From an uncultured Candidatus Saccharibacteria bacterium (lineage in GTDB: Bacteria; Patescibacteriota; Saccharimonadia; CAILAD01; JADZBC01): DNA of 64,000 nt. How positions within the stretch are numbered: the first letter of the stretch is position 1; each line of letters starts with the position of its first letter. This document shows, piece after piece, positions 1 to 64,000 of this stretch. The translations under genes and the position numbers were made by a program. The stretch is from positions 7,501 through 71,500 of the forward strand of contig CAYPSN010000004.1 of assembly GCA_964413715.1 (NCBI GenBank), read 5' to 3'. Under the pieces are notes generated by a model. That model saw only the letters and a program-made list of their open reading frames with translations. It had not been told where the DNA came from and did not search any database.

Positions 1-402
1 AAAGTTCCCGTTATGATCCATTTTGCCTTACTCGGTTCGATTGAACGTTTCTTGTCGGTATACATTGAGCACACGGCCGGTGCATTCCCGCTGTGGCTGG
101 CGCCCGAACAGGTTCGCGTTCTTCCAGTGTCTGATAAGTTCTCAGAATACGGTAAAAAAGTAGCAACTGAGCTTAAGGCTTCTGGAGTGCGGGCAGTGTG
201 TGACGCCGACAATGAGTCGCTTGGTAAGCGCATACGGGCCGCTGAGGCCTTGAAAGTGCCATATATATTGGTAGTAGGTGAGCGCGAGCAAGCCGCCGGA
301 GAGGTGGCTGTACGTAAGCGAGGCGAGGGTGATAAAGGCAGCAAAGCAGCTGCGGAGTTTGCAAAAGATATCACCCATGAAATTAAGTCCAGAAAGATCT
401 AG
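1..402 (+). CDS. thrS: Threonyl-tRNA synthetase, C-terminal anticodon-binding domain. The gene is 5'-truncated by the window edge.
   Basis: The translation 'LGSIERFLSVYIEHTAGAFPLWLAPEQVRVLPVSDKFSEYG...VPYILVVGERE..GEVAVRKRG' aligns with the ThrRS C-terminus (E. coli '[41 protein letters not shown]...VPYMLVCGDKE'). The frame is open to position 1. Confidence 0.8.
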   Translation, partial: KVPVMIHFALLGSIERFLSVYIEHTAGAFPLWLAPEQVRVLPVSDKFSEYGKKVATELKASGVRAVCDADNESLGKRIRAAEALKVPYILVVGEREQAAGEVAVRKRGEGDKGSKAAAEFAKDITHEIKSRKI

Positions 403-408
403 GCTAGG

Positions 409-903
409 ATGGTAAACCTCCTCCAGGGTAGTAAAGAATTTCCGTATCATGTATCAATTGGTGCGGTGCTTGTAAATGGTGATGGCAAGGTCTGCGTTCA
501 TCACTTTGATACGGTTGAGCACGCAGGTCGCAAAGCCAAGGATATTTATATACTTATGCGGGAAACACCTGAAGGCAACGAGTCGCCGGTCCAAACTCTA
601 GTGCGGGGGTTGAAAGAGGAGTTTGGCGCTACGGCATCCGTTCGACACTATATAGGGAGTCTTACTTGCAGTCCTCGACTGCCCAATAATCAGGAAAAGA
701 CAACCTTGTACTTCCTGTGTGATGTTATTGATCAGGATGTTTCGCGCAGGGAGAACACCGACATTGAGTTTGAAAGTGTGCTTGAATGGCACGATGTAGA
801 CTTCTTAATGACTCGCATGAAGCAGCAGCTTAAAGAAACAGGCTATGAAGATATCGATGAATCAAAAATACTCGAAAGGGCAAAGCAATACATAATCTCA
901 TAG
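409..903 (+). CDS. NUDIX hydrolase-like protein
   Basis: 'ESPVQTLVRGLKEEFGA' approximates the Nudix box E-x7-R-E-U-x-E-E-x-G-U with one deviation. Size and neighbourhood are compatible. Confidence 0.4.
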   Translation: MVNLLQGSKEFPYHVSIGAVLVNGDGKVCVHHFDTVEHAGRKAKDIYILMRETPEGNESPVQTLVRGLKEEFGATASVRHYIGSLTCSPRLPNNQEKTTLYFLCDVIDQDVSRRENTDIEFESVLEWHDVDFLMTRMKQQLKETGYEDIDESKILERAKQYIIS

Positions 904-908
904 CAGTT

Positions 909-1751
909 GTGGGTCCGACGGCGAGCGGAAAGTCCGCATTGGCCATGGAGCTGGCGCAGCAGTTTAATGGCGAGATCATCTGCGCTGATTCACGGACGAT
1001 TTATCGAGGTTTTGACATCGGTACTGCAAAGCCAACGAAGCAGGATCAGCAGCTTGTGTCTCATCATCTGCTGGACATTTGCGAGCCTGGTGAGGAATTT
1101 AGCGTAGCAAGGTTTAAGCAGCTAGCCGAAGAGGCCATGCAAGACATATGGAAACGAGGTAGGGTGGCCTTCTTAGTGGGTGGCAGCGGCATGTACATTG
1201 ATGCCGTTTTGTTTAACTACAGCTTTCGCACTGGCGAGGTGCATGATTCAGAGGACTACAGCCAGCTTAGCCTTGAGGAGCTACAGCGTCTTGTGCAGCA
1301 GCGCTACCCTCAAGGGGCAGAGTCGATTGATCTAAAGAATAGGTTACGACTCGAGCAAATCCTAGAGCGCGGGTTGGCGCATGATAGCGACCGAAGGCAA
1401 CTAGCTTATGATTGTCTTATACTGGGCCTTAATCCGGATAGACTTTTATTAAAGCAAAAAATAGTCGATAGGGTCGACGTCATGTTGAACAACGGATTTA
1501 TTCAAGAGGTAAAAGAGCTTTTGAAACGCTATGGTCGGGATTGTCCCCAGCTCAAAATAATTGGCTACAAACACGCCGTTTCCTACCTGGAAGGTGGGAT
1601 TAGCCTCGAGGAAATGCGCGAACTTTTCGCCCACGATGATTTGGCTCTAGCCAAGCGGCAGGCGACATGGTTTAAGCGCAATCAGGCTATTAATTGGCTT
1701 CACAATATGTCTGAGGCTGCAGTGCTCGTCGACAACTATTTGTCGCGTTAG
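909..1751 (+). CDS. miaA: tRNA dimethylallyltransferase (tRNA isopentenyltransferase). GTG start.
   Basis: N-terminal P-loop 'GPTASGKSALAMELAQQFNGEIICADSRTIYRGFDIGTAKPT' is the MiaA signature. The gene is about 280 aa. Confidence 0.85.
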   Translation: MGPTASGKSALAMELAQQFNGEIICADSRTIYRGFDIGTAKPTKQDQQLVSHHLLDICEPGEEFSVARFKQLAEEAMQDIWKRGRVAFLVGGSGMYIDAVLFNYSFRTGEVHDSEDYSQLSLEELQRLVQQRYPQGAESIDLKNRLRLEQILERGLAHDSDRRQLAYDCLILGLNPDRLLLKQKIVDRVDVMLNNGFIQEVKELLKRYGRDCPQLKIIGYKHAVSYLEGGISLEEMRELFAHDDLALAKRQATWFKRNQAINWLHNMSEAAVLVDNYLSR

Positions 1752-1777
1752 TTGTGTAATTATTTACTCAAAAAGTG

Positions 1778-1807
1778 TTGGCTTTTGGCTGACTCAAAGC
1801 TTATAAT
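1778..1807 (+). promoter_or_regulatory. Putative sigma70 promoter: -35 TTGGCT, 18 nt spacer, -10 TATAAT. It lies upstream of the 1872 gene and is followed by an imperfect palindrome 'gtgtgcagcattgtacac'.
   Basis: Read directly: ttggct at 1778-1783, tataat at 1802-1807. Confidence 0.35.
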
Positions 1808-1871
1808 GGTAGCTAGATATAGCAAAAAGTGTGCAGCATTGTACACATTATCGAGGTAGAGGACAGCAAAA

Positions 1872-2579
1872 ATGGGCTTCGAACACTTGTTTGGATCAAA
1901 GACGCGCGTGAAGCTTTTGAGCTTGTTTTATAACAATCCAGAGCGCCCTTTTTACGTCCGTGAAATTACTCGCAAGGTAAATGAACAAATCAACTCTGTA
2001 CGTCGTGAGCTGCAGAACTTACTCAACATTGGGATTGTAAAATCGGTTAACCAATCGAATCGACTTTATTACGAGGTGGATCCGCGCTATAAGTTCCACA
2101 CGCAGCTGCAATCTATATTCCAGCAGATACCTGCAAAGAGTAAAGAAATTAAAGAGACTAAGGAAGAGGATCAGATCCTACGGAAGATTTCGAAGGCCGG
2201 GAATGTAAAGGTGTTGTTCCTGACTGGTGCCTTCGTGCGTGGTAGTAATCAAAACGTCGATATATGCATAGTCGGCGACATGAACAAAGCCCAGCTTGCC
2301 AAGGTGATTGGTGATATGGAGCAAGAAATGAGCCGGGAGCTTAACTATTGGGCGATGCGAGTTGAGGATTTTGATTACCGACGTAATCTTAACGATCGGT
2401 TCCTGATGGACATTCTGGATGCGAAGAAGAAGGTGTTGGTTGATACGCTCGAAGTGTTTGGGGGTAAAAATCAGCACGAGGTGGAGGACGACTCAAGCGA
2501 TGGGTCATTAGACGGCTCGGGGCGCCCACCGTTTACGGGTGAGCCAACAGAAACCATAAAAGTCGAGGTGCAGGGCTAA
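1872..2579 (+). CDS. Hypothetical protein with an N-terminal winged-helix-like region and an acidic, low-complexity C-terminus. Possible regulator.
   Basis: 'VREITRKVNEQINSVRRELQNLLNIGIVKS' looks like a wHTH recognition segment. No catalytic motif was recognised. Confidence 0.35.
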   Translation: MGFEHLFGSKTRVKLLSLFYNNPERPFYVREITRKVNEQINSVRRELQNLLNIGIVKSVNQSNRLYYEVDPRYKFHTQLQSIFQQIPAKSKEIKETKEEDQILRKISKAGNVKVLFLTGAFVRGSNQNVDICIVGDMNKAQLAKVIGDMEQEMSRELNYWAMRVEDFDYRRNLNDRFLMDILDAKKKVLVDTLEVFGGKNQHEVEDDSSDGSLDGSGRPPFTGEPTETIKVEVQG

Positions 2580-3605
2580 ATGGCGCAACGCGAGCGAGTA
2601 ATTGCCGATATATCGCTCCGGTCATACCTGTACTTGCTCGGTGCTTTGGCGGCGGTGGCGTTTTTATGGTTTATTTCTGACATCTTGATTCTGTTATTTG
2701 CCAGTATCGTTTTTGCCGCTGCGCTTGATCCGTCCGTTAAGGCGATTCAGAAGTTTAAGGTGCCTCGGGCGGCCGCAGTGGCCCTCATCTACCTGGCATT
2801 CATTGCATTTGTGGTCGGTACAGTTTTGCTCATCATACCTACAGTTTCAGCCCAGGTTGATATTATTACTAAGAATTTACCGGTCTACACAGAACGTCTC
2901 AAAGAATTCGCACAGCACTGGCCTCAGTTGGAGCAGGTTTATACCAAGCTTACCGAACAGGCATCCAGCCTAGGTGACCAGTTGGTGCGCAATGCGGCTC
3001 CCGTTGCCGCCGGCATATTTAGTGGCGCATTAGGCTTTGTTACCTTCTTGGTTTTGACGTTTTATATGCTTTCTGGGGGCAAGCGTATGGCCGTGGCGGC
3101 ATTTGACTTTATACCTCAGCCGCACCTCAAGAAGCGCTTGATTAACCTTAGTTTGGCAATCTCGACCCGACTGGGCTACTGGTTACGCGGCCAGGCGGTG
3201 TTGGGGCTGATTATATTCGTGGCAAGTTTTATTGGTCTCAGCTTGCTAGGTATTGAGTACGCGCTTACGTTGGCAGTGATTGCCGGCATTATGGAGCTGG
3301 TGCCACTCGTGGGAGCATATCTTGGTGCCATTCCGGCCGTATTAGTAGGAGTTACAACTTCGCCCGGTAAAGGTTTGGCGGTAGCCTTGCTTTTTCTGGC
3401 CATTCAACAGATTGAAGGCCATGTAATCGTTCCGCAGGTTATGAAGCGGGCACTTGGAGTGCCGCCAGTAATTATTCTGTCCGCTGTGCTCATTGGCGGT
3501 AAGCTCTTTGGTCTCGTGGGTGTACTCCTAGCAGCACCGGTGGCTGCGACGATTCTGGTGATCGCTGAAGATATCTTACGACAGCCAGATTTCTCGAAAG
3601 AATAG
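2580..3605 (+). CDS. AI-2E family transporter (PerM/UPF0118)
   Basis: Polytopic membrane protein of about 340 aa ending in the family-typical 'LLAAPVAATILVIAEDIL'. Confidence 0.7.
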   Translation: MAQRERVIADISLRSYLYLLGALAAVAFLWFISDILILLFASIVFAAALDPSVKAIQKFKVPRAAAVALIYLAFIAFVVGTVLLIIPTVSAQVDIITKNLPVYTERLKEFAQHWPQLEQVYTKLTEQASSLGDQLVRNAAPVAAGIFSGALGFVTFLVLTFYMLSGGKRMAVAAFDFIPQPHLKKRLINLSLAISTRLGYWLRGQAVLGLIIFVASFIGLSLLGIEYALTLAVIAGIMELVPLVGAYLGAIPAVLVGVTTSPGKGLAVALLFLAIQQIEGHVIVPQVMKRALGVPPVIILSAVLIGGKLFGLVGVLLAAPVAATILVIAEDILRQPDFSKE

Positions 3606-3662
3606 CTAAAGTCACTGCCTTACACCCTTGGTTATACCTGTAGCTTTTGCTAAAATGGCTAC

Positions 3663-4193
3663 ATGGATATAACATACTCACAAAAAAATGGCGTAAAAAT
3701 TACTGGTAAGAATGTGGCGGTAGCAATTGATGGCTCGGCTGATACGAAAGCAGACGTGCTGCTGTTTTCTGAGCCACAAAGTGAGCTAAAAAGTCTCACC
3801 AGCTTTGACAGCCCTGGTGAATTTGAGGTGAAGGGCTGTATGATCGATGCTCTTAAGGCTGGCGAAGACAAGACAGCCTACCGAGTTGATGTAGAAGAAG
3901 TTCGTTTGGGCTACTTGCCGGCATTCCCGGGCCAAGAAGACAAAACAGCCGATGCGCTAAGCGGCTGCGAGGTGTTATTTGTGCCTCTCAGTGGCGAGAC
4001 AGTAGAGAAGGTAACCAAATTAATTGGTTCGTACGAGCCAAAAATCGTTATCCCAATCCGCTACAGCGATGATGAGCTTAAGGCCTTTTTAGCAGAAATT
4101 GGTGCCAAAGATGTGGCTGCGGTCGAGAAGTATAAGTTTCAGCGCAAAGACATCGCAGATGACAAGCAAGAAGTCGTGGTGCTGGCTGGGTAA
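3663..4193 (+). CDS. MBL-fold (UPF0173/COG2220-like) hydrolase homologue, short and apparently lacking the HxHxDH metal motif
   Basis: N-terminus 'VKITGKNVAVAIDGS..DVLLFSEPQ' and C-terminus 'VLFVPLSGE..IVIPIRY' resemble the beta-lactamase-fold hydrolase family. The position expected for the His motif reads 'SEPQSELKS'. Confidence 0.35.
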   Translation: MDITYSQKNGVKITGKNVAVAIDGSADTKADVLLFSEPQSELKSLTSFDSPGEFEVKGCMIDALKAGEDKTAYRVDVEEVRLGYLPAFPGQEDKTADALSGCEVLFVPLSGETVEKVTKLIGSYEPKIVIPIRYSDDELKAFLAEIGAKDVAAVEKYKFQRKDIADDKQEVVVLAG

Positions 4194-4241
4194 TTCCTGG
4201 CTGATTAGTAATTTTTAGAGTAAAAAGTTTACACTAAAAAG

Positions 4242-4270
4242 AAAAAACCTCCTGATTTAGGAGGTTTTTT
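4242..4270. terminator. Bidirectional rho-independent terminator shared by the convergent 3663 gene and rpmB
   Basis: 'aaaaaacctcc tgattta ggaggtttttt': 6 bp stem flanked by an A-run and a T-run. Confidence 0.6.
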
Positions 4271-4478
4271 GCTCTGGCTGCATGGCAGCTTGCTTTTGGT
4301 ATTTGTTGAGCGTTCGAATCGTCGAAGCGGCAAGCTTAAGACGAACCTTTTGCCCATCAATAATCAGGGTCTTGGTCTGAAGGTTTGGCTTCCAGTCACG
4401 CTTTGTGTGGCGCATAGAGTGGCTTATGTTGTTGCCGAACTGCTTGCCTTTACCTGTGATGTCGCATTTGTATGACAT
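4257..4478 (-). CDS. rpmB: 50S ribosomal protein L28
   Basis: 'MSYKCDITGKGKQFGNNISHSMRHTKRDWKPNLQ' matches the L28 consensus ([33 protein letters not shown]). Confidence 0.85.
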   Translation of the reverse strand: MSYKCDITGKGKQFGNNISHSMRHTKRDWKPNLQTKTLIIDGQKVRLKLAASTIRTLNKYQKQAAMQPEQKTS

Positions 4479-4612
4479 AGTTAATTCCTTTTTCGGCGCG
4501 GTACTTATAATTATTTTGCGCTGAAGTAACCTGAATATACTAGCATAATTGGCAAGAGTTTACAAGAGTTTAGGTGGTTTTATGTGATAGGTATTTCGGT
4601 TATGATAGATGC

Positions 4613-5245
4613 ATGAATACCGACATCATTACTCTGGTTGGCTATGTGGTTACCTTGGTGATTTCGCTCACCGTGCATGAGTTTGCGCATGCGTGGGCTG
4701 GGCACCAACTGGGCGACGTGACAGCCAAAGGTGAAGGCCGTTTAACGCTCAACCCCTTAGCTCACATTGACCCACTTCTTACCTTGGCATTGCCGCTTTT
4801 ACTGATTATTGCCGGTTCTCCAGTGGTGTTTGGCGCGGCCAAGCCAGTGCCGTTTAATCCGTATGCTGTGCGGCATGGTAAATGGGGTGCGGCGCTTGTG
4901 GCAGCTGCTGGCCCACTTAGCAACCTAGTCATGGCTGCCTTCGTAGCACTCTACGTGCGACTTTTTAACTTGCCGAGCGGCGTAGATCAGTTGCTAATCA
5001 GCTTTATCCTCGTTAATCTGGGCTTCTTCGTGTTTAATATGCTGCCAATTCCGCCACTGGATGGCTCCAGGGTGCTTTATGCAGCTGCGCCACCTGCTCT
5101 GGCAGACGTAATGGATCGAATAGAGCGATTTGGTCTTGCCGGCATTATGCTAATACTCTTCTTGTTCTATCAGTTCTTAGGCCCCTTCATTGCTCGAATA
5201 GTCGGTTGGTTGGCCTACCTTTTGCTCGGCACCTCTGTGTTATAA
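4613..5245 (+). CDS. Site-2 protease family (peptidase M50) zinc metalloprotease
   Basis: HExxH in a TM helix ('VHEFAHAWAGHQLGD'), multi-TM, about 210 aa. The start is taken at the ATG 'MNTDII'; the upstream M at 4574 is less likely. Confidence 0.6.
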   Translation: MNTDIITLVGYVVTLVISLTVHEFAHAWAGHQLGDVTAKGEGRLTLNPLAHIDPLLTLALPLLLIIAGSPVVFGAAKPVPFNPYAVRHGKWGAALVAAAGPLSNLVMAAFVALYVRLFNLPSGVDQLLISFILVNLGFFVFNMLPIPPLDGSRVLYAAAPPALADVMDRIERFGLAGIMLILFLFYQFLGPFIARIVGWLAYLLLGTSVL

Positions 5246-5426
5246 TAAACATGTTCTGCGGCTCACGCCCCGAGTGGGTAAGTAACTTTTTCCTGTTAGA
5301 TAGTTACTTTGGGAGCTTTAGATTACCTCGGCTTGTAAAGCCTGAGTGTTGCGAGCACCCACCTGGATATTTCCGGGAAGAGTTAATGCCCTTGCGGAGC
5401 ATGCGGAGCGGATTTATTCCTATAAC

Positions 5427-5456
5427 CAAAAAGCCACCTGTAACGGGTGGTTTTTA
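5427..5456. terminator. Bidirectional terminator between the M50 protease gene (+) and the 5454..5981 gene (-)
   Basis: 'aaaaagccacc tgtaacg ggtggttttta'. Confidence 0.5.
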
Positions 5457-5981
5457 TAATGCAAACTGGTTTTTATAGCTTTCGGATCCGTCGAAGTCTT
5501 TTACAGCAATCACTTTAATCTCTTTTTGTAGGCCAAGGAGCTTGCGTAGGCCTTTTATGTAGGTGGTGGGGTCAAATGGGTACAGCCAGAGGCCCTTGGT
5601 GTAGTTTACAAAGCCTTGTAGCTTCAGCTGCGATGTGAGGTAGTTGCGAGTGACCTTTTGGCTGTCCGGTATTTCAAATGTCACCATATACCACGTACCA
5701 TTCCAGCTAGCGGGCTTTGGCACACCTTTCTTACTCAGGGTGTAAAGCTCTAGGTGGCGGATACCTTTGGGTGTAACTTTATATATTTTCTCGTCATCGA
5801 TTGACCCAACCGAAACAAAGCCTTGCTTGGCTAGCAGGGCGGCAGTATCGATGATACGGCGGCGGCCATTGCTGCCGAATAAGTTCAAAAGGGAACGGGC
5901 AGCTGTTAGTTCATCCTCGACGATGACTCGCTTGCCCGCTATGACTTTCAGCACCTCAGCTGATTTGTTGATCCTTGGCAC
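5454..5981 (-). CDS. PaaX-like putative transcriptional regulator (wHTH plus a PaaX_C-like domain)
   Basis: wHTH-like 'RIIDTAALLAKQGFVSVGS' followed by 'WNGTWYMVTFEIPDSQKVTRNYLTSQLKLQGFVNYTKGLWLYP', which resembles the PaaX C-terminal module. Confidence 0.35.
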   Translation of the reverse strand: MPRINKSAEVLKVIAGKRVIVEDELTAARSLLNLFGSNGRRRIIDTAALLAKQGFVSVGSIDDEKIYKVTPKGIRHLELYTLSKKGVPKPASWNGTWYMVTFEIPDSQKVTRNYLTSQLKLQGFVNYTKGLWLYPFDPTTYIKGLRKLLGLQKEIKVIAVKDFDGSESYKNQFAL

Positions 5982-6064
5982 ACATTTACTCGTTACATAA
6001 GTATTATGTCAAAGCATGAGAGTTATGTAAAGTACTTTTTGGTAGATTTTTGTATCTGTTGGAG

Positions 6065-6073
6065 TGATATAAT
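6065..6073 (+). promoter_or_regulatory. Extended -10 promoter (TGaTATAAT) for tRNA-Pro
   Basis: tgatataat at 6065-6073, 17 nt before the mature tRNA 5' end. Confidence 0.45.
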
Positions 6074-6089
6074 GGGGAAGGATCGACTA

Positions 6090-6165
6090 CAGGGTGTGGC
6101 GCAGTAGGTAGCGCGTACGGCTGGGGGCCGTGAGGTCGCAGGTTCAAGTCCTGTCACCCTGACCA
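6090..6165 (+). tRNA. tRNA-Pro, anticodon GGG, CCA encoded
   Basis: Hand-folded 76 nt cloverleaf: acceptor CAGGGTG/CACCCTG, D-stem GCGC/GCGC, anticodon stem TACGG/CCGTG with loop cTGGGgg (U33, G37), T-stem GCAGG/CCTGT, T-loop TTCAAGT, discriminator A, CCA. The minus-strand ORF 6023..6229 ('GLEPAT..') is its translation shadow. Confidence 0.85.
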
Positions 6166-6192
6166 AGCAATTATTTAGATGCTTAAATATAC

Positions 6193-6221
6193 TTGTTGCA
6201 ACCTTATTTTCTCGATATAAT
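6193..6221 (+). promoter_or_regulatory. Putative promoter of giant gene 1: -35 TTGTTG, 17 nt spacer, -10 TATAAT. The predicted transcript starts at the conserved leader 'aagcattattaa'.
   Basis: Read directly. The paralog at 26888-26916 has an analogous -10 at the same distance from the conserved leader. Confidence 0.4.
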
Positions 6222-6287
6222 AACCACAAGCATTATTAATGGAGAAGTAAGGCGGCTTTTCTCCTAAAGCGTCCAGCACAAACAAAA

Positions 6288-9200
6288 ATGGCCGATAAAG
6301 CCAAAACACTACTACAAAAACTCCACCTCAAGCCTTCAACTACTTTGAAGGTGAGTAAGAGTGCAGTATTTATTCTGCTTGGACTCATTTCGATTCAGAC
6401 GGTAGCTGGCGGATTGCTGTGGTATGCCAAGAAGATCAGGGCCAGCGGTGGCATAGTGCAGACCTCTACACTTGTTGCAAGCATACCTGGCTCAAATGGG
6501 GCAGCGTTTGGTAATAGCGTCACGGTAGATGCTAGTGGCAATAAGTATGTTATGGAGTGGTTTAGTGGCATTATCCATAAATATAACAGCTCGGGCGTGC
6601 AGTTGGTGCAATGGGGTGGTAGAAGTAGCAACTTTCTAAATGAGTATGTCCAGGGACAGTTCTATACTGGTGAGTGGAGTTATGCGATAGCCGCCAGCCC
6701 ATCTGGCGATATTTATGCCACGAACGTAGACCATATAGAACGATTTACTAATACAGGTACTTCTGTGACAAGCTGGATCTTGCCGGACGGCTATAGAACT
6801 ATGGGCGGAATAACAGTGGACTCACTTGGCAACGTATACGTAGCCGCTGGACCAAATATCCAAGATCAGCAGTTCGCGCCAAATCAAATTATGAAGTTTG
6901 GCCCTAATGGTGGTGCGACATTGGCACGATGGGGAAGCACGGGCAGTGGGGATGGTCAGTTTTTCAACTCAAATCTATCCCTTGCGAGCCTTCAGCTAGC
7001 TACTGATAGTTCTAATAATGTTTATGTAGTCGACTCCGGGAATTATAGGGTTCAGAAGTTTAATTCAACAGGTAACTATATAGCGCAGTGGGGGTCGCAG
7101 GGGTCAAATGGAAATCAGTTTTTGGGCCCATTTGGAATTGTTGTTACGGCCGATAACAATGTGTACGTTCAAGATGTTGACCAAAATATAGCTGGTGCAC
7201 AGACCTTGAAGAAATTTACGTCATCAGGTCAATTTTTGGCCCAAGCAGCACTACCCAGCTCACAATCAAGTCTGCTTTATGCTCTGGCGAGTGATGGAGG
7301 TAAGTACTTTGTTGCAACAATTCTCGAACCGATTGATGGTAATACATCTGTCGCTAAACTTATCCGTTTGCAAGATACTCTTTCAATAGAGATCACGGCT
7401 AATTCCCTGCCAAATGGTGCGGTTGGCCAGGCCTATTCACAGCAGATTAACGTGGCCGATGCGCAGGGTGATGTTGCATATACAACAACTTCAGGTTCTT
7501 TGCCTGCTGGGCTAAGCCTGAATAGTTCTACTGGTGCGATTACTGGTACGCCGACTACAGCTGGAACATACTCATTTACCGTCCAGGCCGCTGACAATGA
7601 GGCGAGTGACACGCAGGCGTTTGTAATTGTGGTCGATGCTGTAGGTAGGCAGGTTACAACCTTGCAGGTTACAGCAACGAATGAGGATTCGGTAACTATG
7701 AAGGGCACTACGAACCTACCGAGCGATGTTTTACAAGCCGGATTTCAGTATGGCCTAGATACCAACTACGGCTCCAGCCTCTCTTATGATCCAGGTAATA
7801 ACTTTCAAAATTCTTTTTCTTATGAACGTCAAGCTGGCGGATACGGTTCAGGCAATGGTCAAATGAACCAGCCGCTCGATGTGGCGACTGATGCACTAGG
7901 AAAAGTCTACGTTGTGGACACCCAGAATAACAGAATCCAGACTTTTACCTTGTCGGGTGAGTACGTTGGGCAATGGGGTAGTGCAGGATCCGGAAACGGT
8001 CAGTTCAACACTCCTACTCATGTTACCGTTGGGCAAAATGGCAACATTTATGTACTAGATTACGGCAACCAGAGGGTGCAGGTATTTGACTCGTCAGGCG
8101 CCTACATTGCACAGTGGGGCGGGTATGGTTCGGGCAATGGGCAGTTCATCAATCCTCAAGGGGGTATTGATACCGACAGTCAGGGTAATGTGTATGTTGG
8201 AGATACAGCGAACAATCGGGTGCAGAAGTTTGACGCAGCAGGGCTGTATCTTGGGCAGTGGGCCGTTACCAACCCCAAAGGATTGGCCGTGAATTCGGTT
8301 GACAGCGTTTATGTATCCCAAGGAGGATACAATACAATTAGGAAGTTCAGTTCTACGGGCACCCCTCAAGGAGTTATTGGTGGCACAGGCGGTGGATTAT
8401 ATGGCGCTGGTTCGGCTAACGGTGAGTTTGATGGTGTGTACGGTATTGATATAGATCTCGATACAAATCGCATCTTTGCTGCTGACGAAGGGAACTCTCG
8501 AGTTCAGGTGCTTGATGCTGATGGGGTATATATAGCAAAGTTTGGCGCCGCTGGGGCAGGGAATGGCCAGTTTGGAAACGAACGACTAGAAGTCGCTGTT
8601 GCCCCAGATGGGACGGTATTTGTCTCGGACGCTGCGAATGATAGAGTTCAGAAATTTGCAGGACCAATACAAGTGTTCACTAACGGGCTAACTTGTAATA
8701 CAACATATCACTACCGCGCCTTTGCTACAGATACAAACGGGACTGTTTACGGAAATGATGCAGCATTTACAACAAATGCCTGCCCTGACGTCCCGATAAA
8801 TATTACGAATCTTACGCTGCAAGATGGTATGGAATTGGTTGAGTATCAAGACCTAATAAACGTCGAGAATGCCACTGGTCCCGTAGGGTATTATGTAACG
8901 AGCGGTGATCTACCTCCGGGCTTAAGCCTGAATGCGACTACGGGCTACATTAATGGTACGCCAACTACTGCCGGCACATATAATTTCGATGTGACAGTGA
9001 GTGATAGTAATTCTCAAGATATCGTTAATTACAATCTTACTATTTTGAACTACACACCTCCTTTGGAAATAACTACAGCGGCGCTTCCTGATGCACAGTT
9101 AGTGGACTACTCTTTGACGTATAACGAGTATGTATACACTGCGAATAATCAGGGGAACGTGCAGTTTAGTGTTGTGAGTGGCTCATTGCCTCCCGGTATG

Positions 9201-11474
9201 GCGCTTGATAGCGGTTCTACTTCCGCTCACTTGCTTGGATTTACGGGCATACCGGTCGCAGGCACCTATACATTTACTATTCAGGCGCAGGATGAAAGAG
9301 GGAACGGCATAGGAGGTACAGATACTCAGGAATACACCATTGTAGTACCATCTTTACCAAACATTAACATCACAACTACGACACTAGACAATGGTCGAGT
9401 AGGTATACCGTACAATAAGACTATTACCTACGAATGGTATGTGGATCAGCCCACCTTCTCTGTCATATCAGGCTCTTTACCCGATGGCATTTCCCTCACC
9501 CTCAATGGTTACCTTCAGGGTACCCCTACGCAAGTCGGTACTTACACATTCACAGTTCAGGCTGATGACGGTTTTAGCTCTGACACTCAAGAACTAACCT
9601 TAATCGTTGACCCCGCCCCTCCTGCAATCGTAAATACACCTTTCGTCACCATTACCTCACCATCATCTGGTGCTACCTTCACTGGAGGAACCAGTGTCAT
9701 AACAGGTACTGGTCCTGCTAACCAAACCATTGCCTTATTCGTAGACAGCAAGCAGATAGGCACAACCACTGCTAACTCACAGGGTATATGGAGCTACACG
9801 GCCCAAAATATTGCCACAGGCGAGCATACTCTAGATGCCAAATGGATTCCTGGATCAGAGATAATGTTTATTCCCGGCCTCGACCCCTCGGGGGACTTTG
9901 ATGTGCTGAAGGTGATTGACAGCGGCTCCGGAGCGATCGTTAAGACAATTACTCTTAATAACAATGGTTTTATCCCAATCAGTGCAACCTTGGCTAAAGA
10001 TGGTGGCAGTGTATTGGTTTCCGGCCTCAATCAATATTCGGGCAAAGCCGGCATTAAGAATGTTCGGCTAAGTGACATGTCGATAACTACCCTGGAATCA
10101 AATCAAGTAGGAAGAGTCTTCGAAGATGTCGTATTGTCTCCGAATGGTGATATCGGTTACGTCGTCGATGCGTCAATATTTAGTTTATCGGCTCAACTTA
10201 GGAAGTTTGACGTTAGTACTATGACGTTGGATGCCAGCTACGTTGATTTAGGCGACAAATTTAATGCCTCAACGTTGGTGGGCAATGGTCACTTCATTGT
10301 CTTGTCGGACGATGGAACGCAGCTAGCAGTAGCCAATACGGCAGGCGGAGCTAGTTTCACCGTGGTTAACACTAGTGATTTCTCAAGTCAGACAACCCCG
10401 CCAATTAGCCCCCAGGTAGGAGGGAATGGTGTAGTAATCACTGGATTTGATAGAAAAGGCAATACAGCTGTATTGTCACTTATGGACACTTTGGGTCCGT
10501 CGAATAACTACCTGACAGAAACTTCGAGAGTATTTGTCGTAAATACCGACACTCAAGCCGTGACAAGTATACCGACAGCTGGATCTGTCTGGCTGAGTCT
10601 ACACATACTAGGAAATGGTGCAACGTATTTGCAGGGTTTTGACAGTAATAATGCTATTGTTGGCAGACTCAATTCGGACAACGTCCTTACATCTACATCG
10701 GTTCCATTTGGTGATGTGGGTGCTTATGGCGGGTCGAGCCTTCGCTACCTCATTGGTTCCAATGCGTCTCAAGACAAACTGTATACGGCTCTAAGTGATT
10801 CTGATGGAGGTGGTGTGTATGCGAATGTTGTTGAGTGGAACATTACAGGGGCGACTCCTGCATTCGCTAAGCTAATTCGTTTGTCGGGCGTGGCGTCTTA
10901 TGCTGCAGGTTTTGACTTCCTTGGCAGCATTGTGCCGCCAAAAGACAGCATTACCTTTACAGTTCCCGGCTTGCCCAATGAAGATTGTACCAAGACCAAC
11001 ACCTGTGCATGTCAGCAATTAGGCACTTGCCCCAAGCCATGTGGCAGTGTTGGCGGAACTTGCCCTGTATCATGTACCGCTACCAACTCTTGTCCAGTCA
11101 CTACGACGACCGGCGGAAACACGACTATACCTAATATAATAAAGACACCGTTCCCATCTGATGCTGCGCCTACCACGAGTAGACTTGGTTGGTTTGATCG
11201 CAGCGTGTTGTCACTTGCACGCTTTATTCCTGAACAAGCTGCGATTGGCTTCCCATACCTGCTCTTTATCCTTCTGCTTATCTTTGCCTTATCTCTCTAC
11301 TATCAAAGTAGTAATGAGATCCGTAAAGATGCCTTAAACAAACAATTCCTCGCTAAACGTAAATCTATTCGTGCCCAGCAAGACAACTTCATAGCCCTGG
11401 CCTCACACTACATTAACACCCCCATCACCATCATCCAGGGTGGAGTAGAGAATGAGGGGAGGAAATCGAAATGA
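6288..11474 (+). CDS. Giant (1728 aa) two-TM cell-surface protein. Architecture: N-terminal signal-anchor TM, NHL-repeat beta-propellers, several Ig-like (He_PIG/cadherin-like) domains, a further propeller-like region, a Cys/Pro-rich stalk, a C-terminal TM, and a cytoplasmic tail bearing a HisKA H-box-like helix.
   Basis: TM1 'AVFILLGLISIQTVAGGLLWY'. NHL repeats such as 'VVDTQNNRIQTFTLSGEYVGQWGSAGSGNGQFNTP' and 'YVGDTANNRVQKFDAAGLY'. Ig-like 'SGSLPAGLSLNSSTGAITGTPTTAGTYSFTVQAAD'. Stalk 'CTKTNTCACQQLGTCPKPCGSVGGTCPVSCTATNSCP'. TM2 'FPYLLFILLLIFALSLYY'. Tail 'QDNFIALASHYINTPITIIQGG' compares closely with PhoR '[22 protein letters not shown]'. Confidence 0.8.
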   Translation: MADKAKTLLQKLHLKPSTTLKVSKSAVFILLGLISIQTVAGGLLWYAKKIRASGGIVQTSTLVASIPGSNGAAFGNSVTVDASGNKYVMEWFSGIIHKYNSSGVQLVQWGGRSSNFLNEYVQGQFYTGEWSYAIAASPSGDIYATNVDHIERFTNTGTSVTSWILPDGYRTMGGITVDSLGNVYVAAGPNIQDQQFAPNQIMKFGPNGGATLARWGSTGSGDGQFFNSNLSLASLQLATDSSNNVYVVDSGNYRVQKFNSTGNYIAQWGSQGSNGNQFLGPFGIVVTADNNVYVQDVDQNIAGAQTLKKFTSSGQFLAQAALPSSQSSLLYALASDGGKYFVATILEPIDGNTSVAKLIRLQDTLSIEITANSLPNGAVGQAYSQQINVADAQGDVAYTTTSGSLPAGLSLNSSTGAITGTPTTAGTYSFTVQAADNEASDTQAFVIVVDAVGRQVTTLQVTATNEDSVTMKGTTNLPSDVLQAGFQYGLDTNYGSSLSYDPGNNFQNSFSYERQAGGYGSGNGQMNQPLDVATDALGKVYVVDTQNNRIQTFTLSGEYVGQWGSAGSGNGQFNTPTHVTVGQNGNIYVLDYGNQRVQVFDSSGAYIAQWGGYGSGNGQFINPQGGIDTDSQGNVYVGDTANNRVQKFDAAGLYLGQWAVTNPKGLAVNSVDSVYVSQGGYNTIRKFSSTGTPQGVIGGTGGGLYGAGSANGEFDGVYGIDIDLDTNRIFAADEGNSRVQVLDADGVYIAKFGAAGAGNGQFGNERLEVAVAPDGTVFVSDAANDRVQKFAGPIQVFTNGLTCNTTYHYRAFATDTNGTVYGNDAAFTTNACPDVPINITNLTLQDGMELVEYQDLINVENATGPVGYYVTSGDLPPGLSLNATTGYINGTPTTAGTYNFDVTVSDSNSQDIVNYNLTILNYTPPLEITTAALPDAQLVDYSLTYNEYVYTANNQGNVQFSVVSGSLPPGMALDSGSTSAHLLGFTGIPVAGTYTFTIQAQDERGNGIGGTDTQEYTIVVPSLPNINITTTTLDNGRVGIPYNKTITYEWYVDQPTFSVISGSLPDGISLTLNGYLQGTPTQVGTYTFTVQADDGFSSDTQELTLIVDPAPPAIVNTPFVTITSPSSGATFTGGTSVITGTGPANQTIALFVDSKQIGTTTANSQGIWSYTAQNIATGEHTLDAKWIPGSEIMFIPGLDPSGDFDVLKVIDSGSGAIVKTITLNNNGFIPISATLAKDGGSVLVSGLNQYSGKAGIKNVRLSDMSITTLESNQVGRVFEDVVLSPNGDIGYVVDASIFSLSAQLRKFDVSTMTLDASYVDLGDKFNASTLVGNGHFIVLSDDGTQLAVANTAGGASFTVVNTSDFSSQTTPPISPQVGGNGVVITGFDRKGNTAVLSLMDTLGPSNNYLTETSRVFVVNTDTQAVTSIPTAGSVWLSLHILGNGATYLQGFDSNNAIVGRLNSDNVLTSTSVPFGDVGAYGGSSLRYLIGSNASQDKLYTALSDSDGGGVYANVVEWNITGATPAFAKLIRLSGVASYAAGFDFLGSIVPPKDSITFTVPGLPNEDCTKTNTCACQQLGTCPKPCGSVGGTCPVSCTATNSCPVTTTTGGNTTIPNIIKTPFPSDAAPTTSRLGWFDRSVLSLARFIPEQAAIGFPYLLFILLLIFALSLYYQSSNEIRKDALNKQFLAKRKSIRAQQDNFIALASHYINTPITIIQGGVENEGRKSK

Positions 11475-11755
11475 CCCTTATGCTCGCTCACATAGCTATG
11501 GTGGAGTACACTCTAGGCAGGAGTAGTATCATGAAGTTAAGAATCTTAACCCTGGCTTTATTGTTAGCGGCCTATGGCTATTACCTGCAAGGCACAAAAG
11601 CAGCAATTGACAGTCAAATAAGTAAAATTTCTGCTATGTATTCGCAGGCTGCAATGTTTTCGCCTGCGACCGGCCAAGTCGATGAAAATGCGGATGTGAG
11701 TATAAAAAGTGATCATTCTCTTTCAGGTGTATATAGGGAGGATGTAGGGCGATGA
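11471..11755 (+). CDS. Small hypothetical protein with an N-terminal hydrophobic segment. Possibly the remnant of the kinase gene that follows the paralog.
   Basis: ATGA overlap with the giant gene stop and with the HIT gene start. 'MKLRILTLALLLAAYGYY' is hydrophobic. Its 5' nucleotides loosely align with the 5' end of 33450..34721. Confidence 0.3.
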   Translation: MTLMLAHIAMVEYTLGRSSIMKLRILTLALLLAAYGYYLQGTKAAIDSQISKISAMYSQAAMFSPATGQVDENADVSIKSDHSLSGVYREDVGR

Positions 11756-12171
11756 GTCAAAGTATTTTTTCACGCATAATTAGCGGTGAAGAGCCGGGCG
11801 AAATAGTGTACGAAGACAGTCTGCACGCCATTTTGCTCAGTCGCGCGCCGCAGCGGCCGGGTCATAGTTTGGTTGTGCCGAAACGCGAAGTTACACGGTT
11901 TTATGAAATGGACAGCGAGGCGTATATATCAATGATGCAGCTCGTGCGCGCGTATGCTCAACGACTGAATGAAATTTACAAGCCCAAGGTAGTTGCACTG
12001 GAGGTGATGGGCTTGGGTGTCGATCACGTCCATGTTCACGTCGTGCCAATAGAGGACGAACATGACCTGGATCAGGATAGGGCAAAGTTCGTGGGCTTAG
12101 AAATAATTCGCCCGGAAGGCAAGAAGATCCGTTCATACCTTGCTCAGCACCCGCTTAGAGAGCTACAATAA
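11752..12171 (+). CDS. HIT family (histidine triad) nucleotide hydrolase
   Basis: Histidine triad 'GVDHVHVHVVP' (HxHxHxx), 139 aa. Confidence 0.8.
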   Translation: MSQSIFSRIISGEEPGEIVYEDSLHAILLSRAPQRPGHSLVVPKREVTRFYEMDSEAYISMMQLVRAYAQRLNEIYKPKVVALEVMGLGVDHVHVHVVPIEDEHDLDQDRAKFVGLEIIRPEGKKIRSYLAQHPLRELQ

Positions 12172-12176
12172 CTATT

Positions 12177-12962
12177 ATGCTTATCGTTCTATTACTTTCC
12201 GTCGTGCAGGGGATTAGTGAATTTTTGCCTATCTCGTCTTCTGCTCATTTGCTAGTTGTGCCTTGGCTTTTTAACCTACAAGATTTAGGCCTTACATTCG
12301 ATGCAGCCATTCACATCGGTACAGCAATAGCGCTTTTATTATTTTTCTACAAAGATTTCTGGCGACTTGTTAAGGAGAAAAACCCCTTGCTCTGGTACAT
12401 TGTAGTGGCTTCGGTGCCGGCAGCACTCTTTGGATTCCTCGGTGATAAATGGATTGAATCTGTCTTGCACGAAAGCTCGATAGCACCGCTTGTGGTTGGT
12501 TTGGGCATGATTTTGTTCAGCTTTTTGCTGCTTTACATCGACAACACGGCCAAGCTAGAGCACACAAGCAAAGACATAACGCTCAAGGATACGTTAATCA
12601 TTGGGTTTGCACAGGCTTTAGCATTGATTCCGGGTACATCACGATCAGGAATTACTATGACTGCCGGATTATGGCGCGGGCTAAAGCGCGAAGATGCTGC
12701 ACGGTTTAGCTTCTTGCTGGCTGCACCAATTAGCCTCGGCGCAGGACTATATAAAACCCTTGGATTGGTTAAAAATCCTAACCCAGATCTGTCTATTTTA
12801 CAGCTTGTGGTTGGCATCGTCGCGTCCTGCTTGGTGGGCTTGGCTGTCATACGGTGGCTGATACGCTATGTTGGTTCACATAATTTGCGTCTTTTTGTGG
12901 TTTATCGGGTAGCATTTGGCGTAATCGTGATCGCCATATGGCTATGGCGGGCTGTTCTATGA
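12177..12962 (+). CDS. uppP: Undecaprenyl-diphosphate phosphatase
   Basis: N-terminal 'GISEFLPISSSAHL' is the UppP/BacA signature. Polytopic, 261 aa. Confidence 0.85.
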   Translation: MLIVLLLSVVQGISEFLPISSSAHLLVVPWLFNLQDLGLTFDAAIHIGTAIALLLFFYKDFWRLVKEKNPLLWYIVVASVPAALFGFLGDKWIESVLHESSIAPLVVGLGMILFSFLLLYIDNTAKLEHTSKDITLKDTLIIGFAQALALIPGTSRSGITMTAGLWRGLKREDAARFSFLLAAPISLGAGLYKTLGLVKNPNPDLSILQLVVGIVASCLVGLAVIRWLIRYVGSHNLRLFVVYRVAFGVIVIAIWLWRAVL

Positions 12963-13378
12963 AGCTACCAGCCGAAATTAAGGTTTTTTGCGACGGTGGT
13001 TCACGCGGTAATCCAGGACCAGCAGCAGCAGGCGTAGTAATAACTACAACAGATGATAAAGTCTTGCTCGAAGTAAATAAATACTTAGGTATACGTACAA
13101 ATAATTACGCAGAGTATCAAGCGGTTATATTGGCGCTTGAGACAATTTTCGAGCATGGAGTCGAGCAGGCTAATTTTTACCTGGACAGCGAGCTGGTTAC
13201 GAAGCAGCTCAACGGCGAATACCGCGTGAAGCACCCCGACATGCAGCCACTTTACCTTCGGGTGCAAGAGCTTGTGGGCGTGGTGGGGGCTCACAAAGTG
13301 CGTTTTGTCCACGTGCGTAGAGAGTTTAATAAGCTCGCCGATGCACAGGTCAATAAGTGTCTCGACGAGCAGATTTAG
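12959..13378 (+). CDS. rnhA: Ribonuclease HI
   Basis: 'IKVFCDGGSRGNPGPAAAGVVI...NNYAEYQAVILAL' carries the RNase H catalytic D/E motifs. The start is chosen at the ATG overlapping the uppP stop (ATGA). Confidence 0.8.
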   Translation: MKLPAEIKVFCDGGSRGNPGPAAAGVVITTTDDKVLLEVNKYLGIRTNNYAEYQAVILALETIFEHGVEQANFYLDSELVTKQLNGEYRVKHPDMQPLYLRVQELVGVVGAHKVRFVHVRREFNKLADAQVNKCLDEQI

Positions 13379-13381
13379 ACG

Positions 13382-13410
13382 TCGACAAATAGGCCATATT
13401 ATGGTAGAAT
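13382..13410 (+). promoter_or_regulatory. Putative promoter of RNase P RNA: -35 TCGACA, 17 nt spacer, extended -10 TGgTAGAAT
   Basis: tcgaca at 13382-13387; tggtagaat at 13402-13410. Confidence 0.4.
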
Positions 13411-13417
13411 ATTGATC

Positions 13418-13850
13418 TAGCTAGTTAATGTGCGATCGCTCCCTTCCGAGGGAGAGGAAAGTCCGAACAGCATAGAGCAGAGTGGTTGCTAACGGCAACC
13501 GGGGGCAACCCTAGGGAAAGTGCCACAGAGACAATACCGCCCCTCACCATTTTGTATAGTTACTGGTTATAGACTTGTTCTGAGCGTAAGTGTATGAAAT
13601 GGTGAGGGGTAAGGGTGAAAAGAGTGCGGTAAAAGCGCACAGCATGCGTGGGTGACCACGTGTGGAGGTAAACCCCACTTGCTGCAAGACTATGGGCCCA
13701 GCCATTTGGCAGAGCTGCTCGCTCTTTATGGGTTTGTCGCACGATCTGCCTTTACCGGCAGACGCGGGCGTTGTTATGACGCATGAGATAGATGATCGCT
13801 AGCTTCTTTATCGAAGCAAAACAGAATTCGGCTTATACGTTATCTAGCTA
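13418..13850 (+). ncRNA. rnpB: RNase P RNA (bacterial type)
   Basis: 5' P4 strand 'GAGGAAAGTCCGaac' at about 13454-13468. Conserved core 'CATAGAGCAGAGTGGTTGCTAACGGCAACCGGGGGCAACCCTAGGGAAAGTGCCACAGAGACAATACCGCC' (compare E. coli M1 'CAUAGGGCAGGUGCCAGGUAACGCCUGGGGGGGAAACCCACGACCAGUGCAACAGAGAGCAAACCGCC'). 3' P4 strand 'ACAGAATTCGGCTTAT' at 13821-13836 pairs with the 5' strand and leaves the conserved bulged U. No protein ORF is present; the minus-strand ORF 13560..13742 is spurious. Confidence 0.85.
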
Positions 13851-13857
13851 GGCAAAG

Positions 13858-13890
13858 TGCCCAACCCTAATAGGAGTGTTGGGCTTTTTG
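13858..13890 (+). terminator. Rho-independent terminator after rnpB
   Basis: 'gcccaac cctaataggagt gttgggc ttttt'. Confidence 0.6.
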
Positions 13891-13918
13891 TATGCTAGAA
13901 TAGAGCAAGAAGCAACTA

Positions 13919-15327
13919 TGAAAAAACACAGCGAACTCGCTTTTAGTTTAATACTCGTGCCGATTGATTATCTTATGATGATTCTTGGCTTTGTTGCAGC
14001 GTATTTTTATCGAGCCGGCAGCTCTAAGCCGCTTGCCTATAACATTGGTGGCTATACGTACTTAAAATACATCCTCATTTTGCTGCCAATCTGGGTGTTG
14101 ATCTTTGCAATTTTGGGCTTATACTCGCTCGAAAGTACCCGTCGTCGTATTGATGAGATTGTGAAGGTCTTCATAGCAAGCGCCTGCAGCGTAATGGCCT
14201 TGGTAGTCTTGGACTTTTTCAATGCTCAGCCACTTTTTCCTTCGAAAAGTATCGTAATTTATGGCTTTGCCTTTTCCGTCGTGTTAGTTGTGGCGGCACG
14301 TTTGCTGGTAAGTGCCATTCAGCGACTGCTGTTTAACTACGGCATTGGTGTGCACCAGGCATTAGTTGTTGGTCCTCAGAAGGTGGTTGCCAATCTGAAA
14401 AACGGTCTTGGTAAGGGCTTTGCGCTCGTTAATGACCAGGTTGACATTGGGGACTACCGCAGTGTTGATGTAGAACAGCTTAAAAAAATCCAAGCCCAAC
14501 ATCATCTCGATGAGCTGATCCATGTACAAACGGGCGGTAATAGAGACGTTGAGATAATTGGTTTTTGTGAGAGTCGACAAATTGCCTATCGATTTGTGCC
14601 GAGCATTGTAGGCTTGTTGAATGCTAACGTCCAAACATCGCTTTACGGCGGGGTTCCAGTGCTGGAGATACGTACAACTCCACTAGAAGGTTGGGGTAGA
14701 ATTGTAAAAAGAATAATTGATGTGATTATTGCAACGTTTGGCCTCATTGTACTGAGTCCGCTGTTTGCCGTACTCGCTATTTTAACCAAGATAATCGATC
14801 CGGGTCCAATTTTTTACCCTCATCGACGCTTAGCTCGCAATGGTAAAAAGATTAACATTTATAAGTTCCGTTCTATGAAGGCTGAGTATTCGGATGGTGG
14901 AAAGTTTGCCCACAAGAGCCCTGAAGAAATTTTGGCAAGCTTTGGTGATCCAAAGATTGTCGAGGAGTTTCGTAAGACGCAGAAAGTTAAGAATGACCCA
15001 AGGGTTAGTGTAATTGGTAAGTTTACGCGCAAAACCAGCATTGATGAATTACCGCAGCTGTTCAATGTGCTTAAAGGTGATTTAAGCTTAGTCGGCCCGA
15101 GGCCAATTATCGAGGCGGAGCTCGAACGATATGGAGAAATGGGCGGCAAGTTTTTGCACGTTAAACCTGGTTTAACCGGCCTCTGGCAGGTCTCTGGTCG
15201 TAATGATGTGGGTTACAAGGAGCGGGTTGAGCTTGATATATATTATGTAGAAAACTGGAGCTTATGGCTGGACTTGGTGATTTTATGGCGAACAATTGGG
15301 GTGGTGGTACGTGGCCGGGGCTACTAA
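13919..15327 (+). CDS. Polyprenyl-phosphate sugar phosphotransferase (WbaP/EPS 'bacterial sugar transferase' family), the initiating enzyme of a glycan pathway
   Basis: N-terminal TM helices plus the C-terminal signature 'DELPQLFNVLKGDLSLVGPRP'. The start is taken at ATG 13919 because the 13876 ATG lies inside the rnpB terminator. Confidence 0.8.
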
Positions 15328-16429
15328 AAAAATCCGTGTAGCCATTGTGCACGATTGGCTCACCAACATCGGTGGGGCCGAAAGAGTCGTGGAGTCGCTC
15401 CTAAAGGCGTATCCAGATGCAGACCTGTACACGAGCGTCTATAATGAGGAAAAATTACCGCAGTTTAAAGGTAAAGTAAGGACATCTTTCTTGCAGCATT
15501 GGCCTTTGGCGAAGCGCAAGCATCAGCTATTTCCTGTACTCAGAACTTTGGCCTTTGAAAGCTTTGATTTTTCTAACTATGACGTGGTTATATCTAGCAG
15601 CAGTGCTGAAGCCAAGGGTATAATAACCCCCACCGAAATTACGCATATTTCCTATATACATACTCCGGTGCGATACTATTGGAGCAATTACGATCAATAC
15701 CTCAAAGACCCTGGTTTTGGTTTACTAAACTCGCTTGTGCGTGCCATTACGCCGTTTTTTGTGCGTAAGATGCGGCGCTGGGACTATGCTGCTGCCCAGC
15801 GACCTGACGTACTTGTGGCAAACTCTCAAACTGTCGCCGAGCGTATTAAAAAATACTACAAGCGGGAGGCAAAAGTTATTTTCCCACCAGTAGACACAAA
15901 GCGTTTTCAACTGCAAAGCGCCAAAGATGGCGACTACTTTTTGGTCGTTTCGCGACTTGTTCCTTATAAACGATTCGATTTAGCAGTCCAGGCTTGTAGT
16001 GAATTAGGGGTGAAGCTTATTGTGGCTGGCACTGGGCCGGAGTTAGCCCGACTGAAAAAGCTAGCTGGCCCAACTATCGAATTTAGGGGTCAGCAGAGCG
16101 ATGAGGAAATTACAGAGTTGTTTGAAGGCTGCAAGGGATTTATATTTCCGGGAGAAGAGGACTTTGGCATTACGCCCGTAGAGGCCATGGCGTGTGGTAA
16201 ACCGGTGATTGCTTATGGTAAAGGTGGCGCTGCAGAGAGTGTAATACACGGCAAGACTGGCGTACATTTTCAAACGCAGACCGTAGCCAGCTTAAAACAA
16301 GCTATCGAGGATTTTAATAGTACTAATTGGGAATCATCTGTCATTCGCAAGAGAGCAGAGGAGTTTAGCGAAGAAAGATTTATTGATGAAATTAAAGCGA
16401 CAGTCGAAGCGCAGCTCAAAAAGCAATAA
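15296..16429 (+). CDS. Glycosyltransferase family 4 (GT-B)
   Basis: 'IRVAIVHDWL' N-terminus and C-terminal 'E..EAMACGKPVIAYGKGGAAE' (E-x7-E region). The exact start is uncertain because of overlap with the upstream gene. Confidence 0.75.
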   Translation: MGWWYVAGATKKIRVAIVHDWLTNIGGAERVVESLLKAYPDADLYTSVYNEEKLPQFKGKVRTSFLQHWPLAKRKHQLFPVLRTLAFESFDFSNYDVVISSSSAEAKGIITPTEITHISYIHTPVRYYWSNYDQYLKDPGFGLLNSLVRAITPFFVRKMRRWDYAAAQRPDVLVANSQTVAERIKKYYKREAKVIFPPVDTKRFQLQSAKDGDYFLVVSRLVPYKRFDLAVQACSELGVKLIVAGTGPELARLKKLAGPTIEFRGQQSDEEITELFEGCKGFIFPGEEDFGITPVEAMACGKPVIAYGKGGAAESVIHGKTGVHFQTQTVASLKQAIEDFNSTNWESSVIRKRAEEFSEERFIDEIKATVEAQLKKQ

Positions 16430-17816
16430 GCTAGGTAAATATCTTCTCGTGGCCGCGCTGTGTCTCGTAGCAGTTGTGATGGGCGGTAAAATTATTAGTT
16501 TTGTTGAGAAAAAAACTACAAAAGCTGCCAATCTAGCAGATATTGTCAGCTATCTAGGAGGCAGCAAGGGTCAAACCCGCACGCTCATACTGTTTAGTAA
16601 CAATGCCGAAATGCGCTATGGCGGCGGTTTTATTGGGTCGGTCGGGTATTTAGAAGCAAAAAGTACTGGTAAAGTTTCGGTCGACCCCATTCATAGTGTC
16701 TATTATTATGACCATCGGCTGCCAATTGATGACAGTAGGCTGGAAGGGGCGACTCCTGAGCTGATTCTGATGCCAAAAATCTATCTGCGTGACAGCGGGG
16801 TTGATTTGGACTGGAAATCTAATGCTCGTCGCGCCGCAAAACTGTTTGAATTGGAGTCAGGAAAGAAAGTTGATAATGTTGTAATGCTTACACCAAATGT
16901 TGTCCGGCAACTCCTTGGCATAACTGGTCCTATCTACTTAAGTGACTATAAATTGACCGTCACTCAAGATAACTTTTTAAGCAAAGTTCAGCTAGAAGTA
17001 GAGAGTGGCACGGATAAGCAGGCCGGCAAAGATCCGAAGACTATTTTAGGAGTATTGGCTAACCAGCTTTTACTTCGGTTGGTTGAATCGGGTAACATTG
17101 CCCAAGCCGATGATTATTACCGTTTGACAAAAAGCATGATTCAACAAAAGCAACTGGCAATTTATAGCAAGAACGGCAGTATGCAGCGCAAGCTGGAAAG
17201 TTTGGATATGGATGGTGGTCTAGCACCGGCAGAGGGAAATTATTTGATGGTAGCCGAAGCTAATATGGGTGTAAACAAAAGTAGCCCATTCATACAACAA
17301 GATGTGTCGCAGAAAGTAATTGTAGATTCTGCAACTGGCAAGGCACGGGTAGAGCTCACAGTTCGGCGACAACACAATGGCCAGTATTTGCATCAGTACG
17401 TTGACCCACATGATGGTCAGACAAAATGGCTGGTGGGTGATAATGCGAGCTTCGTAAAAATAGCCGTGCCCGCTGGATCAAAGGTTATTAGTAGCTCTCA
17501 GGAGCTTTCGCGCCCCAGCTACAACGAATCTGGCAGGACAGTCTATACCTACTTCGCGTCGATCGCGCCCGGACAAGCACATGAGTTTAAGATCTCATAT
17601 AGTTTGCCCTTTCGATATGATGTATCTGGCGATGTTGTAATAAGAGGCATGGTCGAGAAGCCAATCGGTAGTTTTAACCAGAATATTCAGCAGCAGGTTG
17701 AATTTGAGGGGGCGAAGTATGGCGCGAAGCGCGGGAGTTTGGTCCAGGGTGTGCAGCAGGGCGACGCTATTTACGAAGCAGTTTTTGGTCGGTCTAATGG
17801 GCTAAGGGGTTTGTAG
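16383..17816 (+). CDS. Membrane-anchored DUF4012-like protein (family recalled as neighbouring polysaccharide-synthesis genes)
   Basis: Basic N-terminus plus TM 'YLLVAALCLVAVVMGG', then 'LILFSNNAEMRYGGGFIGSVG', which I recall as characteristic of DUF4012. The identification is from memory only. Confidence 0.4.
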   Translation: MMKLKRQSKRSSKSNKLGKYLLVAALCLVAVVMGGKIISFVEKKTTKAANLADIVSYLGGSKGQTRTLILFSNNAEMRYGGGFIGSVGYLEAKSTGKVSVDPIHSVYYYDHRLPIDDSRLEGATPELILMPKIYLRDSGVDLDWKSNARRAAKLFELESGKKVDNVVMLTPNVVRQLLGITGPIYLSDYKLTVTQDNFLSKVQLEVESGTDKQAGKDPKTILGVLANQLLLRLVESGNIAQADDYYRLTKSMIQQKQLAIYSKNGSMQRKLESLDMDGGLAPAEGNYLMVAEANMGVNKSSPFIQQDVSQKVIVDSATGKARVELTVRRQHNGQYLHQYVDPHDGQTKWLVGDNASFVKIAVPAGSKVISSSQELSRPSYNESGRTVYTYFASIAPGQAHEFKISYSLPFRYDVSGDVVIRGMVEKPIGSFNQNIQQQVEFEGAKYGAKRGSLVQGVQQGDAIYEAVFGRSNGLRGL

Positions 17817-17842
17817 TCAGCTAGCGCACTGCATATATAAGC

Positions 17843-17871
17843 AAAAACCTCGGTGAGAACCCGAGGTTTTT
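17843..17871. terminator. Bidirectional terminator between the 16383 gene (+) and rplT (-)
   Basis: 'aaaaacctcgg tgagaac ccgaggttttt'. Confidence 0.6.
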
Positions 17872-17900
17872 GCCACTCATTGCACCATGAGGGAGGAATG

Positions 17901-18245
17901 TTATTTTTCGCTAGCTTTTACGACCGCCGTGAAGGCTTTTGGCTGGTTTACCGCTAGTTCGGCCAGTACTTTACGGTTTAGCTTTACTTGCGCTTTACTG
18001 AGCTGTGAAATGAGCTGAGAATAAGTAATGCCATTTTGCTTGGCAGCGGCGCTGATTCTGGTGATCCAGAGGCTTCGCATGTCGCGCTTAAGGTTACGTC
18101 GATCACGATATTGGTAGGAAAGTGCTTTAAGAACTGCTTCGTGTGCTTTACGGTACGACGAAGTTCGCGCATGGCTCATGCCCTTGGCGGCTTTTAATAC
18201 CTTTTTGTGTCGTTTTCTGGCTGTTACGCCTCGTTTTACTCTCAT
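17901..18245 (-). CDS. rplT: 50S ribosomal protein L20
   Basis: '[47 protein letters not shown]' matches L20. Confidence 0.9.
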
Positions 18246-18248
18246 TTG

Positions 18249-18443
18249 TTATAACCCCAGCATTTTCTTGATGTTTTTACTGTCACCTAAGCTAACCCCG
18301 TGTTCCAGGGTGAATGATCTTTTGCGACTCGCTGACTTAATAGTTAGCTTATGGGCACGAGTAGCTTTACGGCGAAGGATTTTTCCACCACCAGTGACCT
18401 TAACTCGCTTACTCATAGTTTTATTCGTTTTTAGCTTGGGCAT
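18249..18443 (-). CDS. rpmI: 50S ribosomal protein L35
   Basis: 'MPKLKTNKTMSKRVKVTGGGKILRRKATRAHKL', 64 aa. Confidence 0.9.
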   Translation of the reverse strand: MPKLKTNKTMSKRVKVTGGGKILRRKATRAHKLTIKSASRKRSFTLEHGVSLGDSKNIKKMLGL

Positions 18444-18951
18444 CTTTTCTCCTTGCTATCACCATCGAGAGTTCGCGACCTGATAGGCTCGGTTCCTGCT
18501 CTTTGACGGCGATTTCTGCAATCTGGTTGTAGAAATCGTCTAGAATAGCTCTTCCTAGTTCTGGGTGAGTGATCTCTCTGCCCTTAAAACGTAGGTTTAC
18601 TTTTACTTTATTGCCTTGCTCAAGGAATTTTACAGCCGCTTTTTGCTTGACACTAATGTCGTGAACGCCAGTCTTGAGTCCGAGGCGGACTTGCTTAACT
18701 TCAACGTTCTTTTGATTGCGTCGGCTTTTTTGCAGCTGCTTCTCTTGTTCGTACCGATACTTGCCCCAATCTAGTAGTTTTACTACTGGGGGATCGGCGT
18801 TTGGAGATACTTCGGCTAGGTCTAGTCCTTTTTCCTCTGCAGTAGTAAGGGCCTCTCGAATAGAGACTACCCCTAGCTGCTGTGAATCGGAGTCGAGCAA
18901 TCTAACTGTTGGTGCAGTTATCTCGTGATTCAGCCGAATTCTTCCTTTTAT
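18421..18951 (-). CDS. infC: Translation initiation factor IF-3, probable non-AUG (ATA or ATT) start
   Basis: 'IRLNHEITAPTVRLLDSDSQQLGVVSIREALTTAEEKGLDLAEVSPNADPPVVKLLDWGKYRYE' is IF-3. The frame is open upstream of the tracked TTG to a stop. 'AAGGAGAtctcttATA' gives an SD plus 6 nt plus ATA at 18949-18951; ATT at 18937-18939 is an alternative. infC classically uses AUU/AUA for autoregulation. Confidence 0.75.
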   Translation of the reverse strand: MKGRIRLNHEITAPTVRLLDSDSQQLGVVSIREALTTAEEKGLDLAEVSPNADPPVVKLLDWGKYRYEQEKQLQKSRRNQKNVEVKQVRLGLKTGVHDISVKQKAAVKFLEQGNKVKVNLRFKGREITHPELGRAILDDFYNQIAEIAVKEQEPSLSGRELSMVIARRKDAQAKNE

Positions 18952-19013
18952 AAGAGATCTCCTTAAAGCTCAAAAGCTATGTTAACATTTCTTGGTCAGT
19001 AAATCAATACAAT

Positions 19014-19829
19014 TTATGCTAAAGCGCTGCTTTTTGCTTGGACGATAAACTGCTGTGTTTTAGTAAGTTTTTCTATCTTGATGTCGTTTCTTAGTTGAAC
19101 AATACCCTGAAGCAGTAAAGGCGCTTCAAGTGACAGCTTGGCGCTATTCGCTTTCAGCTTCAAGATCGATTGGTGCGATGGCGCAATAATCTTTGTTGCC
19201 AAATCTAAGCGCTGCCTGGCTTCTTTTTTATGCCGCTCGGCAATTGAAAGAATTCTAGCTTCTATGCAGAAGGCTTTGGGCTGCATCTGTCTGTCGGCGT
19301 CATGCTGGAGATTGGTGATGCGCCATGATGCGCGCGGAACGCTCAGTTCAAGCCGAGCATCTAGTCTTACTACGCTGTTAATTGCGGACGAAGGGGCGTC
19401 TGTATCGCTTTGTATAGGCTGCAATTCGCACTCCGATAAAATGGTAAAGTCCTCAACACGCAACAAGGGCATTGCAGCTCGCTTTGCTTTTAATAATGCA
19501 TCGCATGCTTGCTTCCAGTTTGTATAACCAAGCAGGGTGGAGCTCGGAGTCTCATTTTTTAGCGGGATATAGCCCAAAGCGATATCACGCTGATCATCAA
19601 GCAGGGCAGTAATAGCCGTATCAAGGCTAAAGTCATCTCCAATCACGACAATCGTTGGCTTCGTATGCATAGCGGCGGTTTTTTGAACCTGCTCGACAAT
19701 TTGTTGGGGGCTTTTCAGGTCATATTGCTGGCCGGCAATATGACTTGCCTTTATCCAGGCTTGAATTTTTGCTAGCTGTGCTCCAGAAGTTACTTTGGCT
19801 GCTCGGGAATCCAATAGGTAGTGGTGCAT
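19014..19829 (-). CDS. Hypothetical protein, possibly a degenerate DAGK_cat/YegS-like lipid-kinase fold
   Basis: 'PTIVVIGDDFSLDTAITALL...DIALGYIPL' resembles the GGDGT...G(I/L)PxGT motif but with substitutions (GGDGT becomes GDDFS). Confidence 0.3.
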   Translation of the reverse strand: MHHYLLDSRAAKVTSGAQLAKIQAWIKASHIAGQQYDLKSPQQIVEQVQKTAAMHTKPTIVVIGDDFSLDTAITALLDDQRDIALGYIPLKNETPSSTLLGYTNWKQACDALLKAKRAAMPLLRVEDFTILSECELQPIQSDTDAPSSAINSVVRLDARLELSVPRASWRITNLQHDADRQMQPKAFCIEARILSIAERHKKEARQRLDLATKIIAPSHQSILKLKANSAKLSLEAPLLLQGIVQLRNDIKIEKLTKTQQFIVQAKSSALA

Positions 19830-20203
19830 TATTTTGTTGTAATCCTTACATCTTTTAGTGTGCTACCGGGTTGAACATCAACTTTTTCGGCAACTATAGT
19901 CACTTGATTGAGTTTTGAACCGCCCTGAACAACAGCAGTGTCTTTGGCAGAAACCTTGCCACTCATAGCTCCCTGTATGTGGGTGACTCGGGAGGAAACA
20001 TTCCCGTTAAAAATAGCATTCGGGCCAATCGTAATATGCCCATCGCTCGCAACATTACCCGAGAAAGTGCTGTCGATAACGATATCTTCTTCACTGGCAT
20101 AATTGCCCTTCGCGGCAATTGGCTGCAGAATGTAGAGCTCATTCTCTGCAAGACTGGTTTTTTGGCGTACCTTTTTGAAATTATGTAGTAATTGAGACAA
20201 CAT
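19829..20203 (-). CDS. Bactofilin (CcmA/DUF583) cytoskeletal beta-helix protein
   Basis: Periodic beta-helix pattern 'IDSTFSGNVASDGHITIGPNAIFNGNVSSRVTHIQGAMSGKVSAKDTAVVQGGSKLNQVTIVAEKVDVQPGSTL'. Confidence 0.7.
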   Translation of the reverse strand: MLSQLLHNFKKVRQKTSLAENELYILQPIAAKGNYASEEDIVIDSTFSGNVASDGHITIGPNAIFNGNVSSRVTHIQGAMSGKVSAKDTAVVQGGSKLNQVTIVAEKVDVQPGSTLKDVRITTK

Positions 20204-20207
20204 TACC

Positions 20208-20672
20208 TTATTCGTCTCGGTTTGTCATAGCTTTTTGAATGGCTCGAACTTCTTCATCGGAAAGGTGGTGTTTGCTTTTTCCTTCGTTGATTTCTTTGGC
20301 ATAAAGGCGCGCGCCGGTTCGTGAATGGATTGCCGACAAGACAAAGCCATCTAAGTGGCGATTAAGAGCTGCTAGGCAGAAGCTCTGGTCTCCACCTTTG
20401 TCGTTAAATGGGTTAAAGCGTACCATGCCTACCCTCGTTAAGCCGCGCGAGCTCAGTTTATGGAGGCTTGCGCTGAAGGTTGCAAGCTCATCAAGCTTGT
20501 GGGCAGTCTCTTTTACTTCAAGATCATACTTTTTTAAGAGCTGCTCAATTGATTTTGGGTCTTGTTTGTCAAAAAACACTCCATAGGACTTCTTAAGTGC
20601 AAAAATTTGCGCCAAGCAGTAGGCGGCAGTCAAAACAGATATAAGGCTTATGACAATTAGAATGATGTCCAC
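20208..20672 (-). CDS. Small membrane-anchored protein, DUF4446-like. Family assignment is from memory and uncertain.
   Basis: N-terminal TM 'IILIVISLISVLTAAYCLAQIF' then 'GMVRFNPFNDKGGDQSFCLAALNRHLDGFVLSAIHSRTGARLYAKEI'. Confidence 0.35.
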   Translation of the reverse strand: MDIILIVISLISVLTAAYCLAQIFALKKSYGVFFDKQDPKSIEQLLKKYDLEVKETAHKLDELATFSASLHKLSSRGLTRVGMVRFNPFNDKGGDQSFCLAALNRHLDGFVLSAIHSRTGARLYAKEINEGKSKHHLSDEEVRAIQKAMTNRDE

Positions 20673-20765
20673 AAAATCTCGACTTTACAGTCCTACCATT
20701 ATAGCGAGAACATGGTACTATTGGCAACGAGAATCAGATGGTACAATAATAGGTGATAGTGAGGA

Positions 20766-21113
20766 GTGAAGGATATGGCAAAGAAAAAGAAGCGAAACCG
20801 AAAAAGATCTACGTATAAACAGCAGCCAAGTACAGTTCGACGGTCCGAGAATAATCAGGAAGTACAACAAGAAAGCCCTGTGGCAGTAGGTTCTCAGACA
20901 GCTGCGCCTAATCAAGTTAAGCAAGCGAAAACTAATGTTCAGGCTAAAGTTGAGAAGAAAGTTGACGATGAGGTTGGAGACAGGGCACGCCGGGAAGTTC
21001 GTCACTCACTTCTTATTGCTGCGGCCGTGATGGCTGGCTTGATTGGTCTATGGTGCTTGTTTAGCTTTACGAGTCTAGGACGCGAAGTTTATAAATTGTT
21101 CCTCATCAAATAG
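20766..21113 (+). CDS. Hypothetical protein: very basic N-terminus (K/R-rich) with a C-terminal TM helix
   Basis: 'KKKKRNRKRSTYKQQ...' and C-terminal 'LLIAAAVMAGLIGLWCLFSF'. No homology recognised. Confidence 0.3.
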   Translation: MKDMAKKKKRNRKRSTYKQQPSTVRRSENNQEVQQESPVAVGSQTAAPNQVKQAKTNVQAKVEKKVDDEVGDRARREVRHSLLIAAAVMAGLIGLWCLFSFTSLGREVYKLFLIK

Positions 21114-21137
21114 ACTTAGCAAGCTGTAGGCTGCAGG

Positions 21138-22634
21138 TTAGAGCCGGTATTGCAGCGCTTCGGCAAAGTGTGTTTGTTGGATAGACTGGCTGTCGGCTAA
21201 ATCTGCAATTGTGCGACTAACCTTTAATATCCGCATATATGATCGGGCAGAAAGCGACAGCTTACGAACTGCTTGGTCTGCCAGCGCCTGGGTTGCAGAG
21301 TCAAGTTGGCAGAAATCTTTGATGTGTTTGTTGGTAAGACCACTGTTTGCCATAACATGACCATTGGTTTGTCGCATTTGTTGACGCTTGCGAGCTTGCA
21401 TGACGCGGAGTTTCACTTCTTTGCTAGATTCACCACGCTTTTGCTCGAGTAGCTCGGGGCTTTCTATCCGACTCATTTGAACCTTTAGGTCAATCCTATC
21501 CAGCAGGGGGCCAGAAACCTTGTTTTGGTAACGATTAATTTGGTTCGGGCTACACTGGCAGGTGGTTGATGGATCGCCGGCGTAGCCACATGGGCATGGG
21601 TTCTGGGTTGCTACAAGCATGAAATTTGCCGGGAATTGATATGTGGCCTGGGCTCGAGCAATGCTTACCACGCCATCTTCGATCGGTTGACGTAGTACCT
21701 CTAGAACGTGGCGAGGAAATTCTGGCAACTCATCAAGGAATAGTACGCCGTGGTGGGCGAGGCTGATTTCTCCAGGTTTTGGCCACTGGCCGCCGCCGGT
21801 AAGTGCTATGCTGCTTGCCGTGTGATGTGGTGATCGAAACGGCCGTGCAGTTACAAGCTCCTCACTCGGGCTGCATAAGCCATGTATACGGGTTACATCT
21901 ATCATTTCCTGATACGTTAAGTCAGGTAAGATTCCGGCAATTGCTTTTGCCAACATCGTTTTTCCTGAACCTGGCGGGCCTGATAATAAGATGTTGTGTC
22001 CACCGGCTGCGGCTATTTCAGCAGCTCTTTTGGCATGCTCTTGGCCATAGATGTCTGCTAGATCGATTTCATGTACTCTGGACTCTGGGTTGTGGCTTAC
22101 ACCTCGAGAGGTGGCTGGTATACATACTTCCCCTATGAGATGCAAGTAAAGCTGTTGAAGATTCTTAACCGGATAAATATCGATATCATTAATAAGCGCA
22201 GCACTGTTGGCGTTCTGGTGGGGTACAAAAATCTGCTTGAAGCCTCTGGTCGCCGCAGCTTGTGCTGCAGCCAAACAACCCGAGACGCCACGGGTTGTGC
22301 CATCGAGCGCCAGTTCGCCATAAAAGATTGTTTCTGAAAGGTCGGTTGAAATTTGACCAGATGACACCAAGATTGCAATGGCGATACCTAGGTCAAAGGC
22401 GCTGCCGGTTTTGGGTAAATCGGCTGGAGCTAAGTTAACTGTTAGCCGCTTGGGCGGGAAGTTGAGTCCTGAGTTCTTGATGGCGCTCCGAACTCGCTCT
22501 TTTGATTCCTCAACGGCTTTATTGGCCAGTCCAACCACTGTAAAGCCGGGTAGGCCATTGCTCATGTCGGATTCGATATCGATTATTTGGGCGTCAAGCC
22601 CAATGTGGGCCACGCTTCGAACTGTCGCCAGCAT
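21138..22634 (-). CDS. comM: YifB/ComM family Mg-chelatase-like AAA+ ATPase
   Basis: N-terminus 'VAHIGLDAQIIDIE.DMSNGLPGFTVVGL' (Lon-like/ChlI), Walker A 'LSGPPGSGKTMLAKAI', about 500 aa. Confidence 0.85.
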   Translation of the reverse strand: MLATVRSVAHIGLDAQIIDIESDMSNGLPGFTVVGLANKAVEESKERVRSAIKNSGLNFPPKRLTVNLAPADLPKTGSAFDLGIAIAILVSSGQISTDLSETIFYGELALDGTTRGVSGCLAAAQAAATRGFKQIFVPHQNANSAALINDIDIYPVKNLQQLYLHLIGEVCIPATSRGVSHNPESRVHEIDLADIYGQEHAKRAAEIAAAGGHNILLSGPPGSGKTMLAKAIAGILPDLTYQEMIDVTRIHGLCSPSEELVTARPFRSPHHTASSIALTGGGQWPKPGEISLAHHGVLFLDELPEFPRHVLEVLRQPIEDGVVSIARAQATYQFPANFMLVATQNPCPCGYAGDPSTTCQCSPNQINRYQNKVSGPLLDRIDLKVQMSRIESPELLEQKRGESSKEVKLRVMQARKRQQMRQTNGHVMANSGLTNKHIKDFCQLDSATQALADQAVRKLSLSARSYMRILKVSRTIADLADSQSIQQTHFAEALQYRL

Positions 22635-22639
22635 AAAAA

Positions 22640-22668
22640 CCTCCTTTTGAAAGGAGAATAACGAATGA
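22640..22668 (-). promoter_or_regulatory. Hairpin overlapping the comM Shine-Dalgarno. It could act as an intrinsic terminator for the upstream GalT-like gene and/or as an RBS-sequestering element.
   Basis: Minus-sense 'tctcctttcaaaaggagg tttttATG': stem CTCCTT/AAGGAG contains AAGGAGG, 6 nt from the comM ATG, followed by a U-run. Confidence 0.35.
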
Positions 22669-22691
22669 AAACCGAACTGTCAACACTATCT

Positions 22692-23798
22692 TTATTGGCT
22701 TTTATACCACCTTGCAGCGTCTTCTGGAGATATGGTATTTATCATGACGCCGGTAGAAACTTCAAGGCCGCCCAGGGGGCTGACCACATTGCGTCCATAT
22801 ATTTTCATAACACAGCGCTGGTTGGGGGAAAGCGCGTTTTCAATAAAATAATTGTAGTTTATTCCAAATTTGTTGAGTTTATGTAGAAGTTTTAACAACG
22901 TATCTGCAAAACTTTTAATTTCTTTTTTGTTTAATTCCTCAAAGCTCATAATCTGTCGCTTTGGGATTATCCAGGTTTCGAGCGACCATTGCGAAGCATA
23001 CGGGGCAATACACAGAAGCTCATCGCTATCAAAAATAACTCGCTGTTTTTGCTTGAGTTCATAAGCAATAATGTCGTCGAATGGATGGCTATGCTGTTTA
23101 GAGGCATAAGTATCGGCGACTCTTGCCTTTTCTTGCAGGTGAGGCGGCACAATTGGGAGAGCAAAAATCTGTGTGTGGGCATGGGCAAGAGAGGCGCCAG
23201 CATGGTGACCATCATTCTTAAATATCTGTACGTATTGAATATGAGGTACTCTCTTTAAGGCGCTAAGGCGCTTTTGAAACATCATGAGTACGTCCTCGGT
23301 AGATTCTAAGCTTAGCTTGCCCGGAGGCATATTACTAAGCGGCGTGTCTACAACGATCTCTTGCTGGCCATAGGCCTTAACGTTATCCAGGGTGATGGCG
23401 GGAAATTTGTTCTTTACTACGCGGACAGGCCAGCCACCAAGTGGTGATTTTAGCTCGTCTATAAGGCCTTGTTCGTCCAAATGGGGGCTCGAAGCCGTTT
23501 CAATGAGCGGATGGTCGTTGCCCCGAAAATCAAATGGACGGTTATGGCGCTTGGGGGCAATAATCACGTATTCGTCATAAATGTAATCTCGCCGTATTTC
23601 GGCTTCGGTATCGGTAATTGTCAGGCCGATCGAGCTTTCTTTTGCTGGCTTACGGTCTTTAGGGGGTGTGCTTTTGCTGAGGGCTGGCTGGGTCTGGTTT
23701 GATTTTGGTGCATTTTGTGGCACGGAAACAGAAGCCCCTGACTTTTTGTGTAATGAATTAGCCTTTTTCCCGCGCAATGTTGCTCCGCCCAAGTTCAA
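22692..23798 (-). CDS. Galactose-1-phosphate uridylyltransferase (GalT)-like HIT-superfamily nucleotidyltransferase, with a long low-complexity N-terminal extension
   Basis: Two GalT-like halves: 'YVIIAPKRHNRPF', the 'AHAHTQIF' HxHxQ motif, and 'IAPYASQWSLETWIIPKRQIMSFEEL'. The first roughly 80 aa are S/P/K-rich and the true start may lie downstream. Confidence 0.5.
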   Translation of the reverse strand: MNLGGATLRGKKANSLHKKSGASVSVPQNAPKSNQTQPALSKSTPPKDRKPAKESSIGLTITDTEAEIRRDYIYDEYVIIAPKRHNRPFDFRGNDHPLIETASSPHLDEQGLIDELKSPLGGWPVRVVKNKFPAITLDNVKAYGQQEIVVDTPLSNMPPGKLSLESTEDVLMMFQKRLSALKRVPHIQYVQIFKNDGHHAGASLAHAHTQIFALPIVPPHLQEKARVADTYASKQHSHPFDDIIAYELKQKQRVIFDSDELLCIAPYASQWSLETWIIPKRQIMSFEELNKKEIKSFADTLLKLLHKLNKFGINYNYFIENALSPNQRCVMKIYGRNVVSPLGGLEVSTGVMINTISPEDAARWYKSQ

Positions 23799-23830
23799 TT
23801 ACCCTAATGATAGCAGCTTACTTCTTATGT

Positions 23831-25090
23831 TTAAAGGTTATGGCTGCGCTTCTCGATGACTTCTTTATACATTTCTATCAGTTGTTTGGCTTGATTGGTG
23901 CCTGAGTAGTTCTGGGCAAGCTCAAGGCTTTTTACGCCGAATTGCTCAATCAGTCGAGGGTGCTTGAGGAGCTTTAGACATTTATGAGCAAAGTCTCTGG
24001 GATGGTTGCGGGCATGGAGGCCATTATGGTTGTTTTGAGTAAGCTCGGAGATCTTGTTGTCGACAAACACAACTGGTTTGCTCTGCGCGCAGGCTTCGTT
24101 AATGACAAGCCCTTGAGTGTCGGTGATAGAAGGGAATACAAACACATCACAGCTACGTAGAGCGCCTATGACCTGCGTTCGGTTTAGTCCGCCGGTAAAG
24201 ATGACAGAATTATCTAATCCAAGCTCTTGAGCAAGCCCGTTCAGTCGCTCGCGTTCTTCTTCGCCTGGCCCAGCGAGAACAAGCTTCGCATTAGGCTCTT
24301 TATGGAGAATATGCGGCAAACTGCGAACCAGAAGTTCTAGATTTTTTTCTTGGCCAATACGACCAAGGTAGAGCAAAACGCGCGCTGTCTTATCAAGGTC
24401 ATATTGCTTACGCAGGTCATAGTCGCTTTTACTCTTGGTCTCGGCTAGGTCTATACCTGTCGGCAGCACTTTGATAGGGGCTGGTGTGTGGTATTTATGC
24501 AGAAGTCGTTCGATTTTACGCGATGGCGCAATAACTAGGTCAAAGTTCTGGTGAAGGGCGTTTAGGGTTTCGCGAATAAGCTTGCTGCTCCAGCTAACGT
24601 TGTCCTCGCTGTTGCGCATGGATGCAATACGGTCACGTAACCCAACTGGCGCATTCAAAATCAATGGCCCGACAAGGGTGCCCACCACAAAACCACCCAA
24701 GAGGCGCTTATATATCTTGGCGTATTGTTCGATGTCGGTGTGGTAGGTGGTGATGAGCGGTATGTTGTCAGCAATAGCAATGCGCGCACCCATAAAGCCA
24801 ATTGGTGTAGGAGTGTGAACATGGATTACATCGAGGTTATAGGAGCGAATCAGCCGTGCGTTAGCTGGAGTCCAGGGCATTGTGTCGCGATGATCAGGGT
24901 GGAATATGCTTTTAACTGAGCGAAAACGAATGATATTGGCAGGTTCATGGGTGACTTTTTTTGCTGGAGCAGGGCAGAATATAAAAACTTCGTGACCAAG
25001 CTTTTCTAGCTCGCGCGCAAAGATATCAATTGAAACACTTACGCCGTCAATCAGCGGGAAGTATCGGTCGGTAAAAAAGCCTATCTTCAT
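23831..25090 (-). CDS. Glycosyltransferase family 4
   Basis: 'MKIGFFTDRYFPLIDGVSV' N-terminal GT-B start and C-terminal 'FPSITDTQGLVINEACAQSKPVV'. Confidence 0.75.
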   Translation of the reverse strand: MKIGFFTDRYFPLIDGVSVSIDIFARELEKLGHEVFIFCPAPAKKVTHEPANIIRFRSVKSIFHPDHRDTMPWTPANARLIRSYNLDVIHVHTPTPIGFMGARIAIADNIPLITTYHTDIEQYAKIYKRLLGGFVVGTLVGPLILNAPVGLRDRIASMRNSEDNVSWSSKLIRETLNALHQNFDLVIAPSRKIERLLHKYHTPAPIKVLPTGIDLAETKSKSDYDLRKQYDLDKTARVLLYLGRIGQEKNLELLVRSLPHILHKEPNAKLVLAGPGEEERERLNGLAQELGLDNSVIFTGGLNRTQVIGALRSCDVFVFPSITDTQGLVINEACAQSKPVVFVDNKISELTQNNHNGLHARNHPRDFAHKCLKLLKHPRLIEQFGVKSLELAQNYSGTNQAKQLIEMYKEVIEKRSHNL

Positions 25091-26247
25091 GGCAGGAGTT
25101 TCTTATAAATTGCTTCGTAGGTGTCGAACATGACGTCGGTAGAGTGGCTGGTTTGGACAATTTTTAGACTTTCTTTGCCAAACGATGTTCTTTTTACATC
25201 ATCTCTCAACAGGTCAATAAGCCGTTTTGCCAGCTCTTGATGTTGGTTTTCGCTAAATAAATAGCCATTTTCGCCATCATGCACAAGTTCTTTAAGGGCC
25301 GCTACGTCAACTGCGACAACAGGGCGAGCTGTCGCCATGGCTTCTAGCGTAACAATGCTCTGAAGCTCTGCCGGTGAGCTAATCACGAAGATGTCGCATA
25401 GGTTATAAAACAATGGCTTGTCGCTTTCATCGATGTAGCCCGTGAAGGTTACCGACTTTTCGATACGCAGTGACTTGGTAAGCTTTTTTAGGTTATCCAT
25501 TTCTTTGCCGAAGCCAACAATCATCAGGTGGCACTTGTTGTTCTTCAGTACCTCTGGCATGGCGCGTAGAATGATGTCGATTCGCTTCTCGCCATCCACT
25601 CTGCCTAAGTAGAGTAATACTGGCAGGTTTGGTAGGCCATATTTCTTCTTCAAAGCTGAAGCGTCCAGGCCTGGTTTGAACACACCCAGGTCTATGCCGT
25701 TACTGACCGGTTGCAAAGGTTTTGTAACACCGAATTTTTCTAGAAATTCGGTTGCCGTTGGGGTGGGTGAGGTGACAAAATCACAGCGATTATGGAACCA
25801 GACCAAGTACTTCCAGACGATCTTGTAGAGAGCGGCATACAAAAACTTTGTCCACTTCAGATTGAGCAAGATGTTTTCGGGCATTAAGTGGTTTGTAGCA
25901 ACAATAGGTATGCCATGCTTGCGGGCGTAGCGTTGCGCAGTCAGGCCGAGAAGGCCGGGGTTGTGAATGTGGATTACATCTGGTTTAGTCGCCTTGAAAA
26001 TCTTCTTGGTATGCATTGCTGGCCAAAAGCTAACCTTGTACTTACGGTTAAATATCAGCGTTATGGCTCGTTCGCGATAGATCGTAGTTTTACCATCCGG
26101 TTCGGTGTAGTTGGAGAAGTTCTTGGCTGGAGCCCAAATCGACACCTTATGACCCTTGTCGGCTAGACCAAGCGCCAGGCGTCGCTCAAACAAAGCACCG
26201 CCGTCTGCATTGGGCCAGTATGATTCGGTTACGAGCAGGATGTTCAT
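25087..26247 (-). CDS. Glycosyltransferase family 4
   Basis: 'MNILLVTESYWPNADGGALF' and 'SPAELQSIVTLEAMATARPVVA'. Its start overlaps the upstream GT4 gene, suggesting an operon. Confidence 0.75.
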   Translation of the reverse strand: MNILLVTESYWPNADGGALFERRLALGLADKGHKVSIWAPAKNFSNYTEPDGKTTIYRERAITLIFNRKYKVSFWPAMHTKKIFKATKPDVIHIHNPGLLGLTAQRYARKHGIPIVATNHLMPENILLNLKWTKFLYAALYKIVWKYLVWFHNRCDFVTSPTPTATEFLEKFGVTKPLQPVSNGIDLGVFKPGLDASALKKKYGLPNLPVLLYLGRVDGEKRIDIILRAMPEVLKNNKCHLMIVGFGKEMDNLKKLTKSLRIEKSVTFTGYIDESDKPLFYNLCDIFVISSPAELQSIVTLEAMATARPVVAVDVAALKELVHDGENGYLFSENQHQELAKRLIDLLRDDVKRTSFGKESLKIVQTSHSTDVMFDTYEAIYKKLLP

Positions 26248-26327
26248 AATGATTATTATGGCTGTTTTCGAGGCATCTGCCTAGTCTTTATGACACTAAA
26301 ACACTAGCGTTTTAGCTTAAAATAAGG

Positions 26328-26333
26328 TATAAT
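26328..26333 (+). promoter_or_regulatory. -10 element (TATAAT) positioned 9 nt upstream of the tmRNA 5' end
   Basis: 'aaataaggTATAATtgtgttatGGGGCTG'. Confidence 0.35.
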
Positions 26334-26341
26334 TGTGTTAT

Positions 26342-26729
26342 GGGGCTGATCAGCTTCGACGTTGGAATCTTGAAATATAACTGCAGGTCGCCTAATCGAC
26401 GTTACAGATTAAACCCAATAAGTGTAAACACACTCGTTAGCAAAGTAAAAGCTGCTTTTCGCATGCCAAGCTTTGCGCCAGCTTTCGCTTAATTGATGAA
26501 AGCCGTTTTCGTAGCTGACGTCAGATACGCTACAAGACGTCACTTTATCTGACTGCCTAATGGTCGTTCTGTCCGATTGTTGTTAAGACAAAGAACAGAA
26601 AAGTGTTGCGTGCGTTTCGCTTACTTATAGCGCGCAAACCTTTTGAAACAAAGCTCAAGTAAGCTAAGCCTGTAGTAGGTTATATAGATGGACTAGCGGA
26701 CCAGGGTGCGATTCCCTGCAGCTCCACCA
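26342..26729 (+). ncRNA. ssrA: tmRNA (SsrA)
   Basis: 5' end 'GGGGCTGATCAGCTTCGACGTTGG' matches the tmRNA 5' consensus (E. coli GGGGCUGAUUCUGGAUUCGACGGG). 3' end has T-arm 'cAGGGtgcgattCCCTg', acceptor strand 'CAGCTCC', then A-CCA. The 7 bp acceptor stem includes the G3:U70 alanine identity pair. Candidate tag ORF '(A)AFRMPSFAPAFA' ends at TAA 26490-26492. The structure is bracketed by a promoter and a terminator and contains no long ORF. Confidence 0.8.
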
Positions 26730-26744
26730 GTAATTTTCTATAAA

Positions 26745-26776
26745 AGACCCCCTAAGCTTCCGTGGGGGTCTTTTAT
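26745..26776. terminator. Strong rho-independent terminator after ssrA (potentially bidirectional)
   Basis: 'aaaagaccccc taagcttccgt gggggtctttt'. Confidence 0.6.
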
Positions 26777-26887
26777 ATTTGTATTTGTAATGTAGAAATT
26801 ACAACATGCATTAACAGGTTGGGGGCGTGAAAAATTGGGATCGAATATGAATTGTGTTCAATTAGCAGAAAATGATAATTTTTCTCC

Positions 26888-26916
26888 TGGACTTATCCTG
26901 TTGGGAAGGCTAAAAT
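26888..26916 (+). promoter_or_regulatory. Putative promoter of giant gene 2 (-10 TAAAAT), placing the TSS at the conserved leader 'aagcattattaa'
   Basis: Read directly. Position relative to the conserved leader is the same as in paralog 1. Confidence 0.35.
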
Positions 26917-26994
26917 ATACATAAGCATTATTAACAGGGAATAGATGGTGGCTTTTCTCCTGTAAAAGAGATACCATCAAAAACAAAACAACCC

Positions 26995-29900
26995 ATGGCC
27001 GATAAAGCCAAATTATTACTACAAAGATTCCATCTCAAACCTTCTACTACCCTGAAGGTGAGTAAAGGTGCGGTTTTTGTACTCCTTGCCATGATTTCTA
27101 TTCAGACCGTAGCGGGCGGCTTATTGTGGTATGCAAAGCAAATCAGGGCGGCGAGTGGCCTGCAACATGTGAAGAGCTACGCTGAAGGTGATGGGTCGGG
27201 TAAAATTATCGCGGCTGATAGTCAAAATAACTTTTACGTTTTTGACTTAAGTGATTATGTAGTTAAGAAATATGATGCTGGCGGCAACTTACTTGGTCAA
27301 GTAGGTGCTTCGGGGAGCGACCCAGGGCAGTATGCAAATGTAAGCGGCATGGCAACCGATAGCTCAGGCAACCTATATGTTTTAGATTCTGGCAACAATC
27401 GAGTTATCAAGTATAGTTCAAATGGTAGCTACAGCGGCACTAGTTGGGGGAGTTATGGTACGGGGGATGGTGAATTTGGCTCGTTGGGGTCAATTGCGAT
27501 TAGCTCCGCTGATGACATCTATATAGTCGATGCAGGCAACAGTCGCATCCAGAGGTTTAATTCTTCTGGTGGTTTTGTAAATAAGTGGGGTTCGGCAGGC
27601 TCTGGCGCAGGGCAGTTTAATTACCCATACGGGATTACCACCGATTCTACAGGTTCGGTATATGTGTCGGAAGGTTTTTCTGGTCGTGTGCAGAAGTTTG
27701 GTGCAGCTGGGGGGGCACCTACGGCCACTTGGACGCCAGGAGGGTGGGGTGGTTATATGGCGCGTGGCCCAGGAGATGTAATTTATGTAACTAGCTTGGG
27801 TGGCCTCGTAATAAGGAGTTATAATACCAGCGGAATCTTGCAGAACAGTTGGGGAGGAAGTGGCGGTGGTGCCGGAACATTTAGCGGTCCGTACCTCGAT
27901 GGGACCCTAGCCCTAGATACGTCTGGGAATGTTTACGTGGCTGATTATGGTAATGCGCATATCCAAAAGTTCACTGCTGCAGGATCATATGTAGGTGTCT
28001 ATATTGGTCGTGGTAAGGCAAGCGGCGTGCAGGATGTGGCAACAGACGGTTCTGGTGGTAACATTTACCAGGTAGGCAATGGCTACCTGCGTAAGATTCG
28101 GCGTTCTGATGGTAAGCTAGTCTTCTCTACAAGCATTACAGGGAGTTCTGTAGATGTATCTCCTGACGGCAACTATGTATATGTACTTGCCTCAGGCTGG
28201 GCTGATCCAAATGCACGGGTTACAAAGCTTACATCTTCAGGCACAGTGGTGACACAATGGGGTACTTTTGGTGAGGCAGAAAACCAGTTCAAGGGGGCAG
28301 AGGCACTTGCCGTTGGTGAAGATGGCAGCGTGTATGTGGCGGACACAGCCAACCACCGTATTCAAAAGTTCGATGCGAACGGAAGCTTCTTGCTCATGTG
28401 GGGCTGGGGTGTTCAAAATGGCACAGCTGAGTTTCAAACCTGCACTTCTGGCTGTCAAACTGGTATAGCAGGTAACGGCGACGGGCAATTCGACATGACC
28501 GACTGGTATGGTACAGGCCCCAACCGAGGCCTCGATGTCGACAGCCAAGGGAACGTTTATGTAGCGGACATGCATAACGCCCGAATCCAAAAATTCAGTT
28601 CTACAGGGTCATTTTTTGGTAAATGGGGTTCATTTAGTGATGCCCAGGGCGGCTTTAAATATCCCTATGCCATATCAATTGATTCTCAAGATAATATTTA
28701 CGTATCTTGTATTCTTGGGGCGGGTGAGCGGATTCAGCGCTTTAATTCAAATATGCAGTTTGTGTCAGAATTTACAACAGCAGGTAATTTAGTCCTTTCT
28801 AACCCTCAGGGGATTGCCGTTGATGAACAAGGCCACTTATATGTAGCAGACACTTCAAACAATCGAATCCAGCAATTTAAATACAATTTCTGGTTATCAA
28901 TATCTAATACAGGAGGCGGTGATGGCGTGACCGGCCAGCCATACACAAGCACAGTAGGTATAGACGATCCTCAGGGTCCCACAACGTTCACTGTGACGAG
29001 CGGTAGTTTGCCGCCCGGCCTCTCCCTCAATAGTTCGACCGGCGTAATTAGTGGTACCCCTACTTTGGCTGGCCAGTATACCTCATATATAACCGTCAGT
29101 GATGGCCAGACTTCTGCAGTTACACCAGGCACTACAATTACGATTACTGACCCTCCTCCTGCACCACTCGCGTTTTCTTCTGCTCCGCTGCCCCATGCAA
29201 GAGTTGGCCGCTCGTACTCCCAGCACGTCGACTTAAACAATGTAGTGGGGACGGCGCATTATGAATTAATCAATGCACAACCTTGGAATTCTGGCCTCAG
29301 CTTTAATCCTCAGACGGGGATGATTACTGGAACACCTAATTCAAACAGTCCTACAGTGAGGTTCTCCTTGGAAGCATATGACGATAGATGGTGGGTTACA
29401 AGCACTACAGTCACCGTCACTATAGAATCCGCACATACTGTTACAACGCTGCCAGCCACAGGTTTAGAGGATACAATTACGGGCATAAAGGCGGTTTTAA
29501 ATGGTGCCACCAACTATCCGGACGAGATAACAAATCGAGGTTTTGAATATGGCCTCGATACGAATTATGGCAATACAGTTGTTGATAATACAGCAAATTC
29601 TAGCTACAAAGCTGCTCAGACTTGGAATACAGTTGCGAGCGGCACCACCATGTCAAATGCCAATGAGAGTATGACAATGGATGCAGGTGGGAATAGTTAT
29701 ATCGTCGATTCGTTTAATAGTCGTATACTCAAGTATTCTAAGACCGGCGTTCTTCTCGCAACTTGGGGGTCAGCAGGAACGGGACAAGTAGAATTTAACG
29801 CCCCAGCTGATATTGCTATTGGACCGAGTGGCAACTTCTACGTGGTCGATGCAGGCAATAATCGAGTGCAAATTTTAAACTCATCTGGGTTGTATGTTGG

Positions 29901-32900
29901 TGAATTCGCCCTGCCTTCAGAGGGAGGGAAAGCTATTGCAGTAGACTCGCAAGAGCACATCTACGTAAGTGGCGATGAGTGGAGTGGGCCTTGGTACTTG
30001 AGGGAGGGCAGGCCATATATCCGAAAATATGATTCTCAAGGCAACTTGCTACTAGATTGGGGCACGGAAGGTACCGGAGACTCTCAGTTTAGGGTGACTG
30101 CTCCGCATGATCTTGCTATTGATGGCAATGATGATCTGTATGCTGCAGACATGTATAACAATAGCGTTAAGAAATTCGATAGCAATGGTAGTTTTATCTT
30201 GAAGATTGGCGGAATGGGCCCATATATATATGGAGCAGGTCAGAGTAATGGGGAGTTTGATCATCCCGCCTCATTGGCTGTTGATGCGAATAACAATGTA
30301 TTTGTAGGTGACTATAGCTGGAGAATTCAAAAGTTTGGCATCTCTGGTGTATTTAAATCCAGCTCGCATATTGCAAATGGTGGCTTGTCTTTTGATGTGG
30401 ATGCTGAAGAGAATCTCTTTGTGGCTACTTGGGGTAATCCAAATCAACTTATCAAATATTCCTCAGGTATTGAATCCGCTATCTCAGGCCTAGTATGTGG
30501 CAACACTTATCACTACCGTGCCTTTGCAACAAGCACTGATGGTACGAAATATGGTGACGATGAAGTATTTACAACAGACGCTTGTCCTGACACTCCAATT
30601 TCAATAACGACGTCCTCCCTCTCTACAGGGTATGTGGGGCAGAATTATAGCGAGATCATTAATGTCACTGGTGCTACTGGAAACGTATCATATTTCCTAT
30701 CAGGCGGATCGGACTACCTGCCCTCTGGTTTAAGCTTGGACCCAAACACAGGTGTTATCTCCGGCAACCCGCAAGCCTCTGGAACCGCCAACATTTGTAT
30801 CCGGGCAATGGACGACAACTCGGATGACTTGAGGTGTTGGGATTTAACCATACAGAATATCGTTCCACAGCTAGAAATTACGACCCCGTTATTGCCGGAT
30901 GCCACCCTGTCTGGTATGCAATACGATTACTACAATTCGAACATTTATGTGCAGGGTGCTATAACTAACGACGTTGCGTTTACAGTAGTTAGCGGTGAAT
31001 TGCCTCCCGGACTTAGCCTCCAAGACAACACTTATTATGCAGCTATAATTGGCACTCCAACACAGGCCGGAGTATATACGTTCACAGTCGAGGCAAACGA
31101 TGGCTGGAGAGGATCACCTGGGTTTGCGTGGCAAGAATATACTATTGTTGTTCCTCCTACTTCACTTCCTAGTCTCTATATTGATACCACTTCACTCAGC
31201 AATGGCCTTGTAGGTATCCCATATAATTCCACTATTTACTATCAAGATGCTCAATCTCAACCTGTCTTCTCTCTTGTTTCCGGCTCGTTGCCACCAGGTA
31301 TTTCTTTAAGCCTGGAAGGCTACCTCCAGGGTACACCTACTGAGGCTGGCACCTACACCTTCACAGTCCAAGTTGACGATGGCTTTAGCAGTGACACCCA
31401 AGAACTCACCTTGACTATAGCCCCGCCTCCACTGCCTATAGTAAACACCCCATTCGTAACCATTACCTCACCAACTACAGGATCTACCTTTGCCGGTGGA
31501 ACAAGCGTTATAACTGGTACTGGTCCTGCCAATCAGACTATTACTATCTTCGTAGATAACCAGCAAATAGGTACTACCGCTGCCAACTCTGAAGGAATAT
31601 GGACGTATACTGCACAGAACATTGCAGCCGGTAGCCACAACTTGGACGCCAAGTGGGTGCCGGGAGCAGAGGTGATGTTTAGAACCTCTCTGGACTTTGC
31701 TGCTCTCACTACAAAGCTGACAGTTTACGACACGGCGACTGACACTGTAGTCAAAGAGTTGGCGTTGCCCCCATACGCATTTGCATGGGGCGCGTATGTT
31801 CCGCCTCAAGGTCAAAAAATTGTGGCCTATGGTATAGATGCGAGTTCTACATTCGGGACTTACTGGCAAATAGATCTAAATTCTGGCGCCATCACTACTA
31901 TTTCTACTGGCAGTACCGTTTATCCCAATGACATGGCAGCTAACAGAGATACTATGTTTACATCGGTAGCTGGCGGACTTTTTGCGACTCGGGTGTCAGA
32001 TGGCTCCTCACTTGGTCCGATTAATCTTGGCATCCCTTCAGAGCTGAACATTCCTTTTAACTTACAGCTCTCTGAAGACGGTACACGACTTTACGCCTAC
32101 TCGGGTATCGTAACTGGTTTGCCTTCTTTCCTTTCATACTCAAATAATTGGCTCGAGCAAGCCCTGCCATACATGGGGAAGATATTCGTCATTAATACGT
32201 CTGACCTGAGTGTTATTAGTAGTTATAATACAATTGATAATACTAATTGGCAGACAGAAGGGTATGAAGTTCCATTTGGGTTTGCCTATGCCAATGGAGT
32301 CGCATATGTGCCATCTGGAAGTTATCCTGCGACTCAAACCCCTCCTGACTTTGAGGTAGAAACTAATTTCAAGGCATATTCCTTGTCAAGTGGCGCATTA
32401 TTATACAGTCACAATATCTCTGCTGATTACCCGCAGGATGATATCCTTGCAGGGGGGGGTTACATCGATTCTACTCGCGGCAATGTATTCTTTAAGACTA
32501 TTAGTATTGATAATGACCAGTCAGTGCTTAAACCTGGCCTTGCTCGATGGAATTTAGTAAGTAATTCGGTCGATCAATACACGGTTGTATCTGATCAGAT
32601 TCAAGAAGGGCAGGATAACGCCTCCCTGGCCGACATGTATCTATTGAACTTTTTGAGTTGGGGTATGGATGGGGGGGGAAATAATGAGCGCTTGTATCTT
32701 ACAGGTCTAGGGGGCAATTATACTGGCGTTACTTACGCATTCTCACTTTCTAATAATCAATTTGTAGAGGGTAGCGGCTATCCGCTTACACACGGCACAC
32801 CTGGTAGTTCCATTGCATACCAATTTGGCCCCAACTTCATCGGTCCTATCACCCCACCTAAGGACAGTATGGCCTTCTCTGTACCATCGACTCCTGAGCC

Positions 32901-33450
32901 TCCCGCCTGCCAGCAACAGGGCAATTGCCCTCCAGTAGACTGTAATGCAACCAATACCTGTCCTAAGCCCTGTACTCTGACGAGTGGCACCTGCCCCCAG
33001 CCATGTACTGCCACCAACTCATGTCCTCAGCCTCCACTAACAGACTGTACCACCACCAACTCCTGCCCTGGTACTACTACCACCGGTGGCACTACAACCA
33101 CTCCTACCATTATCTCCACACCATTCCCTCCAGCCTCCAAGGCTACACCCACGAACTCACGCCTGGGTTGGTTTGACCGTAGCGTCCTCTCGCTTGCACG
33201 CTTTATCCCCGAGCAAGCTGCCATTGGCTTCCCATATCTCTTGTTTATGCTTCTGCTTGTCTTTGCTTTATCTCTCTATTACCAGAGTAGTAATGAAATA
33301 CGCAAAGATGCCTTAAACAAACAGTTCCTCGCTAAACGTAAATCTATTCGTGCCCAACAGGACAACTTCATAGCTCTAGCCTCGCACTACCTCAACACTC
33401 CTATCACCATCATCCAGGGCGGAGTAGAGAATGAGGAGAGGAAACGTTGA
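26995..33450 (+). CDS. Giant (2151 aa) two-TM cell-surface protein paralogous to 6288..11474. Same architecture: TM, NHL propellers, Ig-like domains, Cys/Pro stalk, TM, HisKA H-box tail.
   Basis: Near-identical N-terminus ('MADKAKLLLQRFHLKPSTTLKVSKGAVFVLLAMISIQTVAGGLLWYAKQIRA'). NHL repeats ('LDSGNNRVIKYSSNGSY', 'VADTANHRIQKFDANGSF', 'ADMHNARIQKFSSTGSF'). Ig-like 'SGSLPPGLSLNSSTGVISGTPTLAGQY'. Stalk 'CPKPCTLTSGTCPQPCTATNSCPQPPLTDCTTTNSCP'. TM2 'FPYLLFMLLLVFALSLYY'. Tail 'QDNFIALASHYLNTPITIIQGGVENEERKR*'. Confidence 0.8.
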   Translation: MADKAKLLLQRFHLKPSTTLKVSKGAVFVLLAMISIQTVAGGLLWYAKQIRAASGLQHVKSYAEGDGSGKIIAADSQNNFYVFDLSDYVVKKYDAGGNLLGQVGASGSDPGQYANVSGMATDSSGNLYVLDSGNNRVIKYSSNGSYSGTSWGSYGTGDGEFGSLGSIAISSADDIYIVDAGNSRIQRFNSSGGFVNKWGSAGSGAGQFNYPYGITTDSTGSVYVSEGFSGRVQKFGAAGGAPTATWTPGGWGGYMARGPGDVIYVTSLGGLVIRSYNTSGILQNSWGGSGGGAGTFSGPYLDGTLALDTSGNVYVADYGNAHIQKFTAAGSYVGVYIGRGKASGVQDVATDGSGGNIYQVGNGYLRKIRRSDGKLVFSTSITGSSVDVSPDGNYVYVLASGWADPNARVTKLTSSGTVVTQWGTFGEAENQFKGAEALAVGEDGSVYVADTANHRIQKFDANGSFLLMWGWGVQNGTAEFQTCTSGCQTGIAGNGDGQFDMTDWYGTGPNRGLDVDSQGNVYVADMHNARIQKFSSTGSFFGKWGSFSDAQGGFKYPYAISIDSQDNIYVSCILGAGERIQRFNSNMQFVSEFTTAGNLVLSNPQGIAVDEQGHLYVADTSNNRIQQFKYNFWLSISNTGGGDGVTGQPYTSTVGIDDPQGPTTFTVTSGSLPPGLSLNSSTGVISGTPTLAGQYTSYITVSDGQTSAVTPGTTITITDPPPAPLAFSSAPLPHARVGRSYSQHVDLNNVVGTAHYELINAQPWNSGLSFNPQTGMITGTPNSNSPTVRFSLEAYDDRWWVTSTTVTVTIESAHTVTTLPATGLEDTITGIKAVLNGATNYPDEITNRGFEYGLDTNYGNTVVDNTANSSYKAAQTWNTVASGTTMSNANESMTMDAGGNSYIVDSFNSRILKYSKTGVLLATWGSAGTGQVEFNAPADIAIGPSGNFYVVDAGNNRVQILNSSGLYVGEFALPSEGGKAIAVDSQEHIYVSGDEWSGPWYLREGRPYIRKYDSQGNLLLDWGTEGTGDSQFRVTAPHDLAIDGNDDLYAADMYNNSVKKFDSNGSFILKIGGMGPYIYGAGQSNGEFDHPASLAVDANNNVFVGDYSWRIQKFGISGVFKSSSHIANGGLSFDVDAEENLFVATWGNPNQLIKYSSGIESAISGLVCGNTYHYRAFATSTDGTKYGDDEVFTTDACPDTPISITTSSLSTGYVGQNYSEIINVTGATGNVSYFLSGGSDYLPSGLSLDPNTGVISGNPQASGTANICIRAMDDNSDDLRCWDLTIQNIVPQLEITTPLLPDATLSGMQYDYYNSNIYVQGAITNDVAFTVVSGELPPGLSLQDNTYYAAIIGTPTQAGVYTFTVEANDGWRGSPGFAWQEYTIVVPPTSLPSLYIDTTSLSNGLVGIPYNSTIYYQDAQSQPVFSLVSGSLPPGISLSLEGYLQGTPTEAGTYTFTVQVDDGFSSDTQELTLTIAPPPLPIVNTPFVTITSPTTGSTFAGGTSVITGTGPANQTITIFVDNQQIGTTAANSEGIWTYTAQNIAAGSHNLDAKWVPGAEVMFRTSLDFAALTTKLTVYDTATDTVVKELALPPYAFAWGAYVPPQGQKIVAYGIDASSTFGTYWQIDLNSGAITTISTGSTVYPNDMAANRDTMFTSVAGGLFATRVSDGSSLGPINLGIPSELNIPFNLQLSEDGTRLYAYSGIVTGLPSFLSYSNNWLEQALPYMGKIFVINTSDLSVISSYNTIDNTNWQTEGYEVPFGFAYANGVAYVPSGSYPATQTPPDFEVETNFKAYSLSSGALLYSHNISADYPQDDILAGGGYIDSTRGNVFFKTISIDNDQSVLKPGLARWNLVSNSVDQYTVVSDQIQEGQDNASLADMYLLNFLSWGMDGGGNNERLYLTGLGGNYTGVTYAFSLSNNQFVEGSGYPLTHGTPGSSIAYQFGPNFIGPITPPKDSMAFSVPSTPEPPACQQQGNCPPVDCNATNTCPKPCTLTSGTCPQPCTATNSCPQPPLTDCTTTNSCPGTTTTGGTTTTPTIISTPFPPASKATPTNSRLGWFDRSVLSLARFIPEQAAIGFPYLLFMLLLVFALSLYYQSSNEIRKDALNKQFLAKRKSIRAQQDNFIALASHYLNTPITIIQGGVENEERKR

Positions 33451-34721
33451 TGAGCGACGCAGTAGCTCGTATACTAGAGCATAAGCAAGATATGAAGACA
33501 ATACCACCCATTACATCTAAGCCAAAGCAGCTGGAGAAGGATGTTGCTAAGGCCTCTGACAATCAGCTTAACGCCGAAGTAGCCAAGACTGCACAGGTCG
33601 TGGCAGAGTATGCTCAAGAGCACGGCAATGCTGCCGCAGAGTTGAGCGAACATACCGAAGCGATGGCTAAGATTGTAGCTACGCTTTCTGCCAAGATTAA
33701 CGCTGTAGAGAATAGCTCTGATCATGATTACATAATCCCTGAAACTAAAAACCCCCTCCTTAGCCTAGCATTCTTGGTGCCCGCCCTTGTTTTGGTAGGG
33801 ATCATTACAGTCGGGATATGGCTCTTTAGTTTGGCAGGCATACTAAAGGCAGATACTGTCTACCTGCTCACCGTGGGCGTTGCTGCGCTACTTGTGCTGC
33901 AGGTATTAGTAAGCAACATTCGTAATTTTCAGCTTCATCATCGTATAGCCAAGCAGTCCCGCCTGGCGGTAGAAGACGAGCTAAAGCTCGAAAAAGCCCG
34001 CGCAGAACTCTTTAGTAGCGCTACCGAGGAGCTACAGGGCCATTTATTCGCCATAACAAGTGCGATACCACCTGGGCAGAACAAGTCGATCGACGACGCT
34101 ACTAATCGCTTAATGGAGCTGCTCGACCGTATGAGCTTAATTTCGAACCTAACCCGTCGGGGGGCTGATTATGTATTGAATACTGAAGAGATTGAGCTAT
34201 CATCACAACTGGCGCACATTATTGCGGATTGTAAGGCAAAGTATCGCGACGCCAGTGTAGAGGTGCAGTTGCATGCACAGCAGCATAAAGCGACACTCGA
34301 CCCCCTCTTGTTTGAGCAAGCAATCAGCCCGGTTATTAATAACGCCATTAAATTTAGCCAGCATGCGGAGGGTGGGGGTAAGGTTGTCGTCCAATTAGAG
34401 GCCCTCAGGGGTGGCTTTAAGCTGCAGGTGATAGATAATGGCCCTGGTATCGCTCCGGAGCGTCGTAGTCAGCTATTCAAGCCGTTCTCGCGCGGTGAGG
34501 ATGCTCTAAGGTTCAACTATGAAGGTGCAGGCCTAGGTTTGTATTTGGCAAGCTTGGCAACTGGTTTGCTCGGGGGTAGTCTTGCAATCGCCGACAGTAA
34601 GCAAGGCTCAGTGTTTGAATGGACGTTTACCGGTCTAGAGGTTCAGCATCATGAGGCAACAAAGCACAACTCGGCAGACAAGTCGAAAGCTGGCAGCCGA
34701 CACCTTGCAGCCCATGCCTAA
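33450..34721 (+). CDS. Membrane-bound histidine-kinase ATPase subunit (HATPase_c with N, G1, F, G2 boxes) lacking a canonical H-box of its own. Its start overlaps the giant gene's stop (TGATG).
   Basis: Two TM helices ('LAFLVPALVLVGIITVGIWLF', 'VYLLTVGVAALLVLQVLV'). N-box 'INNAIKFSQH', G1 'VIDNGPGI', F 'FKPFSRGE', G2 'GAGLGLYLA'. No 'SHELRTPL'-like motif was found in this ORF. Confidence 0.7.
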   Translation: MSDAVARILEHKQDMKTIPPITSKPKQLEKDVAKASDNQLNAEVAKTAQVVAEYAQEHGNAAAELSEHTEAMAKIVATLSAKINAVENSSDHDYIIPETKNPLLSLAFLVPALVLVGIITVGIWLFSLAGILKADTVYLLTVGVAALLVLQVLVSNIRNFQLHHRIAKQSRLAVEDELKLEKARAELFSSATEELQGHLFAITSAIPPGQNKSIDDATNRLMELLDRMSLISNLTRRGADYVLNTEEIELSSQLAHIIADCKAKYRDASVEVQLHAQQHKATLDPLLFEQAISPVINNAIKFSQHAEGGGKVVVQLEALRGGFKLQVIDNGPGIAPERRSQLFKPFSRGEDALRFNYEGAGLGLYLASLATGLLGGSLAIADSKQGSVFEWTFTGLEVQHHEATKHNSADKSKAGSRHLAAHA

Positions 34722-34758
34722 AATCTCACTTGTTTATCTAGTTTGAAGGTATATACTT

Positions 34759-35133
34759 GTGCGCAGAACTATTAATAACAAAAGTGAGGCGTCTATGCGT
34801 TTTTCTAAAGGTGAGCGAGCAGTACTCGTAGCGAGTAGTATTCTGCCAGCCATGTATGCAGCAGGGATGGCAGTAGGGCAGATGTATAAGCACTATAATC
34901 CCGCAGGGGTAGATATTAATTCGGGCTTAGCCTACCTGCGCGAAGGCTTAGTTGCTGGGTTTGGCACTGGGCTTGCGCTTGCAGCTGTTAGTTTAGCAAT
35001 GATCTTAAAACTTAGAGCGGGCGAGGAGCGATCGTACGCACGCGTTGCGGGGGTAATTATGGGCATCCAGGCGAGTGTATTTGTGTTTGTGCTGATTCTG
35101 ACCAAGTTGTTCCCATTGCCTCCGCTTGGGTAG
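34759..35133 (+). CDS. Small hypothetical membrane protein
   Basis: Hydrophobic helices ('AVLVASSILPAMYAAGMAV', 'VAGFGTGLALAAVSLAMIL', 'IMGIQASVFVFVLIL'). No recognised family. Confidence 0.3.
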   Translation: MRRTINNKSEASMRFSKGERAVLVASSILPAMYAAGMAVGQMYKHYNPAGVDINSGLAYLREGLVAGFGTGLALAAVSLAMILKLRAGEERSYARVAGVIMGIQASVFVFVLILTKLFPLPPLG

Positions 35134-35146
35134 TCAGCGCTCCTTA

Positions 35147-35182
35147 TTAAAAACTCCCTCGGCATAGTCCGGGGAGTTTTTA
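35147..35182. terminator. Rho-independent terminator after the kinase operon
   Basis: 'aaaaactccc tcggcatagtcc ggggagttttt'. Confidence 0.55.
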
Positions 35183-35221
35183 ATTTCATCTAAATGACTT
35201 TGGCTATATTTTACTGTTAAA

Positions 35222-35260
35222 GCGAAGCCCCGCTTCAGTTTAACCTGTTGCGGGGCTTCG
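35222..35260. repeat. Perfect 11 bp inverted repeat (cgaagccccgc / gcggggcttcg) with a 16 nt loop, followed by a T-rich tract
   Basis: Read directly. It sits between the kinase operon terminator and the 3' end of the convergent aldolase gene. Confidence 0.5.
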
Positions 35261-35382
35261 TGAGAACTTTGTTTTTGTTTTTGAGTAATTTATGTGTGCA
35301 GCACTGAATTCATGATAAAGCTTAAGCCTAGGTGCTGTCAACAACTTTTTTGAAAAAAGTTGTGGATAAATATAAAAAACTT

Positions 35383-36429
35383 TTAGCTAGGAAATATCTC
35401 CATGTGGTCAGAGTAGGCACCATCGTGAGCGGCACTGTTACAGGCCAGGCGATGGTAGAAGATGTTTTGGGCTTTTGTGACGTCTGCGGCGTTGCCCTGC
35501 CAGGCCTTCATAGCGGGGTCTTGAACGGCTCGTGAGAATGAGTAGGTGATTGGCCAAGGCTGCTTGTGTTGCTGGATTAATTGGCCTATGGCGTTAAAAT
35601 TGGCGGTGGCTTGCTGCGGACTCTGTCCACCTGACAGGAATACAACAGCACCCACTTGCTTTGGCACGGCTTGATTCAAGGTTTCTAGGGTTGCATGAGC
35701 AACCTCTGTAGGAGTGGATTGCACTGAATGTTGATTGCCAGCTAACACCATACTGGTTTTGACAATGATGCCTCGTAGATCGACTTTGTAGGCTGCAACA
35801 ATGGCAAGAATAGTAGAGAGCACCTCTTTGGTCACTGATTTTGCTTGCTGCAGGCTATGAGAGCCTTCGTAGAGCACCTCAGGCTCAATAATGGGTACAA
35901 TGCCGTTGCGCTGACATATACTCGCGTAAAGGCCTAGTACGTTGCCATTGGCATGAATTGCCGCCTCGCTGGGTGTGTCGGTGCCAATTGTGAATGCGGC
36001 GCGCCACTTCGCAAAACGTGCGCCCATACGGTAGTAGTCCTTCAGCCTGTTGTCCAGATCGTCTAGTCCTTGAGTGAATGTCTCATTAGGGAAATTGGTG
36101 AGCTCTATTAGGCCTAAATCAACTTTTATACCAGGCAAGATACCCTTGTCGGCCAAGGCTTTGGTAAAAGGCCTTCCAGTTGAGTCCATTTGCTGGATTG
36201 TTTCGTCATAGAGGATAACACCACTAATGAAGTCTTCAAGTTCAGGGGTAGTAAATAGCAGCTCGCGCCATTTGCGCCGGCTTTCACTCGTGGTGGGTAT
36301 ATCGAGGCTGGCTAGGCGCTTATTGGCGCTGTTTGTGCTTTCGTCGGCAGCAAGCAGGCCCTTATTGCCATCTGTTAAGTGGTCAATGGTTGCATACAGG
36401 CGAGCGTGGTGTTGTGGGTCTACGGGCAT
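35383..36429 (-). CDS. Fructose-bisphosphate aldolase, class I
   Basis: 'GNKGLLAADESTNSANKRLASLDI' matches the class I FBA N-terminal signature (GILAADESTGT..KRL). 348 aa. Confidence 0.8.
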   Translation of the reverse strand: MPVDPQHHARLYATIDHLTDGNKGLLAADESTNSANKRLASLDIPTTSESRRKWRELLFTTPELEDFISGVILYDETIQQMDSTGRPFTKALADKGILPGIKVDLGLIELTNFPNETFTQGLDDLDNRLKDYYRMGARFAKWRAAFTIGTDTPSEAAIHANGNVLGLYASICQRNGIVPIIEPEVLYEGSHSLQQAKSVTKEVLSTILAIVAAYKVDLRGIIVKTSMVLAGNQHSVQSTPTEVAHATLETLNQAVPKQVGAVVFLSGGQSPQQATANFNAIGQLIQQHKQPWPITYSFSRAVQDPAMKAWQGNAADVTKAQNIFYHRLACNSAAHDGAYSDHMEIFPS

Positions 36430-36537
36430 ATGTTCTTCTCGAGATATATTCGCTTATAAGCATAGCATAAGGACTATCCAGATGTAAAACTATCTACATA
36501 TGTTTAATGCTAAAGCATAAAAGTTAAGTAGCAGAAC

Positions 36538-36993
36538 TTATCGGGCTTTTCCAGGTTTAATTTCGCGATCGGCATCGCGCAACATGTCTCTTTTCTTTAT
36601 GGTTTCGCGCTTATCGTGACGTTTTTTACCTCGTCCCACGCCAAGTTCAACTTTCACTAGCCCGCGCTCTACGCCGATGGCTAGCGGTACTACGCTGAGG
36701 CCTTGTGTTTTAGAACTGCTGAATATTTGATCAAGTTCTTTGCGGTGCAACAGGAGTTTACGGCTACGAACCGGGTCATAACCCTTAATATTGGCTGCAT
36801 TGCTATACAGTGTAATATGGGCATTCGTTAAGTAGGCTTCGCTGTTTTTTACACTAACGAAGCTGCCCTTGAGGCTAATATGCCCAGCTTTGACGCTCTT
36901 TACCTCGTGTCCTGACAACACAATGCCTGCGCTATAGACTTCTTTGATGACATAGTCGAAGCGTGCACGTTTGTTTTTTGCAATAATTCTCAT
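36538..36993 (-). CDS. smpB: SsrA-binding protein
   Basis: 'IAKNKRARFDY.I.E.YSAGIVL.G.EVKS.K.G..SL..S.V......AYL.NAHI..Y' is the SmpB family signature. Confidence 0.9.
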   Translation of the reverse strand: MRIIAKNKRARFDYVIKEVYSAGIVLSGHEVKSVKAGHISLKGSFVSVKNSEAYLTNAHITLYSNAANIKGYDPVRSRKLLLHRKELDQIFSSSKTQGLSVVPLAIGVERGLVKVELGVGRGKKRHDKRETIKKRDMLRDADREIKPGKAR

Positions 36994-37064
36994 GGTATTG
37001 TCTCTGTATGATTATAGCATTCTTGCTGCAGGTCTCGCTCCGAGTTGGGGTAGTAAGGTATAAT

Positions 37065-38789
37065 ATGCCCATGCAAAAAATTCGCCACCAGATAGCAGAG
37101 AAGGTGCATGTCGCCCTCCAGGCCGCTTACCCTACTGAGGGCATAACACCCGATATTGTTGAGGAGAGTATTGATTTTCCCGAACAACAGTTTGGTGATG
37201 TGGCTTCTAGTATTGCCTTACGCGTAGCCAGCATACACAAAACTAACCCACGAGAGGCGGCCGATGCTATTAAGCATGAGCTAGCAATTGACGATGTAGT
37301 GCATGAAGTCACGATTGCAGGCCCGGGCTATCTTAATTTTAGACTTCAACCTACTTATCTCTCTAGCGTGTTAGCGCAATACACCACCAAAACAGCCCCT
37401 TTGAGCGATTTTGGTGCTGGTAAGCGGGCTGTTATGGACTACTCGCATCCAAATATTGGTAAGCCGATGGGTGTTCACCATCTGCTTTCCACGATCATTG
37501 GTGACGCAATCAAGCGGACAATGCGCCAAGCAGGCTATGAGGTCATAGCTGATAACTTTATTGGAGACTTGGGCACGCAATTCGGTAAGCTGATATGGGC
37601 GGTCAAACAATGGGGCGACACTGAGGCAATTGAGGCAAACCCTATCGATGAATTACAAAAACTCTATGTAAAATTCCATATTGAAGCCGATAGCGATGTG
37701 GCCTTGGACGACGCTGGTCGGGCTGAGTATCTGAAGCTAGAGCAGGGCGACGAAGAAAATCGTCAGCTCTGGCGCAAGATAGTGGAGTGGAGCAAGGCAG
37801 AGATTCAGCCCATTTACGACGCGCTCGGGGTTGAGTTCGACTACATGCACGGCGAGAGTTTTTATGAAGAAAAAATGACATCAATCCTGAAGGCTGGCAA
37901 GGATGCTGGGGTACTAGAGGAGAGTGAAGGTGCTCTGGTGTGTTTCTCGGACAACGAAGACCAGCCACCAGCTATATTGCGCAAGAGTGACGGCGCTACA
38001 CTGTACATTACGCGCGATTTGGCACGAATTGATTACTGGGAGAAGACTTGGCAGCCGGACGTGATGCTGGTTGTTGTGGATGCTGCGCAGCAATTCGCCC
38101 AAAAACAGCTGTATGAAGTCGCACGCAAGCTTAAATTGACTGATGCTGAATTGGTACAAGTGAACTTTGGCCGCATGCGTTTCGCCGACGGCTCAATGAG
38201 TACCCGAAAGGGCAACATACTCTTACTTAAAGACCTCATTACAGAAGCCCGTACACGCGCTTTGCAGATTGTGAAAGACAATTCACGGGCAATCACTAGT
38301 GACGAACAGCAAGATGCAGCAGAGAAAATAGCTATTAGTAGTATTAAATACAACATTTTATCTCAAAATCGTCTTTCTGATATCGTTTTTGACTGGGATA
38401 CGATCTTGAAATTCGACGGCAACAGTGTTCCGTACCTTGCTTACACTGCCGCCAGAATACAATCGCTCCTTACTAAGTCAGGCGAGGACTTAACGGGCGT
38501 GAACACGCAGCAATATTCTTGGAATAATCAGGTAGAGCGTGAGCTCGTCATTCTACTTGATAATTACGATCGTGAGCTAAAACGAGCCATTCTTGAGTAT
38601 AAACCGAGTACAATTACTACATGCATCTTCTCGCTCGCTCAGCTGTACAACAATCTCTATAATAACTTCCCAATCTTAACGGCGGACGAAGCTGATAAGC
38701 AGGCACGTTTGCAACTCAGCAAGGCTGTTGGATTAACACTCAATCACGCATTTGCCTGCCTAGGCCTAGAAGTTCCGAGTAAGATGTAG
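37065..38789 (+). CDS. argS: Arginine--tRNA ligase
   Basis: Class I 'HIGH' region 'DYSHPNIGKPMGVHHLLSTIIGDAIKR' and C-terminal DALR anticodon-binding region. The start is taken at ATG 37065, preceded by 'AAGG'. The upstream M at 37008 overlaps the smpB start. Confidence 0.85.
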   Translation: MPMQKIRHQIAEKVHVALQAAYPTEGITPDIVEESIDFPEQQFGDVASSIALRVASIHKTNPREAADAIKHELAIDDVVHEVTIAGPGYLNFRLQPTYLSSVLAQYTTKTAPLSDFGAGKRAVMDYSHPNIGKPMGVHHLLSTIIGDAIKRTMRQAGYEVIADNFIGDLGTQFGKLIWAVKQWGDTEAIEANPIDELQKLYVKFHIEADSDVALDDAGRAEYLKLEQGDEENRQLWRKIVEWSKAEIQPIYDALGVEFDYMHGESFYEEKMTSILKAGKDAGVLEESEGALVCFSDNEDQPPAILRKSDGATLYITRDLARIDYWEKTWQPDVMLVVVDAAQQFAQKQLYEVARKLKLTDAELVQVNFGRMRFADGSMSTRKGNILLLKDLITEARTRALQIVKDNSRAITSDEQQDAAEKIAISSIKYNILSQNRLSDIVFDWDTILKFDGNSVPYLAYTAARIQSLLTKSGEDLTGVNTQQYSWNNQVERELVILLDNYDRELKRAILEYKPSTITTCIFSLAQLYNNLYNNFPILTADEADKQARLQLSKAVGLTLNHAFACLGLEVPSKM

Positions 38790-38795
38790 TGAACT

Positions 38796-40856
38796 CTACT
38801 GGAGTTTGCTCGTAAGAATCCTTTGACCGCTCAGTAAGTACGCAGTATTGTCTTTAACTATGAAAGAAGTAGTCTTCGTGGAGCTTGGCAAGGCAAACTC
38901 TTTCGTAAACTTTGGCGTATCATCACCGATGTCGAGCGACACAATGCCTTGCTTGCTGTTCGTTAGCGCATAGAGCGTATCGTTGCTGCCGAGGGCAAGC
39001 AGCGTGAGTCCTGCAATTGAACGGGGTAGCTTGCTGACAGCTATGCTCTCACCAATACCATTGCTAAATAGTTTTAAATCTCTCGAAGCATTGGCTACTA
39101 GGATTGATCCGTTGACGGCTAAGCCGGTGGCCGAGCTAATACTGACGTCATTGGATCGCTTGATGTAGCTTGAGCTGGCGCTGAAACCAACCGAAGTGGG
39201 GCTGTGACGATATATTTGATTATTTTCAGGAGAGAGTATGTAGAGATTGCCAATGTAACTGGCGATGGCGTTTCCATTTGACCAATCACCGGCACTAAGC
39301 TGCACCTGCTTAAGGCTTTTGCCTGGGCTATACTGCCATACGCTTGGCTCTGAAGTTAATATATAGAGTGTCGAGCCACTTGATGAGGTGGTGGCTGCAA
39401 CTGCTTTCTTGAGCGACGAGTCTTTTGCTACCTGAGTGTAGGACTTTTTGGCAGTATCAATCTGATATAGACTGCCGGAATTAGTATCAACGGAGTAGAG
39501 TCGGTCGTCAATTTGCGTTATAAAATTTGCTTTAAAACCTGAAATCGATGAGAAATCTACAACAACATCGGGTTTAAGCCTGGTGATGTTGTTCAGTTTA
39601 TCTTCGATATCGCTCAAGCGTTGATTGAGATTATCAAGACTTGCAGCTTGCTGCGAGGCCAGGTAGGTATCGTCTTTTTTGACGCGAGCAATCTGGGCTG
39701 GTGTGTATTCTTTGCGTATGTAGGCGATTTTCGTCTTTGCTGCAGCGACTGAAGCCTGACTTGGTTCTGACTTGCCAAGGCTCAGTTGAGCTTCGGCGCT
39801 TTCAGTAAGGGCAATAGCCTCCTTATAGGAGGTTACGAGGTTCTTGCGATTGTAATTATTGTTTGAAGCAAACATATAGCCGCCAATTAGGACAGCAACA
39901 ATCGTGAGCGCAATAATCAAGGCACGCTTTGGATTTGGGTTAATATGATTGGTCCAGAGCTTGTTCCAGAAGTTTTTACTCTTGTCCTTCACGCCTGGTG
40001 CTAACGAATGTTTCACCCAATGATGACCTCGCCCTAAAGTAGTCTTCAGGCTACCAGCAGCTTTGCTGGCTGTAGGGGCTAGGGCTCCTTTGAGGCTATC
40101 AATTTTTGTCTTTGGTTTGCCTACCATGGCAGTTTCGGGTTCGTGTTCTAGGGGTTGATCGGCTGCGCTATCCCAGTTCGTTAGCTCTACCGCTAGGGCG
40201 GCACAGCGGGCGGCGTTTTGGTCGTTTTTCAGAAGAGCTTTGAGCTTTTGGGCGGTGGAAGTTGGGGAGTTGTCTTGAATAATGCTATTAAGTGTATTCG
40301 TTTCAAACTCAAACATAACTGCTGGAGTAGCAAAAAACAGCTTGTCGGCCTCGTGGAGGCTGCCTTCGGCTACACCCTGAAATACTTTCGCTTGATTCTT
40401 GCTGTCAAAGAGCCCGCTTGCTAGGTCAATGATGGATTTTTTGCGATACAATCGCGCATGGGCTTTGCCACAGGAGGTAAGATAGAGCTCAGACTGGTTG
40501 ATGACGGCGATTACGGCATGGATGTCGCTAAGCTGTTTCCCATGGTGCGATGCCTTAAGCTGCGTTATCTGCTTGTTAAGTACTGCAATGGCTTTTTCAA
40601 ACCGGTTCTCTGCTTCAGCTGTGTATTTTTTATTGTAATATTCCTCGCCAATCGTTCTGATTACCATATCGACAACTTGACTAGCCAGACTGTCCTTGGC
40701 CAGCACTTCAATAACGATATAGAGGCTGCCTAGCTGGTTGTCTTGCTCGATTGGTGGCTCAAAGTGGTAGGAGAAGGCGAGACCAGGGGTGGTGCTTGGC
40801 TGTGATGCCGTGTATGGCAAAAGCTTGCCGACTCGGTGGAGAAAAAGAGGATTCAT
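38796..40856 (-). CDS. Hypothetical bitopic membrane protein: a cytoplasmic N-terminal domain of about 330 aa, one TM, and an extracellular C-terminal beta-rich (propeller-like) domain of about 340 aa
   Basis: Central TM 'ALIIALTIVAVLIGGYMFA'. C-terminal repeats such as 'LYSVDTNSGSLYQID', 'LYILTSEPSVWQYS', 'LYILSPENNQIYRHS'. No family recognised. Confidence 0.4.
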   Translation of the reverse strand: MNPLFLHRVGKLLPYTASQPSTTPGLAFSYHFEPPIEQDNQLGSLYIVIEVLAKDSLASQVVDMVIRTIGEEYYNKKYTAEAENRFEKAIAVLNKQITQLKASHHGKQLSDIHAVIAVINQSELYLTSCGKAHARLYRKKSIIDLASGLFDSKNQAKVFQGVAEGSLHEADKLFFATPAVMFEFETNTLNSIIQDNSPTSTAQKLKALLKNDQNAARCAALAVELTNWDSAADQPLEHEPETAMVGKPKTKIDSLKGALAPTASKAAGSLKTTLGRGHHWVKHSLAPGVKDKSKNFWNKLWTNHINPNPKRALIIALTIVAVLIGGYMFASNNNYNRKNLVTSYKEAIALTESAEAQLSLGKSEPSQASVAAAKTKIAYIRKEYTPAQIARVKKDDTYLASQQAASLDNLNQRLSDIEDKLNNITRLKPDVVVDFSSISGFKANFITQIDDRLYSVDTNSGSLYQIDTAKKSYTQVAKDSSLKKAVAATTSSSGSTLYILTSEPSVWQYSPGKSLKQVQLSAGDWSNGNAIASYIGNLYILSPENNQIYRHSPTSVGFSASSSYIKRSNDVSISSATGLAVNGSILVANASRDLKLFSNGIGESIAVSKLPRSIAGLTLLALGSNDTLYALTNSKQGIVSLDIGDDTPKFTKEFALPSSTKTTSFIVKDNTAYLLSGQRILTSKLQ

Positions 40857-40961
40857 ATCTTGGATTATCTTAAAGCTTAAGCTATAGCAGTAGCATACCA
40901 TTTTTTACAGTGCTTAACCAGGTAGACGCTGATATAATAATAGGTATGAAGAGGGTGGAGA

Positions 40962-43808
40962 ATGAGTGAGCACACCAGCGGCTTAAATAAGAATCAAGCA
41001 AAGGCCGTTATGCATAATAAAGGGCCGGCTTTAGTTGTGGCAGGTGCGGGTACGGGCAAGACCACTGTGATTACTCGGCGCATCGCCTGGCTTATCGGCA
41101 GTGGAAAGGCGAAGCCTGAGGAGATTTTGGCACTTACATTCACCGATAAGGCCGCACGCGAGATGGAGGAGCGTGTAGACCATCTTTTACCCTATGGAGT
41201 GGTTAGCACCAACATCATGACGTTTCATGCCTTGGGGGATCAGATTCTGCGCGACCAGGCTCTGGAAATTGGTATATCGACTGATTTTAAAGTCATGAGT
41301 GGGTTCCAGCAGCTTATTTTTCTGCAAGAAATCCTGCCAGACATGGAGCTTGATTACTATGCGCCACTTGGGAATCCTTTTCAGTTCCTAGAGGCACTTA
41401 TGCAACACTTTTCGCGGCTGAAAGATGAGTGTATTAGCCCTGATATTTACCAGCAATTTGCCCATTCGCTGCTAAGTAAGGCGGTGAGTGAGCAGGAGCG
41501 CGATGAGGCGAACCGAGTGAGTGAATTGGCGCGCGCCTACGCCGTCTATACGCAGTTGGCGCGCGAACAGGCGAGGCTTGATTTTGGTGATCAAATTAGC
41601 CTGACCATCGAGCTCTTTAAAAAGCGGCCAAACTTACTCAAAAAGTACCAAGATACCTTCAAATACATAATGGTTGACGAGTTTCAAGACACAAATTACG
41701 CACAAAACGAGCTAATAAAAATGTTGTCAAAAAGTCATCAAAACATTATGGTTGTAGGTGATGATGACCAGTCAATTTATCGTTTTCGAGGTGCTGCAAT
41801 TACTAATATTCTGCAGTTTAAGCAACATTATCCAAAAACCAAGCAAATTGTGCTGAATGAGAACTATCGATCCTCGCAAGAGGTCCTGGATGCGAGCTAT
41901 AGGTTGATTCGGCACAACGATCCAGATCGTCTTGAGGTGAAAAACAATATTGATAAGCGCCTGGTAGGCTTTAGCAATGGCCCTACACCAGAACTTATTC
42001 AGGCTACGACGCTACCCGAGGAAATGCAGGCTGTAGCTCGAAAGATAGCCGAGTTGATCGATCAGGGTGCACAGCCCAAGGATATTGCGGTTTTACTACG
42101 CAAAAACAGCCAAGCGCAGGCAATAATGCTGGCTCTAGAATCAGAAGGGGTAGCTGCAGAATCGTCTCAGAGAGCCAGCCTGTTTGATCAGGCAGAGATT
42201 AAAGCGCTCCTTAATTTTATAGCTGTTATTAATGACCCGAACGATTCTGGCGCCCTATATGGTTTGTTAGCGGGTGACATGTATCGCTTAACGCTCAATT
42301 CCTTGGCCGATGTAAGCTCAGCTGCCCATCGTGAACGGGTTAGCCTTGAAGCTCATCTGAAGTCTTTGGGAGAGAAACATCCAACGGTTCTGGATGTGCT
42401 CACGGCAATTGATGCCTATAGGGACTTTGCTTCCGAGCTGACAGCTGGCCAATTGCTGTATAAGTTCATTCACGACCAGGGATATTTGGCTTCACTGCTG
42501 TCTGCCGCCGAACAGAGCAGTGAGGCAGTCAGGAAAATCCAGAACATAGCTCACTTTTTTGGCATAATTCGTGAATTCGAGGGTACAAGCATAGACCCCA
42601 CGGTCTATCATTTCTGGAACTATGTCTCGAAAATGAAGGCCGCCGAATCAGATATCTTGGCAGAAGAATCGCCGCTAGACCAGAATGTTGTAAAAATCAT
42701 GACAGTTCATAAGGCTAAGGGCTTGGAATTTGATTCGGTCTTTGTGATTGGCCTGGTAAGTGATGTTTTTCCTTCTCGAAGAATGAGCGAAAAAATCAGT
42801 ATTCCAGATGGGCTTATCAAGGTTGACTCTTCGAGAGAGTGGCATGTAGCCGAGGAGAGGAGATTGTTTTATGTAGCGATGACGCGAGCGCGCAAAAACC
42901 TATTTTTAAGCTGCTCGTTCGATCATGGCGGTGCTCGCTTGCGCAAAATATCGCCATTTGTTAGCGAAGCACTTGGTGATGTTACGCCAATTGAGCTATC
43001 TACGAAAACTGGCTCACTGGAGCTTATTGGGCAATTTGCCCCGACGCAAGCGCAAAAGTCCTCCTATGATGGTGTGGCACACCTGTACGATGGCGAGTGG
43101 CTGAATTTAACGCCACATCAAATAGATGATTACCTGCGCGACCCAGAAAAGTTTTGGCTCTTTCATGTTCTGAGGCTACCGCAAGGTCCGTTTCATGCCC
43201 TAGCGTATGGTTCGGCGATTCACCATGCGATCGAGTTCTATTATCGCAATAAGTTAGCTGGGCATACTCCGTCGCTCAAGGACGTACAACAAGCTTTTGA
43301 GGATGGGTGGCGCAGTGAAGGCTTTGTTTCTAAGCTGCACGAGCAGCAGCGTTTAACGAGAGGTCGCGAGGTGGTAAAGGAATTTTTGGCTCGCCATGGT
43401 GATTCTCCGCTGCCTAAGCTTGTAGAGCAACCCTTCAGCTTGCTGCTGCCCGAGTATAAAGTGCGGATTTCGGGGCGCTACGATGCTGTCTTCGGAGTTG
43501 AAGAAGCGCAAGGCGCCGTTGAGATACGTGATTTTAAGACCTCGCAGGTCAAAGACGAAGCGGCCGCCAAGCGCAAGCTGAAAGAAAATATTCAGCTGCC
43601 GATATATGCTTTGGCTTGGGAGAGAACTGCTAAGACTCCTGTAGCCCGAGTGGCGCTTGATTTCGTTGAGCCAGGCATTGTGGTTAGCCAATCCGACATT
43701 GATCATGCCAAAACCCTAGAGCAAATTAAGAAAGTGGCTGATGGCATAGCCAGGCGAGATTTTAGGGGCGGCAAAAATTCCATCTACAGGGTACAGCAGC
43801 CCTGGTAA
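40962..43808 (+). CDS. UvrD/PcrA/AddA-like superfamily I DNA helicase with a C-terminal PD-(D/E)xK (RecB-type) nuclease domain
   Basis: 'LNKNQAKAV....GPALVVAGAGTGKTTVI' (motif I), 'DEFQDTN' (motif II), and C-terminal 'RYDAVFG...VEIRDFKTSQ...QLPIYALAW' nuclease motifs. Confidence 0.75.
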   Translation: MSEHTSGLNKNQAKAVMHNKGPALVVAGAGTGKTTVITRRIAWLIGSGKAKPEEILALTFTDKAAREMEERVDHLLPYGVVSTNIMTFHALGDQILRDQALEIGISTDFKVMSGFQQLIFLQEILPDMELDYYAPLGNPFQFLEALMQHFSRLKDECISPDIYQQFAHSLLSKAVSEQERDEANRVSELARAYAVYTQLAREQARLDFGDQISLTIELFKKRPNLLKKYQDTFKYIMVDEFQDTNYAQNELIKMLSKSHQNIMVVGDDDQSIYRFRGAAITNILQFKQHYPKTKQIVLNENYRSSQEVLDASYRLIRHNDPDRLEVKNNIDKRLVGFSNGPTPELIQATTLPEEMQAVARKIAELIDQGAQPKDIAVLLRKNSQAQAIMLALESEGVAAESSQRASLFDQAEIKALLNFIAVINDPNDSGALYGLLAGDMYRLTLNSLADVSSAAHRERVSLEAHLKSLGEKHPTVLDVLTAIDAYRDFASELTAGQLLYKFIHDQGYLASLLSAAEQSSEAVRKIQNIAHFFGIIREFEGTSIDPTVYHFWNYVSKMKAAESDILAEESPLDQNVVKIMTVHKAKGLEFDSVFVIGLVSDVFPSRRMSEKISIPDGLIKVDSSREWHVAEERRLFYVAMTRARKNLFLSCSFDHGGARLRKISPFVSEALGDVTPIELSTKTGSLELIGQFAPTQAQKSSYDGVAHLYDGEWLNLTPHQIDDYLRDPEKFWLFHVLRLPQGPFHALAYGSAIHHAIEFYYRNKLAGHTPSLKDVQQAFEDGWRSEGFVSKLHEQQRLTRGREVVKEFLARHGDSPLPKLVEQPFSLLLPEYKVRISGRYDAVFGVEEAQGAVEIRDFKTSQVKDEAAAKRKLKENIQLPIYALAWERTAKTPVARVALDFVEPGIVVSQSDIDHAKTLEQIKKVADGIARRDFRGGKNSIYRVQQPW

Positions 43809-43836
43809 TTCTGGTTCGCGCTGTTATACTTATGGC

Positions 43837-44352
43837 ATGAGTGGCAAGCGCTATCTGAGCTATCGAGACCAAGAATGGCTAGAGAACATGCTAGCAGAGG
43901 TTTGGTATGCTCATTTCGAAGACGTGCCACAGAGAAACGAAGTTCGTATCGTCTATGGCAGGAAGGCGAGGCGGCGGTTAGGTTCGATTGGTTGGGATAA
44001 GCACGACAAGAGCATTAGTGTAATCACTATTAACCCAATATTCCAAGACCTAGAAGTTCCAGAATACGTTGTAAAAGCAACAATTGTTCATGAAATGACA
44101 CACTATGCCCATGGCTTTAATTCTCCACTTGAACAAAAGCACAAACATCCGCACAGTGGCGGGGTAATTCGCCGAGAGTTTGCCGAAAGAGGGCTCGAGC
44201 AGTTGTTTTTGGATCAGCAGGCTTGGCTGCAGGAACATTGGGTGGAGATCCTGATAAAGCATTATCCAAACGAGCGATTCGTTGCGCGACCAACTAATGG
44301 TGGCCGCCGACCATCTGAGCCGATGCCATGGTGGATGGGTGGTTTACGCTAA
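43837..44352 (+). CDS. SprT/DUF45-like putative zinc metalloprotease
   Basis: 'ATIVHEMTHYAHG' HExxH motif in a protein of about 170 aa with an SprT-like layout. Confidence 0.45.
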   Translation: MSGKRYLSYRDQEWLENMLAEVWYAHFEDVPQRNEVRIVYGRKARRRLGSIGWDKHDKSISVITINPIFQDLEVPEYVVKATIVHEMTHYAHGFNSPLEQKHKHPHSGGVIRREFAERGLEQLFLDQQAWLQEHWVEILIKHYPNERFVARPTNGGRRPSEPMPWWMGGLR

Positions 44353-44464
44353 AGCTTGTAAAATTATGTAAAATGTGCTAGAGTATCACTACTGTTCTTG
44401 CAGTAACTTTGGTGCATCCCGCGCCGAAGAGGACCTATCCGCTACGGCGGGAAAGAAGGTTAGG

Positions 44465-44803
44465 ATGGCTACCATCACGGCAACTTGCAGTGACTGCGGG
44501 GATGTCGAACTGACCAGTGCAGACGTCACCGTACGTGTCTGCAGTGCCAACTCGGCAGGGAGCTACAGCTTCGCATGCCCCACTTGTGGACGTCTCGTGG
44601 TCAAGTCCGCAGAGCCACGCATCGTGGAACTGCTGGTGACGTCAGGTGTCCGTCTGGTCACCTGGCATCTCCCCGACGAGATGTATGAGGCCTTCGGTCG
44701 AGAAGGCGATCCAGAAATCGATCACGATGACCTGCTGGACTTCCATGCACTCCTGCAGCGTGACGACTGGATCGATGTGCTGCGCAGGATGACGCCTGGC
44801 TGA
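44465..44803 (+). CDS. GC-rich small CxxC...CxxC zinc-ribbon protein of apparently foreign (high-GC Gram-positive-like) composition
   Basis: 'MATITATCSDCGDVELTSADVTVRVCSANSAGSYSFACPTCGRLVVKSAEPRIVELLV...'. Codons are strongly GC3-biased, by eye around 60% GC against high-40s % around it. RBS 'AAGAAGG' lies 7 nt upstream. The 44375 ATG of the ORF track is probably not the start. Confidence 0.45.
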   Translation: MATITATCSDCGDVELTSADVTVRVCSANSAGSYSFACPTCGRLVVKSAEPRIVELLVTSGVRLVTWHLPDEMYEAFGREGDPEIDHDDLLDFHALLQRDDWIDVLRRMTPG

Positions 44804-44840
44804 GCTGGGCGAGAACAACAGAGGGGCGTACCTCTCACGT

Positions 44841-44875
44841 GGGCCCGATCAACTTCGATCGGGCCCCTTGCTTTG
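44841..44875 (+). terminator. GC-rich perfect 10 bp stem terminator closing the GC-rich gene
   Basis: 'gggcccgatc aacttc gatcgggccc' followed by a T-rich tract. Confidence 0.55.
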
Positions 44876-44922
44876 TAGTAATTTCGTTTTGTGTTCGTAT
44901 TGGCGTGGTGTATAATACGCTT

Positions 44923-45996
44923 ATGGAAGTTTTGGTGGGCATACTTATACTTGTTATGATATTGGGCTTTGGTGCAGTTCTGTTTGTGCTGTCGCGCAAA
45001 GGTGGCAACACTGCGGCTGATGGCTCGTTGGCTATGCTCAAGCAAGATTTGCAAGGTATGAGCCAACTCCTTGCCCAAACGCAGTCTCAGTTGGGTGAGA
45101 GGCTCGATAAAAATAACGATGCTATGCGCGATTCGATTCATAAGCAGATGAGCGAGTCGGCTAGGCTGATTTCGGACGTTACAGAGCGCCTGACGAAGCT
45201 TGATGACACTAATAAGCGCGTTGTAGACGTGGCAGATGAACTTAAAACGTTACAGAATGTACTGCAGAACCCCAAGCAACGCGGTGTATTAGGCGAATAT
45301 TACCTCGATACTGTTCTAAAGAACGTTTTACCACCGGATAGGTACAAACTACAGTATAAGTTTAGTGACGGCGAAACGGTCGACGCGGTAATTTTCTTGG
45401 AGCAAGATAAGATTCTGCCGATTGATTCGAAGTTTAGCTTAGAAAACTACAATCGGCTGGTCGATGAGCAAGACAAAACGCAGCGTGAGATTCTTATAAA
45501 ATCATTCAAGCAAGATTTGAAGAACCGCATTGACGAAACATCTAAGTACATTCGGCCAAATGAGGGTACGATGGACTTCGCCTTTATGTTTATTCCATCC
45601 GAAGCTATTTACTATGATTTGCTCGTTAATAAGGTAGGGATGGTGCAAACATCGTCGCGTGACCTTATCGAATATGCATTTCGAGACAAGAAGGTGATTA
45701 TAGTATCGCCCACGTCATTCATGGCCTACTTGCAGACCGTCCTGCAGGGCTTACGCTCTTTGCAGATCGAAGAGCAGGCCAAAGAGATCCAGCTGCGCGT
45801 TGGGCAACTTGGCCAGCATTTGAGAGCATTCGACACCTTTATGCAGAAGCTCGGTAACTCGTTGGGCACCACCGTAAATCACTTTAATAGTGCCCACAAA
45901 GAGCTGAAAAAGGTTGATAAAGACGTAGTGAAGATTTCGGGCACAACCCCTGCCGTAGAGAACCTGCTGGTTGATAAGCCGAGTATGGACGAGTAA
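44923..45996 (+). CDS. rmuC: DNA recombination protein RmuC
   Basis: N-terminal TM and coiled coil, then 'QRGVLGEYYLDTVLKNVLPPDRYKLQYKFSDGETVDAVIFL..DKILPIDSKF' (RmuC core). The start is taken at the ATG 'MEVLVGILIL', not inside the upstream terminator. Confidence 0.75.
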   Translation: MEVLVGILILVMILGFGAVLFVLSRKGGNTAADGSLAMLKQDLQGMSQLLAQTQSQLGERLDKNNDAMRDSIHKQMSESARLISDVTERLTKLDDTNKRVVDVADELKTLQNVLQNPKQRGVLGEYYLDTVLKNVLPPDRYKLQYKFSDGETVDAVIFLEQDKILPIDSKFSLENYNRLVDEQDKTQREILIKSFKQDLKNRIDETSKYIRPNEGTMDFAFMFIPSEAIYYDLLVNKVGMVQTSSRDLIEYAFRDKKVIIVSPTSFMAYLQTVLQGLRSLQIEEQAKEIQLRVGQLGQHLRAFDTFMQKLGNSLGTTVNHFNSAHKELKKVDKDVVKISGTTPAVENLLVDKPSMDE

Positions 45997-46016
45997 AGTA
46001 GGGTAAGAGGAATAGT

Positions 46017-46997
46017 ATGAGAATCTTATCAGGAATACAAGCAACAGGTAAGTTGCATATTGGCAATTATCTTGGCATGGTAAAGCCTTTCGTGGCCATG
46101 CAGGACCAGGGGGAAGCTTTTTATTTCATCCCTAATCTTCATTCGCTCAATGTCCGCCCTGATCCAGCTACTTTACGTCGTGATACCTTGGCAAACGCTG
46201 CTTGGTTCCTAGCGGCTGGCGTAGATCCAAAGAAATCCGTCATCTTCACTCAGTCTGATGTGCCCGCCCATTCAGAGTTATGCTGGATACTGAATAATTT
46301 CGTAACTATTGGTGAGTTAAATCGTATGACCGCCTACAAAGACAAGAGTGTGAAACGAGGCCCAGAAGGGCAGCTTGCCGCTTTGTTTACCTACCCAGTC
46401 CTTATGGCGGCAGATATTATTCTCTATGATGCCGAACTTGTACCGGTAGGAGAGGATCAAAAACAGCACGTCGAGCTGACGCGAGATATCGTAGCTCGCT
46501 TTAATAAGCTATATGGTGACACTTTTGTAGCACCAAAGGCCGTTTTACCATCTGTCGGGGGCCGTATTATGAGTTTGCAGGACCCCACAAGCAAGATGAG
46601 TAAGAGTGACGAAAACCAAAATGGCAATATAATGCTGCTGGATGATGAGAAGACCATTCGGCTTAAGGTAAAACGCGCTGTTACCGACGACAAAAGTGAA
46701 GTGAAGGCTGATTCTAATGGCGGCGCCATAACCAATTTAATAGAGATCTACGCTGGTTTTAGTGGAAAAGACACTGGTCAGATAGAAGAAGAGTTCCGAG
46801 GTAAGGGATACGGTGAATTCAAAGCCGCTTTGGCAGACGTACTCGTAGAAAACCTCGGTGATTTGGCTCGTACTTTTCACGCACTTATGGCTGATGAGGA
46901 CTATTTAATGAAAATCTTGGGCGAGGGAGCAGAAAAAGCTAACCAAGTAGCCCAAGCAAAGCTCAAAATAGTCAAACAAAAGTTAGGTATCTTGTAA
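46017..46997 (+). CDS. trpS: Tryptophan--tRNA ligase
   Basis: 'ILSGIQATGKLHIGNYLG' and 'KMSKS' (SKMSKSDEN), 326 aa. Confidence 0.9.
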   Translation: MRILSGIQATGKLHIGNYLGMVKPFVAMQDQGEAFYFIPNLHSLNVRPDPATLRRDTLANAAWFLAAGVDPKKSVIFTQSDVPAHSELCWILNNFVTIGELNRMTAYKDKSVKRGPEGQLAALFTYPVLMAADIILYDAELVPVGEDQKQHVELTRDIVARFNKLYGDTFVAPKAVLPSVGGRIMSLQDPTSKMSKSDENQNGNIMLLDDEKTIRLKVKRAVTDDKSEVKADSNGGAITNLIEIYAGFSGKDTGQIEEEFRGKGYGEFKAALADVLVENLGDLARTFHALMADEDYLMKILGEGAEKANQVAQAKLKIVKQKLGIL

Positions 46998-47048
46998 AAT
47001 ATACAACACTTACAACAGGTTAGAGGGCCCCAAAAAGCATAAAAAGTA

Positions 47049-47077
47049 TTGACATAAGCATAAGCGTTTGCTATACT
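47049..47077 (+). promoter_or_regulatory. Near-consensus sigma70 promoter: -35 TTGACA, 17 nt spacer, -10 TATACT
   Basis: ttgaca at 47049-47054; tatact at 47072-47077. The predicted TSS at about 47085 opens onto an ORF-free region. Confidence 0.5.
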
Positions 47078-47084
47078 TGTATCA

Positions 47085-47562
47085 ACATAAGTTAGTTCAT
47101 TAAAACAAAAATAAAAACAAAATGAAATCCGCAATACCTCCATAAGGTAGCCCTGATCTCAAAGGGCGCTTTTCAGTAGGGGAAGCCCGGCATAGAAATA
47201 ACCCCCTTATTTCTAGTCGGACTCTCCCTACTGTTCTAGGGTTAGCAAACGCTCGTATGGTTTGCTAGCACACTACCCGCAGGATTAGTCAGCAGATTGA
47301 GTTTGATCACAACCGTGGTGAACTTGGTTTTCTGACTAAACCGTACGGATGGTGGGGAAGCGTTGACCAAATGACAAAAGCAGTGATGCTTGTGTCAAAG
47401 ATAGTTCGGTCTCACTCGCGTTTTTAGCCTCATTGGCTAGAGATGCTTACCGGGCCTCCGCGTGCCAGTTTAGTTCCATAACTTTTTGGGCAGATGCGAT
47501 TAGAGGCCCGTAACCATTGCTATTATCAATATTTCTTAACTTCGCACAATGCGAAGTTTTTT
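47085..47562 (+). ncRNA. Candidate structured non-coding RNA of unknown class, about 480 nt, bounded by a promoter and a terminator
   Basis: No ORF of 60 aa or more on either strand across about 700 nt. Strong nested hairpins, for example cagtagggga...tctccctactg enclosing tagaaataa-ccccc-ttatttcta. The motif 'ggggaagc' occurs twice. The region ends in an intrinsic terminator. Confidence 0.4.
47540..47562 (+). terminator. Rho-independent terminator ending the candidate ncRNA
   Basis: 'cttcgc acaat gcgaag tttttt'. Confidence 0.55.
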
Positions 47563-47778
47563 AGTATAGAAAAATTTTTGAATTATTCATACATTACGTC
47601 GAGTCTAAGGCCTTACATAATGCAGCACATTGTCATGAATATAAATGAATAAAATAGTAGTCCAATAGGCTACTAAACTTAAGGCAAATATAACATGTAT
47701 ACAATTTATTTGCTGCCTTGTTCGATAATGAGTACTGGTATCGTGTTTTTCCACAGGTAGGCTGGGGATAGTCTTACC

Positions 47779-48219
47779 TTGAGAAAACCACCTAAATCTG
47801 CGATAATATCAAGCAATATGCAGTTAATGAATAAGATAAAAAAGGGAATGCTTGGTGCAGGATTACTGGTGGTTAGCGCTGTTTCGACTACCATTGTTTT
47901 GTCATTGCTATTCTTAGCTTCACCTAACTCCATCGGCCCAGCTGGGGTGACCATCTGGTTTGTGTTACTTCTGGCGGCACTCACGTCTAGTTTAATGCTA
48001 TTGCTTTTGGCCAACAAAAAGCGACGCGGCAAACTTATTACGCCGGCTGAATTTAAAGCTACTTTTAAATTGGCCCTGGTTCCAGCTGCGGCTGTGACGC
48101 TAGTATTGGCTCTGAGCAGCTTAGGTTCGCTTGGAGCAGTCGATTTGCTTCTGATTGCCGGTGTCACTTTGGTTGTGGGTGTATATTTCTTTACGACTGA
48201 TCGGAGACAGACACTATGA
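47779..48219 (+). CDS. Small polytopic membrane protein, translationally coupled (ATGA) to pheS
   Basis: Three to four hydrophobic helices ('GLLVVSAVSTTIVLSLLFLA', 'VTIWFVLLLAALTSSLMLLLLA', 'LALVPAAAVTLVLALSSLG', 'LLLIAGVTLVVGVYFF'). The start may be an internal ATG (MQLM or MNKI). The antisense ORF 47706..48167 is judged spurious. Confidence 0.45.
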   Translation: MRKPPKSAIISSNMQLMNKIKKGMLGAGLLVVSAVSTTIVLSLLFLASPNSIGPAGVTIWFVLLLAALTSSLMLLLLANKKRRGKLITPAEFKATFKLALVPAAAVTLVLALSSLGSLGAVDLLLIAGVTLVVGVYFFTTDRRQTL

Positions 48220-49196
48220 AGCCAGCAGATATTATTTCACGAGCTCAGCAGGAGGCGTCGAATGCAAAGCGACAGAACGACCTACAGTTAGTGAAGGCCC
48301 AGTATTTGGGCAAGAAAAGCGTACTACAGGCAGAAATGAAGGCACTAGGCGGTCTCTCGTCTGAAGAGCGCAAGAAGAAGGGGCGAGAGCTCAATCAGCT
48401 TAAGCAAGAGCTGGAAAGGCTTTTTACTGAGCGTGAAAAATCTCTGATTATTGAACTCGATAGCCTACCGCCGATGGACCTTTCGACACCAGGAATCGGA
48501 ACGCAGTATGGCCATGCCCATCCGGTTACACTCGTAATGGAAGAGCTGTACGCAGCTTTTACACGACTTGGTTTTGCGATTGTAGATAGTAATGAGATCG
48601 AAGACGATTGGCATAATTTTGAAGCACTCAATATGCCACCGCATCATCCAGCACGGGATATGCAAGATACTTTTTATATTAAAGACAAGCAGGCAACCAA
48701 TACAATTTTGCCGCGAACTCATACATCTGGTATGCAAGTACGTTTCATGAAAGAAAATAAGCCGCCTTTTAAGATCATTGTGCCGGGTAAAGTTTTTCGT
48801 AACGAAGACGAAGACAAGACTCACTTGTGGTCATTCACACAGGTTGAAGGTCTGGTGGTGGGCGAGGGTGTCTCGGTAGCGCACCTTAAAGGTACGTTAC
48901 TAGCAGTAATGCAGGATCTGCTTGGCGAAGAAACCGAAATTCGCTTGCGACCAAGCTATTTTCCGTACACCGAGCCCTCGATTGAGATAGATGTGAGTTA
49001 CAAAGGCGAGTGGTTGGAGTTACTGGGGGCAGGCATGGTGCACCCTAAGGTGCTGCAGAATGCGGGGATTGATCCGGAGATTTACACTGGCTTTGCTTTT
49101 GGGCTTGGCCCTGAGCGCATTGCCATGGTGAAGTATGGCATAACTGATTTACGGCATTTTTGGCGACCGAATCTGTCCTACCTGGAGCAATTTTAA
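48216..49196 (+). CDS. pheS: Phenylalanine--tRNA ligase alpha subunit
   Basis: Class II motifs: 'FRNE' (motif 2 region), 'RPSYFPYTEPSIEIDV', and 'GAGMVHP...GFAFGLGPERIAM' (motif 3). Confidence 0.9.
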   Translation: MKPADIISRAQQEASNAKRQNDLQLVKAQYLGKKSVLQAEMKALGGLSSEERKKKGRELNQLKQELERLFTEREKSLIIELDSLPPMDLSTPGIGTQYGHAHPVTLVMEELYAAFTRLGFAIVDSNEIEDDWHNFEALNMPPHHPARDMQDTFYIKDKQATNTILPRTHTSGMQVRFMKENKPPFKIIVPGKVFRNEDEDKTHLWSFTQVEGLVVGEGVSVAHLKGTLLAVMQDLLGEETEIRLRPSYFPYTEPSIEIDVSYKGEWLELLGAGMVHPKVLQNAGIDPEIYTGFAFGLGPERIAMVKYGITDLRHFWRPNLSYLEQF

Positions 49197-52009
49197 TGAA
49201 AATATCTGTAAACTCACTTAATTCTTACCTGAAAAACAAGCTTTCAGCTGAACAGATGGTGGAGCGTCTGCTGATGACCGAAGTGGAGGTGGAAGAGATT
49301 ATAACTCCTCATCAGGAGTGGGACGAGCGCATCATTGTGGCGCACGTCGTGACAGTACAGCCGCATCCGGATGCAGACAAGTTACGCTTAGCGCAAGTAG
49401 AAACTGGCAGCGGCAAAGTTGAGGTTGTTTGTGGCGCGCCAAATTTGGCCGAAGGGCAAATGGTGGTGCTGGCGCAAGAAGGTGCAGTTTTGCCAGACGG
49501 TTTAAAAATCAAAGCTAGCAAGCTGCGTGGCGTTATTTCGCACGGCATGCTGTGTTCAGCCAAGGAGCTGGGTATTTCAGACGACCACAACGGTATTCTG
49601 GTTCTGCCAGAAGACTCACCTGTTGGAACAACATTGTGCGACATATGGCAAAAGGGGAATGTCTTGGATATAAAGACGCCTGCAAATAGGTGGGATTACC
49701 TCAGTTTGATCGGTTTGGCTAGGGAAGTCGCAGCCAAAGATAAGGGTAATCAGCTGATTTTGCCTAAATCTAAGCAATTAACATATAAAGACACAGAAAT
49801 TGTAGATGTCAAGGAAAGCGGGGAGTGTAGACGCTTCGTTAGTGTGAAAATGAGGGTAGACAATTCCGTGAAAAGTCCGCAGTGGATTGTGGATAACTTA
49901 GAAGAGAACGGTTTGCGCAGTATTAATCCTGTTGTAGATATTACGAACTTTGTAATGCTCGAAACCGGCCAGCCCTCTCATGCGTATGACGCCAAGAAAA
50001 TCACTGATGGGCTTTGTGTACGCTTTGCCTCCCCTGCCGAAAAACTTACAACATTAGATGACGTAGAACGAACGCTAACCAGTGAGGATCTTGTGATAGC
50101 AGATGGACGTGGTCCAGTGGCACTAGCTGGTGTGATTGGTGGAGCTAACAGCGAAGTCGATACCAGTACAAGCGAAATAATCCTGGAAGTGGCGAATTTT
50201 GATAAAACGCGGGTGCGCAAGGCCGCAATTCGCCATGGGGTACGAACTGAAGCATCGGCTCGATTTGAGCGCTCTCTCCCCTTGCCACTTCCCCTGCAGG
50301 CAGCGGAACGTTTGGTGGATTTATTATGTCAGGTGGCGCAGGCCGAAGTCATTGACTCCCCTGTCGATCAGCTCTATGGTTGGCCCTGGGTACAGCACGT
50401 TGGTTTACGCCTGCGTAAGGCCGAGCGAATATTGGGCGTTAAGTTAGATGAGCGTGAAGTGGTCGATGGCCTCAGTCGACTTGGCTTTGACGTAGAACAC
50501 TTTAGTATTACTAAGGAACTGCGCAAGCATTTGGGAAAACCTTATATCTGGGGTGCGAATTTTAAACAGCATGGAGATACAGGTTTTGACTGCTCTTATC
50601 TGATAGACAGGGTGTATTCGAAAATTGGCGTACGGGTTGGGCACACCGCATTGGGTCAGTATCATCATGGCCGGCCAGTTGAAGTTGGTGATCTGAAGCC
50701 TGGTGATGTAGTGTTTTATGGTGGCAAAATCGAAAATTCAGTAACGGACCACTACTATACGACAGATGATGCCGGTAAGCACACTAAGGTGACATTGCCG
50801 AAGCCACTGGCTGTAGGGCATAACGGAATTTATATAGGTCAAAACAAGGTTATTACCGCTATTCAATACGAGCGAAAGGGTGACGACTGGGTAAAGCGAG
50901 AAAAGCAAGGCGTTTTAGAAGTGCCTCTGAGCGATTTTGTGAACGATCCAACGTATCTTGGCGCACGTCGATACGTGGAGAACTTTAATCATATTCTGGC
51001 AGTAGTGGCACCATGGTGGAGGCTGGACATTCGTAATGAGGAAGATTTGGTGGAAGAAATCGTTAAAATCGTAGGCTATGACGCCATTGCCGCCGAGATC
51101 CCTTCCCTGCCGCCAACAAGCTCACACAAGCATCAACTTTTACCAAGCCTGCAAAATCTTAAGAAGGTTATGATAGCCAGCGGCTTACAAGAAATCGTGA
51201 CATATTCATTCATTAGCCAGGCCGCACTCGATGCACTCCAAGACACACGTGAGCATTTGGAAATAGCCAACCCGCTGAGCAGCGAACAGCAGTTTTTGCG
51301 CCGCAGTATGCTGCCTAGCCACCTAAAGGTTATCCAAGACAACCAGGGTTACAGTAAGCAGTTTGGCTGCTTTGAAATAGCCAGAACGTATCAGCCGACT
51401 CAGGACGGTGCGTTACCACAAGAAGAATGGAAGATAGCAATTTTCGCAGTTGGTAAGGACAGCTTGATGCGCGTAAAGGGCGCAGTTGATCTGCTGGCAC
51501 GCCACACGCAACTTGATTATGATGTGAAGCCGACTGATTTGATTAACTTTGTTGCTGGCCGATCGGCCGAACTAAATATAGAGAAACAGAACATCGGCTT
51601 GATTGGTCAAGTCGGCAAAACTCTATTGGCCACCTATGATATTCGCCATGAAGTGAGTGTGGCCGAAATAATCTTATCGGAGAACATCTTTACTCATTTA
51701 CCTAATGCTGTGGTGGACTTACCACCCTATCAGCTTATTCAGCGCGACATGTCGTTTATTTGTAATCAAGACATTCTATGGCAAGAGGTTGAATCGTTAC
51801 TCAAGCAAGCAGGCAACGTCTGGTCGGTTCAGTATCTGGGAGTATACGAGGATGACAAGCTAGTGCGGGATAAGCGAAAAAACATTACTTGCCGCATGAA
51901 GCTCGATTTAGGCGCCAATCCAACTGCCGAACAGATTCAAGAGGCAATGGGTAAACTGGGTAATAAGCTGGTGCGAGGTTTGCCGGCAGGAAATATTGTA
52001 ATCAACTAG
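49196..52009 (+). CDS. pheT: Phenylalanine--tRNA ligase beta subunit carrying an inserted NlpC/P60 papain-like peptidase domain in the B5 region
   Basis: 'MKISVNSLNSYL' N-terminus (TAATG overlap with pheS). tRNA-binding, B3/4 and B5 ('LSRLGFDVEHF') domains, and the C-terminal catalytic-like and anticodon-binding regions ('WRLDIRNEEDLVEEIVKIVGYD'). Inserted at about 50503-51000: 'KPYIWGANFKQHGDTGFDCSYLIDRVYSKIGVRVGHTALGQY...GDLKPGDVVFYGG...GHNGIYIGQNKVITAI'. Confidence 0.85.
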   Translation: MKISVNSLNSYLKNKLSAEQMVERLLMTEVEVEEIITPHQEWDERIIVAHVVTVQPHPDADKLRLAQVETGSGKVEVVCGAPNLAEGQMVVLAQEGAVLPDGLKIKASKLRGVISHGMLCSAKELGISDDHNGILVLPEDSPVGTTLCDIWQKGNVLDIKTPANRWDYLSLIGLAREVAAKDKGNQLILPKSKQLTYKDTEIVDVKESGECRRFVSVKMRVDNSVKSPQWIVDNLEENGLRSINPVVDITNFVMLETGQPSHAYDAKKITDGLCVRFASPAEKLTTLDDVERTLTSEDLVIADGRGPVALAGVIGGANSEVDTSTSEIILEVANFDKTRVRKAAIRHGVRTEASARFERSLPLPLPLQAAERLVDLLCQVAQAEVIDSPVDQLYGWPWVQHVGLRLRKAERILGVKLDEREVVDGLSRLGFDVEHFSITKELRKHLGKPYIWGANFKQHGDTGFDCSYLIDRVYSKIGVRVGHTALGQYHHGRPVEVGDLKPGDVVFYGGKIENSVTDHYYTTDDAGKHTKVTLPKPLAVGHNGIYIGQNKVITAIQYERKGDDWVKREKQGVLEVPLSDFVNDPTYLGARRYVENFNHILAVVAPWWRLDIRNEEDLVEEIVKIVGYDAIAAEIPSLPPTSSHKHQLLPSLQNLKKVMIASGLQEIVTYSFISQAALDALQDTREHLEIANPLSSEQQFLRRSMLPSHLKVIQDNQGYSKQFGCFEIARTYQPTQDGALPQEEWKIAIFAVGKDSLMRVKGAVDLLARHTQLDYDVKPTDLINFVAGRSAELNIEKQNIGLIGQVGKTLLATYDIRHEVSVAEIILSENIFTHLPNAVVDLPPYQLIQRDMSFICNQDILWQEVESLLKQAGNVWSVQYLGVYEDDKLVRDKRKNITCRMKLDLGANPTAEQIQEAMGKLGNKLVRGLPAGNIVIN

Positions 52010-52049
52010 AAAGTTCTCGCCGCGACATCTATAATAAAGCATAACTACT

Positions 52050-53510
52050 ATGAGGCGGCACGAAAACCACATTACTAATACCGCGGGGCAGCCTAGGAAA
52101 CTAGAGATTCTGGCCTGGACGGTTGGTGGACTTATTCTAGGGCTTGCAGCTGTCAATTTACTATTGTCGGCAGCTTTGACGGGGGTGATTTATCCTGGTG
52201 TTCGGCTAGCAGACCGTAGTGTAGCGCTAAAAACCCGAGCTGAGGCTACTACATTATTACGAGGAGTGAATGCTTCGCACAAAATCACCATACGCATTGG
52301 CGAACGGACGTACAGGGTGAGCAGTGAGCAACTAGGGGCGAAGCGTGATGACGCGGTGAGTGTTGATACTGCTTATCAAGTTGGTCGCACAACACCCTTC
52401 CCGCTCGTTGGTATAGCGCAAGCATTGCGTTCTAACCCAGCTCGTTTCTCCTACCGACTTGATGCTGCAAAGCTTGAGAGGTTTACCCAGCAACTTACAA
52501 ACGATATCGGACGCTCCCCTGTGAACGCCAAGATCGAGGTGGTAAATGGCGAATTCGTAACCACTCCTGACAAAGATGGCGTGGCGATTGATCAAACCAA
52601 ATTAACCCAAACTCTCCAAGCCGCTTTGGGTGAAGGTGCCGATAAGTCGGTTGCGCTTGAGCCTACGTCGGTTAAAGCCGATGTAGTGTTGGCCGCAACC
52701 GCGCCGGTAGTCGCCGAAGCCAAGTCTATTTCGCAGCAATCTTTGACGTTTACATACCAAGATCGAACATTCAGGCCAGATGCAGCTACAATTGCAAGTT
52801 GGCTCGTATTCCCAGCTGAAAAAAATAGCGCATCAGGAAAAGTCGACCTACATGCAGCAATTGATGACGCCAAGATTCGTGGCTATTTGCAATCGCTTGC
52901 TAATGAAATTAACGTAGCGCCAGTTACCAAGAAGGTGACGATTAAAAACGGCGTTAGTCAGACCGACCAGGAGGGACAGGATGGCTTGGCGGTTAACCAA
53001 GATGACGCCTTCACTGCTGTTAAAAAGGCCCTAACTGATAAGGCAGCTCTGGCGTACACCGTTACCACTCGTCCGGTAGCCTATAAGACCCAATACAATC
53101 GTGTCACGACTCTCGACATTGGTCGATATATTGAGATCAATCTGTCCACCCAGCAACTATGGGTATATCAGGATAACCAGGTTATCTATACCTCGCCAAT
53201 CACTAGCGGCGCTACCGGTATGGGCTTCCCTACGGTAACGGGCCTGTTTAGTATCTATTCGAAAGCCCAGAACATTTGGCTGGATGGTAGAGCCTATGGT
53301 GATCGCTACAACTATCGCGTCTTAGTTGATTATTGGATGCCTTTTTATGGTGGATTTGGGCTGCATGATGCTTGGCGCTGGCGCAGTACATTCGGCGGAG
53401 CTGATTATTACTATAATGGCAGCCACGGCTGTGTTAATCTGCCACTCGCGACAGCTGCATTTATTTACAATTGGGCGGAGATTGGTACGCCTGTTTGGGT
53501 GCATACCTAA
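52050..53510 (+). CDS. Membrane-anchored L,D-transpeptidase (YkuD-domain) family protein
   Basis: N-terminal TM 'ILAWTVGGLILGLAAVNLLLSAAL'. C-terminal catalytic domain 'GFPTVTGLFSIYSKAQN...GFGLHDAWRW...NGSHGCVNLP' (His/Cys dyad). Confidence 0.75.
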   Translation: MRRHENHITNTAGQPRKLEILAWTVGGLILGLAAVNLLLSAALTGVIYPGVRLADRSVALKTRAEATTLLRGVNASHKITIRIGERTYRVSSEQLGAKRDDAVSVDTAYQVGRTTPFPLVGIAQALRSNPARFSYRLDAAKLERFTQQLTNDIGRSPVNAKIEVVNGEFVTTPDKDGVAIDQTKLTQTLQAALGEGADKSVALEPTSVKADVVLAATAPVVAEAKSISQQSLTFTYQDRTFRPDAATIASWLVFPAEKNSASGKVDLHAAIDDAKIRGYLQSLANEINVAPVTKKVTIKNGVSQTDQEGQDGLAVNQDDAFTAVKKALTDKAALAYTVTTRPVAYKTQYNRVTTLDIGRYIEINLSTQQLWVYQDNQVIYTSPITSGATGMGFPTVTGLFSIYSKAQNIWLDGRAYGDRYNYRVLVDYWMPFYGGFGLHDAWRWRSTFGGADYYYNGSHGCVNLPLATAAFIYNWAEIGTPVWVHT

Positions 53511-53555
53511 TCAATTCCTGCCCACTACTGGTCGAGCATAAGCTTTATTGCTATA

Positions 53556-54014
53556 ATGAGTGCCAGAAGGCAAAGGCATATGCAACCAATAATCACACCT
53601 GATAATCAGAACATTCGTGCTGCTACTGGGCCGAGTGAACCGAGGCAGCCCAGCGGGCAATCTGCTGAGCAGCTGCCGGTACAAGAAAAGCAGGTGGTTT
53701 CAGCTGCCGAAACTGCACCGCCTACTCCACAAGGTCAGCCAGTCGCCGTACCGATGGCTCAAGCGCCATCTCAACCGGCAGTGGCTGCCAGCTCGACACC
53801 CGCAGCCCCAGCCAATACTCCAAAGCATGCCGACCTTCAAACTGCTGGCGGAGACGACATCGAAAAGGAATGGGTTGATCGAGCAGATGCCATTATTCAG
53901 CAATACAGTAACGACCCCTATGCCGAAGATATGGAGCACGAAGACTTGAGTGCGGCGTATTTAAAAAAGCGTTTTGGCTTAGAAATTAAGCGGAGTACTG
54001 ACGGGGCGAAGTAA
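53556..54014 (+). CDS. Hypothetical Pro/Ala/Gln-rich low-complexity protein with a conserved-looking acidic C-terminal module
   Basis: 'APPTPQGQPVAVPMAQAPSQPAVAASSTPAAPANTP' then 'DIEKEWVDRADAIIQQYSNDPYAEDMEHEDLSAAYLKKRFG'. No family recognised. Confidence 0.3.
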   Translation: MSARRQRHMQPIITPDNQNIRAATGPSEPRQPSGQSAEQLPVQEKQVVSAAETAPPTPQGQPVAVPMAQAPSQPAVAASSTPAAPANTPKHADLQTAGGDDIEKEWVDRADAIIQQYSNDPYAEDMEHEDLSAAYLKKRFGLEIKRSTDGAK

Positions 54015-54035
54015 AGCAAATTAATCCGGGCGGTT

Positions 54036-56570
54036 ATGGAATCACAAAATCAACTCTTTATCCTTTTTACTAGTCTCCTCGCCGTAGGGTTTTTGGGGTT
54101 ACTTGGTTTTGTATGCTTTCTGGTGTATCGCAAAATGGTTCGTCGCACGAAAGACATTGAACGCAGTTTAAAGCTCGTTCCGTTACAAATTAAACTACCC
54201 CCAGCCGAGGCCAGTGAAGCTGGTGGGCGCGACGTCCGCGAGCTGTTTAAGGAGAACATCTCAAAGGCCGAAGGGATTTTTAACTTACTCTCGGGTATCA
54301 CCGCTAATAAATCGCTCGTTTACGGCAATCGCTATGTCAGTTTCGAAATCATTGCCGATGGAACGATGATATATTTTTACGTTGCAGTGCCGGTGACGCT
54401 TTTATCGACCGTACAGAAGGCTTTGGTGTCTGGTTATCCAACTGTCCAGATTGAACAGGTGGATGATCCGAATATTTTTTCGCAAAAGAGTAAGCTTGAA
54501 GGCATAGCTGGCGGAGAGTTGGCGCTTGCCAACGAATCATACTTCCCCATAGCGACGTATAAGAATCGTGACAGTGATCCGTTGGCGGGGGTGCTTAGCG
54601 CGCTTTCGGCGCTCAAAGAGGGTGAAGGCGCGGGCATTCAAATTATGGTGCGTCCAGCGGACAAAAAATGGGCCAAGAATGCTCAGAAAAAAGCCAAAGC
54701 CTTGCTCGACCCCGAGGAGATTGCCAAGCGCAAATATACAGGTAAAAAGTTGTTACGTGACATCGCCATGGCCCCAGTGAAGCAACCAGGTTACTCCAAG
54801 AAGCTACAAGATGGCACCGTCCGCGAAGATCAAAAATTCCAGCCCGATGCCATTGATCAAAAAATGAGCCAACTGGTTGAAGAAAAGTACAGTGTGCCGG
54901 CTTTTGAAACTATGGTTCGGATAATTGCAAGCTCCGATGACCCACATCGCTCGCGAGCTACCGTTCAGTCAGTGCTGACTGGCTTTGCTCAGTTAGCGCT
55001 GCCAAACTCAAACCAGTTCAAGTTCGAACAAGCGAAGAGCCCTCAGCAGCTAGCAACAGATTTTATCTTCCGGTTCTTTCCTGCTGGCAAGAACAAGACC
55101 GTGCTGAACTCAACTGAGCTGGCTGGCTTGTTTCATTTTCCCGGTGAAGACATGCAGGTTTCAACGCCGGTGGTGCGTAAAGGTGCCCGCGAGGTGGCAG
55201 CACCACCCGACCTACCAAACGAAGGGCTCATCTTGGGGAGCAACATGTATCGCGGTCAAGAAACAGTGGTGCGTCTAACCGACGATGACCGCCGCCGCCA
55301 CGTTTACATAATTGGTCAAACAGGTACAGGTAAATCCATTTTTTTAGAGAACTGTATTGTACAAGATTTACACATGGGCAAGGGCCTCTGCTGCATGGAT
55401 CCACACGGTGAACTGGCAGAAAAGATTATGGCAAAAATTCCACCCCATCGACTTAAGGACGTGGTTTACTTTAATCCTGCCGACACCGATTACCCCCTCG
55501 GCTTTAATCTGCTTGAGTTTGATCCAGCGCACCCTGAGCAAAAGGACTTTCTGGTTCTTGAAGCTATCAATATGTTCTACAAGCTTTATGACCCTAAGGG
55601 CCAAGGTTTTGTTGGGCCGATGTTTGTGGATTGGTTCCGCAACGCTGCCCTAACGGTTATGTCTGACCCAGAGGGTGGGACGCTTATTGAAGTACCAAAG
55701 CTATTCACTAATGACGATTACTTAAAGCAAAAGTTCCGTCATGTAAAAGACCCTATCGTGCAGGAATTCTGGACAGGGCAAATGGCGCAAACCAGCGAGC
55801 ATAGCAAGAGTGAAATGCTTGGCTACTTTACTTCAAAATTCGGGGACTTTGCGAATAACGAGATTATGCGCAATATCATTGGTCAAAAGCACTCTAGCTT
55901 TAACCTGAGAGAAATTATGGATAATCGAAAAATTCTCCTCGTTAATCTGTCGAAGGGTTTACTCGGAGATATGAACTCAAAGATTTTGGGTATTGTTTTT
56001 ATCATTAAGTTTCAAATGGCCGCCATGAGTAGGTCTGACATGGACGAGAAAGATCGACAAGATTTTAGTCTGTACATTGATGAATTCCAGAACTATGCTA
56101 CTGATTCGATCTCAACCATTCTGTCTGAAGCACGTAAGTATCGCTTGAGCATGATCATGGCCAACCAGTTTATCTCGCAGCTCGAGGAGCCAATTCGCGA
56201 TGCTGTATTCGGTAACGTCGGTAATATGGTCGGATTCCGTGTTGGTCCCGAGGATGCGGAGTTTATGGCCAAGCAGTTTGCGCCACAATTCGATAAAGAT
56301 GACATTATTAACACTCCAAACTTCAATGCAGTAGCTCGCATTATCAATCGCGGTGTAGTTACACCGTCATTTTCACTCAAAGAAATATTTCCTCCAATTG
56401 GGGTAAAGACACCAGGTATTTACGAGCAGATGGTTCAGATTTCTCGCCAAAACTATGCGCGCCCTAAAGCCGAAGTAGCTGCCGAAATTGCCAAGGCACT
56501 CGAGGTCGTGCCATCTACGCCTCAGCCGGAACCGGGCAAAATGCCTATTAGTACTGGCCGACAGGGCTAG
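54036..56570 (+). CDS. Type IV secretion-type AAA ATPase (VirB4-like, possibly with a fused VirB3-like N-terminal TM, or a VirD4/TraG-like coupling protein)
   Basis: N-terminal TM 'LFILFTSLLAVGFLGLLGFVCFLVY'. Central Walker A 'IIGQTGTGKSIF' followed by 'MDPHGEL'. Walker B 'LYIDEFQNY'. 844 aa with the P-loop at mid-protein, as in VirB4. Confidence 0.5.
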   Translation: MESQNQLFILFTSLLAVGFLGLLGFVCFLVYRKMVRRTKDIERSLKLVPLQIKLPPAEASEAGGRDVRELFKENISKAEGIFNLLSGITANKSLVYGNRYVSFEIIADGTMIYFYVAVPVTLLSTVQKALVSGYPTVQIEQVDDPNIFSQKSKLEGIAGGELALANESYFPIATYKNRDSDPLAGVLSALSALKEGEGAGIQIMVRPADKKWAKNAQKKAKALLDPEEIAKRKYTGKKLLRDIAMAPVKQPGYSKKLQDGTVREDQKFQPDAIDQKMSQLVEEKYSVPAFETMVRIIASSDDPHRSRATVQSVLTGFAQLALPNSNQFKFEQAKSPQQLATDFIFRFFPAGKNKTVLNSTELAGLFHFPGEDMQVSTPVVRKGAREVAAPPDLPNEGLILGSNMYRGQETVVRLTDDDRRRHVYIIGQTGTGKSIFLENCIVQDLHMGKGLCCMDPHGELAEKIMAKIPPHRLKDVVYFNPADTDYPLGFNLLEFDPAHPEQKDFLVLEAINMFYKLYDPKGQGFVGPMFVDWFRNAALTVMSDPEGGTLIEVPKLFTNDDYLKQKFRHVKDPIVQEFWTGQMAQTSEHSKSEMLGYFTSKFGDFANNEIMRNIIGQKHSSFNLREIMDNRKILLVNLSKGLLGDMNSKILGIVFIIKFQMAAMSRSDMDEKDRQDFSLYIDEFQNYATDSISTILSEARKYRLSMIMANQFISQLEEPIRDAVFGNVGNMVGFRVGPEDAEFMAKQFAPQFDKDDIINTPNFNAVARIINRGVVTPSFSLKEIFPPIGVKTPGIYEQMVQISRQNYARPKAEVAAEIAKALEVVPSTPQPEPGKMPISTGRQG

Positions 56571-56652
56571 TAATACTTGCCCGCCCATTATCAGGTAGGG
56601 TATACTATGTATTATCTGTTGTCGCCCTGGTGACAATCTAATGACTAAGTGA

Positions 56653-58746
<2,094 letters not shown>

Positions 58747-58754
58747 GAGTAGAT

Positions 58755-61334
58755 ATGGCAGACATTAAGGACAACAACATTCCAGAACCAGACAAATCAT
58801 CTGCTGCTGAGCAGGCCAATCAGGCTATGGTAGAAAGCGGTATTGGCCAGGTAGAGTTTCGTACTATCGAAACCGAAATGGAGAAGAGCTACCTTGACTA
58901 CTCCATGAGTGTTATTGTGTCACGTGCTTTGCCTGATGTTCGCGATGGGCTTAAGCCAGTTCATCGCCGTATTCTGTATGTCATGAACAATCTTGGGTTG
59001 CGTCATGGCTCGAAGTTCCGTAAGAGTGCTACCGTGGTTGGTGACGTAATGGGTAGCTACCACCCTCATGGTGACTCGGCAATTTACGATGCCATGGCTC
59101 GCATGGCACAGGATTTCTCGATGCGCTATATGTTGGTCGATGGCCAGGGTAACTTTGGTTCGATCGACGGCGATATGCCGGCTGCCATGCGTTACACCGA
59201 AGCGCGCATGCAAAAACTAACCGAAGAGCTGCTCGTTGATATCGACAAAGACACGGTAGACTTCCAGCCCAACTACGATGGAAACAAGCGAGAGCCAACC
59301 GTGCTGCCGGCCAAGCTTCCTAATTTACTCCTCAATGGCGTGCAGGGAATCGCGGTCGGTATGGCCACCAACATCCCCCCTCACAATCTAGGTGAGATTG
59401 TCGATGCGACGGTGCATCTAATTGATAACCCTGAAGCTACGGTTGCGGACCTGATTGGTATTGTGAAAGGTCCTGATTTTCCAGGTGGTGGAATTATTTT
59501 TGACGACGGCGGTATTGCGCAGGCATACGGCACAGGTAAAGGCAGCATCATTATGCGAGCTGATGCCGAAATTGTAGAAGACAAAAAGGGTAAACAGCGC
59601 ATCGTGGTTACTTCGATCCCCTTCCAGGTAAATAAATCGACGTTGGTGCAAAAAATCGCTGACTTGTATCACGAAAAGAAGCTCATTGGCATAGCTGACG
59701 TGCGCGACGAATCGTCGGACCGTGTTGGTGTGCGAATCATCATTGATCTCAAGAAAGACGCTTACGCACAGAAGCTATTAAACCAGCTCTTTAGGCTTAC
59801 GCCTTTACAGACAACCTTCCACGTAAACATGCTGGCCTTGGTCGATGGCATTCAGCCACGTGTTTTGAATTTAGAAATGGTACTCCGTCATTACCTCGAT
59901 CATCGCAAAGTTGTAGTACGTCGCCGTACGGAATTTGAACTTAAAAAGGCCCAGGCTCGAGCCCACATTCTAGAAGGACTGCGCATTGCACTTGATCAGA
60001 TCGATAAGGTGATCTCGACGATTCGTAATAGTGCCACGAAGGAAGAAGCTCTAACCAATTTAGTCAAAAACTTCAAACTAACTGAAATTCAAGCCAAAGC
60101 AATTCTAGACATGCAGCTGCGTACTCTGGCCGGACTTGAACGCAAGAAAATTGAAGATGAATATACGGCCTTGATGGCACTGATAAAAGAGCTGGAAACC
60201 ATCTTGTCTGACGAAGTCAACATTATGGCGGTAATTCGTGAAGAACTCATTGAGCTGAAAGAAAAGCATGGCGACGAGCGTCGCACTAAGGTAGTCAAGT
60301 CGGCGATTGGCAAATTCTCCGACGAAGATTTGATTCCAAACGAAGAAGTAATTATTACTCTGACCGCAGGTAATTACATTAAGCGTATGCCATCGAACAC
60401 CTACACGGCGCAAGCCAGGGGTGGTAAGGGAAAAATCGGTATGGCTACCAAAGAAGAAGACGTTGTGGAGCACATGGTACAGACCAATAACCACGATACG
60501 GTACTCTTTTTCACCTCATTGGGGCGTGCCTTTAAACTAAAAGCGCACGAAGTACCAGCAGCTTCGCGAACGGCCAAAGGTCAGGCAATTGTGAACTTGT
60601 TGAATCTTAGCCCCGAAGAGCGGGTCACTTCCCTGCTCACACTGGAAAAAGACAACTCAGCTAAATTCCTATTTATGACTACCAAATGTGGGGTAATTAA
60701 GAAAACCGCAATTGCTGAATACCAAAATGTTCGCTCAAGTGGGCTGATTGCCATCAAGCTCGATAAGGGTGACGAGCTAAAGTGGGTAAAGAAAACGCAT
60801 GGTAGTGACGACATCATCATCTCGACTGCTATGGCGCAGGCGATTCGGTTTAAAGAAGCTGATGCACGGCCAATGGGCCGAGCAACCCGCGGTGTACGTG
60901 GTATTCGGTTGCGCAGTGGCGACACGGTTGTTGGCATGGATGTATTGGGCGTGGGCGACGACGGCATGATGCTGGTCGTCATGGAGAACGGCTACGGCAA
61001 GATAACCAAAACTGCCCAATTTAGTCCTCATAATCGAGGTGGGGTTGGTATTAAGGCCGGTGTGGTAAGCACGAAGACCGGCAAGGTAGTTGACGTACGA
61101 GTGCTCGAAGACATTGGCCAAGATGTGCTTATTATCTCCAAACAAGGTCAGGTGATTCGTTTGCACGCCAATAAGATTCCAGTTATCAGTCGTGCTACTC
61201 AAGGCGTACGCATCATGCGCATGGCCGAGGCCGACAGCGTGGCGTCTGTTACCCTACTGCCAGGCGGAATAGTTGGAGACACTGCTGATAGCGCTGAAGC
61301 TACAGCTGAGCCGACTGAAGAGGTCAAAGACTAA
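58755..61334 (+). CDS. gyrA: DNA gyrase subunit A
   Basis: '[30 protein letters not shown]' (active-site Tyr region), 859 aa, immediately downstream of gyrB. Confidence 0.95.
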
Positions 61335-61388
61335 ACTAGCTATTGCACAAAAATTACGGCATAATAAAAGCATAAGCAGGGTGGGAAA

Positions 61389-61979
61389 ATGCTCAGTGCC
61401 TTACCGCGCAAGATACTTAGCCGGGTTAGCAATCGATTTATTAGTCCGCAAAGTTTGGTTCAAGAAGCCGGTTTGGCTTCTGGTCAAACTGTGCTCGAAT
61501 TAGGTTCCCCCGTCGGTTTTTTTGCAGGAGCTGCCCTGGCAAGCGTTGGCGAAAGCGGCACCGTTTATGTAGCTGGGCCAGACAATGAATCTCTAGAAAC
61601 GGTGAGTCATTTTGCCCATCATGAAAACCTCCTTCCTGTGCTCTTACGCGACGTGTTGCTTGGCAAAAATATTCCGCTGCACAAGGTTGATTTTGTTATT
61701 CTAACCAATCTCCTCTCAAGCTCTATGCACCCAGCTGAGTTTTGTGTTTCTATCAATCAATACCTCAGCTCGAGCAGTAAAGTTGTATTGATCGATTGGG
61801 ACAGTGAAGTCAAAGAAGTTGGGCCAGACCCTGCTAAGCGAGTTTCGCGTGAGCAAGCGGTAAAGCTCATGAGTCAGTGTGGTATGGAATTTGAGCGGGT
61901 ATTAAAAACTCCAGGTTACCATTATGGACTTATTTTTCGTCCTACTGGTCAGAATGATAATAAAAGTGATAATCTATAA
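61389..61979 (+). CDS. Class I SAM-dependent methyltransferase-like protein
   Basis: Motif I-like 'VLELGSPVGFFAGAAL', motif II-like 'VYVAGPDNE', motif IV-like 'VDFVILTNLL'. Low-confidence fold call. Confidence 0.35.
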   Translation: MLSALPRKILSRVSNRFISPQSLVQEAGLASGQTVLELGSPVGFFAGAALASVGESGTVYVAGPDNESLETVSHFAHHENLLPVLLRDVLLGKNIPLHKVDFVILTNLLSSSMHPAEFCVSINQYLSSSSKVVLIDWDSEVKEVGPDPAKRVSREQAVKLMSQCGMEFERVLKTPGYHYGLIFRPTGQNDNKSDNL

Positions 61980-61981
61980 CT

Positions 61982-62821
61982 ATGATTCAGATTACCCCAC
62001 TTCTCATTATTCCTTTCCTGGTCTGGGTGATTGCCCAGGGTATTAAATTCAGCTTAGCACTCGTTCGTGGTGAATTCGATTTGCGTTATCTGTTTGCCTC
62101 TGGCGGCATGCCAAGCGTTCATTCGGCGGTCGTGTGCTCCCTAGCGACAGCCGCATTCATAGAATATGGCCTGATGAGCCCAGTGTTTGGTATTGCTGCG
62201 GTGTATGCTGGTATCGTTATGTACGACTCATTTGGGGTGCGTAGAGCTACCGGCGAACAAGCTCATGCCCTGAATAAGCTCCTTGATGAGCTGACCGATA
62301 AAGGCACTATTGCCGATCGTGCGCGTTACGGCAAATTGCGCGAGGTTCTGGGTCACAAGCCAGCCGAAGTTATTGTGGGCGCCGTATTAGGTGTAGTCTC
62401 GGCAGCACTGATGGAATACAACAAAGTAAGCCCGTATCTCAGCTTCTTAGCCGATCGCCCTTATCGCTACGAATTAATTTTTTACGCCATCGTTAGCGCA
62501 GTCCTGGCTGTAAGTGGTGCAGCAGCATTGATTGGTCAGCGCAAAAAGCGCTCAGAGCGCGCCAAGGTGATTCGACGATTAGGCTCGCTTAATATTGTGG
62601 CGGGTATTACTCTGGGCTTTTTGGCAGTAAGTCAGTATGAAAAAATTAACATTCTAGGTGGTCGCGGACTTGCTTGGCTTGTGCTGCTAGCCTGGCTTGG
62701 TTGGAACGCAGTCTACATCTACAATAATGCCAAAGCGCTCAAGCGCACTACTGCCTCTGACGAAGACGAAGCGCGCAAAGCCAAGTGGCTCAAAAAAGCC
62801 AAGCGCACACATAAGAAATAA
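61982..62821 (+). CDS. Divergent PAP2 family protein (YuiD/DUF212-like) with an extra C-terminal membrane region
   Basis: 'GGMPSVHSAVVCSLATAAF...AVYAGIVMYDSFGVRRATGEQAHALNKLL...LREVLGHKPAEVIVGAVLG' matches the YuiD/DUF212 pattern. Confidence 0.6.
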   Translation: MIQITPLLIIPFLVWVIAQGIKFSLALVRGEFDLRYLFASGGMPSVHSAVVCSLATAAFIEYGLMSPVFGIAAVYAGIVMYDSFGVRRATGEQAHALNKLLDELTDKGTIADRARYGKLREVLGHKPAEVIVGAVLGVVSAALMEYNKVSPYLSFLADRPYRYELIFYAIVSAVLAVSGAAALIGQRKKRSERAKVIRRLGSLNIVAGITLGFLAVSQYEKINILGGRGLAWLVLLAWLGWNAVYIYNNAKALKRTTASDEDEARKAKWLKKAKRTHKK

Positions 62822-62824
62822 ACC

Positions 62825-63910
62825 ATGGGTGAACCGGATGAATCTAGCATAACGAGTGATTTTACCGGAGTTCAAAGAGTAAGACCGGAACTACGCCTCA
62901 GTTCTGAAGTTGAGACGAAGAAGGAATCAGCCTGTGATGCTTTTGCCGGCAAGCTCATTACGGACTTTGTTGCTGAAAAAATTGCCAGTCAGAGTACAGA
63001 GCCTCAAATTCCTCTAGAAGTAAGACTAGGTCTGTGCAAGATTAAAGACGGGCGAATCGAAGTATTCAAGCCAAGTTCATTTGATGAGTCGAGAAAAAGA
63101 GCTATTGCTTATGTAGCCAAAGGTGGTCCAGAGTGGCAGAAAAAGGACGGGAGCCCAGATAGGCCAAAAAAGGCAATGGAGATTTTGCAGAAGCATTGGC
63201 ATCGTCTCCAGGTGCTTTACAAGAATGGTGACGTGCCTACCGACGCCATTGAGGCGTACGCAGCATTCATGACTGGTGGTGTTGAGGTTGCGGCAGGCTG
63301 GTATGGCCGGTACTCCCAAGATCACACGCTCTCAGGCACTGTTGATCATGCGACCCATGTGCGCCATCGTGAGAAACTACGAGCGAAAACGAGCGAGATG
63401 ATAAGGAGCGGCGAATATAAGACGTTGACTGATGGGGACTGGAGGTATTTTAATCATTCCAGTGAGGCAGTAACAGGAACTCGAGATCGAATATACATCT
63501 CTGCTAAAGCATACGGTGATTCAAGCGCTGTAGTTGGCTATTGGGATGCAGCTTTGAAGCAAGTAGGAATAGGTCATGAACTGATGTATAAAGTCAGCAA
63601 CTATCCATCGCGCCTTGATACCATAGTTGTATATCCCTCTCCGGGTATTGATCCAGGGAAGTTGCGTCTGGCAATCGAACTGTTCCATAGTACTTGCCCA
63701 CCAGAATTATTGAACGAAACCGGGGTAAATACAGGGAACATGATCGCTGGCGGCATATCTTATGGCCCGGAATATTTTGAGCATGGGAGTATGAACCGCT
63801 TAATGTTTGGCGAAAAAATATCATTCGGTACTGAAGTGACAAGCTTGCTAGATCTTGCCCTGAAGCTTGCTTTTGCCAGGCTCTATACGTCTAAGGTTGA
63901 ATCAGGCTAG
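62825..63910 (+). CDS. Hypothetical protein (361 aa)
   Basis: Long ORF with codon usage like its neighbours. No motif recognised. Confidence 0.4.
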   Translation: MGEPDESSITSDFTGVQRVRPELRLSSEVETKKESACDAFAGKLITDFVAEKIASQSTEPQIPLEVRLGLCKIKDGRIEVFKPSSFDESRKRAIAYVAKGGPEWQKKDGSPDRPKKAMEILQKHWHRLQVLYKNGDVPTDAIEAYAAFMTGGVEVAAGWYGRYSQDHTLSGTVDHATHVRHREKLRAKTSEMIRSGEYKTLTDGDWRYFNHSSEAVTGTRDRIYISAKAYGDSSAVVGYWDAALKQVGIGHELMYKVSNYPSRLDTIVVYPSPGIDPGKLRLAIELFHSTCPPELLNETGVNTGNMIAGGISYGPEYFEHGSMNRLMFGEKISFGTEVTSLLDLALKLAFARLYTSKVESG

Positions 63911-64000
63911 ACTAGTAAAGAGGCTCGTATCTCGCAAGAAGAGTTAACGAGTGCTGCGAAACAGTCTTTTCGTGAGCTGTTAATTTGTGCTGATATTAAT

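What the first reader, a model, noticed from the sequence alone, without database searches (positions are those of the whole stretch)
44375..44880. Compositionally foreign, GC-rich CxxC zinc-ribbon gene with its own GC-clamp terminator
Seen in sequence: 44465..44803 is visibly GC-richer than everything around it. Its codons are GC3-dominated, for example gtcgaactgaccagtgcagacgtcaccgtacgtgtctgcagtgcc. It encodes 'MATITATCSDCGDVELTSADVTVRVCSANSAGSYSFACPTCGRLVVKSAEPRIVELLVTSGVRLVTWHLPDE...' with two CxxC pairs, and it ends at a perfect 10 bp GC-rich palindrome (gggcccgatc / gatcgggccc). The protein looks like small conserved zinc-ribbon proteins of high-GC Gram-positives (Actinobacteria), though I cannot name the family. 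Inference: recent horizontal acquisition, perhaps from an actinobacterial host or partner, or a local assembly chimera. It sits between an SprT-like gene and rmuC without any mobility gene.
Basis: partly seen in the sequence, partly recalled or inferred. Interest (0 to 1): 0.55.

Follow-up and report, generated by a model that had tools for sequence, protein, structure and literature searches.

The report
Actinobacterial zinc-ribbon gene domesticated in Saccharibacteria
A small, GC-rich zinc-ribbon gene in this Candidatus Saccharibacteria genome was captured long ago from Aquihabitans-like Acidimicrobiales (Actinobacteria) and is still kept under selection, which is an ordinary kind of event but points to a testable candidate host for these epibiotic bacteria.

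Summary
ORF 44465-44803 (112 aa) has 59% GC in a 47% GC window. It is the GC-richest stretch and the only GC3 outlier among 48 ORFs. It ends before a perfect 10-bp GC-rich hairpin.

The window is from Candidatus Saccharibacteria. The gene belongs to an uncharacterised family that is a core, syntenic gene of Acidimicrobiia (pafABC...GDPD | gene | tatA-tatC-helY in 61 of 62 loci). The window protein is 86-89% identical to an Aquihabitans/Iamiaceae subclade, and it groups with that subclade in 99 of 100 bootstraps.

It is not a chimera. Sixteen contigs from different samples and assemblers carry it in the same context. It is also not recent. Four diverged relatives (flanking proteins 71-96% identical) hold it at the same SprT-like | rmuC site. 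GC3 has fallen from about 0.93 to 0.65-0.77, and dN/dS is 0.10-0.23. A more distant relative has SprT-like and rmuC 16 nt apart, which is the empty site.

Only the ORF matches donor DNA. The promoter-like site, leader and terminator do not. Other Saccharibacteria carry copies at two further loci, which suggests repeated capture.

Protein function is unknown. This is a well-documented horizontal transfer of moderate interest.

The parts
44353..44922 (+). Whole inserted intergenic segment (570 nt) between the SprT-like stop codon and the rmuC ATG. The homologous spacer in a relative without the gene is 16 nt.
   Evidence: L095 has the SprT-like stop at 178-180 and the rmuC ATG at 197, with no zinc-ribbon gene. 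None of 80 other RmuC loci holds the gene within 4 kb.
44356..44384 (+). Promoter-like site TTGTAA-N17-TAGAGT, read by eye. It is AT-rich and of recipient type.
   Evidence: The same position reads TTGCAA-N17-TATATT or TAAAGT in four relatives. It falls below the strict consensus scan. It has no match in donor DNA. Inferred, not shown.
44391..44464 (+). 5' leader of about 75 nt with three hairpins (44391-44404, 44406-44430, 44438-44451) and a GAAGG Shine-Dalgarno sequence at 44455-44459.
   Evidence: The consensus fold has 95.8% of cells paired and two pairs with compensatory changes in hairpin 2. The covariation score is reached by 22 of 500 shuffles, from only 5 distinct sequences. The single-sequence fold has z = -2.4. 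No Rfam match. Support is modest.
44465..44803 (+). CDS of 112 aa: a zinc-ribbon protein and xenolog of an Acidimicrobiia core gene. This is the only part with DNA homology to donors.
   Evidence: GC 0.593. 193 homologues found. 86-89% aa and 72-76% nt identity to Aquihabitans-like genes. dN/dS is 0.10-0.23 among Saccharibacteria copies. 41 of 43 family-conserved columns are kept. AF2 mean pLDDT is 85.
44821..44836 (+). First 3' hairpin, GAGGGG-CGTA-CCTCTC.
   Evidence: Conserved in five lineages with G-C to G-U changes only.
44841..44876 (+). Intrinsic-terminator-like hairpin (10-bp stem GGGCCCGATC/GATCGGGCCC, loop AACTTC) plus the T-rich tail CTTGCTTTGT.
   Evidence: Found by the terminator scan. 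Fold z = -4.1. The stem is conserved in relatives with one compensatory A-U to G-C change. No match in donor DNA.
44911..44925 (+). rmuC -10 box TATAAT (44911-44916), 6 nt before the rmuC ATG (44923). This marks the right-hand edge of the insert.
   Evidence: 'gtgtataatacgcttATGgaagttttggtggg' is conserved in all relatives. RmuC alignments start at this Met.
43837..44352 (+). Left flanking gene: a weakly SprT-like HExxH protein of 171 aa.
   Evidence: PF10263 at 19.5 bits, below the 25.6 cut-off. 71-72% identical in relatives.
44923..45996 (+). Right flanking gene: rmuC.
   Evidence: PF02646, E = 2e-58. 90-96% identical in relatives.

Best explanation
What it is. The window comes from a Candidatus Saccharibacteria (Patescibacteria) genome. 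ORF 44465-44803 is a xenolog of a small zinc-ribbon protein that is a core, vertically inherited gene of the class Acidimicrobiia. In that class it sits between the pafABC/GDPD genes and tatA-tatC-helY.

How it got there. An ancestor of this Saccharibacteria genus-level clade captured only the ORF from a high-GC (about 72%) Aquihabitans/Iamiaceae-like donor. The ORF landed in the short spacer between a SprT-like gene and rmuC.

What happened since. The gene has been domesticated. Around it lie a recipient-type promoter-like site, a structured leader of about 75 nt with a Shine-Dalgarno sequence, and a GC-rich hairpin terminator. None of these matches donor DNA. The gene has co-diverged with its flanks, evolves under purifying selection and keeps nearly all family-invariant residues. 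Its synonymous sites are drifting from GC3 of about 0.93 towards the recipient's 0.48 and now stand at 0.65.

What the protein does (inferred, low confidence). It is a cytoplasmic C4 zinc ribbon (residues 1-49) packed against a helix and a strand (51-67). An acidic linker joins this to two C-terminal helices that carry the invariant motif HDDLLDFH. It most likely acts by binding a conserved macromolecular partner, not as an enzyme. No homologue of its donor-side neighbours (TatA, TatC, GDPD, PafA/B/C, S26 peptidase) was found in this 64-kb window.

Wider pattern. Other Saccharibacteria hold copies at two further loci. The same donor gene has therefore probably been captured more than once. That fits a physical association between epibiont and host involving Aquihabitans-like Acidimicrobiales.
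For: Recipient identity. Syntenic relatives are titled Candidatus Saccharibacteria or Patescibacteria. Their flanking proteins are 71-96% identical to the window's.

The gene is native to the donor class.
- 61 of 62 Acidimicrobiia loci show GDPD(-) | gene | tatA-tatC-helY, usually preceded by pafA-pafB-pafC-S26 peptidase.
- In those genomes gene GC (0.67-0.72) matches genome GC (0.69-0.75).

The Saccharibacteria copies nest inside the donor clade.
- All of them plus the Aquihabitans-like subclade form a clade that excludes other Acidimicrobiia in 99 of 100 bootstraps.
- Identity is 71-92% to that subclade and 42-72% to other Acidimicrobiia.

The gene is foreign in the recipient.
- Gene GC is 0.57-0.62 and GC3 0.65-0.77, against flank GC of 0.46-0.50.
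- It is the only GC3 outlier among 48 ORFs.

The insertion is defined.
- The empty site in L095 has a 16-nt spacer.
- None of 80 other RmuC loci carries the gene.
- DNA homology to donors is confined to 44463-44816.

Not an artefact. 16 contigs from ENA (MEGAHIT and SPAdes) and Logan assemblies are 98.1-100% identical across both junctions.

Old and still functional.
- The locus is the same in L018, L019, L025 and L028.
- dN/dS is 0.10-0.23 and dS 0.6-1.2.
- 38-42 of 43 conserved columns are kept.
- The terminator stem and leader hairpin 2 keep pairing through compensatory changes.

Fold. AF2 mean pLDDT is 85, with the CxxC pairs at beta-hairpin turns. The profile gives a weak hit to the RPA12 zinc ribbon, E = 0.0016.

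Repeated capture.
- L030 has the gene between IleRS and an FtsW-side region. It groups with donor sequences, away from other Saccharibacteria copies, in 84 of 100 bootstraps.
- Its dS to most donor genes (0.75-1.1) is lower than to other Saccharibacteria copies (1.0-1.6).
- A long form sits at a GroEL...PGI locus and is fully ameliorated, with GC3 0.30-0.47.
Against: Function is not established.
- No Pfam, NCBIfam, PADLOC or PHROG family passes a threshold.
- No significant fold match in PDB or BFVD; the best E-values are 0.055 and 0.014.
- Every source calls the protein hypothetical.

Expression is inferred from signals and selection, not observed. The promoter-like site fails the strict consensus scan. 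Support for the leader structure is modest, with only 5 distinct sequences.

The tree is weak inside the donor-plus-recipient clade. The alignment has 109 columns and the method is neighbour joining. The syntenic window-genus copies are recovered as monophyletic in only 3 of 100 bootstraps. The number of acquisition events is therefore not settled.

The host inference from transfer is indirect. No co-occurrence or physical association was tested.
Confidence: 0.85

Rival explanations
1. Assembly chimera or contamination: a fragment of an actinobacterial genome was mis-joined into a Saccharibacteria contig.
For: The GC shift is abrupt. The source is a metagenome assembly.
Against: - 16 contigs from at least 8 samples and three assembly routes carry the identical protein in the same context. 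Several span both junctions at 98-100% identity.
- Four diverged relatives (gene 75-85% aa identical) have the same arrangement.
- The gene's GC3 of 0.65 is far from the 0.92-0.95 of real donor DNA.
- The insert carries recipient-type flanking signals.
Confidence: 0.01
2. One ancient acquisition in Saccharibacteria, followed by relocation within the genome or between Saccharibacteria. On this view the three loci (SprT|rmuC, IleRS locus, GroEL-PGI locus) descend from a single transfer, not from repeated capture.
For: - All Saccharibacteria copies trace to the same narrow donor subclade.
- The tree cannot resolve relationships inside that clade. Even the syntenic copies are not recovered as monophyletic.
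- Pairwise distances form a star pattern, which fits either scenario.
Against: - The copies are at very different stages of amelioration. Long forms have GC3 0.30-0.47, equal to or below native genes. Window-genus copies and L030 have GC3 0.65-0.77 in genomes of 46-50% GC. A single old transfer would not leave some copies GC-rich.
- L030 groups with donor sequences in 84 of 100 bootstraps. Its dS to most donor genes (0.75-1.1) is lower than to other Saccharibacteria copies (1.0-1.6).
- The leaders and flanks of the different loci share no similarity.
Confidence: 0.25
3. The gene is native to this Saccharibacteria lineage, or the transfer ran from Saccharibacteria to Acidimicrobiia. Its high GC would then reflect amino-acid or structural constraints.
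For: GC1 (0.65) is high partly because the protein is rich in Ala, Gly, Asp, Glu, Val and Arg. The gene is present in all sampled members of the genus.
Against: - GC3, which amino-acid content does not constrain, is the outlier (z = 3.5).
- The gene is absent from 80 other RmuC loci, and an empty site exists.
- In Acidimicrobiia the family is deep (down to 42-54% identity), universal in a fixed synteny (61 of 62 loci) and compositionally native. The Saccharibacteria copies nest in one terminal subclade.
Confidence: 0.03
4. The ORF is a decaying, non-functional remnant of transferred DNA, and the hairpin simply terminates the upstream SprT-like gene.
For: No known function, and none of the donor-side neighbouring genes came with it. 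dN/dS is somewhat higher than among donor genes, 0.10-0.23 against 0.02-0.17.
Against: - The reading frame is intact in every copy across dS of about 0.6-1.2, with dN/dS well below 1.
- 38-42 of 43 family-conserved residues are kept.
- The Shine-Dalgarno sequence, the promoter-like site and the terminator are conserved.
Confidence: 0.03

Closest known systems
Uncharacterised Acidimicrobiia small zinc-ribbon protein family (for example WP_426572831.1, a hypothetical protein of Aquihabitans sp. McL0605); no Pfam or NCBIfam model
   Same: - 86-89% amino-acid identity over the full length to the Aquihabitans-like members.
- The same five Cys residues and the same HDDLLDFH motif.
- 41 of 43 family-conserved columns are kept.

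   Different: - It is encoded in a Saccharibacteria genome, outside the pafABC-GDPD | gene | tatA-tatC-helY context.
- It has a 3-residue insertion in the linker.
- R5T and L73M substitutions.
- GC3 of 0.65 instead of about 0.93.
- Its promoter-like site, leader and terminator have no match in donor DNA.
Gene transfer between Saccharibacteria/CPR bacteria and other bacteria, and its use to guess hosts (PMC8406219; PMC11659515, which notes host speculation based on horizontal transfer; PMC9166423)
   Same: - A CPR epibiont carries a gene whose closest relatives lie in the phylum that supplies all experimentally known Saccharibacteria hosts.
- No mobile element is involved.
   Different: - The donor is Acidimicrobiales (Aquihabitans/Iamiaceae). 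My literature searches found no paper proposing this group as a Saccharibacteria host.
- The cargo is a single tiny regulatory-type gene, not a metabolic operon.
- It appears at three loci in different Saccharibacteria.
C4 zinc ribbons of the TFIIS / RPA12 C-terminal / TFE type and small archaeal zinc-finger proteins (HVO_2753, PF07754)
   Same: Two CxxC knuckles sit at beta-hairpin turns. The matches are weak: RPA12 E = 0.0016, PF07754 E = 0.008, and a TFIIE-alpha finger in BFVD with target-normalised TM-score 0.62 over 49 columns.
   Different: - All matches fall below family thresholds.
- There is a fifth invariant Cys (C26).
- There is an extra helix-strand element and a C-terminal two-helix acidic module, with no counterpart in those proteins.
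RbpA, the actinobacterial RNA-polymerase-binding protein (recalled from my own knowledge as an architectural analogue)
   Same: Similar size (about 110 aa) and layout: a beta-rich core that binds zinc in some species, a linker, and two C-terminal helices. It is also specific to Actinobacteria.
   Different: - No detectable homology (hhalign probability 0.25%).
- No PF13397 hit.
- The linker is acidic here and basic in RbpA.
- RbpA structures are absent from the top 50 PDB fold hits shown.

Membership tests
Horizontally acquired gene (xenolog) | Composition differs from the recipient genome, especially at synonymous sites | tested here: met
   GC is 0.593 against 0.472 for the window. GC3 is 0.655 against a mean of 0.483 (sd 0.048, z = 3.5). 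It is the only outlier among 48 ORFs.
Horizontally acquired gene (xenolog) | Phylogenetic nesting inside a donor clade where the gene is native | tested here: met
   In 99 of 100 bootstraps the Saccharibacteria copies plus the Aquihabitans-like subclade exclude other Acidimicrobiia. Donor synteny is conserved in 61 of 62 loci, and donor gene GC matches genome GC.
Horizontally acquired gene (xenolog) | Patchy distribution in the recipient group, with an identifiable empty site | tested here: met
   None of 80 other RmuC loci has the gene. L095 has SprT-like and rmuC 16 nt apart.
   DNA identity to donors is 72-76%. The gene is shared by at least 5 diverged lineages at the same locus. dS between copies is 0.6-1.2.
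C4 zinc ribbon | Two CxxC (CPxC) knuckles at beta-hairpin turns that coordinate one zinc ion | tested here: met
   C11, C38 and C41 are invariant and C8 is at least 90% conserved. The AF2 model has strands 3-8, 12-17, 32-37 and 44-49, with pLDDT of about 88-93 over residues 1-70. The RPA12 ribbon matches at E = 0.0016. Metal binding itself cannot be tested here.
Pfam PF07754 HVO_2753_ZBP / PF24441 DUF7560 | Score at or above the family gathering threshold | tested here: not met
   16.4 bits against a cut-off of 33.2, and 16.0 bits against 27.
RbpA (PF13397) | Sequence or profile homology to RbpA | tested here: not met
   hhalign probability is 0.25% over 10 columns. No Pfam hit.
Rho-independent (intrinsic) terminator | GC-rich stem-loop followed directly by a U-tract, placed after the stop codon | tested here: met
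   The stem has 10 bp (8 G-C), the loop 6 nt, and the tail is CTTGCTTTGT. It starts 38 nt after the stop codon. It is conserved with one compensatory change. The U-tract is interrupted, so efficiency is uncertain. Termination was not measured.
Mobile genetic element (IS, integron cassette, prophage, integrative element) | Integrase or transposase gene, terminal repeats, or attachment at a tRNA gene | tested here: not met
   No such domains occur in the flanking genes. The nearest tRNA is 38 kb away. The flanking segments have no repeat elsewhere in the window. PHROG hits are weak and of unknown function, and PADLOC finds nothing.
Known cis-regulatory RNA (riboswitch or leader) for the 5' UTR | Match to an Rfam covariance model | tested here: not met
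   No hit with E up to 1 in 44340-44930.
SprT-like (PF10263), for the left neighbour | Score at or above the gathering threshold; HExxH motif | tested here: inconclusive
   19.5 bits, below the 25.6 cut-off. The HEMTH motif is present in the translation.

The most novel reading that the evidence does not exclude
Environmental Saccharibacteria have repeatedly captured and kept one particular core host protein from a single narrow clade of Aquihabitans-like Acidimicrobiales. The evidence is three loci at different stages of amelioration. The protein is a highly conserved zinc-ribbon factor encoded next to tatA-tatC. Under this reading these Acidimicrobiales are the natural hosts, and the epibiont uses the host-derived protein to plug into or mimic a conserved host process. 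The gene would then be both a host-range marker and a host-interaction factor.
Probability: 0.15. Interest if true: 0.7.

Novelty: new member of a known kind. Interest (0 to 1): 0.4.

Why it matters
Hosts of environmental Saccharibacteria are largely unknown. Experimentally shown hosts are oral Actinobacteria, and little is known for other habitats (PMC8406219). Host guesses based on gene transfer remain unvalidated (PMC11659515).

This locus is a clean, datable transfer from one narrow and partly cultivable donor clade. Aquihabitans daechungensis DSM 27986 and Aquihabitans sp. McL0605 have complete genomes. The case therefore gives a concrete host hypothesis that can be tested by co-culture or co-occurrence.

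It also shows how a foreign high-GC ORF becomes domesticated in a reduced genome. Only the ORF was captured. A promoter-like site, leader and terminator with no match in donor DNA now surround it. Amelioration is partial and purifying selection continues.

Finally, it flags an uncharacterised, very strongly conserved small zinc-ribbon family of Acidimicrobiia, next to tatAC, as worth functional study.

Tried and rejected
- Family assignment. Pfam, NCBIfam, PHROGs and PADLOC gave only sub-threshold generic zinc-finger hits.
- Fold assignment. The AF2 model is good (pLDDT 85). Foldseek found nothing significant against PDB (best E = 0.055, FtsH N-domain) or BFVD (best E = 0.014). PDB sequence and profile searches gave only generic ribbons.
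- RbpA analogy. Tested by hhalign and rejected as homology.
- Domain fusions as clues to function. P0142 looked like a fusion of the zinc-ribbon protein with TatA. Its middle section is Arg/Gly/Ala-rich junk typical of a frameshift in high-GC DNA, so I treat it as an artefact. Other long hits have no Pfam domains.
- Donor origin of the leader or terminator. blastn found no match in actinobacterial loci or elsewhere in the window. An 8-mer, CCGCTACG, occurs both in the window leader and downstream of the donor genes. I judge this to be chance.
- Rfam search of the leader: nothing.
- A second foreign gene in the window. The next GC-rich stretch (53556-54014) is a Pro/Ala-rich ORF whose GC3 is not among the eight highest of 48 ORFs, so it is not a transfer signal.
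- Donor-side partner genes (tatA, tatC, GDPD, pafABC, S26 peptidase): none found in the window.
- Tree building. The first bootstrap run timed out. Neighbour-joining trees resolve the donor subclade but not the branching among Saccharibacteria copies.
- Literature. Searches found no paper on this family or on transfer from Acidimicrobiia to Saccharibacteria.
Full report
**1. The observation**

The region reads as the first-stage reader described it. ORF 44465-44803 encodes the 112-aa protein MATITATCSDCGD...RRMTPG. Its GC is 0.593 (GC1 0.65, GC2 0.48, GC3 0.65), against 0.472 for the 64-kb window.

Of all 339-bp windows (mean 0.472, sd 0.034), the richest, at 0.611, is 44529-44867. That stretch is the ORF plus its downstream hairpins. 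The best window elsewhere reaches 0.581. Among 48 plausible ORFs this is the only GC3 outlier (z = 3.5; the next is 1.5).

The 10-bp palindrome GGGCCCGATC/GATCGGGCCC lies at 44841-44866. It scores as an intrinsic-terminator-like site. The 3' region folds far better than shuffled sequence (z = -4.1).

The finding's start coordinate, 44375, is only the mechanical GTG start of the ORF. Every homologue starts at the ATG at 44465.

The neighbours are:
- a UvrD/PD-(D/E)XK helicase-nuclease;
- a weakly SprT-like HExxH protein, below the Pfam cut-off;
- rmuC (E = 2e-58);
- TrpRS.

No integrase or transposase is nearby.

**2. Whose genome, and is the junction real?**

The identical protein is encoded on 16 public contigs. 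They come from several samples and from MEGAHIT, SPAdes and Logan assemblies, always in the same context. Over 44201-45100 these contigs are 98.1-100% identical to the window, and several span both junctions. A chimera is therefore excluded.

Four diverged relatives carry the gene at the same site between the SprT-like gene and rmuC (L018, L019, L025/L015, L028/L011-14). Two of them are GTDB species representatives titled 'Patescibacteria group bacterium' and 'uncultured Candidatus Saccharibacteria bacterium'.

Amino-acid identity between the window and these relatives:

| Protein | Identity |
|---|---|
| UvrD-like | 73-75% |
| SprT-like | 71-72% |
| TrpRS | 79-80% (89% over the partial L019 copy) |
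| RmuC | 90-96% |
| zinc-ribbon protein | 75-85% |

The gene has therefore co-diverged with a genus-level Saccharibacteria clade.

**3. Where the gene comes from**

A search of 5.8 billion proteins found 193 homologues. All named ones are Acidimicrobiales or Actinomycetota 'hypothetical proteins'.

A scan of one genome per GTDB species returned 65 loci:
- almost all are Acidimicrobiia (Aquihabitans, Iamia, Iamiaceae, Microthrixaceae), including three complete Aquihabitans genomes;
- a few carry other labels (Acidobacteria, Bifidobacterium breve, Burkholderiales, Solirubrobacteraceae), most of them with the Acidimicrobiia context;
- three are Saccharibacteria/Patescibacteria species.

A profile search of 1.84 billion cluster representatives found 1,994 clusters at E ≤ 1e-3. 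The family is large but has no Pfam or NCBIfam model.

In Acidimicrobiia the gene is core and syntenic. In 61 of 62 loci with enough flank it is followed on the same strand by tatC and helY, with tatA detected in 58. A small membrane ORF sometimes lies in between. GDPD lies on the opposite strand upstream in 58 of 62 loci, usually after pafA-pafB-pafC and an S26 peptidase gene. There its GC (0.67-0.72, GC3 0.92-0.98 in high-GC members) matches the genome (0.69-0.75).

All Saccharibacteria copies, together with one narrow Aquihabitans/Iamiaceae-like subclade, form a clade that excludes other Acidimicrobiia in 99 of 100 bootstraps. The window protein is 86-89% identical to that subclade and 50-70% identical to other Acidimicrobiia.

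The direction of transfer is therefore Acidimicrobiales to Saccharibacteria.

**4. Anatomy of the insertion**

DNA similarity to donor loci is confined to 44463-44816, which is the ORF, at 72-76% identity. Nothing in the 112 nt upstream or the 119 nt downstream matches donor loci or any other part of the window.

A metagenome scan with RmuC returned 80 further RmuC loci (48-73% RmuC identity). None has the gene within 4 kb.

One of them, L095, keeps the SprT-like - rmuC - TrpRS order. There the SprT-like stop codon and the rmuC ATG are 16 nt apart. In the window the equivalent spacer is 570 nt (44353-44922).

Within that spacer the Saccharibacteria clade conserves:
- an AT-rich promoter-like site: TTGTAA-N17-TAGAGT here, TTGCAA-N17-TATATT or TAAAGT in relatives. 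This was read by eye and fails the strict scan;
- a leader of about 75 nt with three hairpins. The middle one has two compensatory pairs. Support is modest, with 5 distinct sequences and the covariation score reached in 22 of 500 shuffles;
- a GAAGG Shine-Dalgarno sequence;
- two 3' hairpins. The terminator stem shows one A-U to G-C compensatory change.

No Rfam family matches. I infer that the recipient supplied or evolved the expression signals.

**5. Age and selection**

GC3 of the Saccharibacteria copies is 0.65-0.77. The closest donors have about 0.93, and the window's native genes about 0.48. Amelioration is therefore partial.

Among the syntenic copies, dS is about 0.6-1.2 and dN/dS is 0.10-0.23. 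These copies keep 38-42 of the 43 columns that are at least 90% conserved across 64 Acidimicrobiia sequences. In the window the only changes are R5T and L73M.

The gene is old, intact and under purifying selection. It is not a recent arrival and not a decaying remnant.

**6. More than one capture?**

Three loci are now known in Saccharibacteria:
- The window genus: SprT-like | gene | rmuC.
- L030, another Saccharibacteria species: the gene follows IleRS, with an unrelated promoter and leader. This copy is 109 aa long, like the donor proteins. It groups with donor sequences in 84 of 100 bootstraps. Its dS to most donor genes (0.75-1.1) is smaller than to the other Saccharibacteria copies (1.0-1.6).
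- A rare long form: 165-196 aa, with a C-terminal extension ending in GPGGDINNA. Only four clusters exist in the 5.8-billion-protein database. It occupies a conserved GroES-GroEL ... PGI locus in further Saccharibacteria. The GroEL of L169 is 99% identical to a 'Candidatus Saccharibacteria bacterium' protein. This form is fully ameliorated, with GC3 0.30-0.47, at or below its neighbours.

Different loci and very different stages of amelioration favour at least two acquisitions from the same donor clade. However, the 109-column neighbour-joining tree cannot resolve branching inside the clade. Even the syntenic copies are monophyletic in only 3 of 100 replicates. A single capture followed by relocation therefore remains a live rival (about 0.25).

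**7. What the protein is**

AlphaFold2 with a 117-sequence alignment gives mean pLDDT 85. The predicted layout is:
- residues 1-49: five short strands, with C8/C11 and C38/C41 at hairpin turns (a C4 zinc ribbon);
- residues 51-59 and 63-67: a helix and a strand;
- residues 68-86: an acidic linker of lower confidence;
- residues 87-97 and 102-109: two helices that carry the conserved H87-D88-D89-L-L-D-F93-H94 motif. D89 and F93 are invariant and H87, D88 and H94 are at least 90% conserved across 117 sequences.

C26 is also invariant.

No significant fold match exists in PDB or BFVD. Profile and sequence hits are limited to generic ribbons: RPA12 at E = 0.0016, and TFE and HVO_2753 above 0.2. 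An architectural resemblance to RbpA was tested and is not homology.

No signal peptide or membrane segment is apparent by eye. No homologue of the donor-side neighbours (TatA, TatC, GDPD, PafA/B/C, S26 peptidase) was found in the window.

My best guess, at about 0.3 confidence, is a small zinc-dependent adaptor or regulator. It would bind a conserved macromolecular partner through its ribbon and its acidic helical tail. The very high conservation (mean column identity 72% in the 24-sequence alignment) fits such a role. Its donor-side linkage to tatA-tatC is the only functional lead.

**8. Comparison with what is known, and verdict**

Gene transfer into CPR bacteria has been discussed before, as has host guessing from such transfers (PMC8406219, PMC11659515, PMC9166423). 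My searches found nothing on this family or on Acidimicrobiia as donors.

- actinobacterial origin is supported;
- the event is not recent;
- it is not a chimera.

This is a new, unusually clean member of a known kind of event. Interest is moderate (0.4). It comes from the narrow and partly cultivable donor clade, the probable repeated capture of the same gene, and the uncharacterised but highly constrained protein family.

Noticed in passing
L169 7001-7507, L170 7001-7507, L171 3723-4220, L175 6001-6591: A rare long form of the same zinc-ribbon protein (165-196 aa) has a C-terminal extension ending in GPGGDINNA. Only four clusters exist among 5.8 billion proteins. It sits at a conserved GroES-GroEL ... 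PGI ... MacB/ABC locus in other Saccharibacteria. It is fully ameliorated (GC3 0.30-0.47). The more diverged members have lost C26.
   Followed up: partly
L169 6789-7001 and L171 3505-3723: An acidic ORF of 70-72 aa with no family assignment is translationally coupled to the long-form gene (its stop codon overlaps the ATG). It is conserved between two Saccharibacteria lineages and absent from L175.
   Followed up: no
L169 4057-6597 compared with L170 4147-6576: Two otherwise near-identical Saccharibacteria contigs differ in a variable island just upstream of the long-form cassette. One holds a 566-aa gene with 64% GC. The other holds a 238-aa gene plus a 569-aa HATPase_c_3 gene. This may be a hot spot for foreign DNA or defence genes.
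   Followed up: no
L030 8001-8330: Another Saccharibacteria species carries a 109-aa copy of the gene directly after IleRS. It has its own TTGCAA-N17-TATAAT promoter-like site and an unrelated leader. This looks like a separate acquisition.
   Followed up: partly
window 44839-44925: The mechanical rmuC ORF starts at GTG 44839, inside the terminator hairpin. The conserved start is ATG 44923, only 6 nt after a TATAAT box (44911-44916). This suggests a leaderless or nearly leaderless rmuC transcript.
   Followed up: partly
window 49160-52009: The PheRS beta subunit carries an inserted NlpC/P60 (and C92-like) peptidase domain at residues 459-527 or so. The same architecture is seen in all syntenic relatives.
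   Followed up: no
window 6288-11474 and 26995-33450: Two giant ORFs (1728 and 2151 aa) are built from NHL beta-propeller, He_PIG and PKD repeats. They are probably surface or adhesion proteins.
   Followed up: no
window 54036-56570: An 844-aa protein has VirD4/TraG-type coupling-protein domains of the type IV secretion system.
   Followed up: no
window 53556-54014: This is the second GC-richest stretch of the window. It is a 152-aa Pro/Ala/Gln-rich low-complexity ORF with no family. Its GC3 is not among the eight highest of 48 ORFs, so its high GC comes from amino-acid composition and it is not a transfer candidate.
   Followed up: yes
window 13421-13851, 26342-26729, 6090-6165: RNase P RNA (class A), tmRNA (tag peptide VNTLVSKVKAAFRMPSFAPAFA) and tRNA-Pro(GGG) are present and intact.
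   Followed up: no
L087 8382-8585; same position in L026, L084, L020 and L027: In Acidimicrobiia a small ORF lies between the zinc-ribbon gene and tatA. It is 67 aa with a predicted single membrane span and starts at a GTG about 50 nt after the stop codon. It was not transferred to Saccharibacteria.
   Followed up: partly
L019 8001-8342: One Saccharibacteria copy has replaced the first zinc ligand, Cys8, with His, and Gly12 with Asp. It keeps the other ligands and an intact frame.
   Followed up: no

What the first reader, a model, noticed from the sequence alone, without database searches (positions are those of the whole stretch)
47049..47562. Orphan ~480 nt promoter- and terminator-bounded transcript with strong secondary structure and no ORF (unknown ncRNA)
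Seen in sequence: a near-consensus promoter (TTGACA, 17 nt, TATACT at 47049-47077) opens onto about 480 nt lacking any ORF of 60 aa or more on either strand. The region ends in a clean intrinsic terminator (cttcgc-acaat-gcgaag-TTTTTT, 47540-47562). Inside are long nested helices (cagtagggga / tctccctactg enclosing a perfect 9 bp tagaaataa / ttatttcta hairpin with a CCCCC loop) and a twice-repeated 'ggggaagc' motif. It is not a T-box: no AGGGTGGnACCGCG. It does not match what I remember of SRP RNA domain IV, and RNase P RNA and tmRNA are accounted for elsewhere in the window. In a compact genome, 700 nt of non-coding DNA with its own promoter and terminator is conspicuous. 6S RNA, SRP RNA in an unusual form, or a novel large structured RNA are candidates.
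Basis: partly seen in the sequence, partly recalled or inferred. Interest (0 to 1): 0.65.

Follow-up and report, generated by a model that had tools for sequence, protein, structure and literature searches.

The report
New large structured RNA of Saccharibacteria
This is a real gene for a roughly 480-base, heavily folded non-coding RNA that matches no catalogued RNA family, is conserved across Candidatus Saccharibacteria (ultra-small CPR bacteria), and has an unknown function.

Summary
Window 47049-47564 (+) has a near-consensus promoter, about 480 nt without a credible ORF, and an intrinsic terminator. It folds far better than shuffles (z = -8.7).

It is not an orphan. I found about 30 distinct homologues in Saccharibacteria (TM7/CPR) MAGs and in soil, rhizosphere and lake metagenomes. 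All lie between trpS and the pheST operon.

Comparative analysis supports the fold. 94-96% of cells are paired, against 34-56% in slid controls. 36 of 71 pairs show compensatory changes. G-U pairs and covariance-model scores point to the + strand.

The RNA DNA is more conserved (75-87%) than the flanking aaRS genes (69-73%). The spacer after the terminator is about 55%.

Invariant features:
- a CCCCC hairpin loop
- a GGGAAG-like (RGGAAR) element, with two variant members
- a 3' hairpin followed by CCCGUAAC

Rfam 15 gives no match for the window or for 15 relatives. It is therefore not a T-box, SRP RNA, 6S RNA, OLE, ROOL, GOLLD or raiA. A probable 6S RNA lies elsewhere in the window.

The downstream operon has its own conserved promoter, and neighbouring genes vary in some genomes. 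This makes it an independent trans-acting RNA rather than a leader.

The function is not shown. My best guess is an abundant RNP scaffold or recognition RNA.

The parts
47049..47077 (+). Promoter: -35 TTGACA, 17-nt spacer containing GCATAAGC, and extended -10 TGcTATACT. The inferred transcription start is about 47084-47085.
   Evidence: Consensus scan gives 11 of 12 matches with TG. The -35 box and an extended -10 box (TGnTAnnnT) are kept in all subgroups. No other + strand site in the window has TTGACA plus a -10 box.
47085..47173 (+). G-poor 5' leader. It contains the conserved 5' element AGUUAGUUCAUUAAAAC (47090-47106), an A-rich run, and two small group-specific hairpins (47135-47147, which includes ACCUCC, and 47150-47167).
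   Evidence: AGUUCRUUNAAA is conserved near the 5' end in all subgroups. Leaders are A-rich in groups A and B and C/U-rich in groups C and D. The hairpins come from the MFE fold only.
47174..47233 (+). P1 domain in three parts. P1 pairs 47174-47182 with 47225-47233. P1a pairs 47187-47191 with 47216-47220. P1b pairs 47193-47201 with 47207-47215 and is capped by the invariant CCCCC loop (47202-47206).
   Evidence: In 26 distinct sequences 96% of cells are paired, against 34-56% in slid controls. 15 of 24 pairs show compensatory changes. The C5-UU loop is invariant. Covariance model R1 hits once in the window.
47234..47284 (+). P2: UUCU.GGGU (47234-47242) pairs with ACCC..AGGA (47275-47284). It encloses a variable hairpin at 47243-47267.
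   Evidence: RNAalifold consensus of groups A and B. UUCU/AGGA becomes UCCG/CGGA in group B. Support is moderate because the inner hairpin differs between groups.
47285..47339 (+). P3: a long hairpin, UUAGUCAGCAGAUUGAG...CUUGGUUUUCUGACUAA.
   Evidence: Helices 4 and 5 total 17 pairs, and 15 of them show changes on both sides. The hairpin is also in the MFE fold.
47340..47360 (+). P4: a small hairpin (ACCGU-ACGG-AUGGU, 47340-47353) followed by the conserved single-stranded GGGGAAG (47354-47360).
   Evidence: GGGAAG is kept in most subgroups; two members differ (AGGAAG in L163, GGGAGGAAAC in L123). In group C the preceding hairpin covaries (CACCC/GGGUG, ACCGC/GCGGU, CUGCCC/GGGCAG). In groups A and B the ACC/GGU pairs never vary, so P4 in the window rests on homology.
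47361..47417 (+). P5: a variable central domain. GUUGACC pairs with GGUC, enclosing the hairpins UGACA/UGUCA and AAGCA/UGCUU.
   Evidence: MFE fold and alifold. The sequence aligns poorly between groups, so comparative support is weak.
47418..47446 (+). P6: the hairpin GCGUUUUUAGCC-UCAUU-GGCUAGAGAUGC.
   Evidence: Helix 7 has 5 of 7 pairs with compensatory changes. In group C it is homologous to the long-range helix AUCUYUACYC/GGGUAGRGAU, which also covaries.
47451..47519 (+). P7: an irregular 3' hairpin. The lower helix pairs 47451-47456 with 47505-47510. The middle helix pairs 47459-47462 with 47495-47498. A GA bulge sits at 47493-47494. The upper helix UGCC/GGCA pairs 47463-47466 with 47489-47492. 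The conserved tail UAACCAUUG follows at 47511-47519.
   Evidence: In 20 sequences from all subgroups, 10 of 16 pairs show compensatory changes. See also helices 8-10. CCCGUAAC is conserved in groups A, B and C.
47538..47564 (+). Intrinsic terminator: AACUUCGC-ACA-AUGCGAAGUU followed by a U run.
   Evidence: Terminator scan. Nearly every complete homologue has a stem plus U run at the equivalent place, with unrelated stem sequences; none was detected in L123/L144. DNA conservation collapses immediately after it.

Best explanation
Window 47085-47564 (+) is an independent gene for a large (about 480 nt) non-coding RNA with several helical domains. It founds an RNA family that Rfam 15 does not contain. 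I found the family only in Candidatus Saccharibacteria (TM7, Patescibacteria/CPR).

**Shown**
- It has its own near-consensus promoter and its own intrinsic terminator.
- At least seven helices (P1, P1a, P1b, P3, P6, P7 lower and upper) are maintained by compensatory substitutions.
- The + strand is the functional strand.
- The DNA is under stronger purifying selection than the neighbouring aminoacyl-tRNA synthetase genes.
- A few single-stranded elements are invariant or nearly so: the CCCCC(UU) loop closing P1b (invariant), GGGAAG after P4, CCCGUAAC after P7, and AGUUCRUUNAAA near the 5' end.

**Inferred**
- It is transcribed at high level and acts in trans.
- It most likely works as the RNA scaffold or recognition subunit of a ribonucleoprotein.
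- The conserved helices would hold the invariant C5 loop and junction nucleotides in a fixed geometry for a protein partner, or for a G-rich RNA partner.
- It is not a leader of the pheST operon.

**Confidence by layer**
- That it is a real, conserved, independently transcribed structured ncRNA of a new family: about 0.9.
- That its mode of action is an RNP scaffold rather than base-pairing regulator, ribozyme or RNA-only assembly: about 0.4.
For: **Boundaries**
- Promoter and terminator are confirmed.
- Conservation starts at the promoter and ends at the terminator.

**Fold**
- z = -8.67 against shuffles.

**Family**
- About 30 distinct homologues were found through TrpS-neighbour contigs and one metagenome pattern scan.
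- The flanking TrpS proteins are 50-80% identical to the window's.
- The taxon is Saccharibacteria (and the title of L021).

**Covariation**
- 94% of cells are paired against 40-47% in slid controls. 36 of 71 pairs have double changes, and 0 of 500 shuffles reach this.
- P1 domain: 96% paired, 15 of 24 pairs compensatory.
- P7: 10 of 16 pairs compensatory across all subgroups.

**Strand**
- Many conserved G-U pairs.
- Model R1 scores 75 bits on + and 42 bits on -.

**Selection**
- RNA identity is 87% and 75%. trpS is 69-70%, pheS 71-73% and the spacer 55%.

**Independence**
- A conserved extended -10 promoter (TGCGATAAT-like) lies between the RNA terminator and the next gene in all subgroups.
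- In L128 the next gene is purD-like. In L150 an ORF and purD separate the RNA from the TM-pheS genes. In L123 and L134 other genes separate it from trpS.

**Specificity**
- R1 finds nothing in 78 TrpS loci of non-CPR bacteria.
- Nothing of this kind is found in viral contigs.

**No known family**
- Rfam 15 gives no match for the window or for 15 relatives.
Against: - There is no expression data. Transcription, abundance and the exact ends are inferred from sequence signals only.
- No partner protein or target has been identified.
- The strict position between trpS and pheST could hint at a functional link with aminoacyl-tRNA synthetases that I could not test. It may equally reflect the generally conserved gene order of this clade.
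- The central domain (P2a, P5) aligns poorly between subgroups, so part of the model for the window rests on energy minimisation alone.
- The literature and Rfam checks are limited. The family could have been described in a source I could not search.
Confidence: 0.6

Rival explanations
1. It is a base-pairing regulatory RNA. The invariant C5 hairpin loop, together with the C/U-rich or ACCUCC-containing leader, pairs with G-rich sequences of mRNAs such as Shine-Dalgarno regions. This is how the C-rich-loop sRNAs RsaE/RoxS of Firmicutes work.
For: - The unpaired CCCCC loop is invariant.
- Many members carry CCUCC or CUCCU in a G-poor, probably unstructured 5' leader.
- It has its own promoter and terminator.
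Against: - At 370-550 nt with seven or more covarying helices it is far larger and more elaborate than known seed-pairing sRNAs.
- Shine-Dalgarno use in the window is weak, and AAGGGG(G) is not enriched at gene starts.
- Group B leaders lack an anti-SD-like motif.
- There is no Rfam match to RsaE or other sRNAs.
Confidence: 0.15
2. It is a ribozyme or a self-assembling RNA-only particle, as recently shown for the ornate RNAs ROOL and GOLLD. In that case the conserved junction nucleotides would be catalytic or would form inter-subunit contacts.
For: - Its size and structural complexity, with a handful of invariant unpaired nucleotides, is the pattern seen in ribozymes and ornate RNAs.
- Background on ROOL, GOLLD and OLE oligomers: PMC12286853 (listed).
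Against: - There is no match to any ribozyme or ornate-RNA model in Rfam.
- It sits in a housekeeping chromosomal context, not the phage or mobile-element context typical of ROOL and GOLLD.
- No processing site or substrate is evident.
Confidence: 0.12
3. It is a cis-acting leader of the downstream TM-pheS-pheT operon, acting as a T-box-like, riboswitch-like or protein-binding attenuator. The terminator at 47538-47564 would be its expression platform.
For: - It always lies upstream of pheST on the same strand.
- It ends in an intrinsic terminator.
- T-box-like RNAs exist in this clade: there is a weak T-box hit in L004 at 1566-1761.
Against: - There is no T-box hit here even at E <= 10.
- Terminator stems differ freely between relatives. 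A non-conserved linker of about 20 nt separates them from the conserved core, and no conserved alternative pairing is visible.
- A conserved extended -10 promoter lies between the terminator and the TM gene.
- 80-250 nt of unconserved spacer follows the terminator.
- In L128 and L150 other genes (purD) follow the RNA.
Confidence: 0.07
4. It is a highly divergent version of a universal housekeeping RNA: SRP (4.5S/scRNA) RNA or a second 6S-type RNA that binds RNA polymerase.
For: - It has a strong promoter and a housekeeping neighbourhood.
- No SRP RNA is detected in the 64 kb window, whereas RNase P RNA, tmRNA and a probable 6S RNA are.
Against: - No SRP or 6S model hits this locus or any of 15 homologues, even at permissive E-values.
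- The universal helix-8 motif GGUCCGGAAGGAAGCAGC is absent with up to 3 mismatches. No conserved GNRA-capped helix 8 is seen.
- The fold is multi-branched, not the 6S rod with a central bubble.
- A 64 kb window is only about 6% of the genome, so SRP RNA being absent from it means little.
Confidence: 0.04

Closest known systems
OLE RNA (Rfam RF01071) with its membrane partner OapA
   Same: Both are large, intricately folded, lineage-restricted bacterial ncRNAs with their own transcription signals. Both are encoded just upstream of a small protein with several transmembrane segments. Neither has a fully settled molecular function.
   Different: - There is no sequence or structure match in Rfam.
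- OLE occurs in extremophilic and anaerobic Firmicutes, and this RNA in Saccharibacteria.
- Here the small membrane gene (no Pfam match; four hydrophobic segments by eye) overlaps pheS by 4 nt and stays with pheS when the RNA is separated from it (L150). A partnership is therefore not supported.
raiA motif RNA and other orphan structured ncRNAs found by comparative genomics (Weinberg et al. 2017 class)
   Same: Each is an independent promoter-to-terminator ncRNA gene with strong covariation and a preferred position next to translation-related genes. Function is unknown.
   Different: - There is no Rfam hit.
- This RNA is roughly twice the size, at 370-550 nt.
- The phylum, the architecture and the invariant nucleotides (C5 loop, GGGAAG, CCCGUAAC) all differ.
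RsaE/RoxS-type sRNAs with C-rich loops
   Same: Both have an invariant unpaired C-run presented on a hairpin loop. Both are standalone genes with an intrinsic terminator.
   Different: - Those sRNAs are about 100 nt with two or three C-rich regions and a simple fold.
- This RNA has one invariant C5 loop embedded in a multi-domain structure of about 480 nt.
- No G-rich target class is evident.
T-box leader RNAs (RF00230)
   Same: Both are structured RNAs of a few hundred nucleotides located upstream of an aminoacyl-tRNA synthetase operon and ending in an intrinsic terminator.
   Different: - There is no T-box sequence, no Stem I or specifier features, and no antiterminator alternative.
- There is no Rfam hit.
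- The downstream operon has its own promoter, and the downstream genes vary.
Universal housekeeping RNAs (SRP RNA, 6S RNA, RNase P RNA, tmRNA)
   Same: Like them, it has a strong promoter, sits in a core-genome position in a reduced genome, and is conserved across a whole lineage.
   Different: - RNase P RNA, tmRNA and probably 6S RNA are encoded elsewhere in the window.
- The defining motifs of SRP RNA are absent.

Membership tests
T-box leader (RF00230) | Match to the T-box covariance model, including the conserved T-box sequence (AGGGUGGNACCGCG) in an antiterminator bulge | tested here: not met
   There is no T-box hit at 46900-47850 even at E <= 10, and none at the RNA locus in 15 relatives. 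As a positive control, a weak T-box hit was reported elsewhere in L004.
T-box leader (RF00230) | Terminator/antiterminator alternative pairing that directly controls the downstream aaRS gene | tested here: not met
   Terminator stems are not conserved and are separated from the core by an unconserved linker. The downstream operon has its own conserved extended -10 promoter. In L128 and L150, purD follows the RNA.
SRP RNA (RF00169 / RF01854) | Helix 8 (domain IV) with a GNRA tetraloop and the conserved symmetric-loop sequence ...GGUCCGGAAGGAAGCAGC... | tested here: not met
   No SRP model hit appears in the window at E <= 0.5, or in the region at E <= 10. The motif is absent with up to 3 mismatches. 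There is no hit in relatives.
SRP RNA (RF00169 / RF01854) | Being the only SRP RNA of the genome, that is, no canonical ffs elsewhere | not testable with these tools
6S RNA (RF00013) | A rod-like RNA of about 180 nt with a large central bubble, matching the 6S model | tested here: not met
   There is no 6S hit at this locus. The fold is multi-branched and 2.5 times too long. A separate 6S-like match (41.8 bits against a gathering score of 46.4) with its own extended -10 promoter lies at 5250-5413.
Known large ornate RNAs (OLE RF01071, ROOL, GOLLD, raiA, HEARO) | Match to the family covariance model | tested here: not met
   cmscan against all 4227 Rfam 15 models returned only chance-level hits (E of about 3-6, far below the gathering scores) in the region. 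Nothing was returned for the homologues.
OLE-like RNP (works-like comparison) | Co-inheritance of the RNA with an adjacent dedicated membrane protein gene | tested here: not met
   The small membrane gene stays fused to pheS, not to the RNA, when insertions occur (L150, L123, L134). It has no Pfam match.
New Saccharibacteria RNA family (defined here) | P1 three-part stem with a C5 loop, a GGGAAG-type (RGGAAR) element, and a P7 hairpin (followed by CCCGUAAC in groups A-C), all between a promoter and a terminator | tested here: met
   The window carries all the elements. R1 scores it at 75 bits, E = 5e-15. It aligns with all subgroups.

The most novel reading that the evidence does not exclude
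Candidatus Saccharibacteria carry an additional lineage-wide housekeeping RNA of about 400-550 nt, driven by the strongest promoter in the region. It would be the RNA subunit of an RNP that has not yet been recognised, or a ribozyme. That would make it a new functional class of large structured RNA, specific to a major branch of the Candidate Phyla Radiation.
Probability: 0.35. Interest if true: 0.85.

Novelty: categorically new. Interest (0 to 1): 0.72.

Why it matters
Large, intricately folded bacterial RNAs of unknown function are rare. OLE, GOLLD, ROOL, raiA and HEARO are the main examples, and each has led to unexpected biology. None has been reported for the Candidate Phyla Radiation. 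A preprint on the TM7x transcriptome states that there are no validated small RNAs there.

In genomes of about 1 Mb that have shed most metabolism, this RNA of 370-550 nt is more conserved than neighbouring essential aaRS genes, and it has a consensus promoter. It is therefore very likely important for the cell.

Saccharibacteria are now culturable and genetically tractable. If homologues exist in cultured strains, the function could be tested directly.

The family also gives a new, well-supported alignment for RNA structure work such as cryo-EM, and a phylogenetic marker for Saccharibacteria.

Tried and rejected
1. **Rfam identification.** I ran a gathering-score scan of the whole window and E-value scans of the region, the window and 15 homologous loci. 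They returned only chance-level hits. A mir-5881 hit in L097 (E about 1e-7 to 1e-9) matches both strands and reflects a generic perfect hairpin.
2. **tRNA or tmRNA-like element.** ARAGORN found none.
3. **SRP RNA.** A motif search found none.
4. **Genome-contig scan with a TrpS alignment.** These were useful only as negative controls and for L004 and L021.
5. **Anti-Shine-Dalgarno mimic idea.** SD use is weak and AAGGGG(G) is not associated with gene starts. Not supported.
6. **CsrA sponge idea.** The idea came from AUACGGAUGGU resembling the CsrA SELEX site. GGA is not conserved in group B, so I dropped it.
7. **Guanidine-II-like ACGG tetraloop in P4.** It is not conserved in group B, so I dropped it.
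8. **Pseudoknot between the C5 loop and GGGAAG.** The loop is invariant, so covariation cannot test it. L163 has AGGAGGAAG without a G-run, which argues weakly against it.
9. **Long-range pairing of the 5' AGUUCG with the sequence after GGGAAG in group C, and an ACUGUUC/GGAUGGU helix in groups A and B.** Both overlap better-supported helices (P1 and P4). Left unresolved.
10. **Partnership with the adjacent membrane protein, as in OLE/OapA.** Rejected on gene order in L150, L123 and L134.
11. **Phage origin.** Viral contigs hold only an unrelated 71-nt coding match.
12. **Literature.** Five full-text searches and four papers checked for ncRNA terms. None described this RNA.

Full report
**1. 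The observation**

- The consensus scan finds TTGACA-17-TATACT at 47049-47077, matching 11 of 12 positions with a TG extension. It also finds a 9-bp stem plus T run at 47538-47558.
- No other + strand site in the 64 kb window combines a TTGACA -35 box with a -10 box. The RNase P, tmRNA, tRNA and 6S-like genes have only extended -10 boxes.
- The 478-nt interval folds to -177.3 kcal/mol. Shuffles give -123 +/- 6.3, so z = -8.67. The reverse strand gives z = -7.96.
- ORFs inside the body are 52 aa or shorter. An 80-aa mechanical ORF on the minus strand (46901-47143) overlaps the first 59 nt.
- The flanking genes on the same strand are RmuC and trpS (46017-46997) upstream. Downstream lie a small membrane protein (47818-48219, 133 aa; no Pfam match, four hydrophobic segments by eye), pheS and pheT.

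**2. Known families are excluded**

- Rfam 15 at gathering thresholds finds only RNase P RNA, tmRNA and one tRNA in the window.
- A permissive scan of 46900-47850 gives only chance-level hits, with E of about 3-6 and scores far below the gathering values. None is to T-box, SRP, 6S, OLE, ROOL, GOLLD, raiA or HEARO.
- A permissive scan of the whole window adds one sub-threshold 6S match at 5250-5413 (41.8 bits against 46.4, E = 5e-5). An extended -10 box, TGTGTTATAAT, sits just upstream of it. 6S RNA is therefore probably encoded elsewhere.
- The universal SRP helix-8 sequence is absent from the window with up to 3 mismatches.
- ARAGORN finds no tRNA-like gene.
- Fifteen homologous loci also give no Rfam hit at the RNA. 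A mir-5881 hit in L097 matches both strands and is a generic hairpin artefact.

**3. It is a conserved family**

- The window's TrpS protein has relatives at 50-80% identity in MAGs and metagenomes. One related cluster is named [Candidatus Saccharibacteria bacterium], and locus L021 carries the same name in its title.
- Contigs encoding these TrpS proteins keep the order RmuC-trpS-gap-TM-pheS-pheT. The non-coding gap is 530-1400 nt.
- Aligning the gaps shows conservation that starts at the promoter and stops at the terminator.
- A degenerate pattern for the P1 domain, scanned once over the metagenome collection, returned 65 loci. 22 are true members from soil, rhizosphere, peat and lake samples. 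The other 43 are an unrelated coding match of about 71 nt from human-gut contigs.
- In every member whose flanks are held, trpS lies upstream and pheST downstream on the same strand.
- In total there are about 30 distinct sequences. Inferred transcripts are 370-550 nt.
- The members fall into four subgroups:
  - A: the window, L084, L087, L097, L146, L165, L021.
  - B: lake and sludge types such as L093, L095, L126, L128.
  - C: soil types such as L098, L107, L163.
  - D: short forms L004, L090, L121, L164.

**4. Structure and selection**

- RNAalifold on 13 A and B sequences predicts 73 pairs, and 36 have compensatory changes.
- Pair counting gives 94.0% of cells paired, against 40-47% when partners are slid by 1-3 columns. 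The covariation score is 0.375 against 0.09-0.12, and 0 of 500 shuffles reach the observed values.
- The P1 domain in 26 distinct sequences from all subgroups is 96% paired, with 15 of 24 pairs compensatory. One example is GUAGGG/CCCUAC becoming GUAAGG/CCUUAC in L165.
- The 3' hairpin P7 in 20 sequences has 10 of 16 pairs compensatory.
- Helix P6 is a local hairpin in the window (47418-47446). In group C it corresponds to a long-range helix, AUCUYUACYC/GGGUAGRGAU, which also covaries.
- Invariant or nearly invariant unpaired elements:
  - the CCCCC(UU) loop of P1b
  - GGGAAG after P4 (AGGAAG in L163, GGGAGGAAAC in L123)
  - the loop start AAUU and a GAU bulge in P7
  - CCCGUAAC after P7
  - AGUUCRUUNAAA near the 5' end
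- Many conserved G-U pairs identify the + strand. So does the covariance model of the P1 domain, which scores 75 bits on + and 42 bits on -.
- At the DNA level the promoter plus RNA is 87% (L084) and 75% (L087) identical to the window. trpS is 69-70%, pheS 71-73%, and the spacer after the terminator 55%.

**5. Independent gene, not a leader**

- Nearly every complete member ends in a stem plus U run (none was detected in L123/L144). The stem sequences are unrelated between members, and an unconserved linker separates them from the core. No conserved antiterminator alternative is apparent.
- Between the terminator and the membrane-protein gene, all subgroups keep an extended -10 box: TGCGATAAT, TGGGATAAT or TGAGATAAT (at 47779-47807). 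The pheST operon therefore has its own promoter.
- Gene order is not rigid:
  - In L128, purD follows the RNA.
  - In L150, an ORF and purD lie between the RNA and TM-pheS.
  - In L123 and L134, other genes separate trpS from the RNA.
- In these cases the membrane gene stays with pheS. This argues against an RNA-membrane protein pairing of the OLE/OapA type.
- The P1 model finds a single copy in the window. It finds copies in the two CPR loci of the genome scan, and none in 78 TrpS loci from other phyla. Viral contigs hold none.

**6. How it most likely works**

Shown:
- a discrete transcription unit
- a complex fold preserved by selection
- a few invariant exposed nucleotides
- lineage-wide conservation in reduced genomes

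Inferred:
- high expression, from the consensus promoter
- action in trans

My preferred reading is an abundant RNA that serves as scaffold or recognition subunit of an RNP. The C5 loop and junction nucleotides would be the binding surface. I give this about 0.4 among mechanisms.

The rivals are:
- a base-pairing regulator acting through the C-rich loop and leader, 0.15. Size, complexity and the lack of G-rich target sites argue against it.
- a ribozyme or RNA-only assembly, 0.12
- a cis leader of pheST, 0.07
- a divergent SRP or 6S RNA, 0.04

**7. Novelty**

- No Rfam 15 family matches.
- Five full-text literature searches and four checked papers gave no description.
- A preprint on the TM7x transcriptome states that there are no validated small RNAs in that organism.
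- I therefore rate it as a new family that cannot be placed in any known functional kind.
- One caveat applies: the search of the literature and of non-Rfam motif collections is incomplete.

Noticed in passing
window 5250-5413 (+): A probable 6S (SsrS) RNA. The Rfam RF00013 match scores 41.8 bits, just under the gathering score of 46.4 (E = 4.7e-5). An extended -10 box, TGTGTTATAAT, lies immediately upstream.
   Followed up: partly
window 49160-52009 (+), PheT residues ~459-608: The phenylalanyl-tRNA synthetase beta subunit carries an inserted NlpC/P60 (papain-like peptidase) domain between the B3_4 and B5 domains. Most relatives with the RNA have the same insert; it is not listed for L163. 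This is an unusual fusion for an aaRS.
   Followed up: partly
window 47818-48219 (+): A conserved small membrane protein of 133 aa with four hydrophobic segments by eye, carrying the motif GPxGVTxWF. It has no Pfam match. Its stop overlaps the pheS start by 4 nt, and it stays with pheS in all relatives.
   Followed up: partly
window 47055-47066; equivalent promoter spacers in L004, L090, L164, L021: The promoter spacer holds the octamer GCATAAGC in groups A and B. In group D it holds the reverse complement GCTTATGC at the same place. This may be a binding site for a regulator.
   Followed up: no
window 6000-6090, 13340-13420, 26260-26340: The tRNA, RNase P RNA and tmRNA genes are preceded only by extended -10 boxes without a recognisable -35 box. 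Among the stable-RNA genes in this window, only the RNA studied here has a full -35/-10 consensus.
   Followed up: partly
L004 1566-1761 (+): A weak T-box leader match (41 bits, E = 5.5e-6, below the gathering score of 93) lies about 1.2 kb upstream of trpS in a related genome. T-box-like regulation may therefore exist in this clade.
   Followed up: no
L150 about 1590-1634 (+): The terminator stem of this homologue (CCACUUUACUG / CAGUAGGGUGG) closely resembles the two strands of its own P1 helix. It may be a local duplication.
   Followed up: no
L099-L161 (43 loci) and L166-L187: The search pattern also hit one recurring 70-71-nt stretch (CAGTAGGGATCTCATCC...CCCCCTTGTTTTTGG...CCTAC) in human-gut metagenome contigs and IMG/VR viral contigs. 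It has no hairpin potential and is unrelated to the RNA. It is probably a gene of a common gut phage.
   Followed up: no
L163 1973-2416 (-): An IS200/IS605-type Y1 transposase gene and a MazE/PIN toxin-antitoxin pair lie a few kb upstream of RmuC in one complete relative genome. They are absent from the window's equivalent region.
   Followed up: no

What the first reader, a model, noticed from the sequence alone, without database searches (positions are those of the whole stretch)
49196..52009. PheT (phenylalanyl-tRNA synthetase beta) with a complete NlpC/P60 peptidase domain inserted into its B5 domain
Seen in sequence: after the B5-domain motif 'LSRLGFDVEHF' (about nt 50476-50502), and before the conserved resumption '..WRLDIRNEEDLVEEIVKIVGYD' (about nt 51016), there is a segment of about 165 aa. 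It reads 'KPYIWGANFKQHGDTGFDCSYLIDRVYSKIGVRVGHTALGQYHHGRPVEVGDLKPGDVVFYGG...GHNGIYIGQNKVITAI'. This has the hallmarks of NlpC/P60 papain-like hydrolases: 'Y.WGG', the catalytic Cys in 'GFDCS' (codon 50591-50593), 'L.PGDLVFF', and the catalytic His in 'H.GIYIG' (codon 50819-50821). Established knowledge: NlpC/P60 domains are cell-wall amidases, endopeptidases or acyltransferases; PheT insertions are not part of the canonical bacterial enzyme. Inference: a cytoplasmic aaRS subunit carrying an apparently intact cysteine-peptidase module is unusual. It could be a new editing or deacylase-type activity, or a moonlighting peptidoglycan-fragment hydrolase.
Basis: partly seen in the sequence, partly recalled or inferred. 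Interest (0 to 1): 0.7.

Follow-up and report, generated by a model that had tools for sequence, protein, structure and literature searches.

The report
Peptidase domain inserted inside PheRS beta
The essential enzyme subunit that helps load phenylalanine onto tRNA carries, in this bacterium and across the whole Saccharibacteria lineage, a complete cell-wall-peptidase-type domain spliced into one of its loops, and related strains swap this domain like a cassette; its function is unknown and it appears undescribed.

Summary

It is not a chimera. All 120 best PheT clusters, down to 42% identity (Saccharibacteria where named), carry the insert. A patchy minority of other Patescibacteria also carry it.

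- **Catalytic residues:** Cys and His are kept in 108 of 120 clusters. Degenerate copies keep the domain and are still constrained (dN/dS 0.25).
- **Conservation:** among deep relatives of the same type, the insert is the best-conserved part of PheT.
- **Editing site:** the B3/4 editing residues are intact, so the insert does not replace editing.
- **Cassette exchange (new):** the insert occurs as four or more discrete types that recombine between backbones. Two loci about 96% identical over 14.8 kb differ only in this roughly 430-nt block (dS 1.6 against 0.17).

Function is untested. The most likely role is an active cytoplasmic peptide or muropeptide hydrolase carried on PheRS. I found no published description.

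The parts
48216..49196 (+). pheS, the PheRS alpha subunit (326 aa). Its stop codon overlaps the pheT start by 1 nt.
   Evidence: Pfam tRNA-synt_2d at 319 bits and Phe_tRNA-synt_N; ORF list.
49196..52009 (+). pheT, the PheRS beta subunit (937 aa) and host of the insertion.
   Evidence: TIGR00472 pheT_bact at 627.8 bits against a cut-off of 402.65. Pfam domains tRNA_bind, B3_4, B5, CLM and FDX-ACB. PDB PheRS beta chains at E = 5e-106. AlphaFold model pLDDT 90.4. Foldseek to 4p71, 1pys and 3pco.
49826..50338 (+). B3/4 editing domain (residues 211-381) with the canonical editing residues intact: R241, N251, H262, G315, E331, T351 and A353, equivalent to E. coli R244, N254, H265, G318, E334, T354 and A356.
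   Evidence: Pfam B3_4 at 192.6 bits. Residue equivalences were counted from the HMMER alignment to the Salmonella/E. coli-type chain 7n8y_B. N251, H262 and G315 are invariant, and E331 and A353 are at least 90% conserved, in 83 orthologues.
50369..50503 (+). N-terminal half of the B5 domain (residues about 392-436), ending in strand 432-435 of the hairpin that is interrupted.
   Evidence: Pfam B5 split into two stretches; DSSP of the model shows E432-435; canonical alignment ends at residue 429-435.
50504..50992 (+). Inserted complete NlpC/P60 (MEROPS C40-type) domain, residues 437-599, of the 'LL' cassette type.
50591..50593 (+). Catalytic Cys466 (TGC), at the N-terminus of helix 466-475.
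   Evidence: Cys together with His542 is kept in 108 of 120 clusters; Cys alone is kept in 109.
50819..50821 (+). Catalytic His542 (CAT), at the start of strand 542-548.
50855..50857 (+). Thr554, at the position of the canonical third triad residue (His in '..IHA..').
   Evidence: This column aligns with the His of 'MIHAS' in 7cfl. Across orthologues the column is Q37, H23, E20, M17, T14. M and T occur only in the LL cassette type.
50729..50809 (+). Sub-insert 1, a 27-residue beta-hairpin (residues 512-538) between the 'PGDVVF' strand and the His strand. It carries the motif D518-H519-Y520-Y521, which is at least 90% conserved, and it defines the 'L' cassette types.
   Evidence: Alignment; DSSP strands 519-523 and 529-533; conservation within the LL type.
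50867..50911 (+). Sub-insert 2 (residues 558-572), which lengthens the hairpin formed by the last strands. It is present in the LL and ML types and absent in MS and SS.
50993..51085 (+). C-terminal half of the B5 domain (residues 600-630), resuming with strand 600-605 and 'APWWRLD'.
   Evidence: Pfam B5 second stretch at 595-628, model positions 34-67; PDB alignment resumes at residue 603; DSSP.
52050..53510 (+). Downstream L,D-transpeptidase (PG_binding_4 + YkuD). It is a conserved neighbour of insert-bearing pheT genes; no functional link has been shown.
   Evidence: Pfam. The same gene follows pheT in 33 of 41 scorable loci, including Howlettbacteria.

Best explanation
SHOWN. The gene is the housekeeping pheT of a Saccharibacteria-type (Patescibacteria) genome. 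A complete NlpC/P60 papain-like domain is inserted at the tip of a beta-hairpin of the B5 domain. It leaves all canonical PheT domains and the B3/4 editing site intact. The insert is ancestral to Saccharimonadia-type PheT. Most lineages keep its catalytic Cys and His and every canonical NlpC/P60 motif. It is at least as conserved as the essential domains. It exists as several old, discrete cassette types that differ in two loops or hairpins next to the catalytic strands. Homologous recombination moves these types between PheT backbones, with breakpoints in the conserved edge motifs 'GKPY.WGA' and 'GARRY'.

INFERRED (mechanism). The insert is an active cytoplasmic cysteine hydrolase of the gamma-D-glutamyl / D,L-endopeptidase kind. 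It acts on a small peptide or muropeptide-like substrate. It rides on the abundant, constitutively made PheRS heterotetramer as a carrier and does not take part in aminoacylation or editing. The variable hairpins set substrate or partner specificity, which is why whole cassettes are exchanged. The folded domain also has a non-catalytic, structural or binding role in PheT. This explains why lineages that lost Cys and His still keep the domain under purifying selection.
For: - Canonical PheT: TIGR00472 at 628 bits, PDB alignments and editing residues, pheS directly upstream.
- Lineage-wide: all 120 best clusters carry the insert. 49 or more named Saccharibacteria, Saccharimonadia or Howlettbacteria genomes carry it. 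It is absent from most other Patescibacteria PheTs.
- Selection: Cys plus His in 108 of 120 clusters. Mean pairwise identity of the insert is 51%, against 52% for B1-B2, 36% for CLM and 32% for B8. In deep comparisons of the same type the insert is 55% identical, against 49% for B3/4 and 22-30% for the C-terminal domains.
- Cassettes: L081 and L082 are about 96% identical at the nucleotide level over 14.8 kb, except for a roughly 430-nt block at 60-69%. dS is 1.63 in the block and 0.17 in the flanks, Fisher p = 7e-19, and dN/dS in the block is 0.27. Nine pairs have backbones at least 80% identical but inserts at most 65% identical. Same-type inserts track the backbone, while different types stay at 40-52%.
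- Degenerate copies are still constrained: dN/dS 0.25 against 0.09-0.12 in the flanks.
Against: - No activity or substrate has been tested.
- The third triad residue is Thr in this window and Met in 17 clusters. That is unusual for active NlpC/P60 enzymes.
- Twelve of 120 clusters lack Cys or His, so catalysis is dispensable in some lineages.
- Peptidoglycan substrates are mostly extracytoplasmic, and no cytoplasmic substrate is known in these organisms.
- The mosaic pattern comes from metagenome assemblies. Path switching between co-occurring strains is unlikely, since the pattern recurs in many sources, but it is not formally excluded.
- Why PheT in particular hosts the domain is unexplained.
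Confidence: 0.45

Rival explanations
1. tRNA-linked chemistry. The Cys-His site attacks an activated phenylalanyl (or non-cognate or D-aminoacyl) ester on tRNAPhe or on the adenylate. That would give an extra proofreading or deacylase step, or, through an acyl-thioester, an aminoacyl transfer to another acceptor.
For: - The domain is always at the same position in PheT and in no other position in any hit.
- It is extremely conserved within a type.
- There are weak LRAT-acyltransferase cross-hits in relatives.
Against: - The B3/4 editing site is fully intact.
- Cassettes from distant lineages replace one another in nearly identical PheT backbones. That is hard to reconcile with a site that must be positioned precisely relative to the CCA end.
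- Cys and His have been lost repeatedly.
- The closest relatives by fold and by sequence are peptide-bond D,L-endopeptidases.
Confidence: 0.15
2. A non-catalytic module. The folded domain serves as a structural part of B5, or as a binding or docking surface for a peptide ligand, a partner protein or the envelope. The conserved Cys and His are ligand-binding remnants rather than a working active site.
For: - Degenerate inserts without Cys or His are kept at about 110-130 residues, in at least four dissimilar forms, and are under purifying selection (dN/dS 0.25).
- The third triad residue is non-canonical (T or M) in 28 of 58 LL-type clusters.
- Catalytically dead NlpC/P60 proteins that only bind are known, for example the RipD model NF033743 among the hits.
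Against: - Cys plus His and all catalytic-site motifs (PY, DCS, PGD..F, H.G.Y.G) are retained in 108 of 120 clusters, across backbones only about 35-45% identical.
- When Cys and His are lost, insert identity falls to 34-36% while the rest of the protein stays at 61-67%. So the intact state carries extra constraint that the degenerate state lacks.
Confidence: 0.2
3. A conflict or specificity module under balancing selection. The cassette types are maintained and exchanged because the domain interacts with something variable, such as the host-cell peptidoglycan chemotype, a phage or host inhibitor, or a toxin.
For: - There are discrete old types, 40-52% identical whatever the backbone distance.
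- The same types recur in several backbone sub-clades.
- A sharply bounded replacement occurs in a pair at about 96% nucleotide identity over 14.8 kb.
- An intact cassette (P0106) is nested among degenerate ones whose backbones are 91-93% identical to it.
Against: - There is no direct link to any antagonist or host.
- PheRS is cytoplasmic.
- Within the window's own species cluster the cassette is stable: 1 of 11 differences between P0001 and P0121 falls in the insert.
- No close cassette copies occur on viral contigs.
- Exchange might simply be tolerated here and selected against in the flanks.
Confidence: 0.15
4. An artefact or a selfish in-frame element: an assembly chimera, or an intein-like mobile insertion.
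For: The distribution outside Saccharimonadia is patchy, the insert sits at a conserved site of an essential gene, and it transfers horizontally.
Against: - The identical protein is on 6 contigs, and more than 100 orthologous clusters from NCBI, JGI, ENA and Logan carry the insert.
- There is no composition break.
- There is no Hint or endonuclease domain, and the fold is purely NlpC/P60.
- There are no intein junction residues.
- The insert is under purifying selection.
Confidence: 0.02

Closest known systems
Secreted NlpC/P60 (MEROPS C40) peptidoglycan D,L-endopeptidases, for example C. difficile Acd24020 (7cfl), B. subtilis CwlO and LytE, E. coli MepS/Spr, E. faecium SagA
   Different: The domain here is embedded in a cytoplasmic aminoacyl-tRNA synthetase. 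It has no signal peptide and no cell-wall-binding repeats. Other differences are 'WGA' and 'DCSY' instead of 'WGG' and 'DCSG', Thr at the third triad position in this window, and two extra hairpins in this cassette type.
Intracellular gamma-D-glutamyl-L-diamino-acid endopeptidases of the same family (YkfC / dipeptidyl-peptidase VI type; 3h41, 3pvq, 3npf, 3m1u)
   Different: Those enzymes are stand-alone proteins with SH3b domains that recognise the free N-terminal L-Ala. No SH3b domain is present here, and the substrate is unknown. That they are intracellular is from my own knowledge and was not tested here.
Hydrolytic editing domains inserted in or appended to aminoacyl-tRNA synthetases (PheRS B3/4, CP1 of LeuRS/IleRS/ValRS, INS of ProRS, N2 of ThrRS)
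   Same: A hydrolase domain carried inside an aaRS polypeptide.
   Different: The fold and chemistry are unrelated (a papain-like Cys-His site). The canonical PheRS editing site is still present. The insert is exchangeable between backbones and has lost its catalytic residues in some lineages.
Bifunctional glutathionylspermidine synthetase/amidase (GspSA; 2io7, 3a30) and trypanothione synthetase (2vpm)
   Same: A cytoplasmic papain-like amidase of the wider NlpC/P60-CHAP superfamily, fused to an ATP-dependent ligase.

Membership tests
NlpC/P60 (Pfam PF00877, MEROPS C40) | Family HMM match above the curated threshold | tested here: met
   44.8 bits in the whole protein and 50.3 bits for the insert alone, against a cut-off of 23.
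NlpC/P60 (Pfam PF00877, MEROPS C40) | Papain-like alpha+beta fold, complete from the N-terminal helix to the last strand | tested here: met
NlpC/P60 (Pfam PF00877, MEROPS C40) | Nucleophile Cys at the N-terminus of the core helix, in a D-C-S context | tested here: met
   'FDCS', with Cys466 at the start of helix 466-475. It aligns with 'FDCS' of 7cfl and 8v3w.
NlpC/P60 (Pfam PF00877, MEROPS C40) | Catalytic His at the start of the second core strand (H.G.Y.G) | tested here: met
   'GHNGIYIG', with His542 at the start of strand 542-548.
NlpC/P60 (Pfam PF00877, MEROPS C40) | Third polar triad residue (His, Asn, Gln, Glu or Asp) on the next strand | tested here: not met
   The window has Thr554 where 7cfl has His. 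Across orthologues the column is Q37, H23, E20, M17, T14, so the feature is met in most other cassettes but not in this one. I could not test whether D518 or H519 of the extra hairpin substitutes for it, because no coordinates are available.
NlpC/P60 (Pfam PF00877, MEROPS C40) | Hydrolase activity on gamma-D-Glu-diamino-acid or related amide bonds | not testable with these tools
   This needs an enzyme assay.
Bacterial phenylalanyl-tRNA synthetase beta subunit (TIGR00472 pheT_bact) | Equivalog HMM above its cut-off and the full domain order B1-B8 | tested here: met
   627.8 bits against 402.65. tRNA_bind, B3_4, B5, CLM and FDX-ACB in order. Foldseek E = 1.8e-68 to 4p71.
Bacterial phenylalanyl-tRNA synthetase beta subunit (TIGR00472 pheT_bact) | B3/4 editing-site residues | tested here: met
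   R241, N251, H262, G315, E331, T351 and A353 align with E. coli-numbered R244, N254, H265, G318, E334, T354 and A356. Most are invariant or at least 90% conserved. The identity of the E. coli editing residues is from my own knowledge.
Bacterial phenylalanyl-tRNA synthetase beta subunit (TIGR00472 pheT_bact) | Operon partner pheS | tested here: met
   pheS lies directly upstream with a 1-nt overlap. The same arrangement is found in nearly all related loci.
Inteins (Hint domain in-frame elements) | Hint fold, an N-terminal Cys/Ser, and a C-terminal His-Asn followed by Cys/Ser/Thr | tested here: not met
   No Hint or endonuclease Pfam hit. The fold is NlpC/P60 only. The junctions read 'HF|SITKE' and 'NFNH|IL'.

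The most novel reading that the evidence does not exclude
The PheRS-embedded NlpC/P60 domain is a horizontally exchanged specificity module that gives an essential translation enzyme a second, ecologically variable job. One possibility is that it processes host-derived D-amino-acid-containing (muro)peptides in these amino-acid-auxotrophic epibionts, with the cassette type tuned to the host cell-wall chemotype. A more radical possibility is a new Cys-dependent aminoacyl-tRNA proofreading or transfer activity. Either would be the first aaRS whose inserted domain behaves as a recombining, balanced polymorphism.
Probability: 0.2. Interest if true: 0.9.

Novelty: new variant of a known kind. Interest (0 to 1): 0.74.

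Why it matters
Aminoacyl-tRNA synthetases are among the most conserved proteins known, and their added domains usually serve tRNA binding or editing. In this case a whole bacterial class of ultra-small, host-dependent epibionts carries a cell-wall-type cysteine peptidase domain inside PheRS.

Three features make this notable. The domain is as conserved as the catalytic machinery, or more so. It comes in several interchangeable versions that recombine between strains. Degenerate copies are never deleted.

If the domain is active, it is a new moonlighting activity of an aaRS and a possible clue to how Saccharibacteria handle peptides or cell-wall fragments. If it is not active, it is an unusual case of a domain entrenched in an essential enzyme.

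There are practical consequences too:
- The insert is a clean lineage marker.
- The cassette is a marker of recombination in Saccharibacteria populations.
- The insert explains database names such as 'C40 family peptidase' or 'beta subunit-related protein' for what is really pheT.
- Cultured, genetically tractable Saccharibacteria exist (from my own knowledge; one is used in PMC13622651), so the question can be tested directly.

Tried and rejected
- **Assembly chimera or recent foreign insertion:** rejected. There is no GC or skew break, the identical protein is on 6 contigs, and the insert is present in all 120 best orthologue clusters.
- **Intein-like element:** rejected. There is no Hint or endonuclease domain and no junction residues.
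- **Replacement of a lost editing site:** rejected. The B3/4 residues are intact.
- **Free-standing donor:** P0267 looked like a stand-alone homologue of the whole insert, but it is a PheT fragment. Real free-standing relatives (P0261, P0232, P0211; Clostridia, Listeria and Bacteroidales loci) are ordinary secreted NlpC/P60 proteins only 30-43% identical, so no specific donor was identified.
- **Phage as vector of the cassettes:** the viral-contig scan found only distant lysin-type domains at 27-42% identity.
- **Literature:** four usable full-text searches returned nothing on a peptidase domain in PheT. The two papers I opened were irrelevant. Two searches failed on syntax.
- **Organism name:** The listing of cluster members gave no organism names.
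- **afdb50 fold search:** unavailable.
- **Triad geometry and distance to the editing or tRNA sites:** could not be measured, because the model coordinates are not exposed.
- **DNA for P0106** (an intact cassette among degenerate relatives): not held, so that swap is supported only at the protein level.
- **Full-length fold search:** only confirmed PheRS beta.

Full report
**1. The observation**

The ORF 49160-52009 (+) contains pheT, starting at ATG 49196 (937 aa). Orthologues begin at the same 'MKISV'. Cys466 is TGC at 50591-50593 and His542 is CAT at 50819-50821.

Pfam finds the full set of bacterial PheT domains: tRNA_bind, B3_4, B5, the catalytic-like module and FDX-ACB. It also finds NLPC_P60 (PF00877) at residues 447-515, with 44.8 bits against a cut-off of 23, and 50.3 bits when the insert is scanned alone. 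The B5 domain is split into two stretches. NCBIfam's pheT_bact equivalog scores 627.8 bits against 402.65.

Against solved PheRS beta chains the protein aligns in two blocks, 1-429 and 603-879. About 173 residues stand where P. aeruginosa has 13. GC content and skew show no break.

**2. Is the insert a complete, well-formed domain?**

An AlphaFold model of the whole subunit is confident (mean pLDDT 90.4). The insert lies between strands 432-435 and 600-605, so it sits at the tip of a B5 hairpin. From my own knowledge, B5 is a winged-helix-like domain and this hairpin would be its 'wing'; I did not test this.

A profile of 29 inserts aligns end to end with 7cfl (E = 3e-21), down to the terminal 'ARR' strand. 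Free-standing secreted relatives end in the same 'GA[RK]RY' motif.

Cys466 is at the N-terminus of a helix and His542 is at the start of a strand, as in the family. The third triad position is His in 7cfl and Thr554 here.

Pfam covers only model positions 1-63 because a 27-residue hairpin (residues 512-538) interrupts the domain.

**3. Distribution**

All 120 best clusters among 5.8 billion proteins are PheTs of about 870-950 aa that carry the insert, at 100% down to 42% identity. Those with names are Saccharibacteria.

In one-genome-per-species contigs, at least 49 loci named Saccharibacteria, Saccharimonadia, Saccharimonadales, 'Patescibacteria group' or Howlettbacteria carry it. So do one 'Paceibacterota' genome (L053) and one probable mis-binned 'Nanoarchaeia' contig.

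An exhaustive search of 1.84 billion representatives found that only PheT-embedded copies match the whole insert. Twenty-four clusters score E <= 1e-30. Ordinary NlpC/P60 proteins match only the first ~76 residues.

A search starting from a divergent carrier (P0247) shows about 17 further insert-bearing clusters. Most other Patescibacteria PheTs (750-840 aa) lack the insert. The insert is therefore class-wide in Saccharimonadia and patchy elsewhere. Carriers share derived features (same B5 site, 'GA' instead of 'GG', 'DCS[YL]'), which suggests a single origin.

**4. Selection**

- Cys and His together are present in 108 of 120 clusters.
- Among these, the insert has 51% mean pairwise identity. 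B1-B2 has 52%, B3/4 has 60%, CLM has 36% and B8 has 32%.
- In deep comparisons within one cassette type, the insert is the best-conserved region: 55% against 49% for B3/4 and 22-30% for the C-terminal domains.
- Twelve clusters have lost Cys and/or His. They fall in at least four dissimilar groups on a backbone tree.
- In those clusters insert identity drops to 34-36% while the rest of the protein stays at 61-67%.
- The domain is still kept, and it is still constrained: dN/dS is 0.25 against 0.09-0.12 in the flanks for P0113 versus P0110.

The intact state therefore carries constraint beyond mere folding, which points to catalysis or ligand binding. The fold itself also matters to PheT.

**5. 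The editing site is intact**

I counted along the alignment to the E. coli-numbered chain 7n8y_B. R241, N251, H262, G315, E331, T351 and A353 correspond to beta-R244, N254, H265, G318, E334, T354 and A356. Most are invariant or nearly so in 83 orthologues. That these are the editing residues is from my own knowledge. The insert does not compensate for a lost editing domain.

**6. New finding: the insert is an exchangeable cassette**

The insert occurs in discrete architectures, defined by two sub-inserts:
- LL: 58 clusters (this window is LL)
- ML: 24 clusters
- MS: 12 clusters
- SS: 12 clusters
- Degenerate forms: 12 clusters

A tree of PheT built without the insert columns is incongruent with cassette type. 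Examples:
- P0032 and P0078 are 96% identical outside the insert and 58% identical inside it.
- P0106 (intact) and P0113 (degenerate) are 93% and 44%.
- In a control pair of the same type, the values are 87% and 91%.

Across all pairs, same-type inserts track the backbone (0.96 falling to 0.55 over the backbone-identity bins). Different types stay at 0.41-0.52 whatever the backbone identity.

At the DNA level, the syntenic loci L081 and L082 come from different samples. They are about 96% identical over 14.8 kb, except for one block of about 430 nt at 60-69%, which is exactly the insert. Synonymous divergence is 1.63 in the block and 0.17 in the flanks (Fisher p = 7e-19), with dN/dS of 0.27 in the block.

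Raised dS cannot come from positive selection. It means a long-diverged allele was introduced by recombination. The breakpoints lie near 'GKPYKWGAN' and 'YLGARRYV'. A second pair, L084 and L085, shows the same pattern on a more diverged background.

Caveat: these are metagenome assemblies, and read-level confirmation is still needed.

Within the window's own species cluster the cassette is stable, with 1 of 11 differences falling in the insert. No close cassette copies occur on viral contigs.

**7. Third residue and the extra hairpin**

Non-canonical third residues (M in 17 clusters, T in 11) occur only in the LL type. ML, MS and SS have H, E or Q. The LL hairpin carries a D518-H519-Y520-Y521 motif that is at least 90% conserved.

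I infer that the hairpin lines the substrate groove, and that it may supply a substitute polar partner for His542. Without coordinates I could not test this.

**8. Surroundings**

pheS lies directly upstream. A membrane-anchored L,D-transpeptidase (PG_binding_4 + YkuD) lies directly downstream. The same gene follows pheT in 33 of 41 scorable loci, including Howlettbacteria, where it overlaps pheT by 8 nt.

This is a conserved neighbourhood with a cell-wall enzyme. It is suggestive, but it is not evidence of a shared function. The rest of the neighbourhood is housekeeping: an AddA/UvrD-type helicase-nuclease, RmuC, a class Ib aaRS, a VirD4-like ATPase, and gyrB and gyrA.

**9. Interpretation**

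What the insert is has been shown with high confidence. How it works is inferred.

My preferred reading (about 0.45) has three parts:
- The insert is an active cytoplasmic NlpC/P60 hydrolase of the D,L-endopeptidase kind. It acts on a small peptide or muropeptide-like substrate and is carried by PheRS without taking part in aminoacylation.
- The variable hairpins set specificity, which is why whole cassettes are exchanged.
- The fold has a secondary, non-catalytic role in PheT.

The rivals are:
- tRNA-linked chemistry (0.15)
- A purely non-catalytic module (0.2)
- A conflict or specificity module under balancing selection (0.15), which overlaps with the preferred reading
- An artefact or intein-like element (0.02)

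**10. Novelty**

Four full-text searches found no description. Databases record the architecture only implicitly, as Pfam domain lists and as names such as 'C40 family peptidase, partial' or 'beta subunit-related protein'.

Both domains are known, and aaRSs with inserted hydrolase domains are a known theme. I therefore rate this a new variant of a known kind. Its evolutionary behaviour is unusual and, as far as I could find, unreported.

Noticed in passing
window 52050-53510 (+); also L081 8877-10358, L083 4769-6238, L085 7800-9290, L099 5660-7129, L031 5073-6674: A membrane-anchored L,D-transpeptidase (PG_binding_4 + YkuD) directly follows pheT in the window and in 33 of 41 scorable insert-bearing loci. 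In Howlettbacteria it overlaps pheT by 8 nt. This is a conserved pheS-pheT-ldt arrangement. I did not test whether PheTs without the insert share it.
   Followed up: partly
L081 about 13300-14800 versus L082: A PKD-domain (probably surface) protein drops to 71-88% nucleotide identity against a background of about 96% between the two otherwise near-identical loci. It is a second variable region besides the pheT cassette.
   Followed up: no
L053 4984-7392; proteins P0334, P0335: Some non-Saccharibacteria Patescibacteria PheTs (about 802-814 aa) carry an intact Cys/His/His NlpC/P60 insert but lack the N-terminal tRNA_bind (B2) domain.
   Followed up: no
L021 (DATIHE010000064.1): A contig labelled 'Candidatus Nanoarchaeia archaeon' encodes a Saccharibacteria-type pheT with the insert (56% identity). 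This is probably mis-binning.
   Followed up: no
window 54036-56570 (+): A VirD4/TraG-like type IV coupling ATPase (T4SS-DNA_transf, TraG-D_C; DUF8128 in relatives) is conserved two genes downstream of pheT in the syntenic loci. It is followed by gyrB (56668-58746) and gyrA (58755-61334).
   Followed up: no
window 47779-48219 (+): A small hydrophobic ORF (146 aa, no Pfam hit) ends by overlapping the pheS start. ORFs of 125-130 aa occupy the same position in related loci (L081 4607-4993, L085 3604-3990).
   Followed up: no
window 38796-40901 (-): A 700-aa ORF with no Pfam match at E <= 0.001.
   Followed up: no
window 13421-13851, 26342-26729, 6090-6162 (all +): RNase P RNA (bacterial class A, 220.9 bits), tmRNA (90.7 bits) and one tRNA, all above the Rfam gathering scores.
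   Followed up: no
proteins P0271 (1006 aa) and P0272 (1049 aa): Insert-bearing PheTs outside Saccharimonadia that are 70-110 residues longer than the rest. P0272 also has an LRAT-family cross-hit. They may carry larger or additional insertions.
   Followed up: no
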